A stretch of 64,000 nucleotides of DNA from Anolis carolinensis (lineage: Eukaryota). Each line of letters opens with the position of its first letter. The first letter of the stretch is position 1. The notes below the pieces were generated by a model, which saw only the letters and a list, made by a program, of their open reading frames with translations, made no database searches and had not been told where the DNA came from. Positions 1 through 64,000 of the stretch are shown here, piece by piece. The position numbers and the translations under genes are program-made. Location: NCBI RefSeq assembly GCF_035594765.1, contig NW_026943819.1, forward strand, positions 29,686,703 to 29,750,702. The letters are read 5' to 3'.

Positions 1-346
1 CCCGAGACACAGCTCGGGTGGGGCTTTATAGGATTTTCAAGGACATTTCACACCTCCCCAAATCCTTTTTCCCAGGCTCTCTTTCCTTTCCTTTCCCCTT
101 TCATCCTACGATAGTACCTTTGATTAGATGCTTATCCAAACAGTTCTGGAAAACACAATTTCTATCACTATGCCATCTGGGGCCTGCCATAGATGTGGGC
201 AAAACGTCAGGAGAGAATGCTTCTGGAACATGGCCATACAGCCCGGAAAACATACAACAACCCAGTGATCCTGGCCATGAAAGCCTTCGACAACACTTTC
301 ATAATTTCGAACATTTGCCTCTACGCATAATGAGAGTAAAGGTTTT

Positions 347-670
347 GGAGCTCCCGGTGGTGCAGCGTGTTAAAGCGCTGAGCTGCTGAACTAATGGATG
401 GAAAGGTCGCAGGTTCGAATATGGGGAGCGAAATGAGCTCCCACTGTTAGCCCCAGCTTCTGCCAACCTAACAGTTCGAAAACATAAAATGTGAGTAGAT
501 CGATAGGCAGGAAGGTAACGGTGCTCCATGCAGTCATGCCAGTGGCCACATGACCTTGGAGGTGTCTACGGACAACGCCAGCTCTTCGGCTTAGAAGTGG
601 AGAGGAGCACCAACCTCCAAAGTTGGACACAACTAGGTTTAACGTCAGGGGAAAACCTTTACCTTTACCT
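347..670 (+). mobile_element. Sauria SINE, full length
   Basis: tRNA-like head (GGTGGTGCAGCG..GGTTCGAAT), conserved body and (ACCTTT)n tail. Other copies at 50758-51086 (+), 43647-43805 (+, partial), 19165-20395 (-, split by an LTR) and 60399-63026. Confidence 0.8.
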
Positions 671-1625
671 ATACCATCTGGGCCTTTTGAAGCCTCATTT
701 TGACCCAACTGATCAAAATCAAACTACATCAAAATGCCATTTCTAATTCCTAGACCCAAGTGCTGTCTCTAAGTTTTATTGCCTGCTTGTTTGAGTTCCC
801 TGAGTCACACTGTGGAATTTTACAGTGTTTTTATAGATGCTTGGTTGATATTGTTACTTATGTTTTTTAAATGACTGATCTTATATATTGGCATTTTACC
901 GGTAATTGTGCAGTTCCCGGCACATGTTGCACTTGTGCTGCTGCACCTCACAATGTATATTTTGCACGCTCTGTTTTATCCTGCTTGCATCCTACTTTTA
1001 ACAGTTGGATTTTACAGTATTTTGTATAGATGTTTGTGTGATGTTGTTTCTGTAAATGCATATGACCATTGGTCGGAGCATTAATAAATTGATTGATTGA
1101 TTGATTGATATTTGACGGAACAAACTTTCCCACCTTGGGCCTGGGTCTTGCAGTGTCTCAATGAAGCGCAGGCAAGCCACAGAAGGTTAAATTGCCTCTG
1201 CGTCTGTCTGTCTCTGTTTAATGTGTTTATGGGCATTGAATGTTTGCCCTATGTGTGTATAATGTGATCCGCCCTGAGTCCACTTCGGGGTGAGAAAGAA
1301 GGGCGGAATATAAATACTGTAAATAAATAAATAAATAATAAAAGCAGTCCAGTGCCAGCCAATCTGCTTCCTCAACCGTAGGGTCTTCACCAAGGCCCCA
1401 TTCTGTCGGTGAAGGTCTGCAAGATCCAGAGTGGCTTCAAAGTCCATATTCAGAAATGTCCTGGCAGGCCTGGCACTCCGTGTTCCCGTCCTTTGCGCCC
1501 TTAACCCGGCCAAAGTCCAGGAGTCTTGTGGCCAGATCTGATTCCGGTCCAAGGGCAGGCGGAATCAGAGCTGGGTGCACATACACACACACACATCCGA
1601 ACTCCTGGATTTTGGAAGAGCTTCA

Positions 1626-1800
1626 GAATCAGTCCGCATAGAGTTGGTGGGCTATCCAGTCCAACCCCTTGCCAAGAAGCAGGAAAATCGCATTCAAAAC
1701 ACCCCTGACAGATGGCCATCCAGCCTCTGTTTCAAAGCCTCCAAAGAAGGAGCCTCCACCACACTCTGAGGCAGAGAGTTCCACTGCTGAACAGCTCTCA
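1626..1800 (-). mobile_element. CR1 LINE 3' fragment
   Basis: Typical CR1 end (..GGCTGGATGGCCATCTGTCAGGG..GGTTGGACTGGAT..ATTCT). Similar pieces at 37928-38075 and 44620-44680. Confidence 0.65.
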
Positions 1801-2470
1801 AAATTATAAGATAAATCTTGTAAGAGAGTTAGGGAGAGATGGGGAGCCTGGTGGTCATTCCACAGAGACCAATATTGCTGCATATGCTTGTATTTGACTA
1901 CGTTTCTGTGTGTGTGTATGTTAAGAGAAAAACACCTGGTCAATTAGAATTCATAGTTGGGTAATTAGAACAATCAAGGATAACAAGCTTGAACCACTCC
2001 CTGAATGGGGTATAACTTAAGGAATGTTTGTAATACATTTTGGGACTTACTGAATCACTTACAGTAGAGTCTCACTTATCCAACACTCGCTTATCCAGCA
2101 TTCTGGATTATCCAACACAGTTTTGTAGTCAATGTTTTCAATACATCGTGATATTTTGGTGCTAAATTCGTAAATACGGTAATTACTACATAGCATTACT
2201 GCCTATTGAACTACTTTTTCTGTCAAATTTGTTGTATAACATGATGTTTTGGTGCTTCATTGGTAAAATCATAACCTAATTTGATGTTTAATAGGCTTTT
2301 CCTGGATGCCTCCTTATTATCCAACATATTCGCTTATCCAACATTCTGCTGGCCCGTTTATGTTTATATCTAGCTCTGTATTGTTTATATAAGCATTGAA
2401 TGTTTACCTGTTACTATGTTGGAAGCCGGCCTGAGTCCCCAGGGGGAGATAGGGTGGGATCCAAATGAAG

Positions 2471-2520
<50 letters not shown>

Positions 2521-4039
2521 AGGTTATTGTTGATACCATAATGTTTTTGTTGCCCCTACCTTTCCACTTATAGAGCTAGTTTATTGCTTTTCTTTGAAAT
2601 ACGGTAAATATTCAAAAACATTTAACCTACTGATGCCTCGATTAATGAAATTTTATTGGTATCTATTTTTATTTCTGAAATTTACCTGTAGCTACTGCAT
2701 TTCCCACCCTCGGCTTATACTCGAGTCAATAAGTTATCCCAGTTTTTTGTGGTAAGATTAGTGCCTCGGCTTATATTTGGGTTGGCTTATACTCGAGTAT
2801 ATACGGTAACCCAGGCAGCAGAGCCAGTGGGGCGGCACCGTGGGAACTGCTGCACAGCAACCCTTGGGAGGGTCACAGCCTCTCCATCCCAATGGCAACG
2901 GCACTGTCTCAGCCCAGAAAGGACTAACATATATATTTTTGCATCTGACTTGTAAAAGCAGATAAAATATTTAATATGTATTTTTACAATTTATTTTACC
3001 AGCATGGAATACAGGATGAATATATCAAAGTAGTCAGACAGTTATAGTTTCATGCCATCCCTGCAAAAATAGTATCCAGGTATCTGCTAATTAAAAAGAA
3101 ATCAATTTGCAATTTTGAAGTGATACAGTTCAATCTACCACAAAATACAAAGGGCTGCAAAAAATGTCTCATTCCAATAGTGTATATAAGTTATTAAATA
3201 ATGATCTTATTTAAAATATAAATGAAGCCATAAGTCTTTCCCACATGCAGTATTATTGATTATTAAAGAAACATGTAAAAAGGTCATTGGTTTGCTTTGT
3301 TAACCACTGTAGAAAATGCCAATTCTCTGGTCACATACTTGACTAGTTTAGCACTTAATGGTACTGAATTGTTACAAATGATTTTAAATACTGTTAATTC
3401 CAATTCTCCACTGATAAAGAATGAGACTTGAATATGGCAGTCTTCACCAGAGCCAGAGCCAGCCTTCTCTTGCTGCCGGTTGCCCAAACAGCTCCCGGGC
3501 TTGCAGGAGATGGAAGGACCCAGCCAGGCCAAGGCAATGCTGACGCATCTGTGAGGACAAGAAGTAAACACACACCCACTGATGGGCAACTGGTAATAAT
3601 CAGGAGGACCCACTCAGTGTTGGGTCTGCATGCTGCGCCAGCAAAAACAAAGCATCCGGCACTTGCTGCGCGGCCTCTGCCCTCCTTTTCTCAGGAGAGA
3701 GTGCTGCCAAAACCGGCGGCCTGTGGGTCGTCACGTGCCCAGCCCCACGGGGAAGGAGCCTGCCAGGAGTCAGCGGGTGCAACAGGGGCAGGGAGGGCAG
3801 AAAACACAAGCAGCACGGCTCCACCAGACAGAGGAACGGTCCGAAAGCCAAGCCCTTGACCCTGGGGCTCCGTTATTTTACGAGGAGCTGCAGAATTCCC
3901 TGGTGTGGCCCTTCTGGCTGCAGAGGAACATGCAACAGCCCATGACATCCACACCTCTTTCTTCCCCTTCAGGAAATGCCCACGCAGCAGGACACATTGC
4001 TGCCCATCCCCTGTTCGGATATCAGCCAGCACACCAATG

Positions 4040-4120
4040 ACTTAAATCAAGAAACAGTACTGGAGAGAAATAAATGAAGCCATCCAGAAAATACTCAAAA
4101 TGAAAATCCAGAGAGAACCG

Positions 4121-4170
<50 letters not shown>

Positions 4171-4602
4171 TATTTATACCCCGCCACCATCTCCCCGTGG
4201 GAACTAGGGGCAGCTCACAATGTTACAAAAGTAACAACGCAAATACATAAACAATACACTAAAAACCTGGCTCTTCAAAAAGGCCTTCGACAATTAATTA
4301 TTAGGTTGAACTATCTGCCCATCCAACTACAGGTTTTTTCTGCCACTACTATTTTGCACTTTATTGAGAAACTGCCTCTCCCATTTGATATATTTTGCAC
4401 TTTGGCCCAGATCCTTGTTTTACTCTCCTGCTTTTAATATTTTATGCTAAATGTTGATTACTATGATGGTTTTATTGATATTGATGTTTTCTTGTTGGAA
4501 TAATTGTTTTATCATTTTATTGTTGTATGTTTTTGGGCTTGGTCCCCATGTAAGCCGCTCCGAGTCCCCATTGGGGAGATGGAGCGGGGTATAAAAATAA
4601 AG

Positions 4603-4642
<40 letters not shown>

Positions 4643-5120
4643 CACAGTTTAAAACACAAGAAGATGATAAAACAGATAAAACAGAAGTTAAAACAAAGGT
4701 TTATACAACAGTAATAATATTAATAGTAATAATATTATACAACCACCAATGCAATTCAGTCATATATATTTCTTACTAGGGATGCTAGATATAGAAAAAG
4801 ACAAAACAAGGAGACTCTATTTAACTTTCTGGCTACTGCAGCCAGAATAGTTTATGCCAGAATCTGGAGACAAACAGAAATACCGATAAAAGAAGACTGG
4901 CTACACAAAGTGTTAGAGATTATGAATATGGACCGACTTACATATTGGCTAACGCCCAACCACGGCTTACCCAAGAAAGAAATTAACTGGGACCTTGTAA
5001 AAGATTATCTGAAACAGATGAAGATAGACTTCATTTGTTGATCGTATGCAGTCTCAAGGAATAGAAGACAGAGGGGAAGTAGAATTAAAACAAGAATAAA
5101 CAGACGTAATTTGAACTATA
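4040..5120 (+). mobile_element. L1-clade LINE ORF2 C-terminal remnant, interrupted by microsatellites and an L2 piece
   Basis: Translates to ..LATAARIVYARIWRQTEIPIKEDWLHKV.. (about 4830-4910). A related piece lies at 46975-47110 ([20 protein letters not shown]). Confidence 0.55.
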
Positions 5121-5404
5121 GGACTAACAAAGAAGGAAGTCAACAAACCTCTCTCCCCCCCTTTTTTTCATTTTTTTCCCTTTTTTTAGAATTTACTATT
5201 TTTAGATAGAATTTTCTTTTTATATATATATACAGGCATACATCTTTTTTCCCACCCTTTTTTTCCTTAATTTATTGATGTTCGATTCTAATTTTACATT
5301 TACATGTGGAGTTATTCGGGATTATTTTGTCGGTACCTGTTTGTTTTATTAAGGCATATCCGCTCTGAGTCCCCCTGGGGAGATAGGATGGAATCTAAAT
5401 AAAG

Positions 5405-5442
<38 letters not shown>

Positions 5443-5446
5443 TTAT

Positions 5447-5843
5447 TATGACACAGCAAAGAAGATAGATATGCTGGATTTCATATCACAAGTCGAACCC
5501 TTCCCAAGTGTCTAGGACTGTGTGATGTATTTTCGGATGATGCGTGCAGAACCCAGCAGGGTGGCCTTTTGCAGCTGGCAGATCGTAATTTTGTCAATGT
5601 CTATTGTTTCCAAATGCCGGCTGAGATCTTTTGGCACAGCACCCAGTGTGCCCATCACCACCGGGACCACCTGCACTGGTTTTTGCCAGAGTCTTTGCAG
5701 TTCAATCTTGAGGTCCTGAGAGCGGCTGAGTTTTTCCTGTTGTTTTTCATCAATTAAACTGGCGACATCAATGATCCAAACCTTTTTCTTTTCCACAACT
5801 GTGATGTCTGGTGTGTTGTGTTCCAGAACTTTGTCAGTCTGGA
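5447..5843 (-). mobile_element. R4/Dong-clade non-LTR retrotransposon 3' end (restriction-like endonuclease)
   Basis: Peptide [35 protein letters not shown] (PD..D..K REL motif), flanked by (TTA)n on both sides. Confidence 0.75.
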
Positions 5844-6239
5844 TTATTATTTATTTCCAAATAAAGATGTACAAGAAAAGGAGACAGGACATGTGAGGCA
5901 GACACAAATAGAGACCTGCAAAAAGCAATCATGTTTGTGTTGTATTTCCAAATAAAGATGTACAAGAAAAGGAGAAAGAACATGAGAGGCAGACACAAAT
6001 TGAGGCCTGCAAAAAGCAATCATGTTTGTATTATGAGCAACATCCTGGAACCCTAACTTGCATTCACAGCAGCAACCAAGGTTCTCTGAGTTTCTGCTTG
6101 TGGGTGTCACCCTCCTCAGGAAATGGTCAACACCAAACAGGGTCCCCATGTCCAATCCTGCCAGACCTCTGGCAAGGGAGCAAGAAGCCCCCAGCCCTGC
6201 TTTGGGGACCCCCGACAGACCAGAGCCCCGTGACAGAGA

Positions 6240-7465
6240 CTAGATGTACTTGTAGACCACCTTCTCGGGCACCGTCTGCACTTCCATCTTGACGGGACAC
6301 TTGTAGAGGAAGGACAGCAGAGTTTCTGTGTAGCCAATCAGGAAGTAGAATTTGGACGGGGGAAGCCTCTGCAGGAAGACGGCGCAGATGATCACGGTGT
6401 TGGCGCGGCGCTTCAGCACAATCTCGCTGGCCAGGCAGCCGTGGAAGGTGCCGTGGATGAACTTGCGGATGAAGACGTCCTCCACGGCACGCTCTGCCGC
6501 CCCCAGTTCTCCATCAAGGTGGCCTACAGGGAGGGAAGAGAAGAGGAAAGTCCAGTTTTGTTGGCTTCCTGGTGATAGTAGGTTGCTGTGAATTTCCCAG
6601 GCTGTCTGGCCATGTTCCAGAAGCATTCTCTCCTGACATTTCACCCACACCTATGGCAGGCACCCTCAGAGGTTGTGAGGTGGCCAATTGCACCATTCAA
6701 GGTGGCCAATTGCACCATTCACACTTGCCTCCAACAGACAAGAGTTCTTTCTCCCACCCTGAACATTGTTCCACAGATATATAAACCCCACTTGCCTAGT
6801 TTCCAACAGACCTCACAACCTCTGAGGATGCCTACCACAGATGTGGGTGAAACATCAGGAGAGAATGCTTCTGGAACATGGCCATACAGCCTGGAAAACT
6901 CACAGCAACCCATGAAGGCCTTCGATAACACTTTTCTGGTGTTGTGTTGGAGCGAAAGAGACCTCCAGTCCCACCAGAAAGTCTGCGCTTAGAGGACCTG
7001 AAGCCCAAGATGCCCAGTCTCAGAGGTTCCTACATCAGACCCTAAAAGGCAAGCAGAGGGACAAGCAATCATCCCACTGAACTGGCCTTCCCCCCGGGCA
7101 TACAGTCTCCTTCAATACACAGCTACCCTGTTTCCCTGAAAATAAGACATCCCCAGAAAATAAGACCTAGTAGAGGTTTTGCTGAATTGCTAAATATAAG
7201 GCCTCCCCTGAAAATAAGACCTAGCAAAGTTTTTGTTGGAAGCATGCCCGCAGAACGAACACCAAAGCATGTAGGATCGATAAATGTACATACCATAGAT
7301 CAGGGGTCCCCAAACTTTTTAAACAGGGGGCCAGTTCACGATCCCTCAGACCTTTGGAGGGCTGGACTATAGTTTTTTTAAAAACTATGAACAAATTCCT
7401 ATGCACACTGCACATAACTTATTTTGAAGTTAAAAAAACCAAACAGGAACAAATACAGCCTCAAT

Positions 7466-7505
<40 letters not shown>

Positions 7506-7870
7506 TGGAAGAGACCCCTTGGGCCATTTAGTCCAACTCCCTTCTGCTTTTTCGCACCAAAAACACAAGCAAAGCTCCCCTGACATATGGCCACCAAGCC
7601 TCAATGTTGTTGATGATGATGATGATGATGATAAAAGAAGGTTGGAAAAGACCCTTTGGGCCATTTAGTCCAACTCCCTTCTGTCTTTTTGCATCAAAAA
7701 CACAAGCAAAGCACTCCTGACAAATGGCCACCAAGCCTCAATGTTAATGATGATGATAAAAAAGAGGGTTGGAAGAGACCCCTTGGGCCATTTAGTCTAA
7801 CCCCCTTCTGCTTTTGTGCACCAAAAACACAAGCAAAGTACCCCTGACAGATGGCCACCAAGCCTCAATG

Positions 7871-7936
<66 letters not shown>

Positions 7937-9439
7937 TTTAAAAAGAGGGTTGGAAGAGACTCCCTGGGCCGGATAAATGGCTCCAATGGGCCACATGTGG
8001 CCCCCGGGCCGTAGTTTGGGGACCCCTGCCATAGATTGTTGTACATGGAAATAATGGTAGTAACAAGAAATTCTTGATAGGACTCACAGTTTGTCTGGTT
8101 ATGCTGGCTTGTGATGACAACTAATGTACAGTATACAATAAATATTCAATTTTTGTTCAACAATAAATGTGAACTCTTCTTCATGGAAAAGTAAGGCATC
8201 CCCTGAAAATAAGACCTAACACATCTTTGGGAGCAAAAATTAATATAAGACACTGTCTTATTTTCGGGGAAACAGGGTATGCAAGGACCCTTCTGTCCCT
8301 CCGGCCTACTCACTGGTGTTCTGGGAGAGCCATCCCTTGCGGTGCGCAATGTAGTGTGGAGGGTTGATCTCTTCGTAACTCACCGGCTTGTCCCCCTTCC
8401 CCACACGGACGCGGGCTGCTTGGTTCTGGAAAAGAGATGCCAAAGTGTTAACGGTGAAGAGGAACCATCTCTTTTAAGGCTAGGAAGCAAAGAGCAGGGT
8501 CCGCAATAACCCTCCTGCCCAAGGACCTTGCCTTGGGTCTCTTGGCACGAGAAATAAAGTAAGATAGGAATAATAACAATAATAATAATAATACCTTCAA
8601 GCAGGAAGCAGTGGTCTGGAAGCCTCGGGAAGGGAAGAGAAGCCCCCTTGCAGCAACACCCAGTTGCCCCTCGAAGAAAACAAAGGCCTGGGAAGAGCAG
8701 ATTGTGGTCATAGAATAATAGAGTTGGAAGAGACCACGTGGGCCATCTAGTCCAACCCCTTATTTGGAAAATTATGTCAATTGATTGTCGAATCACCCAA
8801 TGGAGTAAGTTGAAATTATTTTATATTTTTCAAATGAGTGCATTGTTTTTAATTGTTGTTCTTAATTGTTATTATGCATTGTCGTTGCTTTATTATTGGA
8901 CTGTTTTATGCTCTATGTTGGTATTGAATGTTTACCACGTTTAAACCACCCTGAGTCCCTTTTGGGATATAGAGCGGTATATAAATAAAGTTTTGCTATC
9001 GTTGTTTTTATTTATTTATTTACATTATTTATATTCCACCCTTCTCACCCAGAAGGGGACTCAAGGCGGATCACAATACACATATATATATGCAGTAGAG
9101 TCTCACTTACCCAACATAAACGGGCTGGCAGAATGTTGGATAAGCGAATATGTTGGATAATAAGGAGGGATTAAGGAAAAGCCTATTAAATATCAAATTA
9201 CATTATGATTTTACAAATTATGCACTGAAACAGCATCTTTTACAACAAATTTGTCAGAAAAAGCAGTTCAATACACAGCAATGTTAAGTAGTAATTTCTG
9301 TATTTACGAATTTAGCACCAAAACATCACAATGGATTAAAAAGATTGACTACAAAAACACAGACTACTAAAAGTCAGACTGTGTTGGATAATCCAGAATG
9401 TTGGATAATTGAAAGTTGGATAAGTGAGGCTCTACTGTA

Positions 9440-9481
<42 letters not shown>

Positions 9482-10542
9482 CACACACACATATACATAT
9501 ATATATATATATACACAATATAATTTATAATAACTATAACATATATACGTATAATATTCATAATATTGTATTGTAATACGATATAATACTAATAATACAA
9601 TATAAGAATATTAATTATATATTTTACATGTAATATTACTAATAATATTACAATAAATTGATATAGTACAATATATTAATTTATTGCCAGTATTGCACTA
9701 TGCTAATAATATAATATTGTATGTAAATTTAATTTTTAAGCCGCTCTGAGTCCCCTTTGGGGTGAGAAGGGCAGCATATAAATGTAGCAAATAAATAAAT
9801 CATATATATATATATATATATATATCTCACGTCTGTTTTTCTCAATCATATCTATCATCTCTCTCTGTCATATCGAGGGCCATCTATATGGCTGGATGGC
9901 CATCTGTCAGGAGGGATTGAATGGTGTCTTCTTTTATGGCTGAAAAGGGGGCTGGATGGCCTTTGGGATTCCTTCCAACTCTAGTGTTCTATTATATGCT
10001 TATTATCTCTCTTTCAATCATATCTGTCTCAATTGTATGTATCATATCTATGGCTAGGTGGCCATCTGTCGGGAGGGATTGAATTGTGCCTTTCTTTATG
10101 TTGGAAGAGGGGTTAGACTGGATGGCCCTTGGGATCCCTTCCAACTCTAGGTTCTATAACACTTATCTATCATCTCCCTCAATCACATCTGGGGCCATCT
10201 ATCTATGGCTGGATGGCCATCTGTCGGGAGGGATCGAATGGTGTCTTCCTTTATGGCTGAAGCGGGGTTGGACTGCATAGCCTTTGGAGGTCCCTTCCAA
10301 CTCTTAGGGTTTTATTATATGCCCATCATGTATATCTCAATCTGTTATCATATCTATGGCGGGATGGCCATCTGTCGGGAGGGATCGAATGGCTGGGAAT
10401 CATAGCAGAAGAGGGTTGGATGGCCCTTGGGGGTTCTCTAACGTGTGGGAGGGGGGGTCGTTAACGGAACCGGAACCGGAACCGGGCTCCGTTTGTCCCC
10501 CGGACTCACCCGCAAGGCGGGACTCGACCAGGGCGCCGCCAT
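6240..10542 (-). CDS. MRPS24: Mitochondrial ribosomal protein S24 (uS3m), 4 coding exons, 173 aa
   Basis: Exons 10542-10510 ([11 protein letters not shown]), 8687-8595 ([15 protein letters not shown]), 8425-8314 ([33 protein letters not shown]) and 6523-6240 ([35 protein letters not shown]). All introns are GT-AG, phases are compatible, total 522 nt. The peptide is recognisable as MRPS24. Confidence 0.95.
6579..6930. mobile_element. Penelope-like element terminal repeats in inverted arrangement
   Basis: Minus copy at 6579-6682 abuts a plus copy at about 6700-6930. Both carry CACAACCTCTGAGG..GGAGAGAATGCTTCTGGAACATGGCC. Same family at 183-295, 20522-20657, 28268-29107 and 37305-37790. Confidence 0.7.
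7126..8277. mobile_element. Tc1/mariner-superfamily (Tc2/pogo-like) non-autonomous element
   Basis: TIR CCCTGTTTCCCTGAAAATAAGACA / TGTCTTATTTTCGGGGAAACAGGG with TA on both sides. It hosts a nested hAT. Confidence 0.8.
7301..8028. mobile_element. Non-autonomous hAT element (OC1/OposCharlie-like termini)
   Basis: Perfect 16-bp TIR CAGGGGTCCCCAAACT and 8-bp TSD CCATAGAT (7293-7300 and 8029-8036). Confidence 0.9.
9093..9437. mobile_element. Mariner/Tigger-like MITE
   Basis: TIR CAGTAGAGTCTCACTTA.. Other copies at 49354-49677 (TA TSD, complete), about 50394-50727 and 2062-2360 (truncated). Confidence 0.8.
9880..10440 (+). repeat. About four tandem ~155-bp units derived from the CR1 3' end
   Basis: ATGGCTGGATGGCCATCTGTCGGGAGGGAT..CCCTTCCAACTCTAG recurs at about 9887, 10049, 10205 and 10355. 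Confidence 0.75.
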
Positions 10543-10660
10543 CTTGGCCTGGGAATGTCGCGGGGGCGGGGCCGAGGCGCCAAGTCTCGCGAGAGGGAGA
10601 GAAGAAGGCGGCGGCGGCAATGGAGAACGGTGCAGGCGCGCCCCTAGTGGAGATTTGGAG
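10460..10660 (-). promoter_or_regulatory. MRPS24 CpG-island promoter
   Basis: CpG-rich. TCTCGCGAGA palindrome at 10585-10594, GC box GGGGCGGGG at about 10563-10571, YY1-type GCCGCCATCTT over the ATG, and repeated CCGGAA (ETS) at about 10463-10481. Confidence 0.75.
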
Positions 10661-10914
10661 AAACGCCCGGGTCACTTGGGGTCAACCAAAGTCTTATTTG
10701 TTTGCAAGAGTCTTGGACAGTAAAGGCTCCCAAAGTGACCCCTTAAAGGTGGAATCAGGTGTCAAACAGGGTGATGAGTTATTGCCCCAACCTTATTTCC
10801 CATCTTATTGATTTATTATTTATTTATTTATAAGCGACATTTATATCCCGCCCTTTAGATCCCCTTCTCCCTTGGGGATCCATCTCACCCAGCATAGTCT
10901 TTTTTTGAATTATT

Positions 10915-12394
10915 ACTGTATATAATTGAGTATAAGCCTAGTTTTTCAGCCCTCTTTTTAAGACTTTTTAAGACTTCGGCTTATACTCAGGTGAGTTAAA
11001 AAAGCCCCCCTCGGCTTATACTCGGGTGAGGGTCCTGGTTGGCTTATATTTGGATCAGCTTATACTCGAGAATATATGGTACATTTATTATTTTTCTCTA
11101 TTATTGTTGCTACTATTACATTTGTCATTTTTCTCTATTATTGTTGATACTATTACATTTATTTTACTCTATTTTTATTATTATTAATAATACATTTATT
11201 ATTTCACTCTGATCTTATTATTATTATTATTGCATTGATTATTTTACTCTATTTATTATTACATGTATTATTTTCCTGTATGTATTACTGTGTATACCTG
11301 AGTATAAGCCTAGTTTTTCAGGCCTTTTTTTAAGATTGAAAAAGCCCCCCTCGGCTTATACTCGGGTGCAGGTCCTGGTTGGCTTATATTTGGATCAGCT
11401 TATACTCGAGAATATATGGTACATTTATTATTTTTCTCTATTATTGTTGCTACTATTACATTTGTCATTTTTCTCTATTATTGTTGATACTATTACATTT
11501 ATTTTACTCTATTTTTATTATTATTATTAATACATTTATTATTTCACTCTGATCTTATTTATTATTATTGCATTGATTATTTTACTCTATTTATTATTAC
11601 ATGTATTATTTTCCTGTATGTATTACTGTGTATACTCGAGTATAAGCCTAGTTTTTCAGGCCTTTTTTTAAGATTGAAAAAGCCCCCCTCGGCTTATACT
11701 CGGGTGCAGGTCCTGGTTGGCTTATATTTGGGTCAGCTTATACTCGAGCATATATGGTACATTTATTATTTTTCACTATTATTGTTGCTACTATTACATT
11801 TGTTTTACTCTATTTTTTATTATTATTATTACATTTATTATTTCACTCTGATCTTATTATTATTATATTTATTATTTTACTCTATTTATTATTACATGTA
11901 TTATTTTCCTGTATTTATTTTATTATGACACAGCAAACAAGATAGACATGCTGGATTACGTATCACAAAATCACAAGTCGAACACTTCCCAAGTGTCTAG
12001 GACTGTGTGATGTATTTTCGGATGATGCGTGCAGATCCCAGTAGGGTAGCCTTTTGCAGTTGGCAAATATTATTATTATTATTATTATTACATGTATTAT
12101 TTTACTCTATTATTATTAAAAGGATACATAAGCACCTTGACATTGAAGAAGATGAGAATAATGATTTGATCAGAACTGGACAGTCTTATCTTAAATTTGA
12201 GCTTTATGTCAATATTCAAAAACATTTAACCTACTGATGCCTCAATTAATGTGATTTTATTGGTATCTATTTTTATTTCTGAAATTTACCGCTCTCGGCT
12301 TATACTTGAGTCAATGTTTTCCCAGTTTTTTTGTGGTAAAATTAGGTGCCTCGGCTTATATTTAGGTCGGCTTATACGTGAGTATATACAGTAT
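10915..12394. mobile_element. Tc2/mariner-like element with internal ~340-bp triplication and an R4 3' insertion
   Basis: Termini of the TACTGTATATACTCGAGTATAAGCC type. AAAAGCCCCCCTCGGCTTATACTC at about 10999, 11340 and 11678. R4 3' piece at 11923-12066. Confidence 0.65.
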
Positions 12395-13497
12395 TACCAC
12401 CTGGCAGATGGTACAGGGTGACAAAGACAAGGACAAACAGCTTTTATCCCAGAGCGGTGGTTATGTTGAACACCATGGCTTCGCGTTGATGTGGCATTGG
12501 GGGCTTTGAGGTGGTGGTAGGACTGTGCAGGGATATGTGTTGTTTTGTGGTGTGTGCTGGGGGAAGCATTTAATTTCATTGTGCAATAGCACAATGACAA
12601 CACAACTAGTCTAGTCTAGCCTATTCTATGTATTCGTCTATATACCCGGAGTGCCATTGGGACCACTCCCTTTTCCAGCTCTGAGAAGGAAGGCCTTCCT
12701 TGCAATGTCTTATTGTTGCCATCTGACAGACGGTACAGGGTGACAAAGACAAGGACAAACAGACTGAAAGATAGCTTTTCTCCTAGAGCTGTGGCTACGT
12801 TGAACTCCAAGGCTTCCCATTGATGTGGCACTGGGGGCGGATGGGTTTGTGTTTTGTGACGTGTGCTGGGGAAGGCATTGTATTTTGTTTTGCAATAGCA
12901 CAATGACAATAAACCTATTCTATTCTATTCTATTCTATATATTCGTGTATATACCTGGACTGTCATTGGGACCATTGCCTGTCTTTCTTCTTTTTCCAGT
13001 TCAGAGAAGGTCACTGGGGGTGTGCGGTGGAAGTTGGAGTAGGGAGGAATGGGTTTGTGTTTTGTGCTGCGGAAGGCATTGAATTTCATTGTGCAGCAGC
13101 ACCATGACCATAAAGTTATTCTATTCTATTCTATTCTATTCTACGTATTTTTGTCACACTTCTCCTGGTCAACTTGACATTAGCTCAAGGCTCCTTCCAT
13201 CCCAAATTGACTTTAAACGAATTTGCTGCACTTTATCTGTTATTTTGAGTTTACAACTTACAATGCCACTTTAGCTTATTAGCTATTTAGCTTATTTAGC
13301 TATTACTGTAACCTCGCTGGTTTTAATTCTATGTTTTATTAAGTGTGTTTTTATTTTATAGGTTTATGTTTAGATTTTATAATTGGTGCATGTTTTTGTT
13401 TATTGATGTACTGTATACTGTTATTGTTTTTATTCGATATTTCTGTGAGCCGCCCCGAGTCGCCTTTGGGGGAGATGGAGGCGGGATATAAATAAAC

Positions 13498-13547
<50 letters not shown>

Positions 13548-13815
13548 TGGTGTTGCTTGAGTGTCATTGGGAACACTGCCTGCTTACTTTCTCCCTTTTC
13601 CAGCTCTGAGAAGGAAGGCCTTCCTTGCAATGTCCTATTATTGCCATCTGGCAGACGGTACAGGGTGACAAAGACAAGGACAAACAGACTGAATGATAGC
13701 TTTTATCCTAGAGCTGTGGCTATGCTGAACTCCAAGGCTTCACAGTGGAGGGATGTGTGTTGTTTTTGTGGTGTGTGTGTGAGCAATAGCACAATGACAA
13801 TAAAGCTATTCTGTT
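12394..13815 (+). mobile_element. Tandem Rex1/Babar LINE 3' ends (about four copies)
   Basis: Peptide LLPSGRRYRVTKTRTNRLNDSFYPRAVAMLN followed by GCACAATGACAATAAA and (CTATT)n tails. Confidence 0.7.
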
Positions 13816-14090
13816 CAATGAGTAGAGTCTGTGTCTGGACAAAAGTACAGTTGCAAAGAAAACAGGGCTCCTGAGGCAGAAATGTGCTGTTTCCATCCAA
13901 CGCTGCCTCCAGGGCTGGGATGCATGGCTCTGGGTGCGGATTCCCCATCCTTCCATCTTGGAAGAGTGATGCTTGGTCTCCTGGGCCTCTGCTTTGGCTG
14001 GTCTTCTGTGCTGAGACCCCTGCCTCCCAGTGTAACTGTTGGGGAGGGGCGCCTCCTTCGGGGTAAGCCCCCCCCCCTTTGAGCGGGGGG

Positions 14091-16945
14091 TCACTGGTCC
14101 CTGGGGGGCTCCTGCTTGTCTTCCAAGGCCGCCGGGTTCTCAATGACGCCCAAGGGGCCGTCCGGCGGGAGGGCTTCCTTCTGGTCCAGCAGCACCGACA
14201 GGCGGACCCCCGGCCCTGAGGGGAAGAAATGATGAATCAAGTGTTTTTACTGTTGGAGGTTTGCAAGTGTGTATACCGGACATGTTTTCCAGCAACTTAA
14301 GTGTTAACAGCAGGCCAGTTTTGAGTGATAGCCTGCAAGAGCCAATAGGTCGCGACTTCCAGTCTGAGAGGACATTCGTCATTTCTGCCCTGGAATGTGC
14401 TGTTATCGGCAGTGTGTGATCGGCAAGGAGAGAGCATGTCTCCTATGAGCAATGGACTTTGCAACTTGTAAATAATTTGTATATATAGAATAAAGTCTTA
14501 GAACCGCTGTGTACAGCTGATCACCTCTCCCTGCCCTTGGGGAAGAACCGATTTCACCACCCTGCGCCTTTGATGAACGGGACCTCTCGCATCGGAAGGA
14601 ATCTGAATGTCTACAGCCAAACCCCAACCTCTGCCATTTTTGCTTGATTGTGTTAACATATGATGTTTTGTTTCTCTGGGGTCTGGAATCGCCAGGCCAG
14701 CCCTCTTAATGGGCCATGCCATGTTCATCTCATAAGACAATAGCCTTCCTGGGTAGGGCCAGAGACACCCCCAATCATTTTGTTATTTTTCCTGTTCAAT
14801 AAAAGAAACCTAATTTATCGATGCTTAATCATCCCTTGCTGGCCAGTGAGCCAAGCCCCTCTCTGTGACTGGCCAGAAAGAGAGGCATGGCTGCAGCCTA
14901 TGCTAGTTTATGTATAAAAAGGGCTGTGAAACTGTATTCTGTATGCTATCTACTTTGTGAATGAATCACTAGCTAGCATCTTATCTGCAGATAATAAAAC
15001 CTCCCTTGGCTAAAAATCGCCTTCTCTCCTTGCTTGCTGGCTAATTTCAATTGGGCCTAATCTGTCTGCTCGCCATAGCAGGGACTCGCTCATAATGGGT
15101 TTCTGCCAACAGGCTTCTCCCTGGTCTCACTGCCAGGGGTTGCCTCCTAAAATGGGGCCAACAGAGAGTCACTCTGGTGCAGCCCCCTCCCCATAAGGCC
15201 CTGAATTCCCGGGCCCTCTCTTCCACCGAGACCCCCAAGGGCAGGAAAGGGACGGAGGAAAGGACGTACCGAAGTAGCTGAGGATGACCGGGAGGAAGAC
15301 CAAGCCGTGGAGCATCCCCAGGAGGGTGATGAGGAGGTTGAGGCGGAAGAAGAAGAGCTGCACCAGCTGCGCCTTGGCAAAGGCCAGCACCACGATCCCC
15401 GGAAGGTTGGTCAAGGCCACGCCGGCAAATACCTGCAAGGGATGGAGGGCCATGTCAGGAATATTAAAAATTAACTAGGTATTTTTAATTACAAAACTTT
15501 GAGTCAAGCACTGAAAGGTTTAAATAAGCTAGCGTCACCCTGAGGAGAGTGAGTAGGCTGAAGCCTGTCAGAGTTAGTGCCCCACACTTACCGCACTCCC
15601 CATGTTGACCAGGGCCTCCTTGGCCCTCTCCACTTTGCTGGGCTGTGTGCTGATGGCGAAGGCGCGGGTGATGTGGGAGACAAACTCCACAGAGATGCCC
15701 ACCGCCTGCCAGGAGGAGAGACAGAGAGCACGTGAGGAATGGCTCCGTGACACATAGTCTTAAACCCAAGGCTCACAAGCCGAAGTCGCCCCCCCCCCTC
15801 CCCACCGCCCTCTGGGGAAGAACCCATTTCACCACCCTGTGCCTTTGATGAACAGGACCTCTCGCATCAGAAGGAAATCAGCATTTCTACAGCCAAAACC
15901 CATCCTCTGTCATTTTTGCATGATTGTGTTAATATATGATGTTTTGTTTCTCTGGGATCTGGAATCACAAGGCCAGCCCTCTTAAGGGGCCATGCCATGT
16001 CCATCTCATAAGATGGAATGCCGCCGATTTCTGGGCCTGAATATATTGCACAAGATTTATCTAGCCTAAAATGATACATTTTAATATATTGGGCTTATGG
16101 TTCCCGTCCCCTTGATCAGGTCATGTAAGTGTTATTTATTGCTATAATTGTATTGTTTTACTTTGCTTAATAATGTATTATTATGTTGCTATGTAATGTT
16201 TGTGTTGTTTTTATGATTGGAAACCGCCCTGAGTCCCATCCAGGAGATAGGGTGGTATATAAATAAAGTTTTATTATTTATTATTATAAGACAATAGCAT
16301 TCCTGGCTAGGGCCAGAGAGGCCCTCAATCATTTTATTGTTTTTCCTGTTCAGTAAAAGGAACCTCATTTATCATCGCTTAATCATCCCTTGTCCCAGCC
16401 CATGCTGACCAGTGAGCCAAGCCCCTCTCTGTGACTGGTCAAAATTAGCGGCTTGGCTACAGCCTATGTATAAAAAGGGCTGTGAAGCTGTATTCTGTAT
16501 GCTACCTACTTTGTGACTGAATCATAAGCTAGCATCTTATCTGCAGATAATAAAATCTTCCTTGGCTGAAAATCACCTTCTCTCCTTGCTTGCTGGCTAA
16601 TTTCAATTGGGTGTATTCTGTATGCTCTAAAGTACACAGAAATCTACAAATACGTTTAGAGATACAGTATTGTCCCACACAGATAAAAGTCTTAGGAATG
16701 CAGGATCAATGAAATAAACAAATGATCATTTTTTTCATAAAAGTCAATATAGACAATAATATTAAAATCCCGATTTGGGTCAAAAGATCCAGGCCAAGGT
16801 GCCCAAACTTTTATGACTGTTTTTAATCATGTTGAAGTTTTACTGCTCAGTTTAATGTTTTATCTGATTTGTGCTGTCGTGTCTGGGCATGGCCCCATGT
16901 AAGCCGCCCCGAGTCCCTCCGGGGAGATGGGGCGGGATATAAGAA

Positions 16946-16994
<49 letters not shown>

Positions 16995-19900
16995 TTCTGT
17001 AAATTGTGGTTCACACGTTTGATAAATTCCGCATTGTCCCATGCAAGTTAATGTCTCGGAGATGGGTATAAAAGAATGTAAAAAAATAAATAATATATTT
17101 ATGATTATATTTTGTCTGTTACCATTGTTCTATTCTGTATATTAACTAGCAATAGGACAACTGTATCTCTACACGCATTCTGTATGCTCGCCATAGCAGG
17201 GACTCACTTAAAATGTGCAGCTCAGGCGGATCACTTGCCTGGGTTTCTGCCAACAGGCTTCTCCCTGGTCTCACTACAAGGGGTTGCCTCCGAAAACGGG
17301 GCCAACACTTTCCTCCTTCTTTCTTTCCTTCCTTCCTTCCTTCCTTCCTTCCTTCCTTCCTTCCTTCCTTCCTATAATCTTCTGCTAATGCATGCAGCTG
17401 CCTTGGGCGATGATACTCTTTGCTGCTTCCCATCTGCATACACTTGGGGCCCTTTGTGGGCAATGCCGAGATGCCTCCCCGCTTTGTGTCCCCGGAACTC
17501 ACTGCCACCAGGTTGATGAGGGAGACGGCGTTGTAGGAGACGCCCCAGAGGGTCATGGCGCCCACGGTGTCCACCACAATCATGACGATGGTGGCCAGGT
17601 TGATGGCGCCGGAGCGGATGTCCATGCCCAGCAGGACGCAGCAGACGGCGAAGGTGGGCACCAGGCAGAGGATGACGTTGATGAGGCCGGTCAGGGCGAT
17701 GGTCAGGTACTGCTCATAGAAGACGTAGGTGATGCTGCAGAGGGAGAGCGGAGGGGTCACGGCAAGGACTGGCATTGCGGGTGAGAAAGACAACGGATTC
17801 CCTTGGATCAGAAAACCAATTATCCGCTGTTCCAATAGTATTTATTTATTTACAGTATTTACATCCCGCCCTTCTTTCTCACCCCGAAGGGGACTCAGGG
17901 CGGATTACAATGAACACATATATGGCAAACATTCAATGCCAACAGACAAACAACATATATAGACAGACACAGAGGCATTTAACTTTTTTTTTCCAGCTTC
18001 ACGATTCCGGCCACAGGGGGAGCTGTTGCTTCACCATCCACTGGGGCTGTACTTCCTCATTCCATTCCTCGTGTTTTGCTGGCAGTTTTATGGTGTTGTA
18101 AATTAGTTAAATTAGCCTCCCGCATAAAGCGTACCTAAATTTCCCTACTTGACAGATGCAACTGTCTTTCGGGGCTGCATAGGTCAACAGCAAGCTGGGC
18201 TATTTAATGGTCGGGGGCTTAACCCGACCCGGGCTTCGAACTCATGACCTCTCGGTCAACTTTTTTTACCCAGTCTACTTTTACAATCTCTCAGTTTTAA
18301 TCCATGTTTTTATTAGTTCTTGTTTTTTATTGGCTAATGTTTTATTTTATTTTTTTTATTTTTTTATTGTGCAAGTTGTTGTCTATTGCTGTGTTTTATA
18401 CTGCTACTGTTTTTATTCGGGCTTGGCCCCATGTAAGCCGCCCTGAGTCCCCTCCGGGGAGATAGAGGCGGGGTATAAAAATAAAGTTATTATTATTATT
18501 ATTATTATTAATAGTGATTTGTTGCAGCTGGTTACTAGCCAGCTGCGCCACAGCCCGGCCCGGAGAGAGAGTAAGCATATACTTGTTGAAATATATTTTT
18601 GCAGACAAAGGTATATGCAAAAAAGGTTAATATATAAAACTACTGAATTCACACACAAACAGTGTTCTTATTTGTTAAAAAGCCCGAACCCCTCTTGCAT
18701 TCCCAGAGCCACTTCTGCCTCCTTACGTGTAGGGGAAGACCTGGAAGTCGGGGTCGGTGCCGGGCACTTGCCGCAGTCCGGCCGTGATGTTCTTGGCCAG
18801 CTCCCTGGCCGCCTTCAGGGCCTCCGTGTACTCCTGGGAGTTCTTCAGCGGAGTGTGGTAGGCCATGAAGCGGGAGGCTGCGAGGTGGACGGGAAGGGGC
18901 GTCAGGGTCCGGACAAAGAGAAAGGCACAGCTCAGAGCATTCCTGGGGATCCATCTCACCCGGCATAACCATTTTTAGAATTTTTGCTATCCAGCAGACG
19001 GTACAGGGTGACAATTGCAATAGAAAGAACCTATGCTTTAAACCATTGAAAAGTTATTCATAACAGGAGGGCCACTCACCCAGCACCTGCCCCTCGGCTC
19101 CCAGCTTCACCGACGTGTCGTAGGCCCCCAGACCCCTGCAAAAGGAAGAGGGGTCTCATTATAGCAAAGGTAAAGGTTTCCCTGACATTAAGTCCAGTCG
19201 TGTCTGACTCTGGGGGTTGGTGCTCATCTCCATTTCTGTGATGCCTAGGGCACCTTTGACCCTGGATCCTGTGCCATTTCCTGACCAGGATGAAGAAGAT
19301 TTGGGTTTTCTCCCAAGTCAGCAAGTTTCGACACCCTTCCAGATGCCTCATGTTGACATTTCTGAGCCAGAGCCAATTAAGGATGCCCTTGAAACAATGC
19401 CGGCTCTCCCAGATTCTCCGGAAAACTTGGCGTTTGATCGTAGGGCTTTTGTATATTCAGACAGATCAAACAGACAAAGCCTCCGGAGAAGCACCAGATT
19501 AGCGGAGCATGGTGACTATGGCTAAGCCCAGTTCTCTTGGGAAGAATTGGGGAGTTAGATACCTGGTGTAATAACTGTAACAAGCTCAGTTCTCTTAGGA
19601 AGTTTTAGGGAGTCAGGCACCTGGTTTGGGGGAGCTTATGAACTTCAATAAAAGTGTTGTGTTGAGAACTTGCCTTTGCGGTGACAACTTTACATCTCAC
19701 TGAGAAACATCATCGTCTCCAGCTCCTGGATTTCAAGCGGCCTGACGGTGTGCTTACTCTTGAGTAGACCGGGCGCCGGTCTACCTCCTTGCCAAGTTTG
19801 GACTGCATTTCAGCTCCAGAACATCTAGCTCCTGCTTTGCCTTGAAATCCTGTCTTTGGACATTTATTCTAAGGGACTTTTCTTGCTACTTGCTCTTTTC

Positions 19901-20928
19901 CCCATTCAAAACTCAGGCGGAGTTTGAGTGTGTTTTGGTTTCTGGATTTTTAAACTCTAATACTGGACATAAGACTTATACTTATTGGACAAAAACTGAT
20001 ATTTCCTGAAAGGTCAATTGCTTCTTCAACTTTGCTGCTTAATTCCTTTGGAACCTTATTTGCTTTAATAAAGATATTATATTGTTATTGGTCTTTGTGT
20101 TGGTTTTCGGTGCTCTAGCTGCCTTGAGCGTAACAATTTCTAAGCCAGAGAGCCGGCATTGTCCGTAGACACCTCCAAGGTCATGTGGCCACTAGCATGA
20201 CTGTATGGAGCACCATTACTTTCCCGCTAGAGCTGTACCTATTGATCTACTCACATTTGCATTTTCAAACTGCTAGGTTGGCAGAAGCTGGGGCTAACAG
20301 CAGGAGCTCACTGCACTCCCCAGATTTGAACCTGCAACCTTTCAGTCTGCAAGTTCAGCAGCTCAGCGCTTTAACACACTGAGCCACCGGAGGCTCACTT
20401 AAGTATAAGCCAACCTGAATATAAGCCCACCAGGACCTCCACCAGAGTATAAGCCGAGGAGGGTTTTTTTCAGTCCTAAAAAAGGGCTGAAAAACTAGGC
20501 TTATACTTGAGTATATACAGTATATATAAACCCCACTTGCCTAGTTTCCAACCGATCTCACAACCTCTAAGGATGCCTGCCACAGATGTGGGTGAAACGT
20601 CAGGAGAGAATGCTTCTGGAGCTTGGCCAGACAGCGCAGAAAATAGACAACAACCCAATTACGAAAGTGTCTCGGATACAGAAAATTCTGCCTGTGACTG
20701 TCCCAACCTGTGTGCCGCGCAATGAAGATTGCATTCCTTGTATGTGAGGAAGCTGAGCCTTTGGCACCTTTGGCGCGGCTTGACTCACCCCTTGGAGCAC
20801 TTCAGGTTGGGCAGGTCCTGGAGGAACCAGGGCAGGAAGCGGTGGAACTCCTCCTCGGTGGGGCGCAGGGTGCCCGTGGGGATGCCCATGCACTTCTGCA
20901 GGCAGGTCAGGGAGACTGTGGACGAGGG

Positions 20929-20993
<65 letters not shown>

Positions 20994-21635
20994 CAAAACA
21001 TCCGCCCAACCCATTTGGAGCCTGGTCCCATGCAAGCAGCCCAGACGGGGTGTCACTTACGGTTGGTGGACGGGCAGAACTGGCCCTTTTTGGGGCCAAA
21101 ACTATGGATCTGGCAGCAGGTGGAGAAAGGGTTCAGCCAGTCGATGAAGTCGTCCACCCAGGAAGTGGCCGGAATGGCCAGGAAGGACCTGGAGGGGCAA
21201 GGAGAGGCGGATGGTCACTCGCCCGCGGCCACGAAGCAGGGAGGGCCAGGCTGGCCTGGAAGAGAACCTTCCGCAGGTGGGCAGTGGAGCTTCCACCGGA
21301 CTCCAAGGCAGGCAGTTCCATTGCTGAACAGCTCTCCTTACAATCAGGAAACCCAGTCAGGTGGCCTTTTGCAGTTGGCAGATCATAATTTTGTCAATGT
21401 CTGTTGTTTCCAAATGCCGGCTGAGATCTTTTGGCACGGCACCCAGTGTGCCCATCACTACCGGGACCACCTGCACTGGTTTCTGCCAGAGTCTTTGAAG
21501 TTCAATCTTGAGGTCCTGAGAGCGGCTGAGATTTTCCTGTTGTTTTTCGTCAATGCGACTGTCACCTGGGATGGCGACATCAATGATCCAAACCTTTTTC
21601 TTCTCCACAACTGTGATGTCTGGTGTGTTGTGTTC

Positions 21636-21689
<54 letters not shown>

Positions 21690-21754
21690 TAAATAAGTTT
21701 TAATACTATTTATATTAAAACTTATTATTATTATTATTAATTATTATTATTATT

Positions 21755-21797
<43 letters not shown>

Positions 21798-24700
21798 TGC
21801 CAAAAGATCTCAGCCGGCATTTGGAAACAATAGACATTGACAAAATCACGATCTGTCAACTGCAAAAGGCCACCCTACTGGGATCTGCACATATCATCCA
21901 AAAATACATCACACAGTCCTAGACACTTGGGAAGTGTTCGACTTGTGATTTTGTGATATGAAATCCAGCATATCTATCTTGTTTGCTGTGTCATACAATA
22001 AAATAATAATAATAATCAGCTGGTGACCCAAAATGCAGACTGTGCAAGGAAGTTGACGAAACCATGGATCATATCCTCAGCTGCTGTAAGAAAATTGCAC
22101 AGACAGACTACAATCAGAGGCACAACTATGTGGCCCAAATGATTCATTGGAACTTATGCCACAAGTACCACCTCCCAGCAGCAAAGAACTGGTGGGATCA
22201 CAAACCTGCAAAAGTCTTGGAAAATGAGCACGCAAAGATACTGTGGGGCTTCCGAATCCAGACTGACAAAGTTATGGAACACAACACACCAGACATCACA
22301 GTTGTGGAAAAGAAAAAGGTTTGGATGATTTATGTTCATCCAGGTGACAGTCGCATTGACAAAAAACAAGAGGAAAAACTCAACCTCTTTGGAGAAGATT
22401 TTCCTGGGTTTAAAAGTTGTCTCGGGGCTGTCTGTTTTTATTGTTGTTTTTATTGTTATTTTAAAGCTAAGTGTATTGTTTTAATCTATTTCTGTAAACT
22501 GCTCCAAGCCAACCTGGGAGTAGCAGTATACAAGTCTAATAAATAAATAAAATAAATAATACGCCGGAAAATACGGTGCCCTCTCATAGTGAAAATTGCA
22601 ATAAAAAGAACCTTTGTTTTAAAAGTATTTGGCAGACAGCACACCTGGGCCAGGTGAGCTTTTGAGCCTGAAAGGAGGGATCCCAGGGGACTCCATCTCC
22701 CAAATGTCTGGATGTCGGGTTCACCAATGGGGAGCGCAAAGGGAGGGGGATACTGGGACTCACTGCTCTGGGAAGCTGGTGGCGTACTGGATCTTCTGGG
22801 TCATGGAGTCCTCGTCGCAGCCGGAGCTGGAGCAGACCCCGTTCATGCCTGGGACGGTGGAGAAGTTGTATCCGCCGGTGGTGACGAAGTAGGTGGGTGC
22901 GCCCACCATCAGGTACTGGTTCAGGGCCTGGAAGTACTGGAGCATGTAGGAGTCCTGGGGAGAGGCACAAGTGGGGCACACGTGGGACCGGGCCCAAGGG
23001 GTCAAGGTGGACGGGGGTGGTCCCAGAAGAGAGAAGCCCTCCTCACCTCGGGCACCGACAGCTCCTGCTCCAGCCCCACCTGGACGTTGAGCATGAAGAA
23101 GATGCCCACGCAGAACATGCCGGCAAAGAGCAGCACCTGCCGGGAGGAGAGGAAAGGGCTGCAGGTAAACACAACATGATGGACGGATAGATGGTCCCCT
23201 TATCCTCAACGTTGGGTTTCATCCCTGGACTGCACAAGCCTTCACTTCATCAAGTTCTTAGTACTCGATGAGTAGCTAGACTAGAGACAGGGCAAAGCTC
23301 AGGGTGAGCTCCTGTCCGTCAGCTCTAGTTCGCAGAGACACGAGAGAAGGCTCCCGGCTATCACATCTGGGCAATGTCCCCTGGGCAACGTCTCTGTAGA
23401 CAGCTAATTCTCTCACACCAGAAGCGACTTGCAGAATGTTCTCAATTTGGGTGAGCTCCTGCCTGTCAGCTCTAGCTTGCAGAGACACGAGAGAAGGCTC
23501 CCGGCTATCACATCTTGGCAATGTCCCCTGGGCAATGTCTCTGTAGACAGCTAATTCTCTCACACCAGAAGGGACTTGCAGAATGTTCTCAATTTGGGTG
23601 AGCTCCTGCCTGTCAGCTCTAGCTTGCAGAGACACGAGAGAAGACTCCCAGCTATCACATCTGGGCAATGTCCCCTGGGCAACGTCTCTGTAGACAGCTA
23701 ATTCTCTCACACCAGAAGCGACTTGCAGAATGTTCTCAATTTGGGTGAGCTCCTGCCTGTCAGCTCTAGCTTGCAGAGACACGAGAGAAGACTCCCAGCT
23801 ATCACATCTGGGCAATGTCCCCTGGGCAACGTCTCTGTAGACAGCTAATTCTCTCACACCAGAAGCGACTTGCAGAATGTTCTCAATTTGGGTGAGCTCC
23901 TGCCTGTCAGCTCTAGCTTGCAGAGACACAAGAGAAGCCTCCCAGCTATCACATCTGGGCAATGTCTCCTGGGCAACGTCTCTGTAGACAGCCAATTCTC
24001 TCACACCAGAAGGGACTGGAAGTAAGTTCTCAATTTGGGTGAGCTCCCGCCTGTCAGCTCTAGCTTGCAGAGACACAAGAGAAGCCTCCCAGCCATCACA
24101 TCTGGGCAATGCCCCCTGGGCAACGTCTCTGCAGACGTCCAATTCTCTCACACCAGAAACAATTTGCAGAATGTTCTCAAGTCGCTTCTGACACAATTTT
24201 TTAAAAATGTTGTTCTTTATGTAAAAGTGTAAAAGTTCTGATACCCTTTATCATACTGGAAAATAACAAAACGAATCTATGCCTTAAAGTTATTGAAAAC
24301 ATCTTCATAACAAACTCCGATCCCCCGACTCTCATGCCACCTGTTATACCCCCGCCCGCCTTGAATTTGGAGCCTGATCAGGAGCTGAATCCAGACATAG
24401 ATGAGGATTATTATGACTTTTCACCCAGTTCGGAAACCACTTTGCAGCTCCAGGTGCCTGGAGAAATCAGCCAGGAGGAGCAGTTAATTGGAAGGGAGGT
24501 TTCCTTGTCTGGGCCAGATGTTCCTGGTTCCCTTGAGAATGAGGGTTTTAATTGGAGAGAATTTGTGAGTCGGGAGAGGAGTTTCAAACAAAGTCTTCAC
24601 AGAAGTCAATGTCTGGCCTCCCAAGGGGATAATGGTTAAAGTTTCCCATGGGAACTTTTTGGGAGTATTGCTGTTTTTACTTGGGTTTCAGTTTAGAATC

Positions 24701-27700
24701 CTTAAAAGCGTTTTGCACTGTGGAATCTTTGCGGTGTCAACGTTGCTTCTTTGGAGAAAGGTGTCCCCGTAATTTGCTCCAGTTTCCAAGCCAAGTACTT
24801 CCCGTTCCAGTTGCAGTCGGGTTGAGTTAAACCACGACTCTGGAATAGACTCTACTTTTACTCCGGTTGTTATTTCCTTGTTCCTGTTTCAAGATTGCCT
24901 CCGCTTTGGCATCGTGTTGCCTTGATCGCTAAGAAGCATCGCCTGAGGATTGAACTCTGTTTTTGTCAGCCTTGTTTCCTTGTTGCATTTCATGGACTAG
25001 ATTGCTTGGGAGAGCTAACGAGCTCTCATTGTGGATTATAATTTCTGACCTTTCCTTCTACTCATCTGGGGTCACATTTGACTTTTCAGAAAGAACTATC
25101 TTCACCTCAAACTCTATAACTATTTTCATCTGGATTTATATTTGCTTTAATAAAGATATTAGATGTTATATTGGCTCCTGTCTGGTTTTCGAGTGCTCAC
25201 GCAGCCTTGGGGTGTAACACCACCCACCTCCCATTCCAGCCACAGCCTCTGCTCACCACCAGGAACCGGACGAAGCCGTTGAGCAGGACGGGCGCATAGA
25301 AGCGGCGCATGAAGGCCGGGAGGCGCGCCTCGTGCCGCTTCTCCTCGGGGGACCCTCCGTCCGGCTCCAGGCGGAAGCAGCAGCAGAAGTCCAGGCGGGA
25401 GTCCTGCAAAGGCCAAGCGGGTCAAGACGGGGCCACGGTCCGGCAAGAAGGCCTGAGGAGCCCTTCCCTGGGCCTGTCCCCTCCTCTCCTCACTGACCTC
25501 CTGCCGGCGGACGTCCAGGGCCAGGAGGGCCACAAAGGCCGACATCTGGAGCAGGAAGTCAAAGAGGACGGCCAGGGCGGCATAGAGGGCAAAGGTCTTG
25601 ACGGCCGGCATCGGGATCAGGGCTCCTGCAGCGGATGGACGGAGAGAGCGACAGAGGGGCCTCAGCGGAGGATGGGACTGCCAACTCTCTCGTGGTTGGC
25701 TATCTCCCTAAGCATGCGCTCGAGGTGCGTTAGGGATTCCTCTTCTTCAGAAGAGGAAGGGGAGCAGGAAAGTGGGCAGTTGGAATCTGAGGAGAAGATT
25801 TTGCAAGTACCCACATTTCAGGAGAGGCGAAAGGAAACAGAGCAGGGATGTCGTTCAGCTATAATAGCTGCCAGAAATGCAGCTGAGTAATTAGGAACTG
25901 CCCTGGCAGCTATAAAGGGCTATAAAGCAGAAGCAGGTGCAGACAGCTCTTGCTGGTAACAAACTGACTCTAATGCCTAAGCCTTCGCTCCCCGTGTGCC
26001 TGCTCCGAGTCTGCATCTGGGAAACTGCTCCTAAGGAATTAGTGTTACTTCTTGTTCTGTAGTAAGACTGCTATTTGATTTGGAAATTTACCAGAGACTA
26101 AGAACTGCGTTTCCCCTAAGACTTCCTTGCTTCATTTTGCATTATTCCACTGAGTGGGCTGTACTTTATGTTTTGCTGAAGTAAAGCAGTTTTCATTTAC
26201 TTGCCACAGTGTTTTAAGGCTGTTCTTCAAAGACAAAACAGGACAAGGTGGTGCAAGAGGCTCCCCACCCAACCACTCCTTCTGTTCTCACAACCCCGCT
26301 GTGAGCAGGTCAGTCCCAGTGAGGAAACAGGACCAGCTTGTTATTCTGTTTTGCAAATGCTTGCAAGGAAGGTTATGGCAACCGTTTTTTGGGACAGGAA
26401 AGGTGTACTTCTTGCAAAACCTTAGAAGAGGGATCCAGGACAAGCTTGGGGGAAAGTTGGGCGCATGCACATGCGCAGCTGCGAGAAGGGTTGAGGACGC
26501 AAGCCAAGCGGCAAAGTTTGGTGGGGAAGGACTTTCCAAACTCTTTTATCACTATGAGAAGTGCCTAGATTTCAATGGGGACTATGTTGAGAAGTGGTAT
26601 TTGGGTCTGGCTTTCAACTGCATATGGTAAATGTTTTCTCCTATACTTAGTTCATTTTTAATTCCAAAACGTAATCTACTTTCTGGATAGCCCTTGGAGT
26701 TACATAGAATCTGTATGTCTAAAAGTTGCTTTGTAAATGTTCTGATATGCCTTCTCAATCTGAAATTGCAATAAAAAGAACCTTTGTTTAAAAGGTATTC
26801 ATGACACAAGGTAGCCTTGAGCACGCAATGAGTGACCCAAATCTGGCAGCCCCAAAGCAGGCACCCCTCTCTCTCCCTTCCTTGCCATCAAAGTTGCCAA
26901 CAACAGGCTTCATGGGGCACCCTTGGCTATGCCCACCTCCATGGCTAAAGGCGCCAATTGCATGCACATACACACACCATTTGGCATGGAAGTGGCCCCG
27001 GAAGCGTCCTGACTCACCCAAGTAGAAGCAGATGACCTCCGAGAGGCTGCAGAGAAGCATGCTGGGTGCCACCTCTCCCAGGACCCTCCCGATTCGCTCC
27101 TCTATGGTCTCCCCCGGCTGGGGTTCGGCCCTCTGCAGAAAGAGAAGAAGAGAGTGTTAATGTTTTTGTGATATGGAGTGAAATGTTTAATCTACTGTTG
27201 CTGTGAAAGTGTATGTATTTCGTTCCTGCAAGCATTCCAGCAGACAAGAGGTTAATTGCAGCGAGCCCTGATTGATTGCTGGAAGGGCAAATGACAAATA
27301 CTTCCATTTGTGCTACGTGACAGGAAGATACATCACAGGCTGTGGATTGCAGAGGAGGTGATACTTTTCCCAAGATCATAATTTCTCCAAAAGGTTATGA
27401 TTTTTAACAAGTTGATACTTTCCCAAAGGTCATAATTTCTCCAAAAGGTTGTGATTTCTAACAAGGTGATACTTTTCCCAAGAACATAATTTCTCCAAAA
27501 GGTTATCATTTCCAACAAAGTGATACATTTCCAAAGATCATAATTTCTTCAAAAGATTATGATTTCTATCAAGGTGATGCCTTTCCAAAGATCATAATTT
27601 CTCCAAAAGGTTACGATTTCTAATAAGGTGATACTTTCCCCAAGATCATAATTTCTCCAAAAGGTTATGATTTCTAATAAGGTGATACTTTCCCCAAGAT

Positions 27701-30700
27701 CATAATTTCTCCAAAAGGCTATGATTTCTAACAAGGTGATACTTTTCCCAAGATCATTATTTCTCCAAAAGGTTATGATTTCCAACAAGGTGATACTTTT
27801 CCCAACATCGTAACTTCTCCAAAAGGTTATGATTTCTATCAAGGTGATACATTTCCAAAGGTCATAATTTCTCCAAAAGGTTATGGAGATTTCTCTTTTC
27901 CAAACTCCCGGCATGTTCCGCACCTGGTATTCCAGCACGAAGATGAAGATGTTGTCTGCGCCGAGGGCCAGGACCAGGAAGGGCACGACCTCGAGGATGA
28001 TGAGGGAGGAAGGCACCCCGATGTAGGAGTACAAGCCCAGCGAGGAGAGGACGGCTCCCAGCACCACCAGGATGCCCCCCAGGCCCAGCGTCACCTTGGA
28101 GTCCACCTGGGAGAAGCGGGAACGGGTTCAAGATGTGCACACACTCCTGGCCATTGGGACCCCGGGCACCCCTTCCTTCCTTCACCTCCCTTCCACACTG
28201 GTCTTTTCGGTCTCTCTATAGTTGAGTGAATGGCAAAATGTAATCTTTAGAGATTTTTCCTTTTGTGTTATTGAAGGCTTTCATGGCCGGAATCACTGGG
28301 TTGCTGTGAGTTTTCTGGGCTGCCTGGCATGTTCCAGAAGCATTCTCTCCTGACGTTTCGCCCACATATATGGCGAGGTGGCGAGGTCTGTTGGAAACTA
28401 GGCAAGTGGAGTTTATATATCTGTGGAATAATGTCCAGGGTGGGGTAAAGAATTCTCGTCTGTTGGAGGCAAGTGGGAATGTTGCCATTGGCCACCTTGA
28501 TTAGCATGGAATAGCCTTGCAGCTTCAAAGCCTGGCTGTTCCCTGCCTTGGGGAATCCTTTGTTGGGAAGTGTTAGCTGGCCCTGATTGTTTCCTGTCTG
28601 GAATTTGCCTGCTTTCAGAATGTTGTCGTTGGGGTTCTAGCTGCTTTCTGCCTGCGGGAATCCTTTGGTGAGAAGTGTTAGCTGGCTCTGATTGTTTCCT
28701 GTCTGGGATTCGCCTGCTTTCAGAATGTTGTCATTGGGGTTCGCGCTGCTTTCTGCCTGCGGGAATCCTTTGGTGAGTAGTGTTAGCTGGCCCTGATTGT
28801 TTCCTGTCTGGAATTCGCCTGCTTTCAGAATGTTGTCATTGGGGCTTGAGCTGCTTTCTGCCTGCGGGAATCCTTTGTTGGGAAGTGTTAGCTGGCCCTG
28901 ATTGTCTCCTGTCTGGAATTCCCGTTTTCTGAGTGTTGTTCTTTATTTACTGTCCTGATTTTGGAGTTTTTAAAATACTGGTACAGGTATATAAACCCCA
29001 CTTGCCTAGTTTCCAACAGACCTCACAACCTCTGACGATGCTTGGCATAGATGTGGGGGAAACGCCAGGAAAGAATGCGTCTGAAACATGGCCAGATAGC
29101 CCGGAAAAATCATTGATTGCTGGAAACTGAATGCTCTACTAAGCATTGTTTTTGCATTTTAAGATATCCTGAAATCTGGACGAGGGGCCCTTAACAGGTT
29201 TCTTGTCTGGACCCCCTCCCCTAACATGAATGGGACCCCTTCCTACCAGGACACGCCTGCACGTGGAGTACTGGCCCAGGGCCAGGGTTATGTAGACGAA
29301 GATCAGGAGGTAGCTGAGGCCGAAGATGGGCAGGTCCTCCCAGGTGGAGCGGCTGATCTCGTCCTCCAAGGAGCGCTGGAGAGGAAGGAAAAGGGAAGAG
29401 GAGGAGAACCACGTTGGAACGTGGTCAGTGCCGGGCCAGACGGAGGACATGCCGCCCTAGTTTCTCCTCGGTCCTTTGGGTTTCAGTGGGTCCCCTCTGA
29501 ACATGACTAAGACTAGGTCTTATAATAAGCTTATTTACATACAGTACATAGATAAATAGTACAATATAGTAACATACTGTATATACTCGAGTAAAAGCCT
29601 AGTTTTTCAGCCCTTTTTTTTAAGACTGAAAAAGCCCCCCTCGGCTTATGTTGGAGTATGTATGTATGTGTATGAAATGTGAATCAGGTGTTTCTGCTGT
29701 TTTGCAAGAGTGTGTGTTTCAGCAATGAAACAGTTAACAGCAGGCTGGTTTGACTGACAGCCTGCTATGACCTATCAGGCATGATTTCCGGCCTTTGGAG
29801 GTCGGACTGAGGAATGTGTTGTTCTTATCTCTGTGTGGAGCTGGTGCTTGCCGAGCGAAGAGGCTATAGAAGAGAAATGCCAGCTCAGAGCGCTGGCTTT
29901 TGCTATGCTTTGTAAATATGTATGAAATAAATGTTTGGACTTCAGACTACAGATGTGTTTGAGTCTGACCCCCCCCCCCCCCAAATTACCTCCGCCATGT
30001 AGGCGACGTTGTAGCGGTGGGCATGTTCCCTCTGGAATTCCTGCACGATCTTGAGGAACTGCTCCTCCCAGAGCATCACGAAGTCAAAGCGGGGGTCGCT
30101 GGAGGGGAAGTTGTTCAGGGAGACGGTCAGGATGAGGGCCTCCGCCCCGGAGTAGTCCAGCCCTGTGGGGCAGGCGGGAGGGTCAGCTGAGGAAATGCCA
30201 CCGGGATGTTGGTGAAGCTTCCCTAGAGATCTCTGGGGCTGCCCCTCTTGTGTTGGGTCTCCTTGTCCAGGCCCTTCTCCGGTTCAGGACCACGGACAGG
30301 TCTCCCTTCCGGCTTTCCTTCTCCTCCTGCTTCTATCTATCTCCTTATCCCAGATTATCTGATAGTGGAGACTCACAAAATCCAGTTTAAATCAGATAAT
30401 CTGGGATCAGATCCTAGGATATATATAGGGCAGCGTAGAAGGACCCGAGTCTCAGTGTAGACGGGGCCACGGGTGAAACCACCAGCTACAGAAGATCTTG
30501 CCGACTGGAAGGTTGACAGCTCAAGCCGTTTGTGGGTTGAGCTCCTGCTGTCAGCCTAGCTTCTGCCTACCTAGCAGTTCAAAAACAGCAATGATGGATC
30601 TGGACCAACCTTGCCATGGATAATGGGACTTGCAGTACCTTCACTGATACTGTGACTCCCCACCAACAATGGACTGGGACCAAACTGGGTACAGAGAAGC

Positions 30701-33700
30701 CCCATAACCAACTGAACATACTGCAGGGGTCAGTGGCAATGGACCTTGGTTTTGGGAGTTGCATCAAGAAAGCATCCAGAAAGCATGGTTTGGGGTGAGT
30801 GACCTCGGATCTGAGAGCTGTAGTTCACCCTTATCCAGACAGCCCTGAACCCAGCTGACAACGGATCTGGACCAAACTTGGCACACAGACCCAACATACA
30901 GGCCTGGTTTGGGGGTGAGTGACCTCAGATCGGGGAGCTGTAGTTCACCCTTATCCAGACAGCCCAGAACTCAGCCGACAATGGATCTGGACTAAACTTG
31001 GCACGCAGACCCAACATGGCCAACTGCGAGTACTGGCAGGGTTTTGGGGTGCTTGCCCTGGGAATCTGGGAGTTGCAGTTCACCCTTATCTGTGTGTACA
31101 GGCCTGGTTTGGGGATGAGTGACCTCGGATCTGGAAATTGTAATTCACCCTTATCCAGAGAGCCCTGAACCCAGCCAGAACCGGGCCGGGCCCACTTTCC
31201 TACCTGAGTAGCCCCCCACGGCCAGGAAAGGGAAGACGGGGGCCCCGTAGTCGGCCATGCAGCTCAGCCCCAGGGCCGTGATGTCCTTGAAGGAGAGCGG
31301 GGAGCTGTGGGCAGAGGAACACAGCCGTGGAGGTCAAGCCCACCCCAGGAGAGGACCTTCCGTGGCCCCTTCCTTCCTTCCTTCCTTCCTTCCTTCCTTC
31401 CTTCCTTCCTTCCTTCTGTCCTTCTCCATCCCACATCTCTCCCTCCGGAGCCACTTCCCAGTCTAACCCAGAGCCAGCCCAAGGTTCTGACGAGCAGTAG
31501 GCGAACAGAATTTTTGGTGCCCCCCAAACCTTTTAAAACATTATTTTTATTATATGTACTGCTGACTTGAAGGTGGGCACCGCAGGCAGAAATCAGCAAG
31601 ACGGTGAGCTCCGATCAGTCACCCCAGCACCTTGGCTGTTTCACATGGTGGCTGGCCTGCCTTTCGTCACGTGTCTCGAGCGAAGTTCCGCACATGCGCA
31701 GAGGAGTCCCATCGGCCATTTTAGGCAATGGGACTCATGCACATGCGCAAGGCTTTGCTCACTTGCTCACGCAATGACAAAAGGCACACAAGCCGCCCGT
31801 CCGCATGAGCGATGGAAGCCCTGCACATGCGCAAAGCAGTCCCATTGCTCAAAGTCGCCGATGGGACTCCTCTGCGCATGCGCAAGGCTTCTGAAGCCAA
31901 AAAAAGGATGGGAGATGCCTTACGTCACTGCGCAAGCGAGCGAAGCCCTGCGCATGCGCAAAGCAGTCCCATTGCCCAAAATGGCCAATGGGACTCTTCT
32001 GCGCATGTGCAAAGCTTCTGAAGCCAACAAAAGGATGGGAGATGACGCCTTACGTCACTGCGCAAGCGAGCAAAACCTTGCGCATGCGCAAAGCAGTCCC
32101 ATTGCCCAAAATGGCGGATGTGACTCCTCTGCGCATGCGCAAGGCTTCTGAAGCCGAAAAAAGGATGGGAGATGACGCCTTACGTCACTGCGCAAGCGAG
32201 CAAAACCCTGAGCATGCGCAAAGCAGTCTCATTGCCCAAAATGGCCGATGTGACTCCTCTGCGCATGCGCAAGGCTTCTGAAGCCGAAAAAAGGATGGGA
32301 GATGACGCCTTACGTCACTGCGCAAGCGAGCAAAACCCTGAGCATGCGCAAAGCAGTCTCATTGCCCAAAATGGCCGATGTGACTCCTCTGCGCATGCGC
32401 AAGGCTTCTGAAGCCGAAAAAAGGATGGGAGATGACGCCTTACGTCACTGCGCAAGCGAGCAAAACCCTGAGCATGCGCAAAGCAGTCCCATTGCCCAAA
32501 ATGGCCGATGTGACTCCTCTGCGCATGCGCAAGGCTTCTGAAGCCGAAAAAAGGATGGGAGATGACGCCTTACGTCACTGCGCAAGCGAGCAAAACCCTG
32601 AGCATGCGCAAAGCAGTCCCATTGCCCAAAATGGCCGATGTGACTCCTCTGCGCATGCGCAAGGCTTCTGAAGCCGAAAAAAGGATGGGAGATGACGGCA
32701 GGCAACAGCGGCACCACGTTTACACTGAGGCGCCTTGAGAGCGCCCCCTGTTGGCGTGCGCTACTGGTGTCTGCTTACTTCGCCTCGCAGTCGGGCCGCC
32801 TCTGGTCCGACCGAAGGGTCCTTGATCCCACAGGTACCCCCACCCCCAGGCTGCCCCCTCCTCTGCACTCACTTGATGCAGTAGAGGAAGTGGTCCCTCC
32901 AGTCGACGGTGCTGGTCTGACCCTTCAGCGTTTGGGTGGCGGTCATCTCCAGCCGCGTCCGGTTGTTCTGGAAGTACTGGAGGAGGCTGTTGAGGGCGCA
33001 GTCGGTCAGGGAGGGCTGCTGCGGGTTGAGCGGGGCGTAGCAGACGTCCTTCAGCGAGACGTTCCGCCCGTGGGCCTCCGACCAGACCACGATGCCCTGC
33101 AGCCGCTGCTGCAGCTCCAGCAGGTCCAGCAGCACCTCCATGGAGAGCACGCCGCTGAAGTTGCTCTGGCCCATCACCAGAGAGTTGTAGCTGTAGCCGG
33201 AACGGTTCCGGGCCGTCAGGAAGACCTGGTTGGTGCGGAAGAAGGGGCCGAAGTGCTCCTCGTAGAAGGCCTTCTCCTGCCGGGCCTGGCTGTCCGGGGC
33301 CGACCACAGCTCCACGGGGTTCGTGGTCATCTGGACGGAGGCCAGGCCGCTGGAGAGGACCACCACCACCAGGACACAGATGATGATGACCGTGCGCGGG
33401 TAGGAGGCCACCAGCGTGCCCCAGCTCCTGAAGACCCTGGACAGGAACCTGTCGGTGGCCCGGCCGATCTTCTGGGAACAAGGGAGCCTGGGCTGGGGCT
33501 CTTGAGGGCCTCCTGGCCCCGCCGTCTTCTCCCACGGCCCGCCCTGACCCTTGGACTTCCCTCGTGGTGACGAGGAGCAGCGCTGGCAGCTCAGGGCCAC
33601 CACGAAGAGAACGAAGAGGACCATGAAGAGCAGGAGGCAGAGGAAGAGGACTCCACTCAGGAGCCCAACCTGGAAGGGCGCTGCAGGAGGCCGCGGGGCC

Positions 33701-35422
33701 TCGATCGCCGGGCAAGATCGAGCGCAGTCCTGGCAGGAGCACTTCTCGCCGGTGCCGTTGCCCACGGGCTCCCCGCAGCTCCAGACTGTGGCGTTGAAGG
33801 GCACGATGCCACCCGCCGGGGCCGGGGAGCCCGGGGTCACCAGGCGGAAGTCGATGGCCAGCGGAGCCAGGCCGTTGCTGACGTCGCCCTGGTAGTCCAG
33901 CCACCGCTGGGTGTTGCAGAGAGTCGCCCCGTACTTGCCGCACATGGCGCCGACCGCGAAGCCACCCGTGGCCGGGATGCGCACGCCTTTGCAAGAGTCG
34001 TACGTGGCGTCCGCAAAGGCCTGGTCGTAGAAGCACTGGTACTCCAGGACGCCCAGCGCATGGCTGCCGTTGGAGAAAGTGTGGGCGAAGGTGCGGGTGA
34101 CGTTGGCGAAGAGACTCTGGTCCGGGGAGCAGATGTTCTGGCAGTGGAGGTTGCCGAAGTTCTCGGCGCAGGAGGGGCAGCGGGAGAGGATCACCCGCGA
34201 GACGCGCAGGCTGCTCTCGAGGGCGGACAGCTGGGCCTCCGAGCAGCAGGCGAAGGTGGAGTCCGTGCCCGTGAAGAGGACCGGGCAGACGCTGCGCAGG
34301 CGCTGCAGGTGGGACCCCGAGAGGAGGCGGGCCGGCGTGTTGGAGACGCAGGGGACCGTGTTGCCCTGAAGAAGGCTCCCGTTGACCTCGGGGTTCTTGC
34401 CGCAGTCGCCGTAGAAGGCGCAGTAGCCCTGGCGGTGGACCGGGGTGGCAGCCGCCGCCTGGGAGGGAAGGAGCGAGAGAAAAAGTCCATCCAACAAGCC
34501 TTCGACCATCTATATATATAAAAGAGTGATGGAATCCTGGCGACCCACAAAACAACAAAACTACAGGCCCCCCAACCTCGAAAATTGACAACACAACCCC
34601 TCATCCACGCCTCTAGGTTGATACAACAAAAAGAAAAGAAAAATAAAGTCCTCATTAGAGGGAGAGGAATAATTGTTTTTTATCCAATTGCTGCCAGTTA
34701 GAAGGCTAAGCTCTGCCCACTTGGTCTCCTAGCAACCTACTCAGCCCAGGGGACAGGCAAAGTTAGGCCTCACTTAGGCCTCTGTATTGCCTATAAAATA
34801 CAGACACCACCAGACAACGCCACAGCAACGCGTGGCCGGGCACAGCTAGTGTTTAATAATACTTATGAGGACCTTCAGATTCTCTAATAAGCCCTTTGCA
34901 GCTCGTATTTTATTATTTTTAACCGGCGGTTACTGTGAAGAGCCGGGCTGTGGCGCAGCTGGTTAGTAGCCAGCTGCAATAAATCACTACTGACCTGAGT
35001 TTGAACCCTGGGTCGGATTGAGTGCCCGACCATTAAATAGCCCCAGCTCGTTGTTGACCTAAGCAACCCGAAAGACTGTTGCATCTCTCAAGTAGTAGCC
35101 TCCAGTGGCCTAGGGGATAAAAGCTTCGTGACTTGAAAGTTGGGTTGCTGACCCGATTCTCTAATAAGCACTTTACAACTCTGAGATTGAATACCTACAG
35201 CTTTGAGGAGTTTCTGATTTTTGACTTCAATCAAAGCAGGCTCTTCACTTTGCTTTCCATATTCTGCCAGGGCATGTTCTTCTTCTTTGACGGCTTGTTT
35301 GACTTGTAAGAGTCCTCTGACCCCTGATCTTCTAGGCAGATATAGCCGGTCAACATCACTGCGAGGGTGCAGTGAATGATGAATGGTCATGAGTTTTCTT
35401 GTTTTTCTGTCCAAGTTGTCCA

Positions 35423-35482
<60 letters not shown>

Positions 35483-35583
35483 TGAAACACAATAAGGTGA
35501 GTCCACAGCAGACACTCTGCTGGCTGTTGAATTGGATCACCCATCGGACACTTCCCAAGTGTCTAATGAATTATTATTATTAA

Positions 35584-35635
<52 letters not shown>

Positions 35636-35735
35636 GAAACACAACAAGATGAGTCCACAGCAGACACTCTGCTGACTGTTGAATTGGATCACCCGTCGGA
35701 CACTTCCCAAGTGTCTAATGAATTATTATTATTAA

Positions 35736-35783
<48 letters not shown>

Positions 35784-35878
35784 TGAAACACAACACAATG
35801 AGTCCACAGCAGACACTCTGCTGGCTGTTGTATTGGATCACACGTCGGACACTTCCCAAGTGTCTAGGACTGTGTGAT

Positions 35879-35918
<40 letters not shown>

Positions 35919-36482
35919 TATTATTTACTTGATTTATAGCCATTGTAGGTACTGGGATGTATAGTTCACCTACAATCAAAGAGCACTCCAATGATGGCCC
36001 TAGATCTAATATTTCCTACAGAACCCCCATGATCCACAAAACATGCAGGAGGTCTTTGGGGGAAATTTACCTTGATTTGGGGGAGTTGTAGTTCACCTAC
36101 ACCCAGAGAGCACTGTGAACCCAAACACCGATGCGTATGGACCCAACTTGGCACTCATACCTGATATGCTGACATTTGATTACTGCAGGGGTTTAGTGGG
36201 AAATGACCTTCCTTTCTGGGAGTTGTAGTTAACAGAGGAATCGATCAGCAACTGAACAAGAGGTTAGGGGAGAATTCACCATGATTTACAGGAGTTGTAC
36301 TTGACCGACATCCAGAGAGCACTGTTCATCCAACCAATGATGGATCTGGACCAACCTTGCCATGGATAATGGGACTTGCAGTACCTTCACTGATACTGTG
36401 ACTCCCACCAACAAGACCCCAGACTCACCAGTGCTGCGTGGGCCCGGACCAGCACCAAGGCCAGGAGGGTGGCACTCAGCAT
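14091..36482 (-). CDS. NPC1L1: NPC1-like intracellular cholesterol transporter 1, 19 coding exons, 1330 aa
   Basis: Exons 36482-36429, 34458-32873, 31304-31204, 30162-29990, 29375-29247, 28106-27924, 27132-27018, 25625-25498, 25403-25257, 23136-23047, 22954-22764, 21188-21061, 20915-20789, 19135-19080, 18877-18727, 17734-17503, 15705-15592, 15432-15270 and 14215-14091. All are GT-AG and in frame (3993 nt). Signal peptide, Cys-rich NTD ([14 protein letters not shown]), [11 protein letters not shown], sterol-sensing domain ([23 protein letters not shown]) and RND-like C-terminal TMs are present. Exon structure and neighbours DDX56/TMED4 fit NPC1L1 rather than NPC1. Confidence 0.97.
14271..15110 (+). 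mobile_element. LTR-like element (TGTTGG..CCAACA) in the last NPC1L1 intron
   Basis: Inverted termini, TATAAAA and AATAAA are present. Internal blocks are repeated at 15805-16610 and 17180-17307, and a related 5' part lies at 29649-29965. No TSD found. Confidence 0.5.
19237..20135 (+). mobile_element. Solo LTR (Gypsy-like) inserted in a Sauria SINE
   Basis: TG..CA termini and 5-bp TSD ATTTC (19232-19236 and 20136-20140). The SINE resumes seamlessly on both sides. Confidence 0.88.
21352..22383. mobile_element. Cluster of R4/Dong fragments in both orientations around a (TTA)n/(TAA)n tract
   Basis: Minus copy at 21352-21637; plus copies at 21796-22000 and 22017-22383. The latter has the CCHC finger ([18 protein letters not shown]), RHN and PD..D motifs. 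Confidence 0.75.
23304..24194 (+). repeat. 6 x 147-bp tandem array derived from a retroposon 3' region
   Basis: GTGAGCTCC starts at 23304, 23451, 23598, 23745, 23892 and 24039. Only the last unit finishes with the stem-loop partner AAGTCGCTTCTGACAC. Confidence 0.85.
24342..25219 (+). mobile_element. Solo LTR (Gypsy-like)
   Basis: TGTTATACCCC..GGGGTGTAACA termini, 5-bp TSD CCACC, and AATAAA near the 3' end. Confidence 0.88.
26330..26693 (+). mobile_element. Decayed mariner transposase fragment with 3' TIR
   Basis: [17 protein letters not shown] (mariner catalytic-domain motif); ends ..CTTTCTGGATAGCCCT. Confidence 0.65.
27356..27884. repeat. 54-bp minisatellite, about 10 copies
   Basis: Unit AGGTGATACTTTTCCCAAGATCATAATTTCTCCAAAAGGTTATGATTTCTAACA. 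Confidence 0.9.
28268..29107. mobile_element. Penelope-like element: long minus copy with internal 105-bp tandem repeats plus inverted short plus copy
   Basis: Units GGGAATCCTTTG.. start at 28551, 28656, 28761 and 28866. The inverted terminal copy spans about 28985-29107. Confidence 0.7.
31689..32697. repeat. 130-bp CpG-rich tandem array (about 6.8 units) preceded by an inverted partial unit
   Basis: GATGACGCC starts at 32041, 32171, 32301, 32431 and 32561. The segment 31689-31767 is the reverse complement of part of the unit. Confidence 0.92.
34509..34849 (+). mobile_element. Non-autonomous Helitron
   Basis: A|TC...CTAG|T junctions, no TSD, subterminal hairpin GCCAC(AGCAACGC)GTGGC. Confidence 0.85.
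35190..35880 (-). mobile_element. R4/Dong internal fragment plus three 3'-UTR pieces separated by (TTA)n
   Basis: [34 protein letters not shown] (RT C-terminal region). Repeated GGACACTTCCCAAGTGTCTA 3' units at about 35482, 35635 and 35783. Confidence 0.65.
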
Positions 36483-36499
36483 CCTGGCACTCTCTCAGC

Positions 36500-36670
36500 C
36501 CGGTGTCGAGAGGCAGCTGTGGTCCGATGCGCCCGCAGAGGCCAAAGGACGCGCCAGGGAGCCTGTCCTCGGCCCACCTGCTTTCCAGGTAGCAGCAGCA
36601 GCAGCCCTGGTCCGACAGCCCAGAAACCAATCAGGTGCCGCCAGGAATGTAAATAATTAACACACCTGGA
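36500..36670 (-). promoter_or_regulatory. NPC1L1 proximal promoter with HNF1 site
   Basis: GTTAATTATTTAC on the minus strand (36649-36661) matches the HNF1 consensus. CCAAT at about 36627 and DR1-like AGGCCA-A-AGGACG at about 36539-36551, just upstream of the ATG. Confidence 0.6.
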
Positions 36671-37304
36671 GAACGCTCCTCAAGCCTCCCTGGAGCCAGA
36701 TGGGTGCCCAAGAGCCTCTCCAGAGCCTGGCCGTGGGGCAGGACACAGGAGGGAACCCATGGCCACCAATGGCATCTCTCCTTGCTCTGCGTGGAGGGGC
36801 AACCCATCGTGTACATTTCCACAGACGGCCACCCCTTCCAGGGCCAGAGTGCCAACAGGGTCACTTCCACTCTTTTGAACTCAACCTTCCCAATGCCGCG
36901 ACCCCTTAATACAGTTCCTCATGTTGTGGTGACCCACCAAACATCACATTATTTTTTGTTGCTACTTCATAATTTTGCTGCATCAGTATATCTGATGTAC
37001 AGGATAGATCTTCATTCACTGGACCAAATTTGGCACAAATACCCGATACACCCAAATTTGAATACTGGCAGGGTTCGACACAGGGAATGATTTTGTCATT
37101 TGGGAGTTGTACTTGCTGGGATTTATAGTTCACCTACGGTACAATCAAAGAGCATTCTGAACCCACCAACAATGGAACTGAACCAAACTTGGCTCACAGA
37201 ACTCCCGTGACCAACAAGAAATGCTGGAATGGTTTGGTGAGCACTGACTTTGAGTTTTGGAAACGTGGTTCACCCACATCCAGAGAGCACTGTGGACTCA
37301 AACA

Positions 37305-37790
37305 ATGAGGCAAGTAGAGTTAATATAGCTGTGAAATGATGTCCAGGGTAGGAGAAATAACTTTTACCTCACAACCTCTGAGGATGCCTGCCATAGATGT
37401 GGGCAAAACATCAGGAGAGAATGCTTCTGGAATATGGCCAGACAGCCCAGAAAACATACAACAACCCAAAGGTTAGAAATATATACACCACTGTCCTAGT
37501 TTCCAACAGACTCCACAACCTCTGAGGATGCCTGCCATAGATGTGGGCAAAACATCAGGAGAGAATGCTTCTGGAACATAGCCATACAGCCCGGAAAACT
37601 CACAGCAACCCAAAGGTCAGAAATATATACACCACTGTCCTAGTTTCCGACAGACTCCACAACCTCTGAGGATGCCTGCCATAGATGTGGGTGAAACATC
37701 AGGAGAGAATGCTTCTGGAACATGGCCAGACAGTCTGGAAAACTCACAGCAACCCAGTGATTCCGGCCATGAAAGCCTTCGACAACACAT
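37305..37790 (+). repeat. Three tandem 144-bp Penelope terminal-repeat units, each with a hammerhead-like core
   Basis: CTGAGGA starts at 37378, 37522 and 37666 (period 144). Confidence 0.8.
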
Positions 37791-38604
37791 TATTAAAGGT
37801 GTTTCTCTATCCCTTCCCAAGCCACAAAGGCTCTTGCGGTGCTGAAGCAATAAAAACCAATGCAAGCCATATGAAGACCAAAGTATTTTAAAACACACTA
37901 AAGAGGGGCAGCTGCCCACTTAAAATGATAGAATCCTAAAGTTGGAAAAGACCTGGTGGGCCATCCAGTCCAACCCCCTGCCAAGAAGCAGGAAAATCAC
38001 ATTCAAAGCCTCCCCGACAGATGGCCATCCAGCCTCTGTTTAAAAACCTCCAAAGAAGGAGCCTCCACCACTTCTTGCAAATGCCAAAGGCATCGTGGTC
38101 CCAATCTCTGGCCAGGAAGCACCAGGTGGGAAACTGAGGCAGGGGCAAACAGGTGTCAGACGTGCCACACAGGGAGGCCAAACAAGAGCACCTGGAACGT
38201 CATGCCTCTTGCCCTGGGCATGCAGGGACAACGTCAGCGTCACCGGGGCCCACGTTCCCACCCAGGTGGAGCCCTTATCTGCCTTCCTCAAGGTTTACAG
38301 CCCCAGCCTGGCCTTGACACCCGGCGATAAGGCCACAGATGGGCCAGAGTCCGGTCCTGTGGGGAATGGAGATGTGGCGGAGCCCAGGCGCCCAAAAGCA
38401 GAGCGTAAAGGGCAAAGGGAGGGTCGGGTGGGGCTCGGTCGGCACAAAGGCCAAACCAGGGCACGAAACGGCAACAGGAGACGACGACGCAGGAAGGACG
38501 GGCATCTTGGGTTGTTTTCTCATGTCAGCCACCCCAAGTCCCTTCAGGGAGACAGAGGCGGGGTACAAGAATAAAATTATTATTATTACTGTTATTATTA
38601 TTAT

Positions 38605-39283
38605 TAGCTGTGCCCGGCCACGCATTGCTGTAGCGTAGTCCTAAGTGGGGTTTTCTTCATGGCATTCAAGGTGGCCTAGAAAGGATTCCCCTAGGTATGA
38701 AGCAGGCAGGCTTTGAAGCTGCAAGGCTATTCAATGGCATTCAAGTTGGGTAACAATGGAGTCCCCTAGGTATGAAGCAGCCAGGCTTTGAAGCTGCAAG
38801 GCTATTCAATGGCATTCAAGCTGGGTAACAATGGAGTCCCCTAGGTATGAAGCAGCCAGGCTTTGAAGCTGCAAGGCTATTCAATGGTATTCAAGTTGGG
38901 TAACAATGGAATCCCCTAGGTAGGAAGCAGCCAGGCTTTGAAGCTGCAAGGCTACTCAACGGTATTAAAGTTAGGTAACAATGGAGTCCCCTAGGTATGA
39001 AGCAGCCAGGCTTTGAAGCTACAAGGCTATTCAATGGTATTCAGTTGGCCAATAATGGAGTCCCTTAGGTATGAAGCAGCCAGGCTTTGAAGCTACAAGG
39101 CTATTCAAGTTGGCCAACAATGGGATTTTTTTGGCCTTGTCTCTGTTTTCTTTCTTTTTCTTTTCTGATGGGTCACCCCTTGGAAAGTGATTAGTTTTGT
39201 GGCCAAATCTGGTGTGATTTGGCCCAGGGGTTTTGTTGTTAACTCGGTCCTAATTATTCACATTACATAGTTAGATAGATAGA
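38605..39283 (-). mobile_element. Helitron-like element carrying a 75-bp tandem array
   Basis: Helitron 3' end (TAGCTGTGCCCGGCCACG). Units CCCCTAGGTATGAAGCAGCCAGGCTTTGAAGC at 38688, 38763, 38838, 38913, 38988 and about 39062. Confidence 0.6.
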
Positions 39284-39581
39284 CAGACAGACAGACAGAC
39301 TACGGGCACTCAATGGAGACCCAGGAAGGCCCCCCCACCCCAGTGCAAAGGAAGCAAACGCAAGAATTATCCGAACACCATGAACCAGGAAGGAGTCTCG
39401 TTTATGCTGGGAAGTCCCCGGTGACCAAAGGACGCTGCTGCTGCTGCTCCAGTCTCCCTCCGAGGCAAAAAAAGCCCAGTCCAGACTAACTTTGTTGGTG
39501 GGCAGTTGAGGAGAGCGTCACTGTCCTTGTTCCATAAGCCGCCCCATCTGCTCCGCAGTCCTGGCCATCAAGGCAGGGAAT

Positions 39582-42500
39582 TCAAGGGCCTGAAGGAGTG
39601 GCTTTGGACTTGGTGGCTGATTTCCTCGGCCTCCGCTTCACGGAACTGAAGCTGCGCAGGGGGTTCTTCTGGCCCTGCAGGGAGGAAGAAGAAGCAGAAG
39701 TAGTAGTAATTGTTGTCATTATTATCCTTTATTCATTTTTATCCCGTTTTACTCCCATGGGTAGGATTCAAAGCGGCGAGCAGTGATTAAAAACACAAAG
39801 ATTACATAAAATACACATTCAGCAAAACATCATAAGCCAACTAAAACAGGTCCTCCACTTAGGCAGAACAAATGGAATGCAGAGACAGACTAGGGGACGA
39901 TGCCTGGCTCGACAGTAGGACGTGGGAAAAAGGTCTCTTAGGGAGGAAGATGAACTATTTATTTATTATTTATTTACAGTATTTATATTCCGCCCTTTTT
40001 TCTCACCCCGAAGGGGACTCAGGGCGGATTACAATGAACACATATATGGCAAACATTCAATGCCAACAGACAAACAACATACATTAGACAGACTCAGAGG
40101 CATTTTTAACATTTTTCCAGCTTCACGATTCCGGCCACAGGGGGAGCTGTTGCTTCACCGTCCAGTAGTGGCTGTACTTCCTCATTCCTTTCCTAGTGTT
40201 TTGCTGGCAGTTTTATGGTGTTGTAAATTAGCCTCCCCGCATAAAGCGTCCCTAAATTTCCCTAATTGACAGATGCAACTGTCTTTCGGGGCTGCATAGG
40301 TCAACAGCAAGCCGGGGCTGTTAATGGTCGGAGGCTTAACCCGACCTGGGCTTCGAACTCATCATGACCTCTCGGTCAGTAGTGATTTATAGCAGCTGGT
40401 TACTAGCCAATGTGATGCGGCATCTAAAAAAGCCAATGGGATTTTGACCTGCATCAATGGGAGTCCAGTGCCTAGATCCAGGGATGGAAGTCCTGTTCCC
40501 CTCTCTTCCGATTCTTCCTTGGTCAGACCACTTTACCTGGAATCACCCCTCTCTGGACACCTTCCAGCTTGTCAATAGCTTTCCTGAATTGGTACCTTAT
40601 CTGGAACCTTTGTGTGATTCTGATGTGCCTTTGCATGACTCTGATGAAGATTCTGGGTTATATGAGCATAATGATGGGATTCAGGATGAATTTGAGGATG
40701 ACTCTGATGCTGGGAATTATAGGGGCATTCCAGCTGTGGGAAATGAAGAGTAGGGAGTTCTTCTCATGGGAATAAATCATGGTGTTGTTTCTAACGAGGA
40801 ATTTCAGGTGCAGGGAGTGGAAAGGGAGGATAACGCTTTGCCGCCTGATAATGAGCTCAGTGGCCTTAAATCTGGAGATCTCGATCGGGCTGCGAGACTG
40901 GAATTTAGAGGGTTGCGGAGAAGCCTTTGCATAGCCAATAAACAAGAGTTCAAAGGGCAACGGTATGCCTTTATGTCATGCTTTTAAAACAGTCTGTTTG
41001 CAGAGAGATCTCTGTCAATGCAACTCCATCGCTTGATCTAGAATCAAGTCGGCTTTCCTGTGCTAAGTTTGCCTTCCTGTAATATCTTGTGGATATATTG
41101 TTTGCTGGGACTTTTGGCTTCAATGAAAAGGACCTTTCTATGGACTTAATGCTTACAGCCTTGGTTTTGTACCTACCTTTTGGAACTGAACTTTTACCCC
41201 TTTTATGAACTATCTTTTGCCTATTATCTAAATCTATATATATAAAAGAGTGATGGAATCCTGGCGACCGACAAAACAACAAAACTACAGGCCCCCCAAC
41301 CTCGAAATTTGACAACACAACCCATCATCCATGCCTCTAGGTTGATACAACAAAAAGAAAAGAAAAATAAAGTCCTAATTAGAGGGAGAGGAATAATTGC
41401 TTTTATCCAATTGCTGCCAGTTAGAAGGCTAAGCTCCTCCAACTTGGTCTCCTAGCAACCCAATAAAAAATAATAAAAAACACTAAAAATTAATACAATA
41501 AAATACTATAATAACAGAAAATAACTAAAAATAATACAAGAAAATAATAAAATATAATAAATAAAAATATAACTTACAATAAAATTAATAAAAAATTGCA
41601 AATAACGTCAAATAAAAATTACACAACAATTTTTAACCAATATCATCACCACTTTGCCACAGCAACGTGTGGCCGGGCACAGCTAGTAAACTACAAAAGA
41701 CTACTTCTTGTGTGTGGCTTGGTGTCTTTAGCAAGGAGAAGCTGACCTGAGGTGTGACAGACTGGCAGATAGGGATCATGCTGGGAACAAGCAAGAAACC
41801 AACCTTGTTGCTGCGAGGCGGGATCCGCTTCTGCCGCTGGTGCTTCCTCAGGAACGGCCGGGCAATGGACCGGAGGGTGGGGGGCACTGTGGGAGGGAGA
41901 GAGGTAGTTGTTGAGCCTCCACGTCCCACCCCAAAGGCTACTGCCAACTGGATCTTCCATTGTCTTCCTCCCCACTCCCTTCCAGTCACGTGGTGCTTTC
42001 CTTCAGATGAAAGAAGAGCAGCTCCAGGGACATGGTGGGCTCCTGATCTGGACACATGGAAGTGAGGGGCTGGAGGGGAAGGAGAGGGCTGCCCCCCCCC
42101 CCCCCCGCAAATCTGTTGGAGTTCAGCCTTTGATCATGCCAGCACCTTATGTCACTGGGGATTCCAGGCCTGCAAGCCAGCCTGGTGTCATTGGGGATTC
42201 TGGGCCTGCAAACCACCAGCAGGTGATTTTAAATCCTGAAAGTGAGCCTCTGTCTGAAGGCCGCATTCCCGAAAGGCCATTTGCTAGGGAAGCAAGGTCA
42301 GAAGCAGAGCTGAGCTCAGAGGATGAGCTGAGATGGAGGATGAGATTCCAGGTGGACAGACTAATGAGCTGGTAGATAGGAGATTTATGTTCCGTCAACA
42401 CAGAGCTTCTCAGGTGAGTTTGAGAAAGTCAAGACACCTATTAGCCAAAAAGCTCTTATCAAGGGAAAAGGCATGATTGTCTGTCTATATTAACAAGACC

Positions 42501-43615
42501 AAAGGGGATTTCGCCAGTCTAGTTAAGCCTGAAAAGGGATTTCTAGTTCCATGTTTCCTGTTGCTCATGTTCCACTCTTCCAAGTTTTAAATATTATTCC
42601 TGAATCTCATGTTTTGCTATTCTTGTACTTCAAATTTTGTGGACTAATTCTTGTATATTTTGAATTCTGTGGACTATTTCTGACATTTAGACTTTGTTTT
42701 TTATACTATTTTTGCTGAACTGCTTTTTATATATATTCTTCAATAAACTGCTTTGCTATTTCCCTTTGGACGGAGTGTGGTGTTAAGTGCAGAGGTGCCT
42801 CCCAGCCCCGGAGTACAACAAAATGCCCCTCTGCCCAGAGGAAACTCTCCCTCGCCCCCTTGGTCTCTTACTGGCCACTTACCCAGGTATTCCGGCACAT
42901 TGCGCAGGTGGGGCTTGACCACAGCGGGGTGAAGGGGCTTGTCGTGGCGGAGCAGATCCCAATCCCGGGGATTGTCCTCAAAGTAGGTCTGGGGGGAAAA
43001 AGGAGGGAGGGAGGGGTTGTGAGCAGAGGCCCAAGACAGGGACACCAAGCATCATCCCACAGGAGCCCATGGGGAGGGGTCCTACTACTCTCCCCAACGC
43101 AAACCCAAAGAGGATACCTTCAGCTTCTCAGAGTTGAGCAGCTCTTCCTTGATCTCCCGAAGACGGGCTTCTTTGATGGCCTGCTTGGTGACCGAGCGCA
43201 TGGCATCCTGGGAGGAAAGGGGTCAAATGAAGAGATATTGGGGTAGAGGAGTGGGATAAAGGGGGCCATATCTAACACTCCCCCAAAGCAGTAGCTGGAC
43301 CCAAGATGGCCGGGTATTTTATTTATTCATTTATTTATTTACTACATTTATATCCTGCTCTTCTCACCCCGAAGGGGACTCAGAGCGGCTTACAAATCAA
43401 ATGTACATACAATGTATTATTAGCATAGCACAATGTAAGCATTAAATTAGTATATTGTACTACATCATTGTATGGTAATACTATTAGTAACATTACATTT
43501 AATATATAATATAAAATTAATATTATTACATTATACTATTAATATAATATTGTATTACATTATAATATGATCAATATTATATGTATATACAATATATTAT
43601 ATATTTATAAATTAT

Positions 43616-43646
<31 letters not shown>

Positions 43647-46600
43647 GGAGTCCCGGTGGCGGTGCATTAAAGCACTGAGCTGGAGACTGAAAGGTCCCAG
43701 GTTCAAACCCCAGGAGCAGAGTGAGCGCCTGCTGTTAGCTCCAGCTCCTGCCAACCTAGCAGTTTGAAAACATGCCAATGTGAGTAGATCAATAGGTACC
43801 GTTACGGAGTGAATCCGCAGAAAGCGAACTTCGAAGTAGTGAGGGAACACTCGAAAAGTTGGGGGTAGTCTTATACGCCGGAAAATATGGTACACCTGCT
43901 ATCGTGGAATAGAATGGGAATGGGCAGGAAGAGGTGGGAGGCTTGTGGCGCCAGGAGACTCCACGAGCAGGTAAGCCGCTTACCTGGCAGCGGTAGCGGA
44001 AGCCCTCCACCTCCTCCATCCGGAACTGGTACGGCCGCAGGGGGGTTTCGCTGCTGTCTGGAAAGAGAAAGGAGCAGCTCTTGTGAAAGGCGCCTCTGAA
44101 CCGGCCCCCATTCAGAAAGAACTAGCTGTGCCCGGCCACGTGTTGCTGTGGCTTGTGGGAATGCTTTGTTGGCCAGGTGGAACAGAAGTGAATAACCTTG
44201 GAGCCTCAAAGCCTGGCCGTTTTTTTCTTAGCTGGAATGCAACGGAATAGGCTTGCTGCTTAGAAGACTGGGTACTTGCGTTCTAAGGAATTTTTTTTTT
44301 ACTGCTAGAATTGCAATGAATAGCCTCATTGCTTCAAAGCCTGGCTGCTTGCGACCTAGGGGAACCTTTGGTTGGTCAGCTTCTGAAGTACAGAGTAGTA
44401 TAGCTGCTTCAAAGCCTGGCCCTGATTGTTTCCAGTCTGGAATTCTCCTGTTTTCAGAGTGTTGTTCTTTATTAACTGCCCTGGTTGTAGAGTTTTGTAA
44501 TGCTGGCTGCCTCGTTTTATTCATTTTCCTGGTTCCCTGCTCGCACCCAGCACCCCTCCCTCCTTCCACTTTCAAAGAATTTTATCCCAACGGAGTTGGG
44601 ATAAAAGGCACAATCAAAGCACTCCTGATAGATGGCCATATGCAGAGTCTCCTTAAAAACCTCCAGAGAAGGAGCCTCTCACGTACCTCCCGTCAGCGCA
44701 GACTCAATGTTGGCTAACAGCGGGTACTCAGCCGGAGAGACAAAAGTCAGAACGGTGCCAGGATTGTCCACACGGGCCGTCCTGCAGGAAAGTGGGGGTC
44801 GGGGGGGGGGGGGGGAGCCAGGAAAAAAGCATCTCAGGAAACAGCCTCCAGAGCACCCCACCCCGTCCAATAGAAATAATTATATAGAAATATATTGTAT
44901 ATACATATAATATTAATAATATTATTTTGTAATACAAAATAATACGAATAATACAATATAATATTAATTATATATTACATGTAATATTACAATATATTGA
45001 TATAGTACAACATAGTAATTTATTGCCAGTATTGTGCTATGCTAATAATATAATATTGTATGTAGATTTAATTTGTAATCCGCTCTGAGTCCCCTTTGGG
45101 GTGAGAAGGGTGGGATATAAATGTATTAAATAAGAAATAAAGAAATAAATAAGCCCCAGACCCAACTCACCTCCCCGCGCGGTGGATGTAGGACTCCACG
45201 GAGGGAGGGAAGTCGAAGTTGAAGACGGCAGAGACATTCTGGAAATCGATCCCACGTGAAACACCGTATTCCTGGTCTCTGGTCCTATGGAAGAGAGGAG
45301 ATGGGGGCGGGGGCTGGAGTCAAGAGTATCCCCCCACTGACCCATTTGATTCCCTACTGCAGAAACCACCCAAGCTCTGTGAGCCTCTAGTGACATTGCA
45401 GGTTATAGCAAGCGCCGTGAACATGTTCAAGAGCCCTGCCAGTGTCCTCCTACATCTTTATGCATTTTCTAATGGGAGCATTCATAAAAAACAACAGAAA
45501 AGACTGGCTTTTTCCTAATAAACAGTGTTACTAATTAACTACATGATATTACCAAACACCCCAAAACAAACGATGGTCCCCACTAGGTCCCCAAGGGTAG
45601 TATAGATATACGAGGGCTATCCACAAAGTTAATGACGTTTTGGAATTAAAAATTAACAACGTATAGGAATAAATATTTATTATATACATTTGAAAGCCAC
45701 ACTGCAATAGTACTTTTAAATATAGTCCCCATTCAAAATTAGGCATGTTTCATAACTATTATTGATTTTTGAAAGTTATTACCCTCAGCGCTTTCCCGCC
45801 GCCGCCCTGAAGAGTGTGGAACCCGCGCTATTGCAATGCGGAAGCTCAGCCAGCTAAAGAATGAATGCAAAAAGAAGGGAGGAGCAAGCCAGAACCCCGC
45901 TCGCTCCCTTCTTTTGCGAGATCGCAAGAGAGAATCCCTTCTCGGGAGGCAAGAGAGCTGGCAGGAAGGGAAAGGGATGCCAGAAACTTTTGATTCTCTT
46001 TTGCGAATATTTATGAAACGTGCCTAATTTTGAATGGGGACTATATTTAAAAGTACTATTGCAGTGTGGCTTTCAAATGTATATAATATTTATTCCTATA
46101 CGTTGTTAATTTTTAATTCCAAAATGTCATTAACTTTGTGGATAGCCCTCGTTTAAATAGCGTGGCCCCCCAAACCCTGCCTACTTCTCTCCTTTGGAGC
46201 CCTTGCCGCCCCTTTTCCTCCTCTTCCCTTCCGGCGGCCCCTCCGGATCCGCCAGGTCCTGCTCGTCCGTCGCAATGATGTAATCGTAGAAGCCCTTGTT
46301 GAACTGGCTGATGATGTGGCACCTGGAAGGGAACACAAAGGGCCCCTGAGCGCAATCCAGGCCACAGGTCTCCCCAAAGCTCAACAATTTTATTTATTAT
46401 TTATTTACAGTATTTATATTCCGTCCTTTTTTCTCACCCCGAAGGGGACTCAGGGCGGATCACATTATATACATATAGGGCAAACATTCAATGCCCATAT
46501 ACACATAGAACCGAGACAGACACAGAGGCAATTTAACCTTCTCCTGAGGGGATGTTTGATTCTGGCCACAGGGGGGGGCAGCTGCTTCATCATCCACTGT

Positions 46601-49600
46601 GACGGCACTTCCTCATTCCAACGTCGTAAATTAGTTAAATTTGCCTCCCCACTTTATAAGTGGTACCTTATTCCCTACTTGATAGATGCAACTATCTTTC
46701 GGGTTGCTAGGTCAACAACGAGCAGGGGCTATTTTTTATTTTTTAATTGACGGGTGCTCACCCTGCCATGGGCTGGCCTCGAACTCATGACCTCATAGTC
46801 AGTGATTTATTGCAGCAGGCTGCTCACCAGCCTGCGCCACAGCCCGGCCCCTTGCTCCACCCCAATCCTTGCTCCACTTAAAAGTCCAAAGAGTTCGTGG
46901 GACGTTCCCCACCAAAGGCAAGAGGCACAGCCACAAGCAGTTCTAGCAAATGTTGGAAATGTGGAAAAAAAAATGCCGGGCCTGTTTTTATTGACAACAG
47001 CGGCAAGAATGTGTTATGCCAAACTATGGAAGGAGAAAGAGATTCCAGAGGATGATGCTTGGAATTATAAAGGTGCTTGACATAAGAAATATGGACAGAC
47101 TGACTTTCCTACTAGCAAAAAATAAAGGAATCCCAATTAAAGAAACAATATATATAAATATAAATGGGCTACAGAGAATATTCTGGTATTCTGTACAATA
47201 AAACCTGTTGTAATCTACCAGCATGTATCTTGGTGCTTCCTTCTGGTGGGAGACTTACCCACAGCACAACTGGAAGAAGAGAACCTAACAAGACTCCAGC
47301 TCCCAGGACGCTCATGAGCATAAGGTGGTCGGCTGCCGCAGCTCCCCACCCACCCACCCACCCACCCACTCACTCCCATTTTGCACAAACACACGCGGCC
47401 TGAAGGCTCACCGAGACTTGACTGGCAGCTCCGAGTTGAGGACGCAGGCCGGGATGCTGAACTGCTCCAGGAAGAGCTTGAGGCGATAGCAGCGCTCGAT
47501 GGAGCCCACGAAGAGGATGACCTTGCCGCGCACCAGCGACAGCTTCAGGAGGACACAGAGGAGCAGGAACTTGTTCTCCTCCGTCTCGCACTGGATGTGG
47601 AACTGGCTCAGCTGGGAGGGGCCGGGCAGCTGCGACTCCTGGAGTTTGAGGGTCACCTGGGGGCAAATGCAAAGGGACAGGTGAGGAGGGCACAGGTGTG
47701 GCTGTGCTTGCAGGCAAGGCTTCCCTGCTCCCCATCACGGAGCCACAAGGAGGGAGCCAGAGTGGCCACGTCTGCTCCACCAAGAAGCCTCTCCCAGCAG
47801 GAAAGGGACCCAGGCCCCATTGGCAGAGCCTCTGCCAAACCCCAACTGCGGCCCACCCCCCATCCCTCCTCTTTGGGTCTCTTTATGGGATATAAACACG
47901 TATAATAATAATTACAGGGTTGTGCAGCACCAGTTCCTTCAGCGTCTGCACGTCTTCGTTGAAGGTGGCCGACATGACGAAGGTCTGGTAAATCTTGGGT
48001 AAATAGCTGGAAAAGGAAAGAGTCCAAAAATCCATGCGGCCAAATTAAAAGCCCAATCCTACCAGCAAGAGCCAACTCTACGATTCCGCTATTCTGCTTC
48101 TTAGCAAGGAAAGCGCACCCACAAAATCCACTTCTATTCTCGGTCTCCTGGTCTAATGAAACTGAATCAGAGCCTGCCAAACACAGTGTCGTTCGTGTGT
48201 CAGCCTCCAAGATGCTGGAAATAAGATGGGGGAAAAACTGCCTTTACCTCTGTTGTTTATAATTGCCATTGAATGTTTGCCGTATGTGTGTTCTGTAAGC
48301 TGCTCTTAGTCCCCTTCAGGGTAAGAAGGGTGGGGTATACATACTGTAAATAAATAAAATAATCTGTCAGGGGTACTTTGGTTGTGAGAATATATAAATG
48401 AAAGGTTATCCTATGTTGTATTTATGTTTGTGTCTGTTTCTCTTATGAGGGGTCAGTTTAATCTCTGTTTTGCTAATAAAACTGAATGACTGTGCCGCGC
48501 ATTGATGCAGATCTGAAAAGCAGAAATGTTTGGAAAGCTCCGCTCCGGATAGTGAGCAGACAGAACCCCCCCCCCCCCCCCCCCCAGGCCCCCGTCTCTC
48601 ACCAGAGCAGGCTTTTGAGGTCCTCCTCGAAGCCGAAAGAGAAGAGCAGGTCGGCTTCATCGATGACCAGCACCTCCAGGGACTCCTGCAGGGACAGGCT
48701 GCGTGCCTGGAGGTGGGCAAGGACCCGAGAGGGGGTCCCGATCACAACGTCCGGCTTCTCCATCAGGACCGGCCTGGGAGGGAGCAAAGAACGTCACGGT
48801 GCTGGAAGCAACTTTCTTGGAGGCTTTTAAACAGAGGCTGATGGCCATCTCTTAGACATACAGTACACTTGAAGATAAGCTGAGTTTTTCAGCCCTTATC
48901 AGTGTGTTTTCTTTTCAGAAGCCTCCCTTGCTCTTCACAAAGGGAATGTTTTGAAAAAGGGAGAGGGAGAGAAGCCCTTGCAAGTCAGGAAAAATTGATT
49001 AATCTTGTAAAAGCATTTTCCCCAAAATATTTGTTCATCTCTCCTACATATAATACATAGGTATTTCCCCCTGCAAGTCTTTGCAATCCCTATGTACCTA
49101 TATATCTCCATCCATCCATCCATCCATCTACATTAATTTTATATATGAATTTTCCCCTCACATGTTTGCAAGTCTCTGCAAATCATACATATATCATATA
49201 AAGAGCCCGGGCTGTGGTGCAGGTTGGTGAGCAGCCAGCTGCAGCCAGCTGCAACAAATCACTCTGACCAAGAGGTCATGAGTTCGAGGCCAGCTCGGAG
49301 CCTGCATTTCTCTGTCTTTGTTCTATGTTAAGGCATTGAATGTTTGCCTTATACAGTAGAGTCTCACTCATCCAACGTAAACGGGCCGGCAGAACGTTGG
49401 ATAAGCAAATATGTTGGATAATAATGAGAGATTAAGGAAAAGCCTATTAAACATCAAATTAGGTTATGATTTTACGAATTAAGCACCAAAACATCATGTT
49501 ATACAACAAATTTGACAGAAAAAAGTAGTTCAATACGCAGTAGTGCTATGTAGTAATGACTGTATTTACGAATTTAGCACCAAAATATCACGATGTATTG

Positions 49601-51832
49601 AAGACATTGACTACAAAAATGCGTTGGATAATCCAGAACGTTGGATAAGCGAGTGTTGGATAAGTGAGACTCTACTGTATGTGTAATGTGATCCGCTCTG
49701 AGTCCCCTTCGGGATGAGAAGGGCAGAATATAAATACTGTAAATAAAATAAATAAATAAGAGATCAGATTTGCAAACGTTTGAGGGGGAAATGCATATGT
49801 GACATTAGTATATATAAATATAGATCTAGATCTAGCTCTGCATTGTTTATATAGGCATTTAATTTCTGCCTGTTACTATGTCAGAAACCAGCCTGAGTCC
49901 CCATGGGGAGATAATGAGAGAGAAAAGGAAGGAAGGAAGGAAGAAACGAAGGGAGAGGAGGGGGGCTGTTTGCAGTGAGGGAAGAAGAAGAGCAGATCCA
50001 CTCCCTCCTTTATTTCCTGCCCAGGGTCTGCACTTGCCTTTGCGCGGCGGCATCTTCGGCGCCAGAGAGGTCTGCGAGGCGGATGTCACGGGCGCAGAAG
50101 GCAGTGAGGTGACGGAGCATGTCCCGGGCCTGCCGCCCCAGCTCCTTGGAGGGCACCAGCACCAGGCCCCGCACGGCGGCCTCTTTCCCCCCACGGCGGA
50201 GGAGGAGGAGGCGGTGCAGGAGCGGAAGGGCATAGGCGCCTGTCTTCCCGGAGCCCGTCCTGGCCCGCGCCAGCAGGTCCTTGCCCTCCAGGGCCAGCGG
50301 GATGGCCTCGGCCTGCACCAGCGTTGGGCGCCGCCAGCCCAGCGCCGCTACCGCCTGATGGGTAAAGAAAGAAGGAAGGAGAGGAAATAGAATAGTCTCA
50401 CTTATCCAAGCTAAACAGGCCGGCAGATGCTTGGATAAGTGAATATCCTGGATAATAAGGAGGGATTAAGGAAAAGCCTATTACACATCAAATTAGGTTA
50501 TGATTTTACAAATTAAGCACCAAAACGTCATGTTATACAACAAATCTGACAGAAAAAGTAGTTCAACATGCAGTAATGCTATGTAGTAATTCCTGTATTT
50601 ATGAATTTAGCACCAAAACATCACAAAATATTGAAAACCTTGACTACTAAACATTGACTACTAAAAGGCAGACTGCGTTGGATAATCCAGAATGATAAGC
50701 GAATGTTGGATAAGTGAGACTCTACTGTACATCAATAACATGAAGGTACAAATTTCAGGAGCCCCCACTGGTGCAGGAGGTTAAACCACTAAGCTGCTGA
50801 ACTTGCTGACCAAAAGGATGTAGGTTCGAATCCAGGGAGCGGATTGCACTCCCACTGTTAGCCCCAGCTTCTGCCAACCTAGCAGTTTGAAAATGCAAAC
50901 GTGAGTAGATCAATAGGTACTGCTTCTGCGGGACCGTAACGGTGCTCCATGCAATCATGCTGGCCACATGACCTAGGAGCTGTCTGTGGACAATGCCGGC
51001 TCTTCAGTTTAGAAAAGGGGATGAGCACCAACCCCCAGAGTCGGACACGACTGGGCTTAATGGCAGAGGAAAAACTTTACCTTTACAAATTTAAGGCATG
51101 TGATATGAATTGTACTGTATTCTACACATAAACACTGTGAAATAATGTCAAGGGTGGGAGACAGAACCCTTGTCTGTTTGAAGCAAGTGCTGATGTAGCA
51201 GTTAGCAAGCTTTGAGTAGCCATGAAGTTTGCAAAGTCAATAAGGGAGGGTAACCTGGCTGTCGTTGCCTGGAGGCATCCTCTGTTTAATGTCAGACTAG
51301 ACAGAGATGCCACTGAAATCCATAAGAAACACATGAGTCAATTTCAACAGAAAGGAAGAAACCATGAAAAGGAACACAATCGGATTGCCGGTATTAAAAA
51401 AGACCAGAATCAAGACAGTAAATAATGAACAGTGAACACTACTCAGAAACAGGAGAACTCCAGACAGCAAGCAATCCAGAGCCAGCTAAACACCTCCCAA
51501 GCAGAGGGTGCCTCCAGGCAACAACAGCCAGGCAACCTTCATACAGAGACCCTCGCTGATTGACTTTGCAGCTGCAAGGCTACTCAATGCTAATCAAGCT
51601 CGCTCATTTCACGTTTCCTAATACCTGGAGAGAAGGCCCAAGTTCGCCCATACCTGATCTACACTGGAAAAATAATGCAGTCTGACACCGCTTTAACTGC
51701 CATGCGCCTGTGTTATAAAATATGTGAAGGAAGGATGGAAGGAGGCAAGCAAGCGGGGAAGGAGAAGGCCCAGACCTGAAGCAAACGCGGATCCAGGCCC
51801 AGGTGCTCGAATTTCGGCTCCTCGTCCGCCAT
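39582..51832 (-). CDS. DDX56: DEAD-box RNA helicase 56, 13 coding exons, 557 aa
   Basis: Exons 51832-51776, 50354-50038, 48773-48603, 48006-47916, 47656-47412, 46322-46185, 45284-45171, 44781-44687, 44057-43984, 43207-43118, 42988-42883, 41886-41804 and 39674-39582 (1674 nt). Motifs [32 protein letters not shown] and the DDX56-typical [16 protein letters not shown]. The intron after 50038 uses a GC donor. Confidence 0.96.
40570..41759 (+). mobile_element. LTR-like element split by a Helitron
   Basis: TGTCA..TGACA termini and the same organisation as the other solo LTRs. The Helitron sits in its AATAAA. TSD not matched. Confidence 0.5.
41233..41686 (+). mobile_element. Non-autonomous Helitron (same family as 34509)
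   Basis: A|TCTATATATATAAAAGAGTGATGG...CACAGCTAG|T. Confidence 0.85.
42114..42820 (+). mobile_element. Solo LTR (Gypsy-like)
   Basis: TGTTG..CAACA termini, flanks AAATC/AAATG (TSD with one mismatch), AATAAA at about 42742. Confidence 0.7.
45611..46151. mobile_element. Mariner-derived foldback MITE with ~145-bp inverted arms
   Basis: CGAGGGCTATCCACAAAGTTAATGAC..TTTCATAA (45611-45755) mirrored at about 46011-46151. TA on the left flank. Confidence 0.88.
46386..46850 (-). mobile_element. tRNA-derived SINE with L2-like tail (Anolis SINE2-like)
   Basis: Head GGGCCGGGCTGTGGCGCAG..GAGTTCGAG; tail ..ATCCGCCCTGAGTCCCCTTCGGGGTGAGA..(TAAA)n. Other copies at 17835-18560, 39955-40410, 34940-35090 and 49203-49757. 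Confidence 0.65.
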
Positions 51833-51834
51833 GC

Positions 51835-51970
51835 TGCCTTTCTGCATGACTGAATGTCAACTTCCGCCGGAAGTCGGCGCCTCGCCTGCATGCATCACCC
51901 ACGGAGAGTCGAGAGCCAGCTTTGCGGACAGAGCGGCCCTATGCTGCCCCCTAGAGGCCCGGGAGGGAAG
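51835..51970 (-). promoter_or_regulatory. DDX56 promoter
   Basis: Inverted ETS pair ACTTCCG-C-CGGAAGT at 51860-51874 and a CTCF-like CCTCTAGGGGGCAGC on the minus strand at 51943-51957. CpG-rich. Confidence 0.65.
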
Positions 51971-52379
51971 CGGAGCTACCACTCAGCCACTGCTTAATGA
52001 TGATGGTAATAATATAATAATAAAATAATATCTCTAATATCCTATGCCCTTGGGAAGCACCTAGTATTCAGAGACCAATCCCAGACACTTGGAGCTAAAG
52101 TGAATGCATGCTGTGATGTTATGTATGTGTAATAAAATAATATACATCAGTATTTTTACCATATGTTGTCACATGTCTTGATTGTATTTTATTTTGTTTT
52201 ATTAATTGTTTGGGCTTGGCCCCATGTTAGCCGCCCTAAGTCCCTTCGGAGAAATGGAGGCAGGATACAAAAATAAAATTATTCTTATATAACGTAATAA
52301 TACATATATAAAAGTAAACATGTGATCTAGTACAAAAACCAGCAGAGTGATTTTGTTGACTGTGTACTAATATTATTAG

Positions 52380-52640
52380 GAAAGGAGAGAGAAAAAAGGA
52401 GAGAAGGAAGAGATAGAAAGGAAGGGAAACTATGAGGGGAGAAGAAAAGAAAGGAAGCGAAAGATAAGAAAGAAAGGATGATGGAAGGGAGAGATGAGAA
52501 AAAAGGAGGGAAGAAACAGGAAGGGAGGGAAAGAAAAGATGAAAGGAGGGAAGGAAGAGAATAAAGGAAGGAAGAGAAAGAAGGGATGAAAGGAGGAAGG
52601 GAAGAATTAGGAAGGAAGGAAGAGAAAGTATCAGTTAGAG
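52380..52640. repeat. Polypurine (GA-rich) low-complexity tract
   Basis: Almost only A and G for about 260 bp. Confidence 0.85.
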
Positions 52641-53039
52641 AAACCAAGAAGCTGGTTGCCCAACTCAGAACAGATAAGGCCCCAGGAGGTTATATACAAT
52701 AACAATATATATTATAATATATTGTATATGCATATATTAATATTATTTTGCAATACAATATAATACTAATTATATATTAATTATATATTAATAATATTAC
52801 AATATATAGATATAGTACAATATGGTAATTTATTGCCAGTATTGTGCTATGCTAATATAATATTGTATGTAAATTTAATTTGTAAGCCGCTCTGAGTCCC
52901 CTTTGGGGTGAGAAGGGAGGGATATAAATGTATTAAATAATAATAATAATAATAAATATCCCAGCAGAGGCCATCAAGAACAACCTGGACTTCTGGACCC
53001 CCATCCCAGCCTCACTTTTTACGTGTATTGACAGCTATG

Positions 53040-54010
53040 GCCAAATCCCCAAGGATTGGGGGGCTGCAATCATTGGTCCCATCTATAAAAAGGGAAAAAC
53101 AGACAAACCTGCAAATTATCAACACATCAGCCTCCTTAACTATCAGTAAGCTATATACTAGACATCTCCAATGGAAACTCCAAGATTAGTTGGAGCAAGA
53201 AAGCATACTAGCAGAGGAGCAAGCTGGATCTAGGGCAATGACAGGCAACCTTTTGCACTTGGTGTGTCAAAATTCACCAAAAAACCTAGCATGACTTGGG
53301 TGGTGTGTCACTTTGAGAAAAAAACCATATTTTCACAATATATATAGTTTAAATAACAAAAATATGTAATTATAATATATAACTGTATTTAATAAATCAA
53401 AAATCATCAACAATCTATGGCACCTCTTGCAATTTCCATGCTGATTTCTCTCTATTGTAGTTTCAATGTAGTCATGAATAATGAATAATATAATAGTATA
53501 ATAGTAATAATATACTACAATAATAGAATGATATGTAATGTGATAATTCCCATGGAGTAAACAACAAAACCACTGGACCAAATCACACCAAATTTGGCCA
53601 CAAAAGACATTAATCATCCAATCAATCTGCATGCGGCAGCGTGTCAGCAAAAATGGCTAGGCGTGTCAGTGTTGACACGCGTGTCATAGGTTGGCCATCA
53701 CTGATCTAGGGTCTCGTGTTGCAACATATTGTGGAAAAATACTCTTCCCAAAGTATAAACTCACTAAATGCTGCTTTCATTGACTTAAAAGCAGCCTTCG
53801 ATTCCATCCTGTGAAACTCTGGGGAAAATTGCAGAGTGCTACAATCGATCACCGCCTATTATATCTAATAGGCCAACTTCACAAAAAGACCACACTCAAA
53901 GGAAGATACAACCCACAGGGCCACCTCACTGAGGCTATTGAAACAGGCAAGAGGGTCTGGCCCCGTGGCTGTTTAACTTGTATATAAACTCCATGGTGGA
54001 CCAGCATCAA
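53040..54010 (+). pseudogene. Decayed LINE reverse-transcriptase fragment
   Basis: PIYKKGKTDKPANYQHISLL..ILAEEQAG..AAFIDLKAAFDS with stops and frameshifts, split by a hAT. Confidence 0.7.
53236..53703. mobile_element. Non-autonomous hAT element
   Basis: 8-bp TSD ATCTAGGG on both sides; imperfect TIR CAATGACAGGCAACCT / CAGTGATGGCCAACCT. Confidence 0.82.
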
Positions 54011-55131
54011 AACATGAAAGGAGGGAAGGGAGAGAGAAAAAAGGAGGAAAGGAAGGGGAAAAAAGGAAGAGAAAGTAGTCTGTATCTACTTCTTTCTTTC
54101 TCTGAAAGTGCCTACAACACTCTGTCCCACTGAAAACGGATTAAAGAACATTGCAAGGTTCAAAAAGTATTCCTGACATGAGCAGCCCCTCAGTGCCCTT
54201 CGCTGGGGCTTCTGTTCATGAATAATCCCTTCCCTGGGCTCCCAGTGGGAATTATTATATTTACATGTACATAACAGAAGTCCAATGCAGCCCAGGCCCC
54301 CCTCTCAACACATAAGAAACACCGTTTGCAGAAAAACGTTTATTTCACTCCAAAAACCGTAGCAAGGGACACTAGTAAGAACGTACCCTACTGAACTGGG
54401 ACCAAAGCGGTGGGAGACGGAGACAGGAAGGAACAAGACTCGAGCGCTCCCTCTCCCCCATTTCAGGGTGTCAAGGTCCAGCTCTGGCCCAATCCAAGCA
54501 GAAACAGGAGGGGCCCCAATCCTTTCTTCCTGACCCTCTGAGCCCCAAGGAGCGCAAGAGCTACTGGGTGAACCAGACAGCATCAGGAGGAGAACAAAAT
54601 AGTAAGACTCTGCAACGGTCTCCTATTGATTCTTAAATGGTGAGGGTGGCCTAGTCACTGGTGCGGAGAGTTGTTCCTCTTCTCTTAAAGAGATATGCGA
54701 CCCCTGCAAAGACAAGGATGTCCACAAATGCACTGTGCCCTATGCTACCCTCCCAAACGTTGCACAAATGTTGCACTTTGTCCCATTTGGAAGCACAGTC
54801 ACACAAAGCCTGCAGGAGAGGGGCACTCGGGGTCATCTCAGCCATCGGGCGACAGTGCAAAGGGAGAAGAGAGGCCTCTACACGCCCAAGAGAGAAGCCT
54901 CCTCCTTCCGTTGTCCTGCTTTCCCTGGATTTCAGCTTCCTGAGCCCGGGTCCAGGCCTGAAAAGGGCAGCCAGGGGCGAGTGGTGGGCTTTGCAAAGGG
55001 GGCAAGTGTGGCTCAGCCAAGGGCAGTCTGTCTTGGCCCTCCATCTCAGTCCAGTGCTCTAGGAAGTCCGGAAGAATGACGACGCGTGCCATAGTAGCCA
55101 GAGATGGAGGGGCTGTGTACCGCCTGAGGAC

Positions 55132-58100
55132 CTAAACCAACTTCTTGGCCTCGAAGAAGCTCTTGAGGTGCCTCATCTGCCAGATGCCCGTCAGGATGAG
55201 GATGACCGTCTGGGCGATGGACCACCACAGCACCCGCTGGTTGGTGCTCTCGCTGGTCATGCGGAAACGCTCCTCCCGGTACTGCAAAGCAGATGTGGAC
55301 AAAATATTAAAAATTAACTAGGTATTTTTAATTACAAAAATGTGAGTCAAGCACTGAAAGGGTTAAATGGATGCCATGACTCAGCAAAAGCAGCAGTTCA
55401 ATATAAGCATCTGAAAACTTGGATGTTCACAGGTGCCTTCTCAGAACTGATAGTTGATTGTCCATGTGCTTTACCTAGGCCTTGGCCATCCCATGCACTC
55501 TATTACCTTTAGTGGTTCTCATCCCTAATCACCAAAGAATATGCATTTTCAGATTTCCATTCTCCTTAAAATGGCCCATGGCCTTTGGTGCTTGACCACG
55601 GATTGGAACTACTGTCTATTTTTTAAGTTATTTTAACTTTTGTAAGATGTGTTATTATATTGTGATTTTATTGTATTACTGTTTTTATTGATATAATACT
55701 GCTTTGGGCTTGTCCCAGTGTAAGCCGCCCCGAGTCCTTTGGGAGATGGAGCAGGGTATAAATAAAGTTTTATTATTATTTTTATTATTAAGTATTATTA
55801 TTATTAGAAGCAGGTGTGCCTGTAGCTTAGTAGGCCTCATTGTGATAGAAGCCTCAGTATGAGTTGGCCTTAGTGTGAGAAGCTTTGGTGAGAGAAGTCC
55901 CAGGTTGAAGACCTCATGTGTGAAGCTCCAGTGTGAAGACTGCTGTGTGTAAAGCTACTATGTGAAGCTCCTGCCTAAGTTTGTTGTGAGAGGAGGCTCT
56001 GTGAGAGCAAAGCTAGAAGCTGTTCATCTGCATGAGAAAGAAGCCCAATGTAGAAGCAAAGAAGGAAGTATAAAGTATTTTATTTGTATTGTGGAAACCT
56101 TGTTTTTTGTAAATAGTGCCACCATATTATTTTGCTACAAAGAAAAGCCTCCAAAGGAAGAGATGACATTGGTCTGTGTTTTTGTTCTTTTTATCACTTT
56201 TGGCTACTGGTGTTGGGTCACGCTGCTGCTAATAAGTTACTCTGCTGTATGTTTATGGGGAGGGTCTTTTGTTAATAAGCCCACTCGCCCAACAAGGTGA
56301 ACTCTGTCATCAAGGGAACAGCAGACCAGCCCTCTCCACAGGCCACCAATCAGACCCCAAATAGCCAGACCCAGCTCCTGCCTGGGCCTAGGAACTGTGT
56401 AGTTCACAGGGCCCTGGTTTTTCCCTGCTGCTTCACTTTCGGGGCCTCTCCCGACTCACCCTTTGGTAGTTCTGCTCCTTCTGGATCTGCTCCACTTGGT
56501 CCAGGAGCTGCCTGGCCCTCAGCTGCAGCTCCGTCAACTTGTCCTTAGCCGCAATCTCCGGGTAGTTGTTGGCGTGCTCCCCGACCTGCAGATCTAGGTG
56601 GACGCGCTGCGGAGGCACAAGGAGAAAGAGCAGAAAAAGAAAGAAGAGAATAGGAGGAAGACAAAAAGGAGGAGAAGAGGAAGGAGAAGGAAGAGGTGAA
56701 AGGAGGAAGAGGAGAAAGAAGGAGAAGAGGGAGGAAAATGGGAAGAAAGAGAAGGAGGGGGAGAAGGGGGAGAAGGAAGAAGTAGGAGAAGCAGAAGAAA
56801 AGAGGAAGAAGGAGAAAGAGAAGAGGAAGGAGAGGAAGGAGAAGAGTAGAAGAGGAAGATGAGGAGGAAGGAGGAAAAGTGGAAGGCGAAAAAGAGGAAG
56901 AGAAGAGGAAGGAGAAGAAGTGTCAGGGAAAATTACCCAAAAATAGCAGAGCATTCAAAAATATAAACAGGTTACTAATAATAGCATTTAGCATTTAGCT
57001 CACAGCGAGCATAGTGTGAAGTGCCAGGTGGCTGTAAATAATCTCGAGCTTAGGAAGCAAAAATGCAGAGTCCAATCTTAAAAACCACGAAAGGTTTATT
57101 TACAACAAGAGGAAAAGGAATGAGAATATGAAACCTGCCTTGAATCAACCAGACCCCCATGCCCCTGCCCTCGCTTTCCGCAGCCCCTCACTCACCAGAG
57201 TGCCGCCTGCGAAGAGGGCCAGCCGCGTGGAGTTGGAGTGGAGGCAGAGCTGGTGCTCCCCAGGCGTGTGGGAGGTGAAGGTGAAGCGCCCCTCCGAGCC
57301 ATACTGCCGCGAGAGGACCACCTGCAACAAAGGGGGAGGATGGAGGGGGAGCTGTTGGACTTTGGCCCCAGGAGCCCCTCTCTTGCCCTCCTTTCCTTAT
57401 AATCATTATTATTAATATTACTAATATTTTGGTATTACAGTTTATGTCTGTGNNNNNNNNNNNNNNNNNNNNNNNNNNNNNNNNNNNNNNNNNNNNNNNN
57501 NNNNNNNNNNNNNNNNNNNNNNNNNNNNNNNNNNNNNNNNNNNNNNNNNNNNNNNNNNNNNNNNNNNNNNNNNNNNNNNNNNNNNNNNNNNNNNNCCCAC
57601 ATTTTTATTGTTATAATCATTATTATTATTATTATTATTAATATTTTGGTATTACAGTTTATGTCTGTGTCCCTAAATATTTTTAATTATTATTATATTA
57701 CAGTTTATGTTTGTGTCCCCAAGTATTATTATTCTTATTATATTATAGCGTACGTCTGTGTCACAAATTATTATTATTATAATCATTATTATTAATATTA
57801 CTATTATTTTGGTATTACAGTTTATGTCTGTGTCCCTAAATGTTTTTATTGTTGTTGTTGTTATTATCATTATTATACTACAGTTTATGTTTGTGTCCCT
57901 AAATGTTTTTATTGTTGTTGTTATGATTAACATTATTATTATATTAGTTTATGTCTGTGTCCCCAAGTATTATTATATTATCGTTTATGTCTGTGTTCCA
58001 AAATATTATTATATTATAGCGTATGTCTGTGTCCCAAATTATTATTATTATTATCATTATTATTACTAATATTATTATTATTTTGGTATTACAGTATATG

Positions 58101-58381
58101 TCTGTGTCCCCAAGTATTATTATTATGATATTATAGTTTATGTCTGTGTCCCAAAATATTATTATTATATTATGGCGTATGTCTGTGTTCCAAATTATTA
58201 TTATTATAATCATTATTACTGTATTATTATTATTATTTTGGTATTACAGCTTATGTCTGTGTCCCTAAATGTTTTTATTGTTATTATTATTATATTACAG
58301 TTGATGTCTGTGTCCCTAAGTATTATTATTATGATATTATAGCATATGTCTGTGTCCCAAATTATTATTATTATTATTATT

Positions 58382-58412
<31 letters not shown>

Positions 58413-59130
58413 TTTTGGTATTACAGTTTATGTCTGTGTCCCAAAATATTATTATTATATTATAGCGTATGTCTGTGTTCCAAATTATTATTATTATAAT
58501 CATTATTACTGTATTATTATTATTATTTTGGTATTACAGCTTATGTCTGTGTCCCTAAATGTTTTTATTGTTATTATTATTATATTACAGTTGATGTCTG
58601 TGTCCTTAAGTATTATTATTATGATATTATAGTGTATGTCTGTGTCCCAAATTATTATAATTATAATCATTATTATTATTAATAATAATATTATTTTGGT
58701 ATTACAGTTTATGTCTGTGTCCCTAAGTAGTAGTAGTACTATGGCCCGCCCCTTCCGCTTCCGGCTGACCTTCCCATCCGGGTCCTTGACCTCCACGAAC
58801 ATGCCCAAGCCGGGCGTCGAGGGCAGGAAGGCCTCGGCCTGCTTGTCCCATAGCTGCGTCCGGTAGTTGCCTAAAGAAGAGAGAAGAACGTTGGCCCCGC
58901 CCCCTCGCACTTGCCCCGCCCCCTCAGTCTTGGCCCCGCCCCTCTCCCTCCTGCGCATGCGTACCAATGACCATGGTCTCGTCCGGTATCTCCTCGATGA
59001 AGCACCGCTTCTCGGTCTCGCCGATGTGGAAGTAGAGCCCCAGCACCCCGCGGCCTGGCGGAAGCAGCAACACCAGCACCGCCGCCCGGAGCACCCGCCA
59101 GGCCGCACAGGCCTCGCCGCAGCCCGCCAT
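55132..59130 (-). CDS. TMED4: Transmembrane p24 trafficking protein 4 (p24 alpha), 5 coding exons, 229 aa
   Basis: Exons 59130-58965, 58870-58770, 57321-57196, 56606-56460 and 55281-55132 (690 nt). GOLD domain [27 protein letters not shown], coiled coil, TM, and FFEAKKLV* tail. [24 protein letters not shown] and the position next to DDX56 favour TMED4 over TMED9. AATAAA on the minus strand at 54339-54344. Confidence 0.94.
56612..56920. repeat. Polypurine tract (polypyrimidine on the TMED4 sense strand)
   Basis: About 310 bp of A/G directly upstream of the TMED4 exon 4 acceptor. Confidence 0.9.
57400..58727. repeat. Complex AT-rich minisatellite in TMED4 intron 2 containing an assembly gap
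   Basis: Anchor ATGTCTGTGTCCC repeated with variable (TTA)n spacers. N run at 57453-57594. Confidence 0.88.
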
Positions 59131-59300
59131 GGACGACGCCGCCTCCTTCGCCTCAGCCGCCGCGCATGCGCAGCCGGGGAGCTGTGGGGGAAAAAAAAAC
59201 CAATCAGGGCAGCTCCGCGCATGCGTGGTTGGCTGCGCGGCCGCCCCGCCCACCGGAAGAGCGCCTCACGAAGGGGAGGGGGACCGCCAAGCCTCCGCTA
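58740..59300 (-). promoter_or_regulatory. TMED4 CpG-island promoter
   Basis: NRF1-like GCGCATGCG at about 58953, 59162 and 59217; CCAAT at 59200; CCGGAAG at 59253; several CCCCGCCCC GC boxes in intron 1 and at the start of intron 2. Confidence 0.7.
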
Positions 59301-60490
59301 TTAAGCTAGAGCAGACTGTGTGCCTGTCCCTTTAAGAGACTGTCGCTTTAAGCTTGTGGAATGATGCCCAGGGTGGCAGAACGAACCCTTGCCTTTTGGA
59401 AGCAAGTGTCAGTGCTGCAATTAGCCACATAAATATCCATGAAGCTGCAAAGTCAATCAGGGAGGGTCTCTGCATGGAGGTAGCCTGGCCTCTGTTGCCT
59501 GGAGGCACCCCCTGTCTGGGAGCTGTTCACTGGCCACTGATTGCTTGCTGTCTTGAGTTATTATTTCCATTCCTGTGAATGTTGTAATTGGCAAGCTTGA
59601 ATAGCCTTGAGTAGCCTATTCAAGCTGGCTAACTGCAACATCCACACTTGTCTCCCACCCTGAATATTGTTTCACCGGGATCTATACACTCCACTTGATT
59701 CACTACCTCTATGTAGATACCCTCACTGATTGACTTTGCAAGCTTAATGTGCTACACATGCTATTCAATCTGGCTAATTGCAACATCCACACTTGCTTCA
59801 AACAGAAAGGATTCCTTCTCCCACCCTGGACATCATTCCGCAGACCCTTGTATGTTTAAAAAAGCAAGTGTGGATGTCGAAATTGGCGGCTTGATTAGCA
59901 TTTAGTGGCCTTGCTGCTGCAGAGTCAATCAGCTAGGGTCTTTGCCTAAAGGTGGCCTGGCTGTTGTTGCCTGGAGGCACCCTGAGCTATAGCAGAGCCC
60001 TTGAACCAACCTGGACATGGAATATTCTTGGAGAACACAGAAATGCTGGACCACTCTCACAACTACCATGTCAGACTATGCTCCCTCCCTCCTATCCTCC
60101 CGTAGGAAGGTTAAAACTTGGTTATGGGGCCAGGCTTTCGAATAAGAATCAGCAGCGCCAATTATTATTATGTACTCCAGAACTCAATTGACAGACCCAG
60201 TCTTTTGAACTTGAACACGCCCATTTGTATTTTAGAATGTTTTTATGAATGTTGATGTAAGTTAATAATTTTTAATCTGATTTATAGTGTATTGTATAAT
60301 CTTTATATGTGTGTTTATTGTAAGCCACCCTGAGTCCCCTCTCGGGTGAGAAGGGTGGGATATAAATGTTGTAATAAATAAATAAATAAATAAATAAACT
60401 GCTGAACTGCGGAGTTCAAAGGTTCGAATTTGAGGAGAGGAGTGAGCACCCGCTGTTAGCCCCAGCTCCTGCCAACCTAGCAGTTCGAAA

Positions 60491-62938
60491 ACATGCCAAT
60501 GTGAGTAGATCAATGGGTACGGCTCTGGCGGGAAGGTAACGGCGTTCCATGCATTCATGCCAGTGGCCACATGACCTTGGAGGTGTCTGTGGACATGCCA
60601 ATGTGAGTAGATCAATAGGTACGGCTCTGGCGGGAAGGTAACGGCGTTCCATGCAGTCATGCCAGTGGCCACATGACCTTGGAGGTGTCTGTGGACATGC
60701 CAATGTGAGTAGATCAATAGGTACCGCTCCGGTGGGAAGGTAACAGTGTTCCATGCAGTCATGCCAGTGGCCACATGACCTTGGAGGTGTCTGTGGACAT
60801 GCCAATGTGAGTAGATCAATAGGTACGGCTCTGGCGGGAAGGTAACGGCGTTCCATGCAGTCATGCCAGTGGCCACATGACCTTGGAGGTGTCTACGGAC
60901 ATGCCAATGTGAGTAGATCAATAGGTACGGCTCTGGCGGGAAGGTAACGGCGTTCCATGCAGTCATGCCAGTGGCCACATGACCTTGGAGGTGTCTGTGG
61001 ACATGCCAATGTGAGTAGATCAATAGGTACGGCTCTGGCGGGAAGGTAACGGCGTTCCATGCAGTCATGCCAGTGGCCACATGACCTTGGAGGTGTCTGT
61101 GGACATGCCAATGTGAGTAGATCAATAGGTACCGCTCCGGTGGGAAGGTAACAGTGTTCCATGCAGTCATGCCAGTGGCCACATGACCTTGGAGGTGTCT
61201 ACGGACATGCCAATGTGAGTAGATCAATAGGTACGGCTCTGGCGGGAAGGTAACGGCGTTCCATGCAGTCATGCCAGTGGCCACATGACCTTGGAGGTGT
61301 CTACGGACATGCCAATGTGAGTAGATCAATAGGTACCGCTCCGGTGGGAAGGTAACAGTGTTCCATGCAGTCATGCCAGTGGCCACATGACCTTGGAGGT
61401 GTCTGTGGACATGCCAATGTGAGTAGATCAATAGGTACGGCTCTGGCGGGAAGGTAACGGCGTTCCATGCAGTCATGCCAGTGGCCACATGACCTTGGAG
61501 GTGTCTACGGACATGCCAATGTGAGTAGATCAATAGGTACGGCTCCGGCGGGAAGGTAACGGCGTTCCATGCAGTCATGCCAGTGGCCACATGACCTTGG
61601 AGGTGTCTGTGGACATGCCAATGTGAGTAGATCAATAGGTACGGCTCTGGCGGGAAGGTAACGGCGTTCCATGCAGTCATGCCAGTGGCCACATGACCTT
61701 GGAGGTGTCTGTGGACATGCCAATGTGAGTAGATCAATAGGTACCGCTCCGGTGGGAAGGTAACAGTGTTCCATGCAGTCATGCCAGTGGCCACATGACC
61801 TTGGAGGTGTCTACGGACATGCCAATGTGAGTAGATCAATAGGTACGGCTCTGGCGGGAAGGTAACGGCGTTCCATGCAGTCATGCCAGTGGCCACATGA
61901 CCTTGGAGGTGTCTACGGACATGCCAATGTGAGTAGATCAATAGGTACGGCTCTGGCGGGAAGGTAACGGCGTTCCATGCAGTCATGCCAGTGGCCACAT
62001 GACCTTGGAGGTGTCTGTGGACATGCCAATGTGAGTAGATCAATAGGTACGGCTCTGGCGGGAAGGTAACGGCGTTCCATGCAGTCATGCCAGTGGCCAC
62101 ATGACCTTGGAGGTGTCTGTGGACATGCCAATGTGAGTAGATCAATAGGTACGGCTCTGGCGGGAAGGTAACGGCGTTCCATGCAGTCATGCCAGTGGCC
62201 ACATGACCTTGGAGGTGTCTACGGACATGCCAATGTGAGTAGATCAATAGGTACGGCTCCGGCGGGAAGGTAACGGCGTTCCATGCAGTCATGCCAGTGG
62301 CCACATGACCTTGGAGGTGTCTACAGACATGCCAATGTGAGTAGATCAATAGGTACGGCTCCGGCAGGAAGGTAATGGCGCTCCATGCAGTCATGCCAGT
62401 GGCCACATGACCTTGGAGGTGTCTACAGACATGCCAATGTGAGTAGATCAATAGGTACGGCTCCGGCGGGAAGGTAACGGCGTTCCATGCAGTCATGCCA
62501 ATGGCCACATGACCTTGGAGGTGTCTACGGACATGCCAATGTGAGTAGATCAATAGGTACGGCTCCGGCGGGAAGGTAACGGCGTTCCATGCAGTCATGC
62601 CAATGGCCACATGACCTTGGAGGTGTCTACGGACATGCCAATGTGAGTAGATCAATAGGTACGGCTCCGGCGGGAAGGTAACGGCGTTCCATGCAGTCAT
62701 GCCAATGGCCACATGACCTTGGAGGTGTCTACGGACATGCCAATGTGAGTAGATCAATAGGTACGGCTCCGGTGGGAAGGTAACGGCGTTCCATGCATTC
62801 ATGCCAGTGGCCACATGACCTTGGAGGTGTCTACGGACATGCCAATGTGAGTAGATCAATAGGTACGGCTCCGGCGGGAAGGTAATGGCGCTCCATGCAG
62901 TCATGCCAGTGGCCACATGACTTTGGAGGTGTCTACGG
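60491..62938 (+). repeat. 24 x 102-bp macrosatellite formed from the interior of a Sauria SINE
   Basis: ACATGCCAATGTGAG starts at 60491 and every 102 bp to 62837. The SINE 5' part is at 60399-60490 and the 3' part at 62939-63026. Confidence 0.95.
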
Positions 62939-63664
62939 ACAACGCCGGCTCTTCGGCTTAGAAATGGAGATGAGCACCAACCCCCAGAATTGGACACGAC
63001 TGGACTTAACATCAGGGGAAAACCTTGTATTGTATTGTTTGCATAATGTAATTTTACTGTGTTTTATTCATTGTAATATGTTTTAATTGTTGTACTTGTT
63101 TACTGTTTTGGGGCCGTTGTCCCGGGTTAGCCGTCCCGAGTCCCTGCGGGGAGATGGTGGCGGGGTAGAAAAATAAAGTTACTCACTTACTTACTTACTT
63201 GGAGGAAGAGGAAGCTGCACCGGGGGACTGGGTCTCCCGCTGCCAGCGTTGCGTGGCCTCCTCCTTTCGCAAGGGCTTCCTCTCTTCACTGACGCAAGGA
63301 CCGTGTGTGCACTTCTCCTCGCCAAGTGAGGTCCACTGGCAACACAATCCACAGCTCTGGGACCGGACCATGGAGGACTGCACTGCAACACAGCCACAAC
63401 ATGTGCCAGGTACAGCATCACCCCCAAAGCCTCCTTCACAGCTGCTTCCTTCTCTGTCTTACCTCTCTGTCTGCTTCACCTGAGGCTGTGCTTTGGTGCC
63501 TGCCTGTTGCAAAAGCGGTTGAGTCCCCTCGGCCTTTTGTCCGTGGAGAATGGGCTTTATAGTGGTTGTTTAGGGGCCCTTCTTGGCAGGTGAGAGCACC
63601 TCAGGTTAGCTTCACCTTGCTAAAGATACCAGGCTGCACACAGGACGTAGTCTTTTATAGTTTA

Positions 63665-64000
63665 CTAGCTGTGCCCGGCCACGCGTTGCTGTGGCGAAGT
63701 GTGGTGGTATGGGAAATAAAGTATTGAGGAATTGGTGGTAGTTAAGGTAAAGAGTCCCCTGGGCTGAGTGGGTTGCTAGGAGACCAAGTGAGCGGAGCTT
63801 AGCCTTCTAACTGGGAGCAATTGGATAAAAATAATTATTCCTCTCTCTCTCTAATTAGGACTTTATTTTTCTTTTCTTTTTGTTGTATCAACCTAGAGGC
63901 ATGGATGATGGGTTGTGTTGTCAAATTTCGAGGTTGGGGGGCCTGTAGTTTTGTTGTTTTGTGGGTCGCCGTGATGCCATCACTCTTTTATATATATAGA
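63665..64000 (-). mobile_element. Non-autonomous Helitron (same family)
   Basis: Reverse complement of the 34509 element, with CTAG at 63665 and the TC end at the window edge. Confidence 0.8.

What the first reader, a model, noticed from the sequence alone, without database searches (positions are those of the whole stretch)
31689..32760. Promoter-motif satellite in NPC1L1 intron 2: NRF1/YY1/CRE array with inverted unit and CTCF boundary
Seen: about 6.8 x 130-bp units hold eight perfect TGCGCATGCGCA palindromes (31873, 31949, 32079, 32130, 32260, 32390, 32520, 32650) plus near matches. Each unit also has AAAATGGC(C/G)G and TGACG-n5-CGTCA/TTACGTCA. An inverted partial unit at 31689-31767 can fold back on the array, and CCAACAGGGGGCGC (minus strand, 32741-32754) lies between the array and exon 2. 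CpGs are intact although nearby repeats show CpG decay. Established: these are NRF1, YY1, CREB/ATF and CTCF consensus motifs, and NRF1, CREB and CTCF binding is methylation-sensitive. Inference: a copy-number-variable, methylation-switchable intragenic promoter or enhancer in a tissue-specific gene, perhaps acting on nearby housekeeping genes or making antisense or N-terminally truncated transcripts. I do not recognise the unit as a known repeat.
Basis: partly seen in the sequence, partly recalled or inferred. Interest (0 to 1): 0.72.

Follow-up and report, generated by a model that had tools for sequence, protein, structure and literature searches.

The report
CpG-rich palindromic minisatellite in NPC1L1 intron
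A short intron of a lizard cholesterol-transporter gene holds a real, recently grown tandem array of a 130-base unit whose many promoter-type motifs are copies of one small mirrored piece; nothing yet shows that it acts as a switch.

Summary
A 130-bp x 6.8 array lies at 31819-32697 (96% matches). It has eight perfect TGCGCATGCGCA sites at the stated coordinates, an inverted older unit at 31665-31790 and one CTCF-like 14-mer at 32741-32754.

The array fills two thirds of a 1,562-bp intron of NPC1L1 (minus strand), 170 bp from the donor of the first coding exon. The one orthologous contig that spans this intron has about 330 bp there and no such motif.

Each unit is a roughly 77-nt palindrome (NRF1 site, YY1-like centre, NRF1 site) plus a 50-nt spacer. 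Unit identity rises from about 80% on the left to 100% on the right. The motif count is therefore copying by descent.
- Four of the sixteen NRF1 slots carry CpG-decay changes.
- Four carry one inherited C-to-A change.
- The CTCF-like match is within chance for the window.

Best reading: a lineage-specific minisatellite built by inverted plus tandem duplication of a CpG-rich seed, possibly an old foldback-like transposon. CpG retention in the old units keeps an unmethylated "orphan CpG island" state open.

Earlier notes of this scan report comparable NRF1-motif arrays and a CpG-rich hairpin transposon elsewhere in this genome, which those notes call green anole.

The parts
31307..32868 (-). NPC1L1 intron that holds the array (1,562 bp)
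   Evidence: tblastn of squamate and bird NPC1L1 proteins places exons at 34464-32872 and 31306-31196. The donor GTGAGT lies directly after ...FLYCIK. The orthologous intron in L001 is about 330 bp.
32869..34509 (-). First coding exon of NPC1L1 (546 codons, start codon at 34509)
   Evidence: ORF list. Pfam NPC1_N E 1.7e-67 and NPC1_MLD E 1.8e-35. Best relatives are squamate NPC1L1 at 59-65% identity.
31196..31306 (-). Next NPC1L1 exon ([35 protein letters not shown])
   Evidence: tblastn. blastn to L001 2355-2463 at 88%.
31368..31424 (.). (CCTT)n microsatellite in the same intron; no link to the array shown
   Evidence: TRF period 4, 14.2 copies. Similar runs occur elsewhere in the window.
31665..31790 (-). 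Old inverted unit, head-to-head with the array
   Evidence: blastn: unit positions 4-97 match 31785-31690 at 80.6%. Alignments. It differs from the inferred ancestor by 5 CpG transitions.
31791..31913 (+). Oldest direct unit (about 80% identical to the young units)
   Evidence: Identity matrix.
31914..32043 (+). Second direct unit (91%); carries the best-preserved 77-nt palindrome at 31942-32018
   Evidence: Identity matrix. DNA fold -30.3 kcal/mol, z -9.3, 0 of 200 shuffles as good.
32044..32697 (+). Five young units (97-100% identical; the last is cut at GATGACG)
   Evidence: The palindrome is degraded here (z -3.6). The first NRF1 slot reads TGAGCATGCGCA in four of the five units.
31645..31668 (-). 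Short stretch outside the inverted unit that resembles, in reverse complement, the stretch just outside the right end of the array
   Evidence: Alignment anchored at a GACG start that I chose: score 14, 0 of 1000 shuffles reach it. An unanchored local alignment is not significant: 19 against 16.8 +/- 2.2. Inconclusive.
32694..32719 (+). Partner of 31645-31668; possible right terminus of a foldback-like insertion
   Evidence: The flanking GTTTCAC / GTTTACAC could be a decayed target duplication or more inverted repeat. Inconclusive.
32741..32754 (-). Single CTCF-like 14-mer
   Evidence: One match in the window; 0.13 expected; 12 of 100 shuffles have at least one.

Best explanation
This is a lineage-specific, recently expanded minisatellite, not a selected regulatory device.

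Proposed history (inferred from structure, not observed):
1. A CpG-rich seed of about 130 bp became a roughly 77-bp palindrome by inverted (fold-back, template-switch) duplication of an arm of about 38 bp. The arm carried one NRF1-type site beside a YY1-like centre.
2. The unit (palindrome plus a 50-bp spacer with two CRE half-sites) was copied once in inverted orientation.
3. It was then copied head-to-tail by unequal exchange or replication slippage. The newest copies are at the exon-proximal end.

The dense NRF1, YY1-like and CRE motifs are therefore identical by descent. Any factor binding or unmethylated state would be a by-product of CpG density. Shown here: the structure, the age gradient, the motif decay, and the absence of the array from the orthologous intron of one other squamate.
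For: - Array and palindromes are real.
- The unit is a palindrome plus spacer. The older unit folds at -30.3 kcal/mol (z -9.3) and young units at z -3.6.
- Identity rises stepwise from left to right: about 80, 91, 97-98, 99.2 and 100%.
- Of 16 NRF1 slots, 8 are perfect and 5 of those lie in units 97-100% identical. Four imperfect slots are CpG-to-TpG/CpA changes. Four are one C-to-A change inherited by copying.
- Unit 31914 has 3 CpG transitions among 7 changes (Fisher p 0.055).
- The intron is 1,562 bp here against about 330 bp, with no NRF1 10-mer, in the orthologous contig L001. Three further sauropsid contigs show no NRF1 10-mer near the exon end.
- About 14 other minisatellites lie in the same 64 kb, so tandem amplification is routine in this region. 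SINE-derived satellites are described as abundant in green anole (PMC10702118).
- No second copy of the unit or its flanks is in the window. Translated units have no relatives in 5.8 billion proteins on either strand. There are no Pfam or Rfam matches.
Against: - CpG density is exceptional: 6.7 per 100 bp and o/e 0.88, the highest of 14 arrays.
- It remains about 0.8-0.96 in the two oldest units. Those units are 20-25% diverged, so youth alone does not explain it.
- The adjoining exon has CpG o/e 0.76 against 0.52 in the orthologue.
- Together these fit a germline-unmethylated island, which could carry activity.
- The origin of the CpG-rich seed is unknown.
- No methylation, transcript or population data could be consulted.
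Confidence: 0.55

Rival explanations
1. Remnant of a non-autonomous foldback- or MITE-like DNA transposon, about 31645-32719 (1,075 bp). Its two arms each carried the palindromic unit, and the right arm later expanded in place. It would be similar in kind to the 'CpG-rich hairpin transposon with promoter motifs' that this scan noted in another gene of this genome.
For: - Head-to-head arrangement of the inverted unit and the array, with a centre of symmetry near 31787.
- About 22-25 nt just outside both ends align in inverted orientation when anchored at the unit ends (0 of 1000 shuffles).
- GTTTCAC and GTTTACAC abut the two ends.
- Removing 1,075 bp leaves an intron of about 490 bp, close to the 330 bp of the orthologue.
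- A CpG-rich seed is what a young mobile element would bring.
I did not check that note.
Against: - The unanchored alignment of the flanks is not significant, and the anchor was chosen by eye.
- The putative target duplication needs an indel and can equally be read as more inverted repeat.
- No other clean direct repeat flanks the structure.
- There is no second copy in 64 kb and no translated relatives.
- No look-alike appears in the scan's index, although a blank there means little.
Confidence: 0.25
2. One reading: a working intragenic orphan CpG island. NRF1, YY1 and CREB/ATF binding keeps it unmethylated, and it acts as an alternative or antisense promoter, an enhancer or, with CTCF, a boundary. 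Its strength would scale with copy number.
For: - There are 8 perfect and 7 near-perfect NRF1 palindromes in 1 kb.
- Classic CpG-island criteria are met: GC 0.55-0.57, o/e 0.79-0.96 over about 1 kb.
- CpG is retained in old units, and the adjacent exon is CpG-enriched relative to its orthologue.
- Lizard non-methylated islands have mammal-like CpG o/e with lower GC (PMC3583005).
- A plus-strand CAG|GTACCC donor-like site lies 137 bp downstream of the array at 32834/32835.
Against: - No direct data of any kind.
- Motifs decay and the decayed versions are propagated.
- The array is absent from the other squamate contigs examined.
- The YY1 and CRE matches are partial, and the CTCF motif is at chance level.
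- PMC3583005 states that computational CpG-island criteria predict non-methylated DNA poorly in cold-blooded vertebrates.
- The genuine NRF1-type promoter in the window (p24/TMED first exon, about 59.1-59.3 kb) is 26.5 kb away and unrelated in sequence.
Confidence: 0.15
3. Assembly artefact: the number of identical units (pairs at 100%) is mis-estimated or the array is mis-joined.
For: Units 32174 and 32304 are 100% identical to each other, as are units 32434 and 32564. Arrays like this are hard to assemble.
Against: The diverged older units, the inverted unit and the unique junctions on both sides show the locus itself is real. Only the copy number could be wrong. There is no N run nearby; the nearest is 57453-57595.
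Confidence: 0.05

Closest known systems
Intronic GC-rich minisatellites / VNTRs of vertebrates
   Same: Head-to-tail units of tens to about 150 bp, very high identity between neighbouring units, an age gradient along the array, an intronic site, and expected length polymorphism.
   Different: The unit is itself a 77-nt palindrome packed with housekeeping-promoter motifs, and it is much more CpG-dense than the other 13 arrays in the window.
Monomer arrays of rodent LINE-1 5' UTRs (own knowledge: about 200-bp monomers with YY1 sites; promoter strength rises with monomer number)
   Same: Tandem CpG-rich promoter-motif units with a YY1-type core; the motif array could in principle drive transcription.
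   Different: There is no LINE body. The array sits between two exons 170 bp and about 510 bp away, with no room for ORF1/ORF2, and there is no reverse-transcriptase or other Pfam match.
CpG-rich macrosatellites DXZ4 / D4Z4 (own knowledge: CTCF- and YY1-bound, methylation-dependent chromatin states)
   Same: A tandem CpG-island-like repeat with YY1- and CTCF-type motifs and a possible epigenetic switch.
   Different: About 25-fold smaller unit, only about 1 kb in total, no ORF, a single CTCF-like motif outside the array, and no chromatin data.
SINE-derived satellites of squamates (sSat; PMC10702118)
   Same: Same host lineage. Units of 67-145 nt are amplified in place from a piece of a mobile element, and longer arrays are more homogeneous.
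   Different: No tRNA-like or SINE feature was found in the unit (ARAGORN, Rfam).
Foldback transposons / hairpin MITEs, and the 'CpG-rich hairpin transposon with promoter motifs' noted by this scan (s1-517360)
   Same: Inverted arms built from repeated sub-units, nested palindromes, and promoter-like motifs multiplied by copying one short piece back and forth.
   Different: Mobility is not shown here: no clean target duplication and no second copy. ETS and Sp1 motifs, reported for the other element, were not seen in the unit sequence (no dedicated motif search).

Membership tests
Minisatellite / VNTR | Head-to-tail repeats of a unit of 10 to a few hundred bp | tested here: met
   Period 130, 6.8 copies, 96% matches, no indels. 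Spacing is exactly 130.
Minisatellite / VNTR | Copy number varies between individuals | not testable with these tools
CpG island (sequence definition) | At least 200 bp, GC at least 0.5, CpG o/e at least 0.6 | tested here: met
   31665-32697: GC 0.55-0.57, o/e 0.79-0.96.
Non-methylated island / promoter | Unmethylated DNA and transcription start sites in vivo | not testable with these tools
   No reads could be laid. Public green-anole Bio-CAP (GSE43512) and RNA-seq (GSE41338) exist according to PMC3583005.
LINE 5' monomer promoter array | Array lies at the 5' end of a LINE body with ORF1/ORF2 | tested here: not met
   Exons lie 170 bp to the right and about 510 bp to the left of the direct array. 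ORFs in and around it have no Pfam match.
Foldback / MITE-type DNA transposon | Terminal inverted repeats | tested here: inconclusive
   The inverted unit is 80% identical to the array units. The extra 22-25 nt match only in an anchored test, not in an unanchored one.
Foldback / MITE-type DNA transposon | Target-site duplication | tested here: inconclusive
   GTTTCAC against GTTTACAC at the putative ends. No exact flanking repeat of 8 bp or more at sensible positions.
Foldback / MITE-type DNA transposon | Multiple dispersed copies in the genome | not testable with these tools
   No copy in the 64-kb window. No eukaryotic genome search is available. Translated-unit searches and a metagenome pattern scan were blank.
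SINE-derived satellite (sSat) | Unit derived from a Squam SINE (tRNA-related head or body) | tested here: inconclusive
   No tRNA-like hit and no Rfam family, but the SINE consensus sequences were not at hand.
CTCF boundary element | CTCF core motif beyond chance, and occupancy | tested here: not met
   One match; 0.13 expected; 12% of shuffles have at least one. Occupancy is not testable.

The most novel reading that the evidence does not exclude
The array is one instance of a genome-wide habit in this lizard. NRF1-type palindromic promoter pieces are mirrored and amplified into small 'portable CpG islands' that stay unmethylated on their own. In that case the array would create a new intragenic promoter, or a seed of unmethylated DNA, inside a tissue-specific gene, and the raised CpG content of the neighbouring exon would be its footprint.
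Probability: 0.12. Interest if true: 0.65.

Novelty: new member of a known kind. Interest (0 to 1): 0.3.

Why it matters
If it is only a minisatellite, the lesson is a caution for motif-based readings. Dense "regulatory grammar" can arise from copying one 38-bp arm back and forth, so motif counts in repeats are not independent evidence.

If the array turns out to be unmethylated and transcribed, it would be a dated, lineage-specific birth of an orphan CpG island next to a non-CpG-island gene. Its unit number should vary naturally, which would make it a convenient system for asking how many NRF1 sites and how much CpG density are needed to keep DNA unmethylated in a cold-blooded vertebrate.

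It could also affect NPC1L1 splicing. Every unit carries acceptor-like and donor-like signals in the sense strand.

Tried and rejected
- **LINE 5' monomer array or LTR with enhancer repeats.** Rejected: the intron is only 1.56 kb, exons flank the array closely, and there is no coding capacity.
- **tRNA-, SINE- or snRNA-derived unit.** No ARAGORN hit and no Rfam hit at gathering score. At E up to 1 there are only generic hairpin-like matches to miRNA precursor models far below threshold.
- **Target-site duplications.** Only short, low-complexity or indel-bearing candidates.
- **Long terminal inverted repeats beyond the unit.** Not significant without anchoring.
- **Other copies.**
  - None in the window.
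  - Exact look-up of eight ORFs was blank, but the references included the stop codon, so this blank is weak.
  - Translated units on both strands have no relatives.
  - A metagenome scan with a 21-nt core pattern was blank.
  - The scan's own index was blank by sequence and by relatives.
- **Orthologous introns.**
  - Only distant squamate or sauropsid contigs were reachable (exon DNA identity 74-86%). Their introns do not align.
  - The Candoia aspera protein could not be traced to DNA.
- **Literature.** Nothing on NRF1 tandem arrays in Anolis, and no foldback elements described for it. The run that gave L001 is not named in any searchable paper.
- **Limits kept.** The N run at 57453-57595 was left alone.
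Full report
**What is there**

Tandem Repeats Finder reports one array at 31819-32697 with period 130, 6.8 copies, 96% matches and no indels. The repeat finder gives exact 130-bp spacing. Shuffles of the window give 0.04 matches on average.

The other motifs are present as described:
- AAAATGGC(C/G)G occurs five times, plus one inverted copy.
- TGACG-n5-CGTCA occurs five times.
- TTACGTCA occurs six times.

They are weaker than their names suggest. Only one copy comes within two mismatches of the extended YY1 consensus. There is no full CRE. The CTCF-like 14-mer at 32741-32754 is the only one in the window, but 0.13 are expected and 12 of 100 shuffles contain at least one.

**Gene context**

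The minus strand carries NPC1L1.
- The 546-codon ORF at 32869-34509 begins with the start codon and signal peptide. It matches Pfam NPC1_N and NPC1_MLD.
- Its closest relatives within the search's length limits are squamate NPC1L1 fragments at 59-65% identity.
- tblastn places the next exon at about 31196-31306.
- The array therefore lies in a 1,562-bp intron (31307-32868), 170 bp from the donor, and fills two thirds of it.
- Whether this is 'intron 2' depends on an upstream non-coding exon that I did not look for.

Earlier notes of this scan call the genome green anole. I could not verify the species myself.

**Anatomy of the unit**

Each unit consists of an imperfect palindrome of about 77 nt and a spacer of about 50 nt. 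The palindrome reads NRF1 site, then AGTCCCATTG, a YY1-like centre, CAATGGGACT, then a second NRF1 site. The spacer holds a second small palindrome made of two CRE half-sites.
- The palindrome is best preserved in an older unit at 31942-32018: -30.3 kcal/mol as DNA, z -9.3, and none of 200 shuffles folds as well.
- It is degraded in the young units (z -3.6).
- So the two NRF1 sites per unit are mirror copies of one arm.

Left of the array lies a complete but old unit in inverted orientation at 31665-31790. It is 80% identical to the unit over 98 nt. It can pair with the first direct unit.

**Age gradient and motif fate**

Identity to the youngest units rises from left to right:

| Unit | Identity to youngest units |
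|---|---|
| Inverted unit | about 73% |
| 31784 | about 80% |
| 31914 | 91% |
| 32044 | 97-98% |
| Last four units | two identical pairs differing by one base |

Growth, or homogenisation, has therefore been most recent at the exon-proximal end.

Of the 16 NRF1 slots:
- Eight are perfect, and five of those lie in units 97-100% identical to each other.
- Four imperfect slots are CpG-to-TpG/CpA changes (31690, 31738, 31822, 32000).
- Four are one and the same C-to-A change (TGAGCATGCGCA), copied along with its unit.

In unit 31914, three of seven changes are CpG transitions, although CpG sites are 14% of the unit (p 0.055). I see no sign that the motifs are protected. A unit with one site destroyed was the one that was amplified.

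**Comparison with relatives**

The only orthologous DNA I could reach came from Logan contigs of unnamed sauropsids.
- In L001 the two exons align at 85-88% nucleotide identity. The intron between them is about 330 bp, does not align, and has no NRF1 10-mer even at one mismatch.
- L003 shows 574 bp of intron without the motif. L002, L005 and L006 reach less than 130 bp past the exon.
- The array is thus an addition in the lineage of this genome. Without it the intron would be about 490-530 bp.

**Is it a dispersed repeat?**

What I could do was all blank:
- No second copy of the unit or of either flank in the 64-kb window.
- Translated units on both strands find nothing among 5.8 billion proteins, which include ORF calls on Logan contigs.
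- A 21-nt core pattern is absent from the metagenome collection.
- No tRNA, Rfam or Pfam match.

These blanks argue weakly against a high-copy family.

On the other side, the structure is foldback-like.
- The stretches just outside both ends (31645-31668 and 32694-32719) align in inverted orientation when anchored at the unit ends (0 of 1000 shuffles).
- GTTTCAC and GTTTACAC abut them.
- However, the unanchored alignment is not significant, I chose the anchor by eye, and the 'duplication' can equally be read as more inverted repeat.

I rate a transposon origin of the seed at about one in four. Earlier notes of this scan describe a young 'CpG-rich hairpin transposon with promoter motifs' and several NRF1-motif minisatellites elsewhere in this genome. 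I could not compare sequences, so these notes are leads only.

**The CpG question**

The array is the most CpG-dense of the 14 minisatellites in the window, at 6.7 CpG per 100 bp and o/e 0.88. The others have 0-4.2 per 100 bp.
- For the five young units, youth is a sufficient explanation.
- For the two oldest units it is not. They are 20-25% diverged yet keep o/e 0.8-0.96. In the well-aligned core of the inverted unit, CpG sites changed only modestly more often than other sites.
- The adjacent coding exon has o/e 0.76 (GC 0.67) against 0.52 (GC 0.61) in L001. The region upstream of the start codon is CpG-poor.

This pattern would fit a germline-unmethylated island covering the array and the exon.

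It is not proof. Long et al. (PMC3583005) show that sequence criteria predict non-methylated DNA poorly in cold-blooded vertebrates. The same paper provides green-anole testis and liver maps that would answer the question directly.

**Mechanism I commit to**

With confidence about 0.55, this is a by-product of DNA-level copying:
1. Fold-back or template-switch duplication made the palindrome and the inverted unit.
2. Unequal exchange or slippage then added 130-bp units.

The window shows about 14 other minisatellites, so this kind of amplification is routine here. TE-derived satellites are documented for green anole (PMC10702118). The motif richness is inherited from one CpG-rich seed of unknown source. 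A working promoter or enhancer gets 0.15, a transposon-borne origin 0.25, and an assembly problem limited to copy number 0.05.

**What could not be done**

I did not resend or trim the request, so no read depth, transcript or polymorphism evidence exists here.
- The N run at 57453-57595 was left untouched.

Noticed in passing
window 5852-62941 (arrays listed): About 14 separate minisatellite arrays with periods of 45-340 bp lie in 64 kb, several of them in NPC1L1 introns. Examples: 23302-24180 (147 bp x 6.0, 95%), 28543-28939 (105 x 3.8) and 38659-39108 (75 x 6). Only the array studied here is CpG-dense.
   Followed up: partly
window 27356-27885: A 54-bp x 9.8 array starts right at the donor side of the NPC1L1 sterol-sensing-domain exon (tblastn 27882-28106). 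It extends the exon's reading frame as a 185-codon ORF (27549-28106, minus strand).
   Followed up: no
window 58957-59300: First exon of a p24/TMED-type gene on the minus strand ([11 protein letters not shown]...[25 protein letters not shown]; Pfam EMP24 E 0.0035). Its CpG-rich promoter carries CGCGCATGCGCA at 59161, a CCAAT box and Sp1-like boxes. This is a genuine NRF1-type housekeeping promoter 26.5 kb from the array and is unrelated to it in sequence.
   Followed up: partly
window 32044-32697, minus strand: In the gene-sense strand every unit carries an acceptor-like CTCCCATCCTTTTTTCGGCTTCAG and, 94 nt further on, a donor-like GAC|GTAAGG. The array therefore offers a series of potential 94-nt pseudo-exons 170 bp downstream of the real donor.
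   Followed up: no
window 32869-34509 versus L001 460-2028: The first coding exon of NPC1L1 is richer in GC and CpG here (GC 0.67, o/e 0.76) than in the orthologous squamate contig (0.61, 0.52). The 500 bp upstream of the start codon are CpG-poor (o/e 0.48).
   Followed up: partly
window 10535-10615: A perfect extended YY1 consensus AAGATGGCGGC (minus strand) and two near matches lie in a kilobase with raised CpG (o/e 0.64). This could be another promoter-like spot or a repeat.
   Followed up: no
window 30580-31220 and 36286-36630: Copies of a dispersed repeat (with the motif GAGCTGTAGTTCACCC, in partial 120-bp tandem form at 30786-31017) flank the exon at 31196-31306.
   Followed up: no
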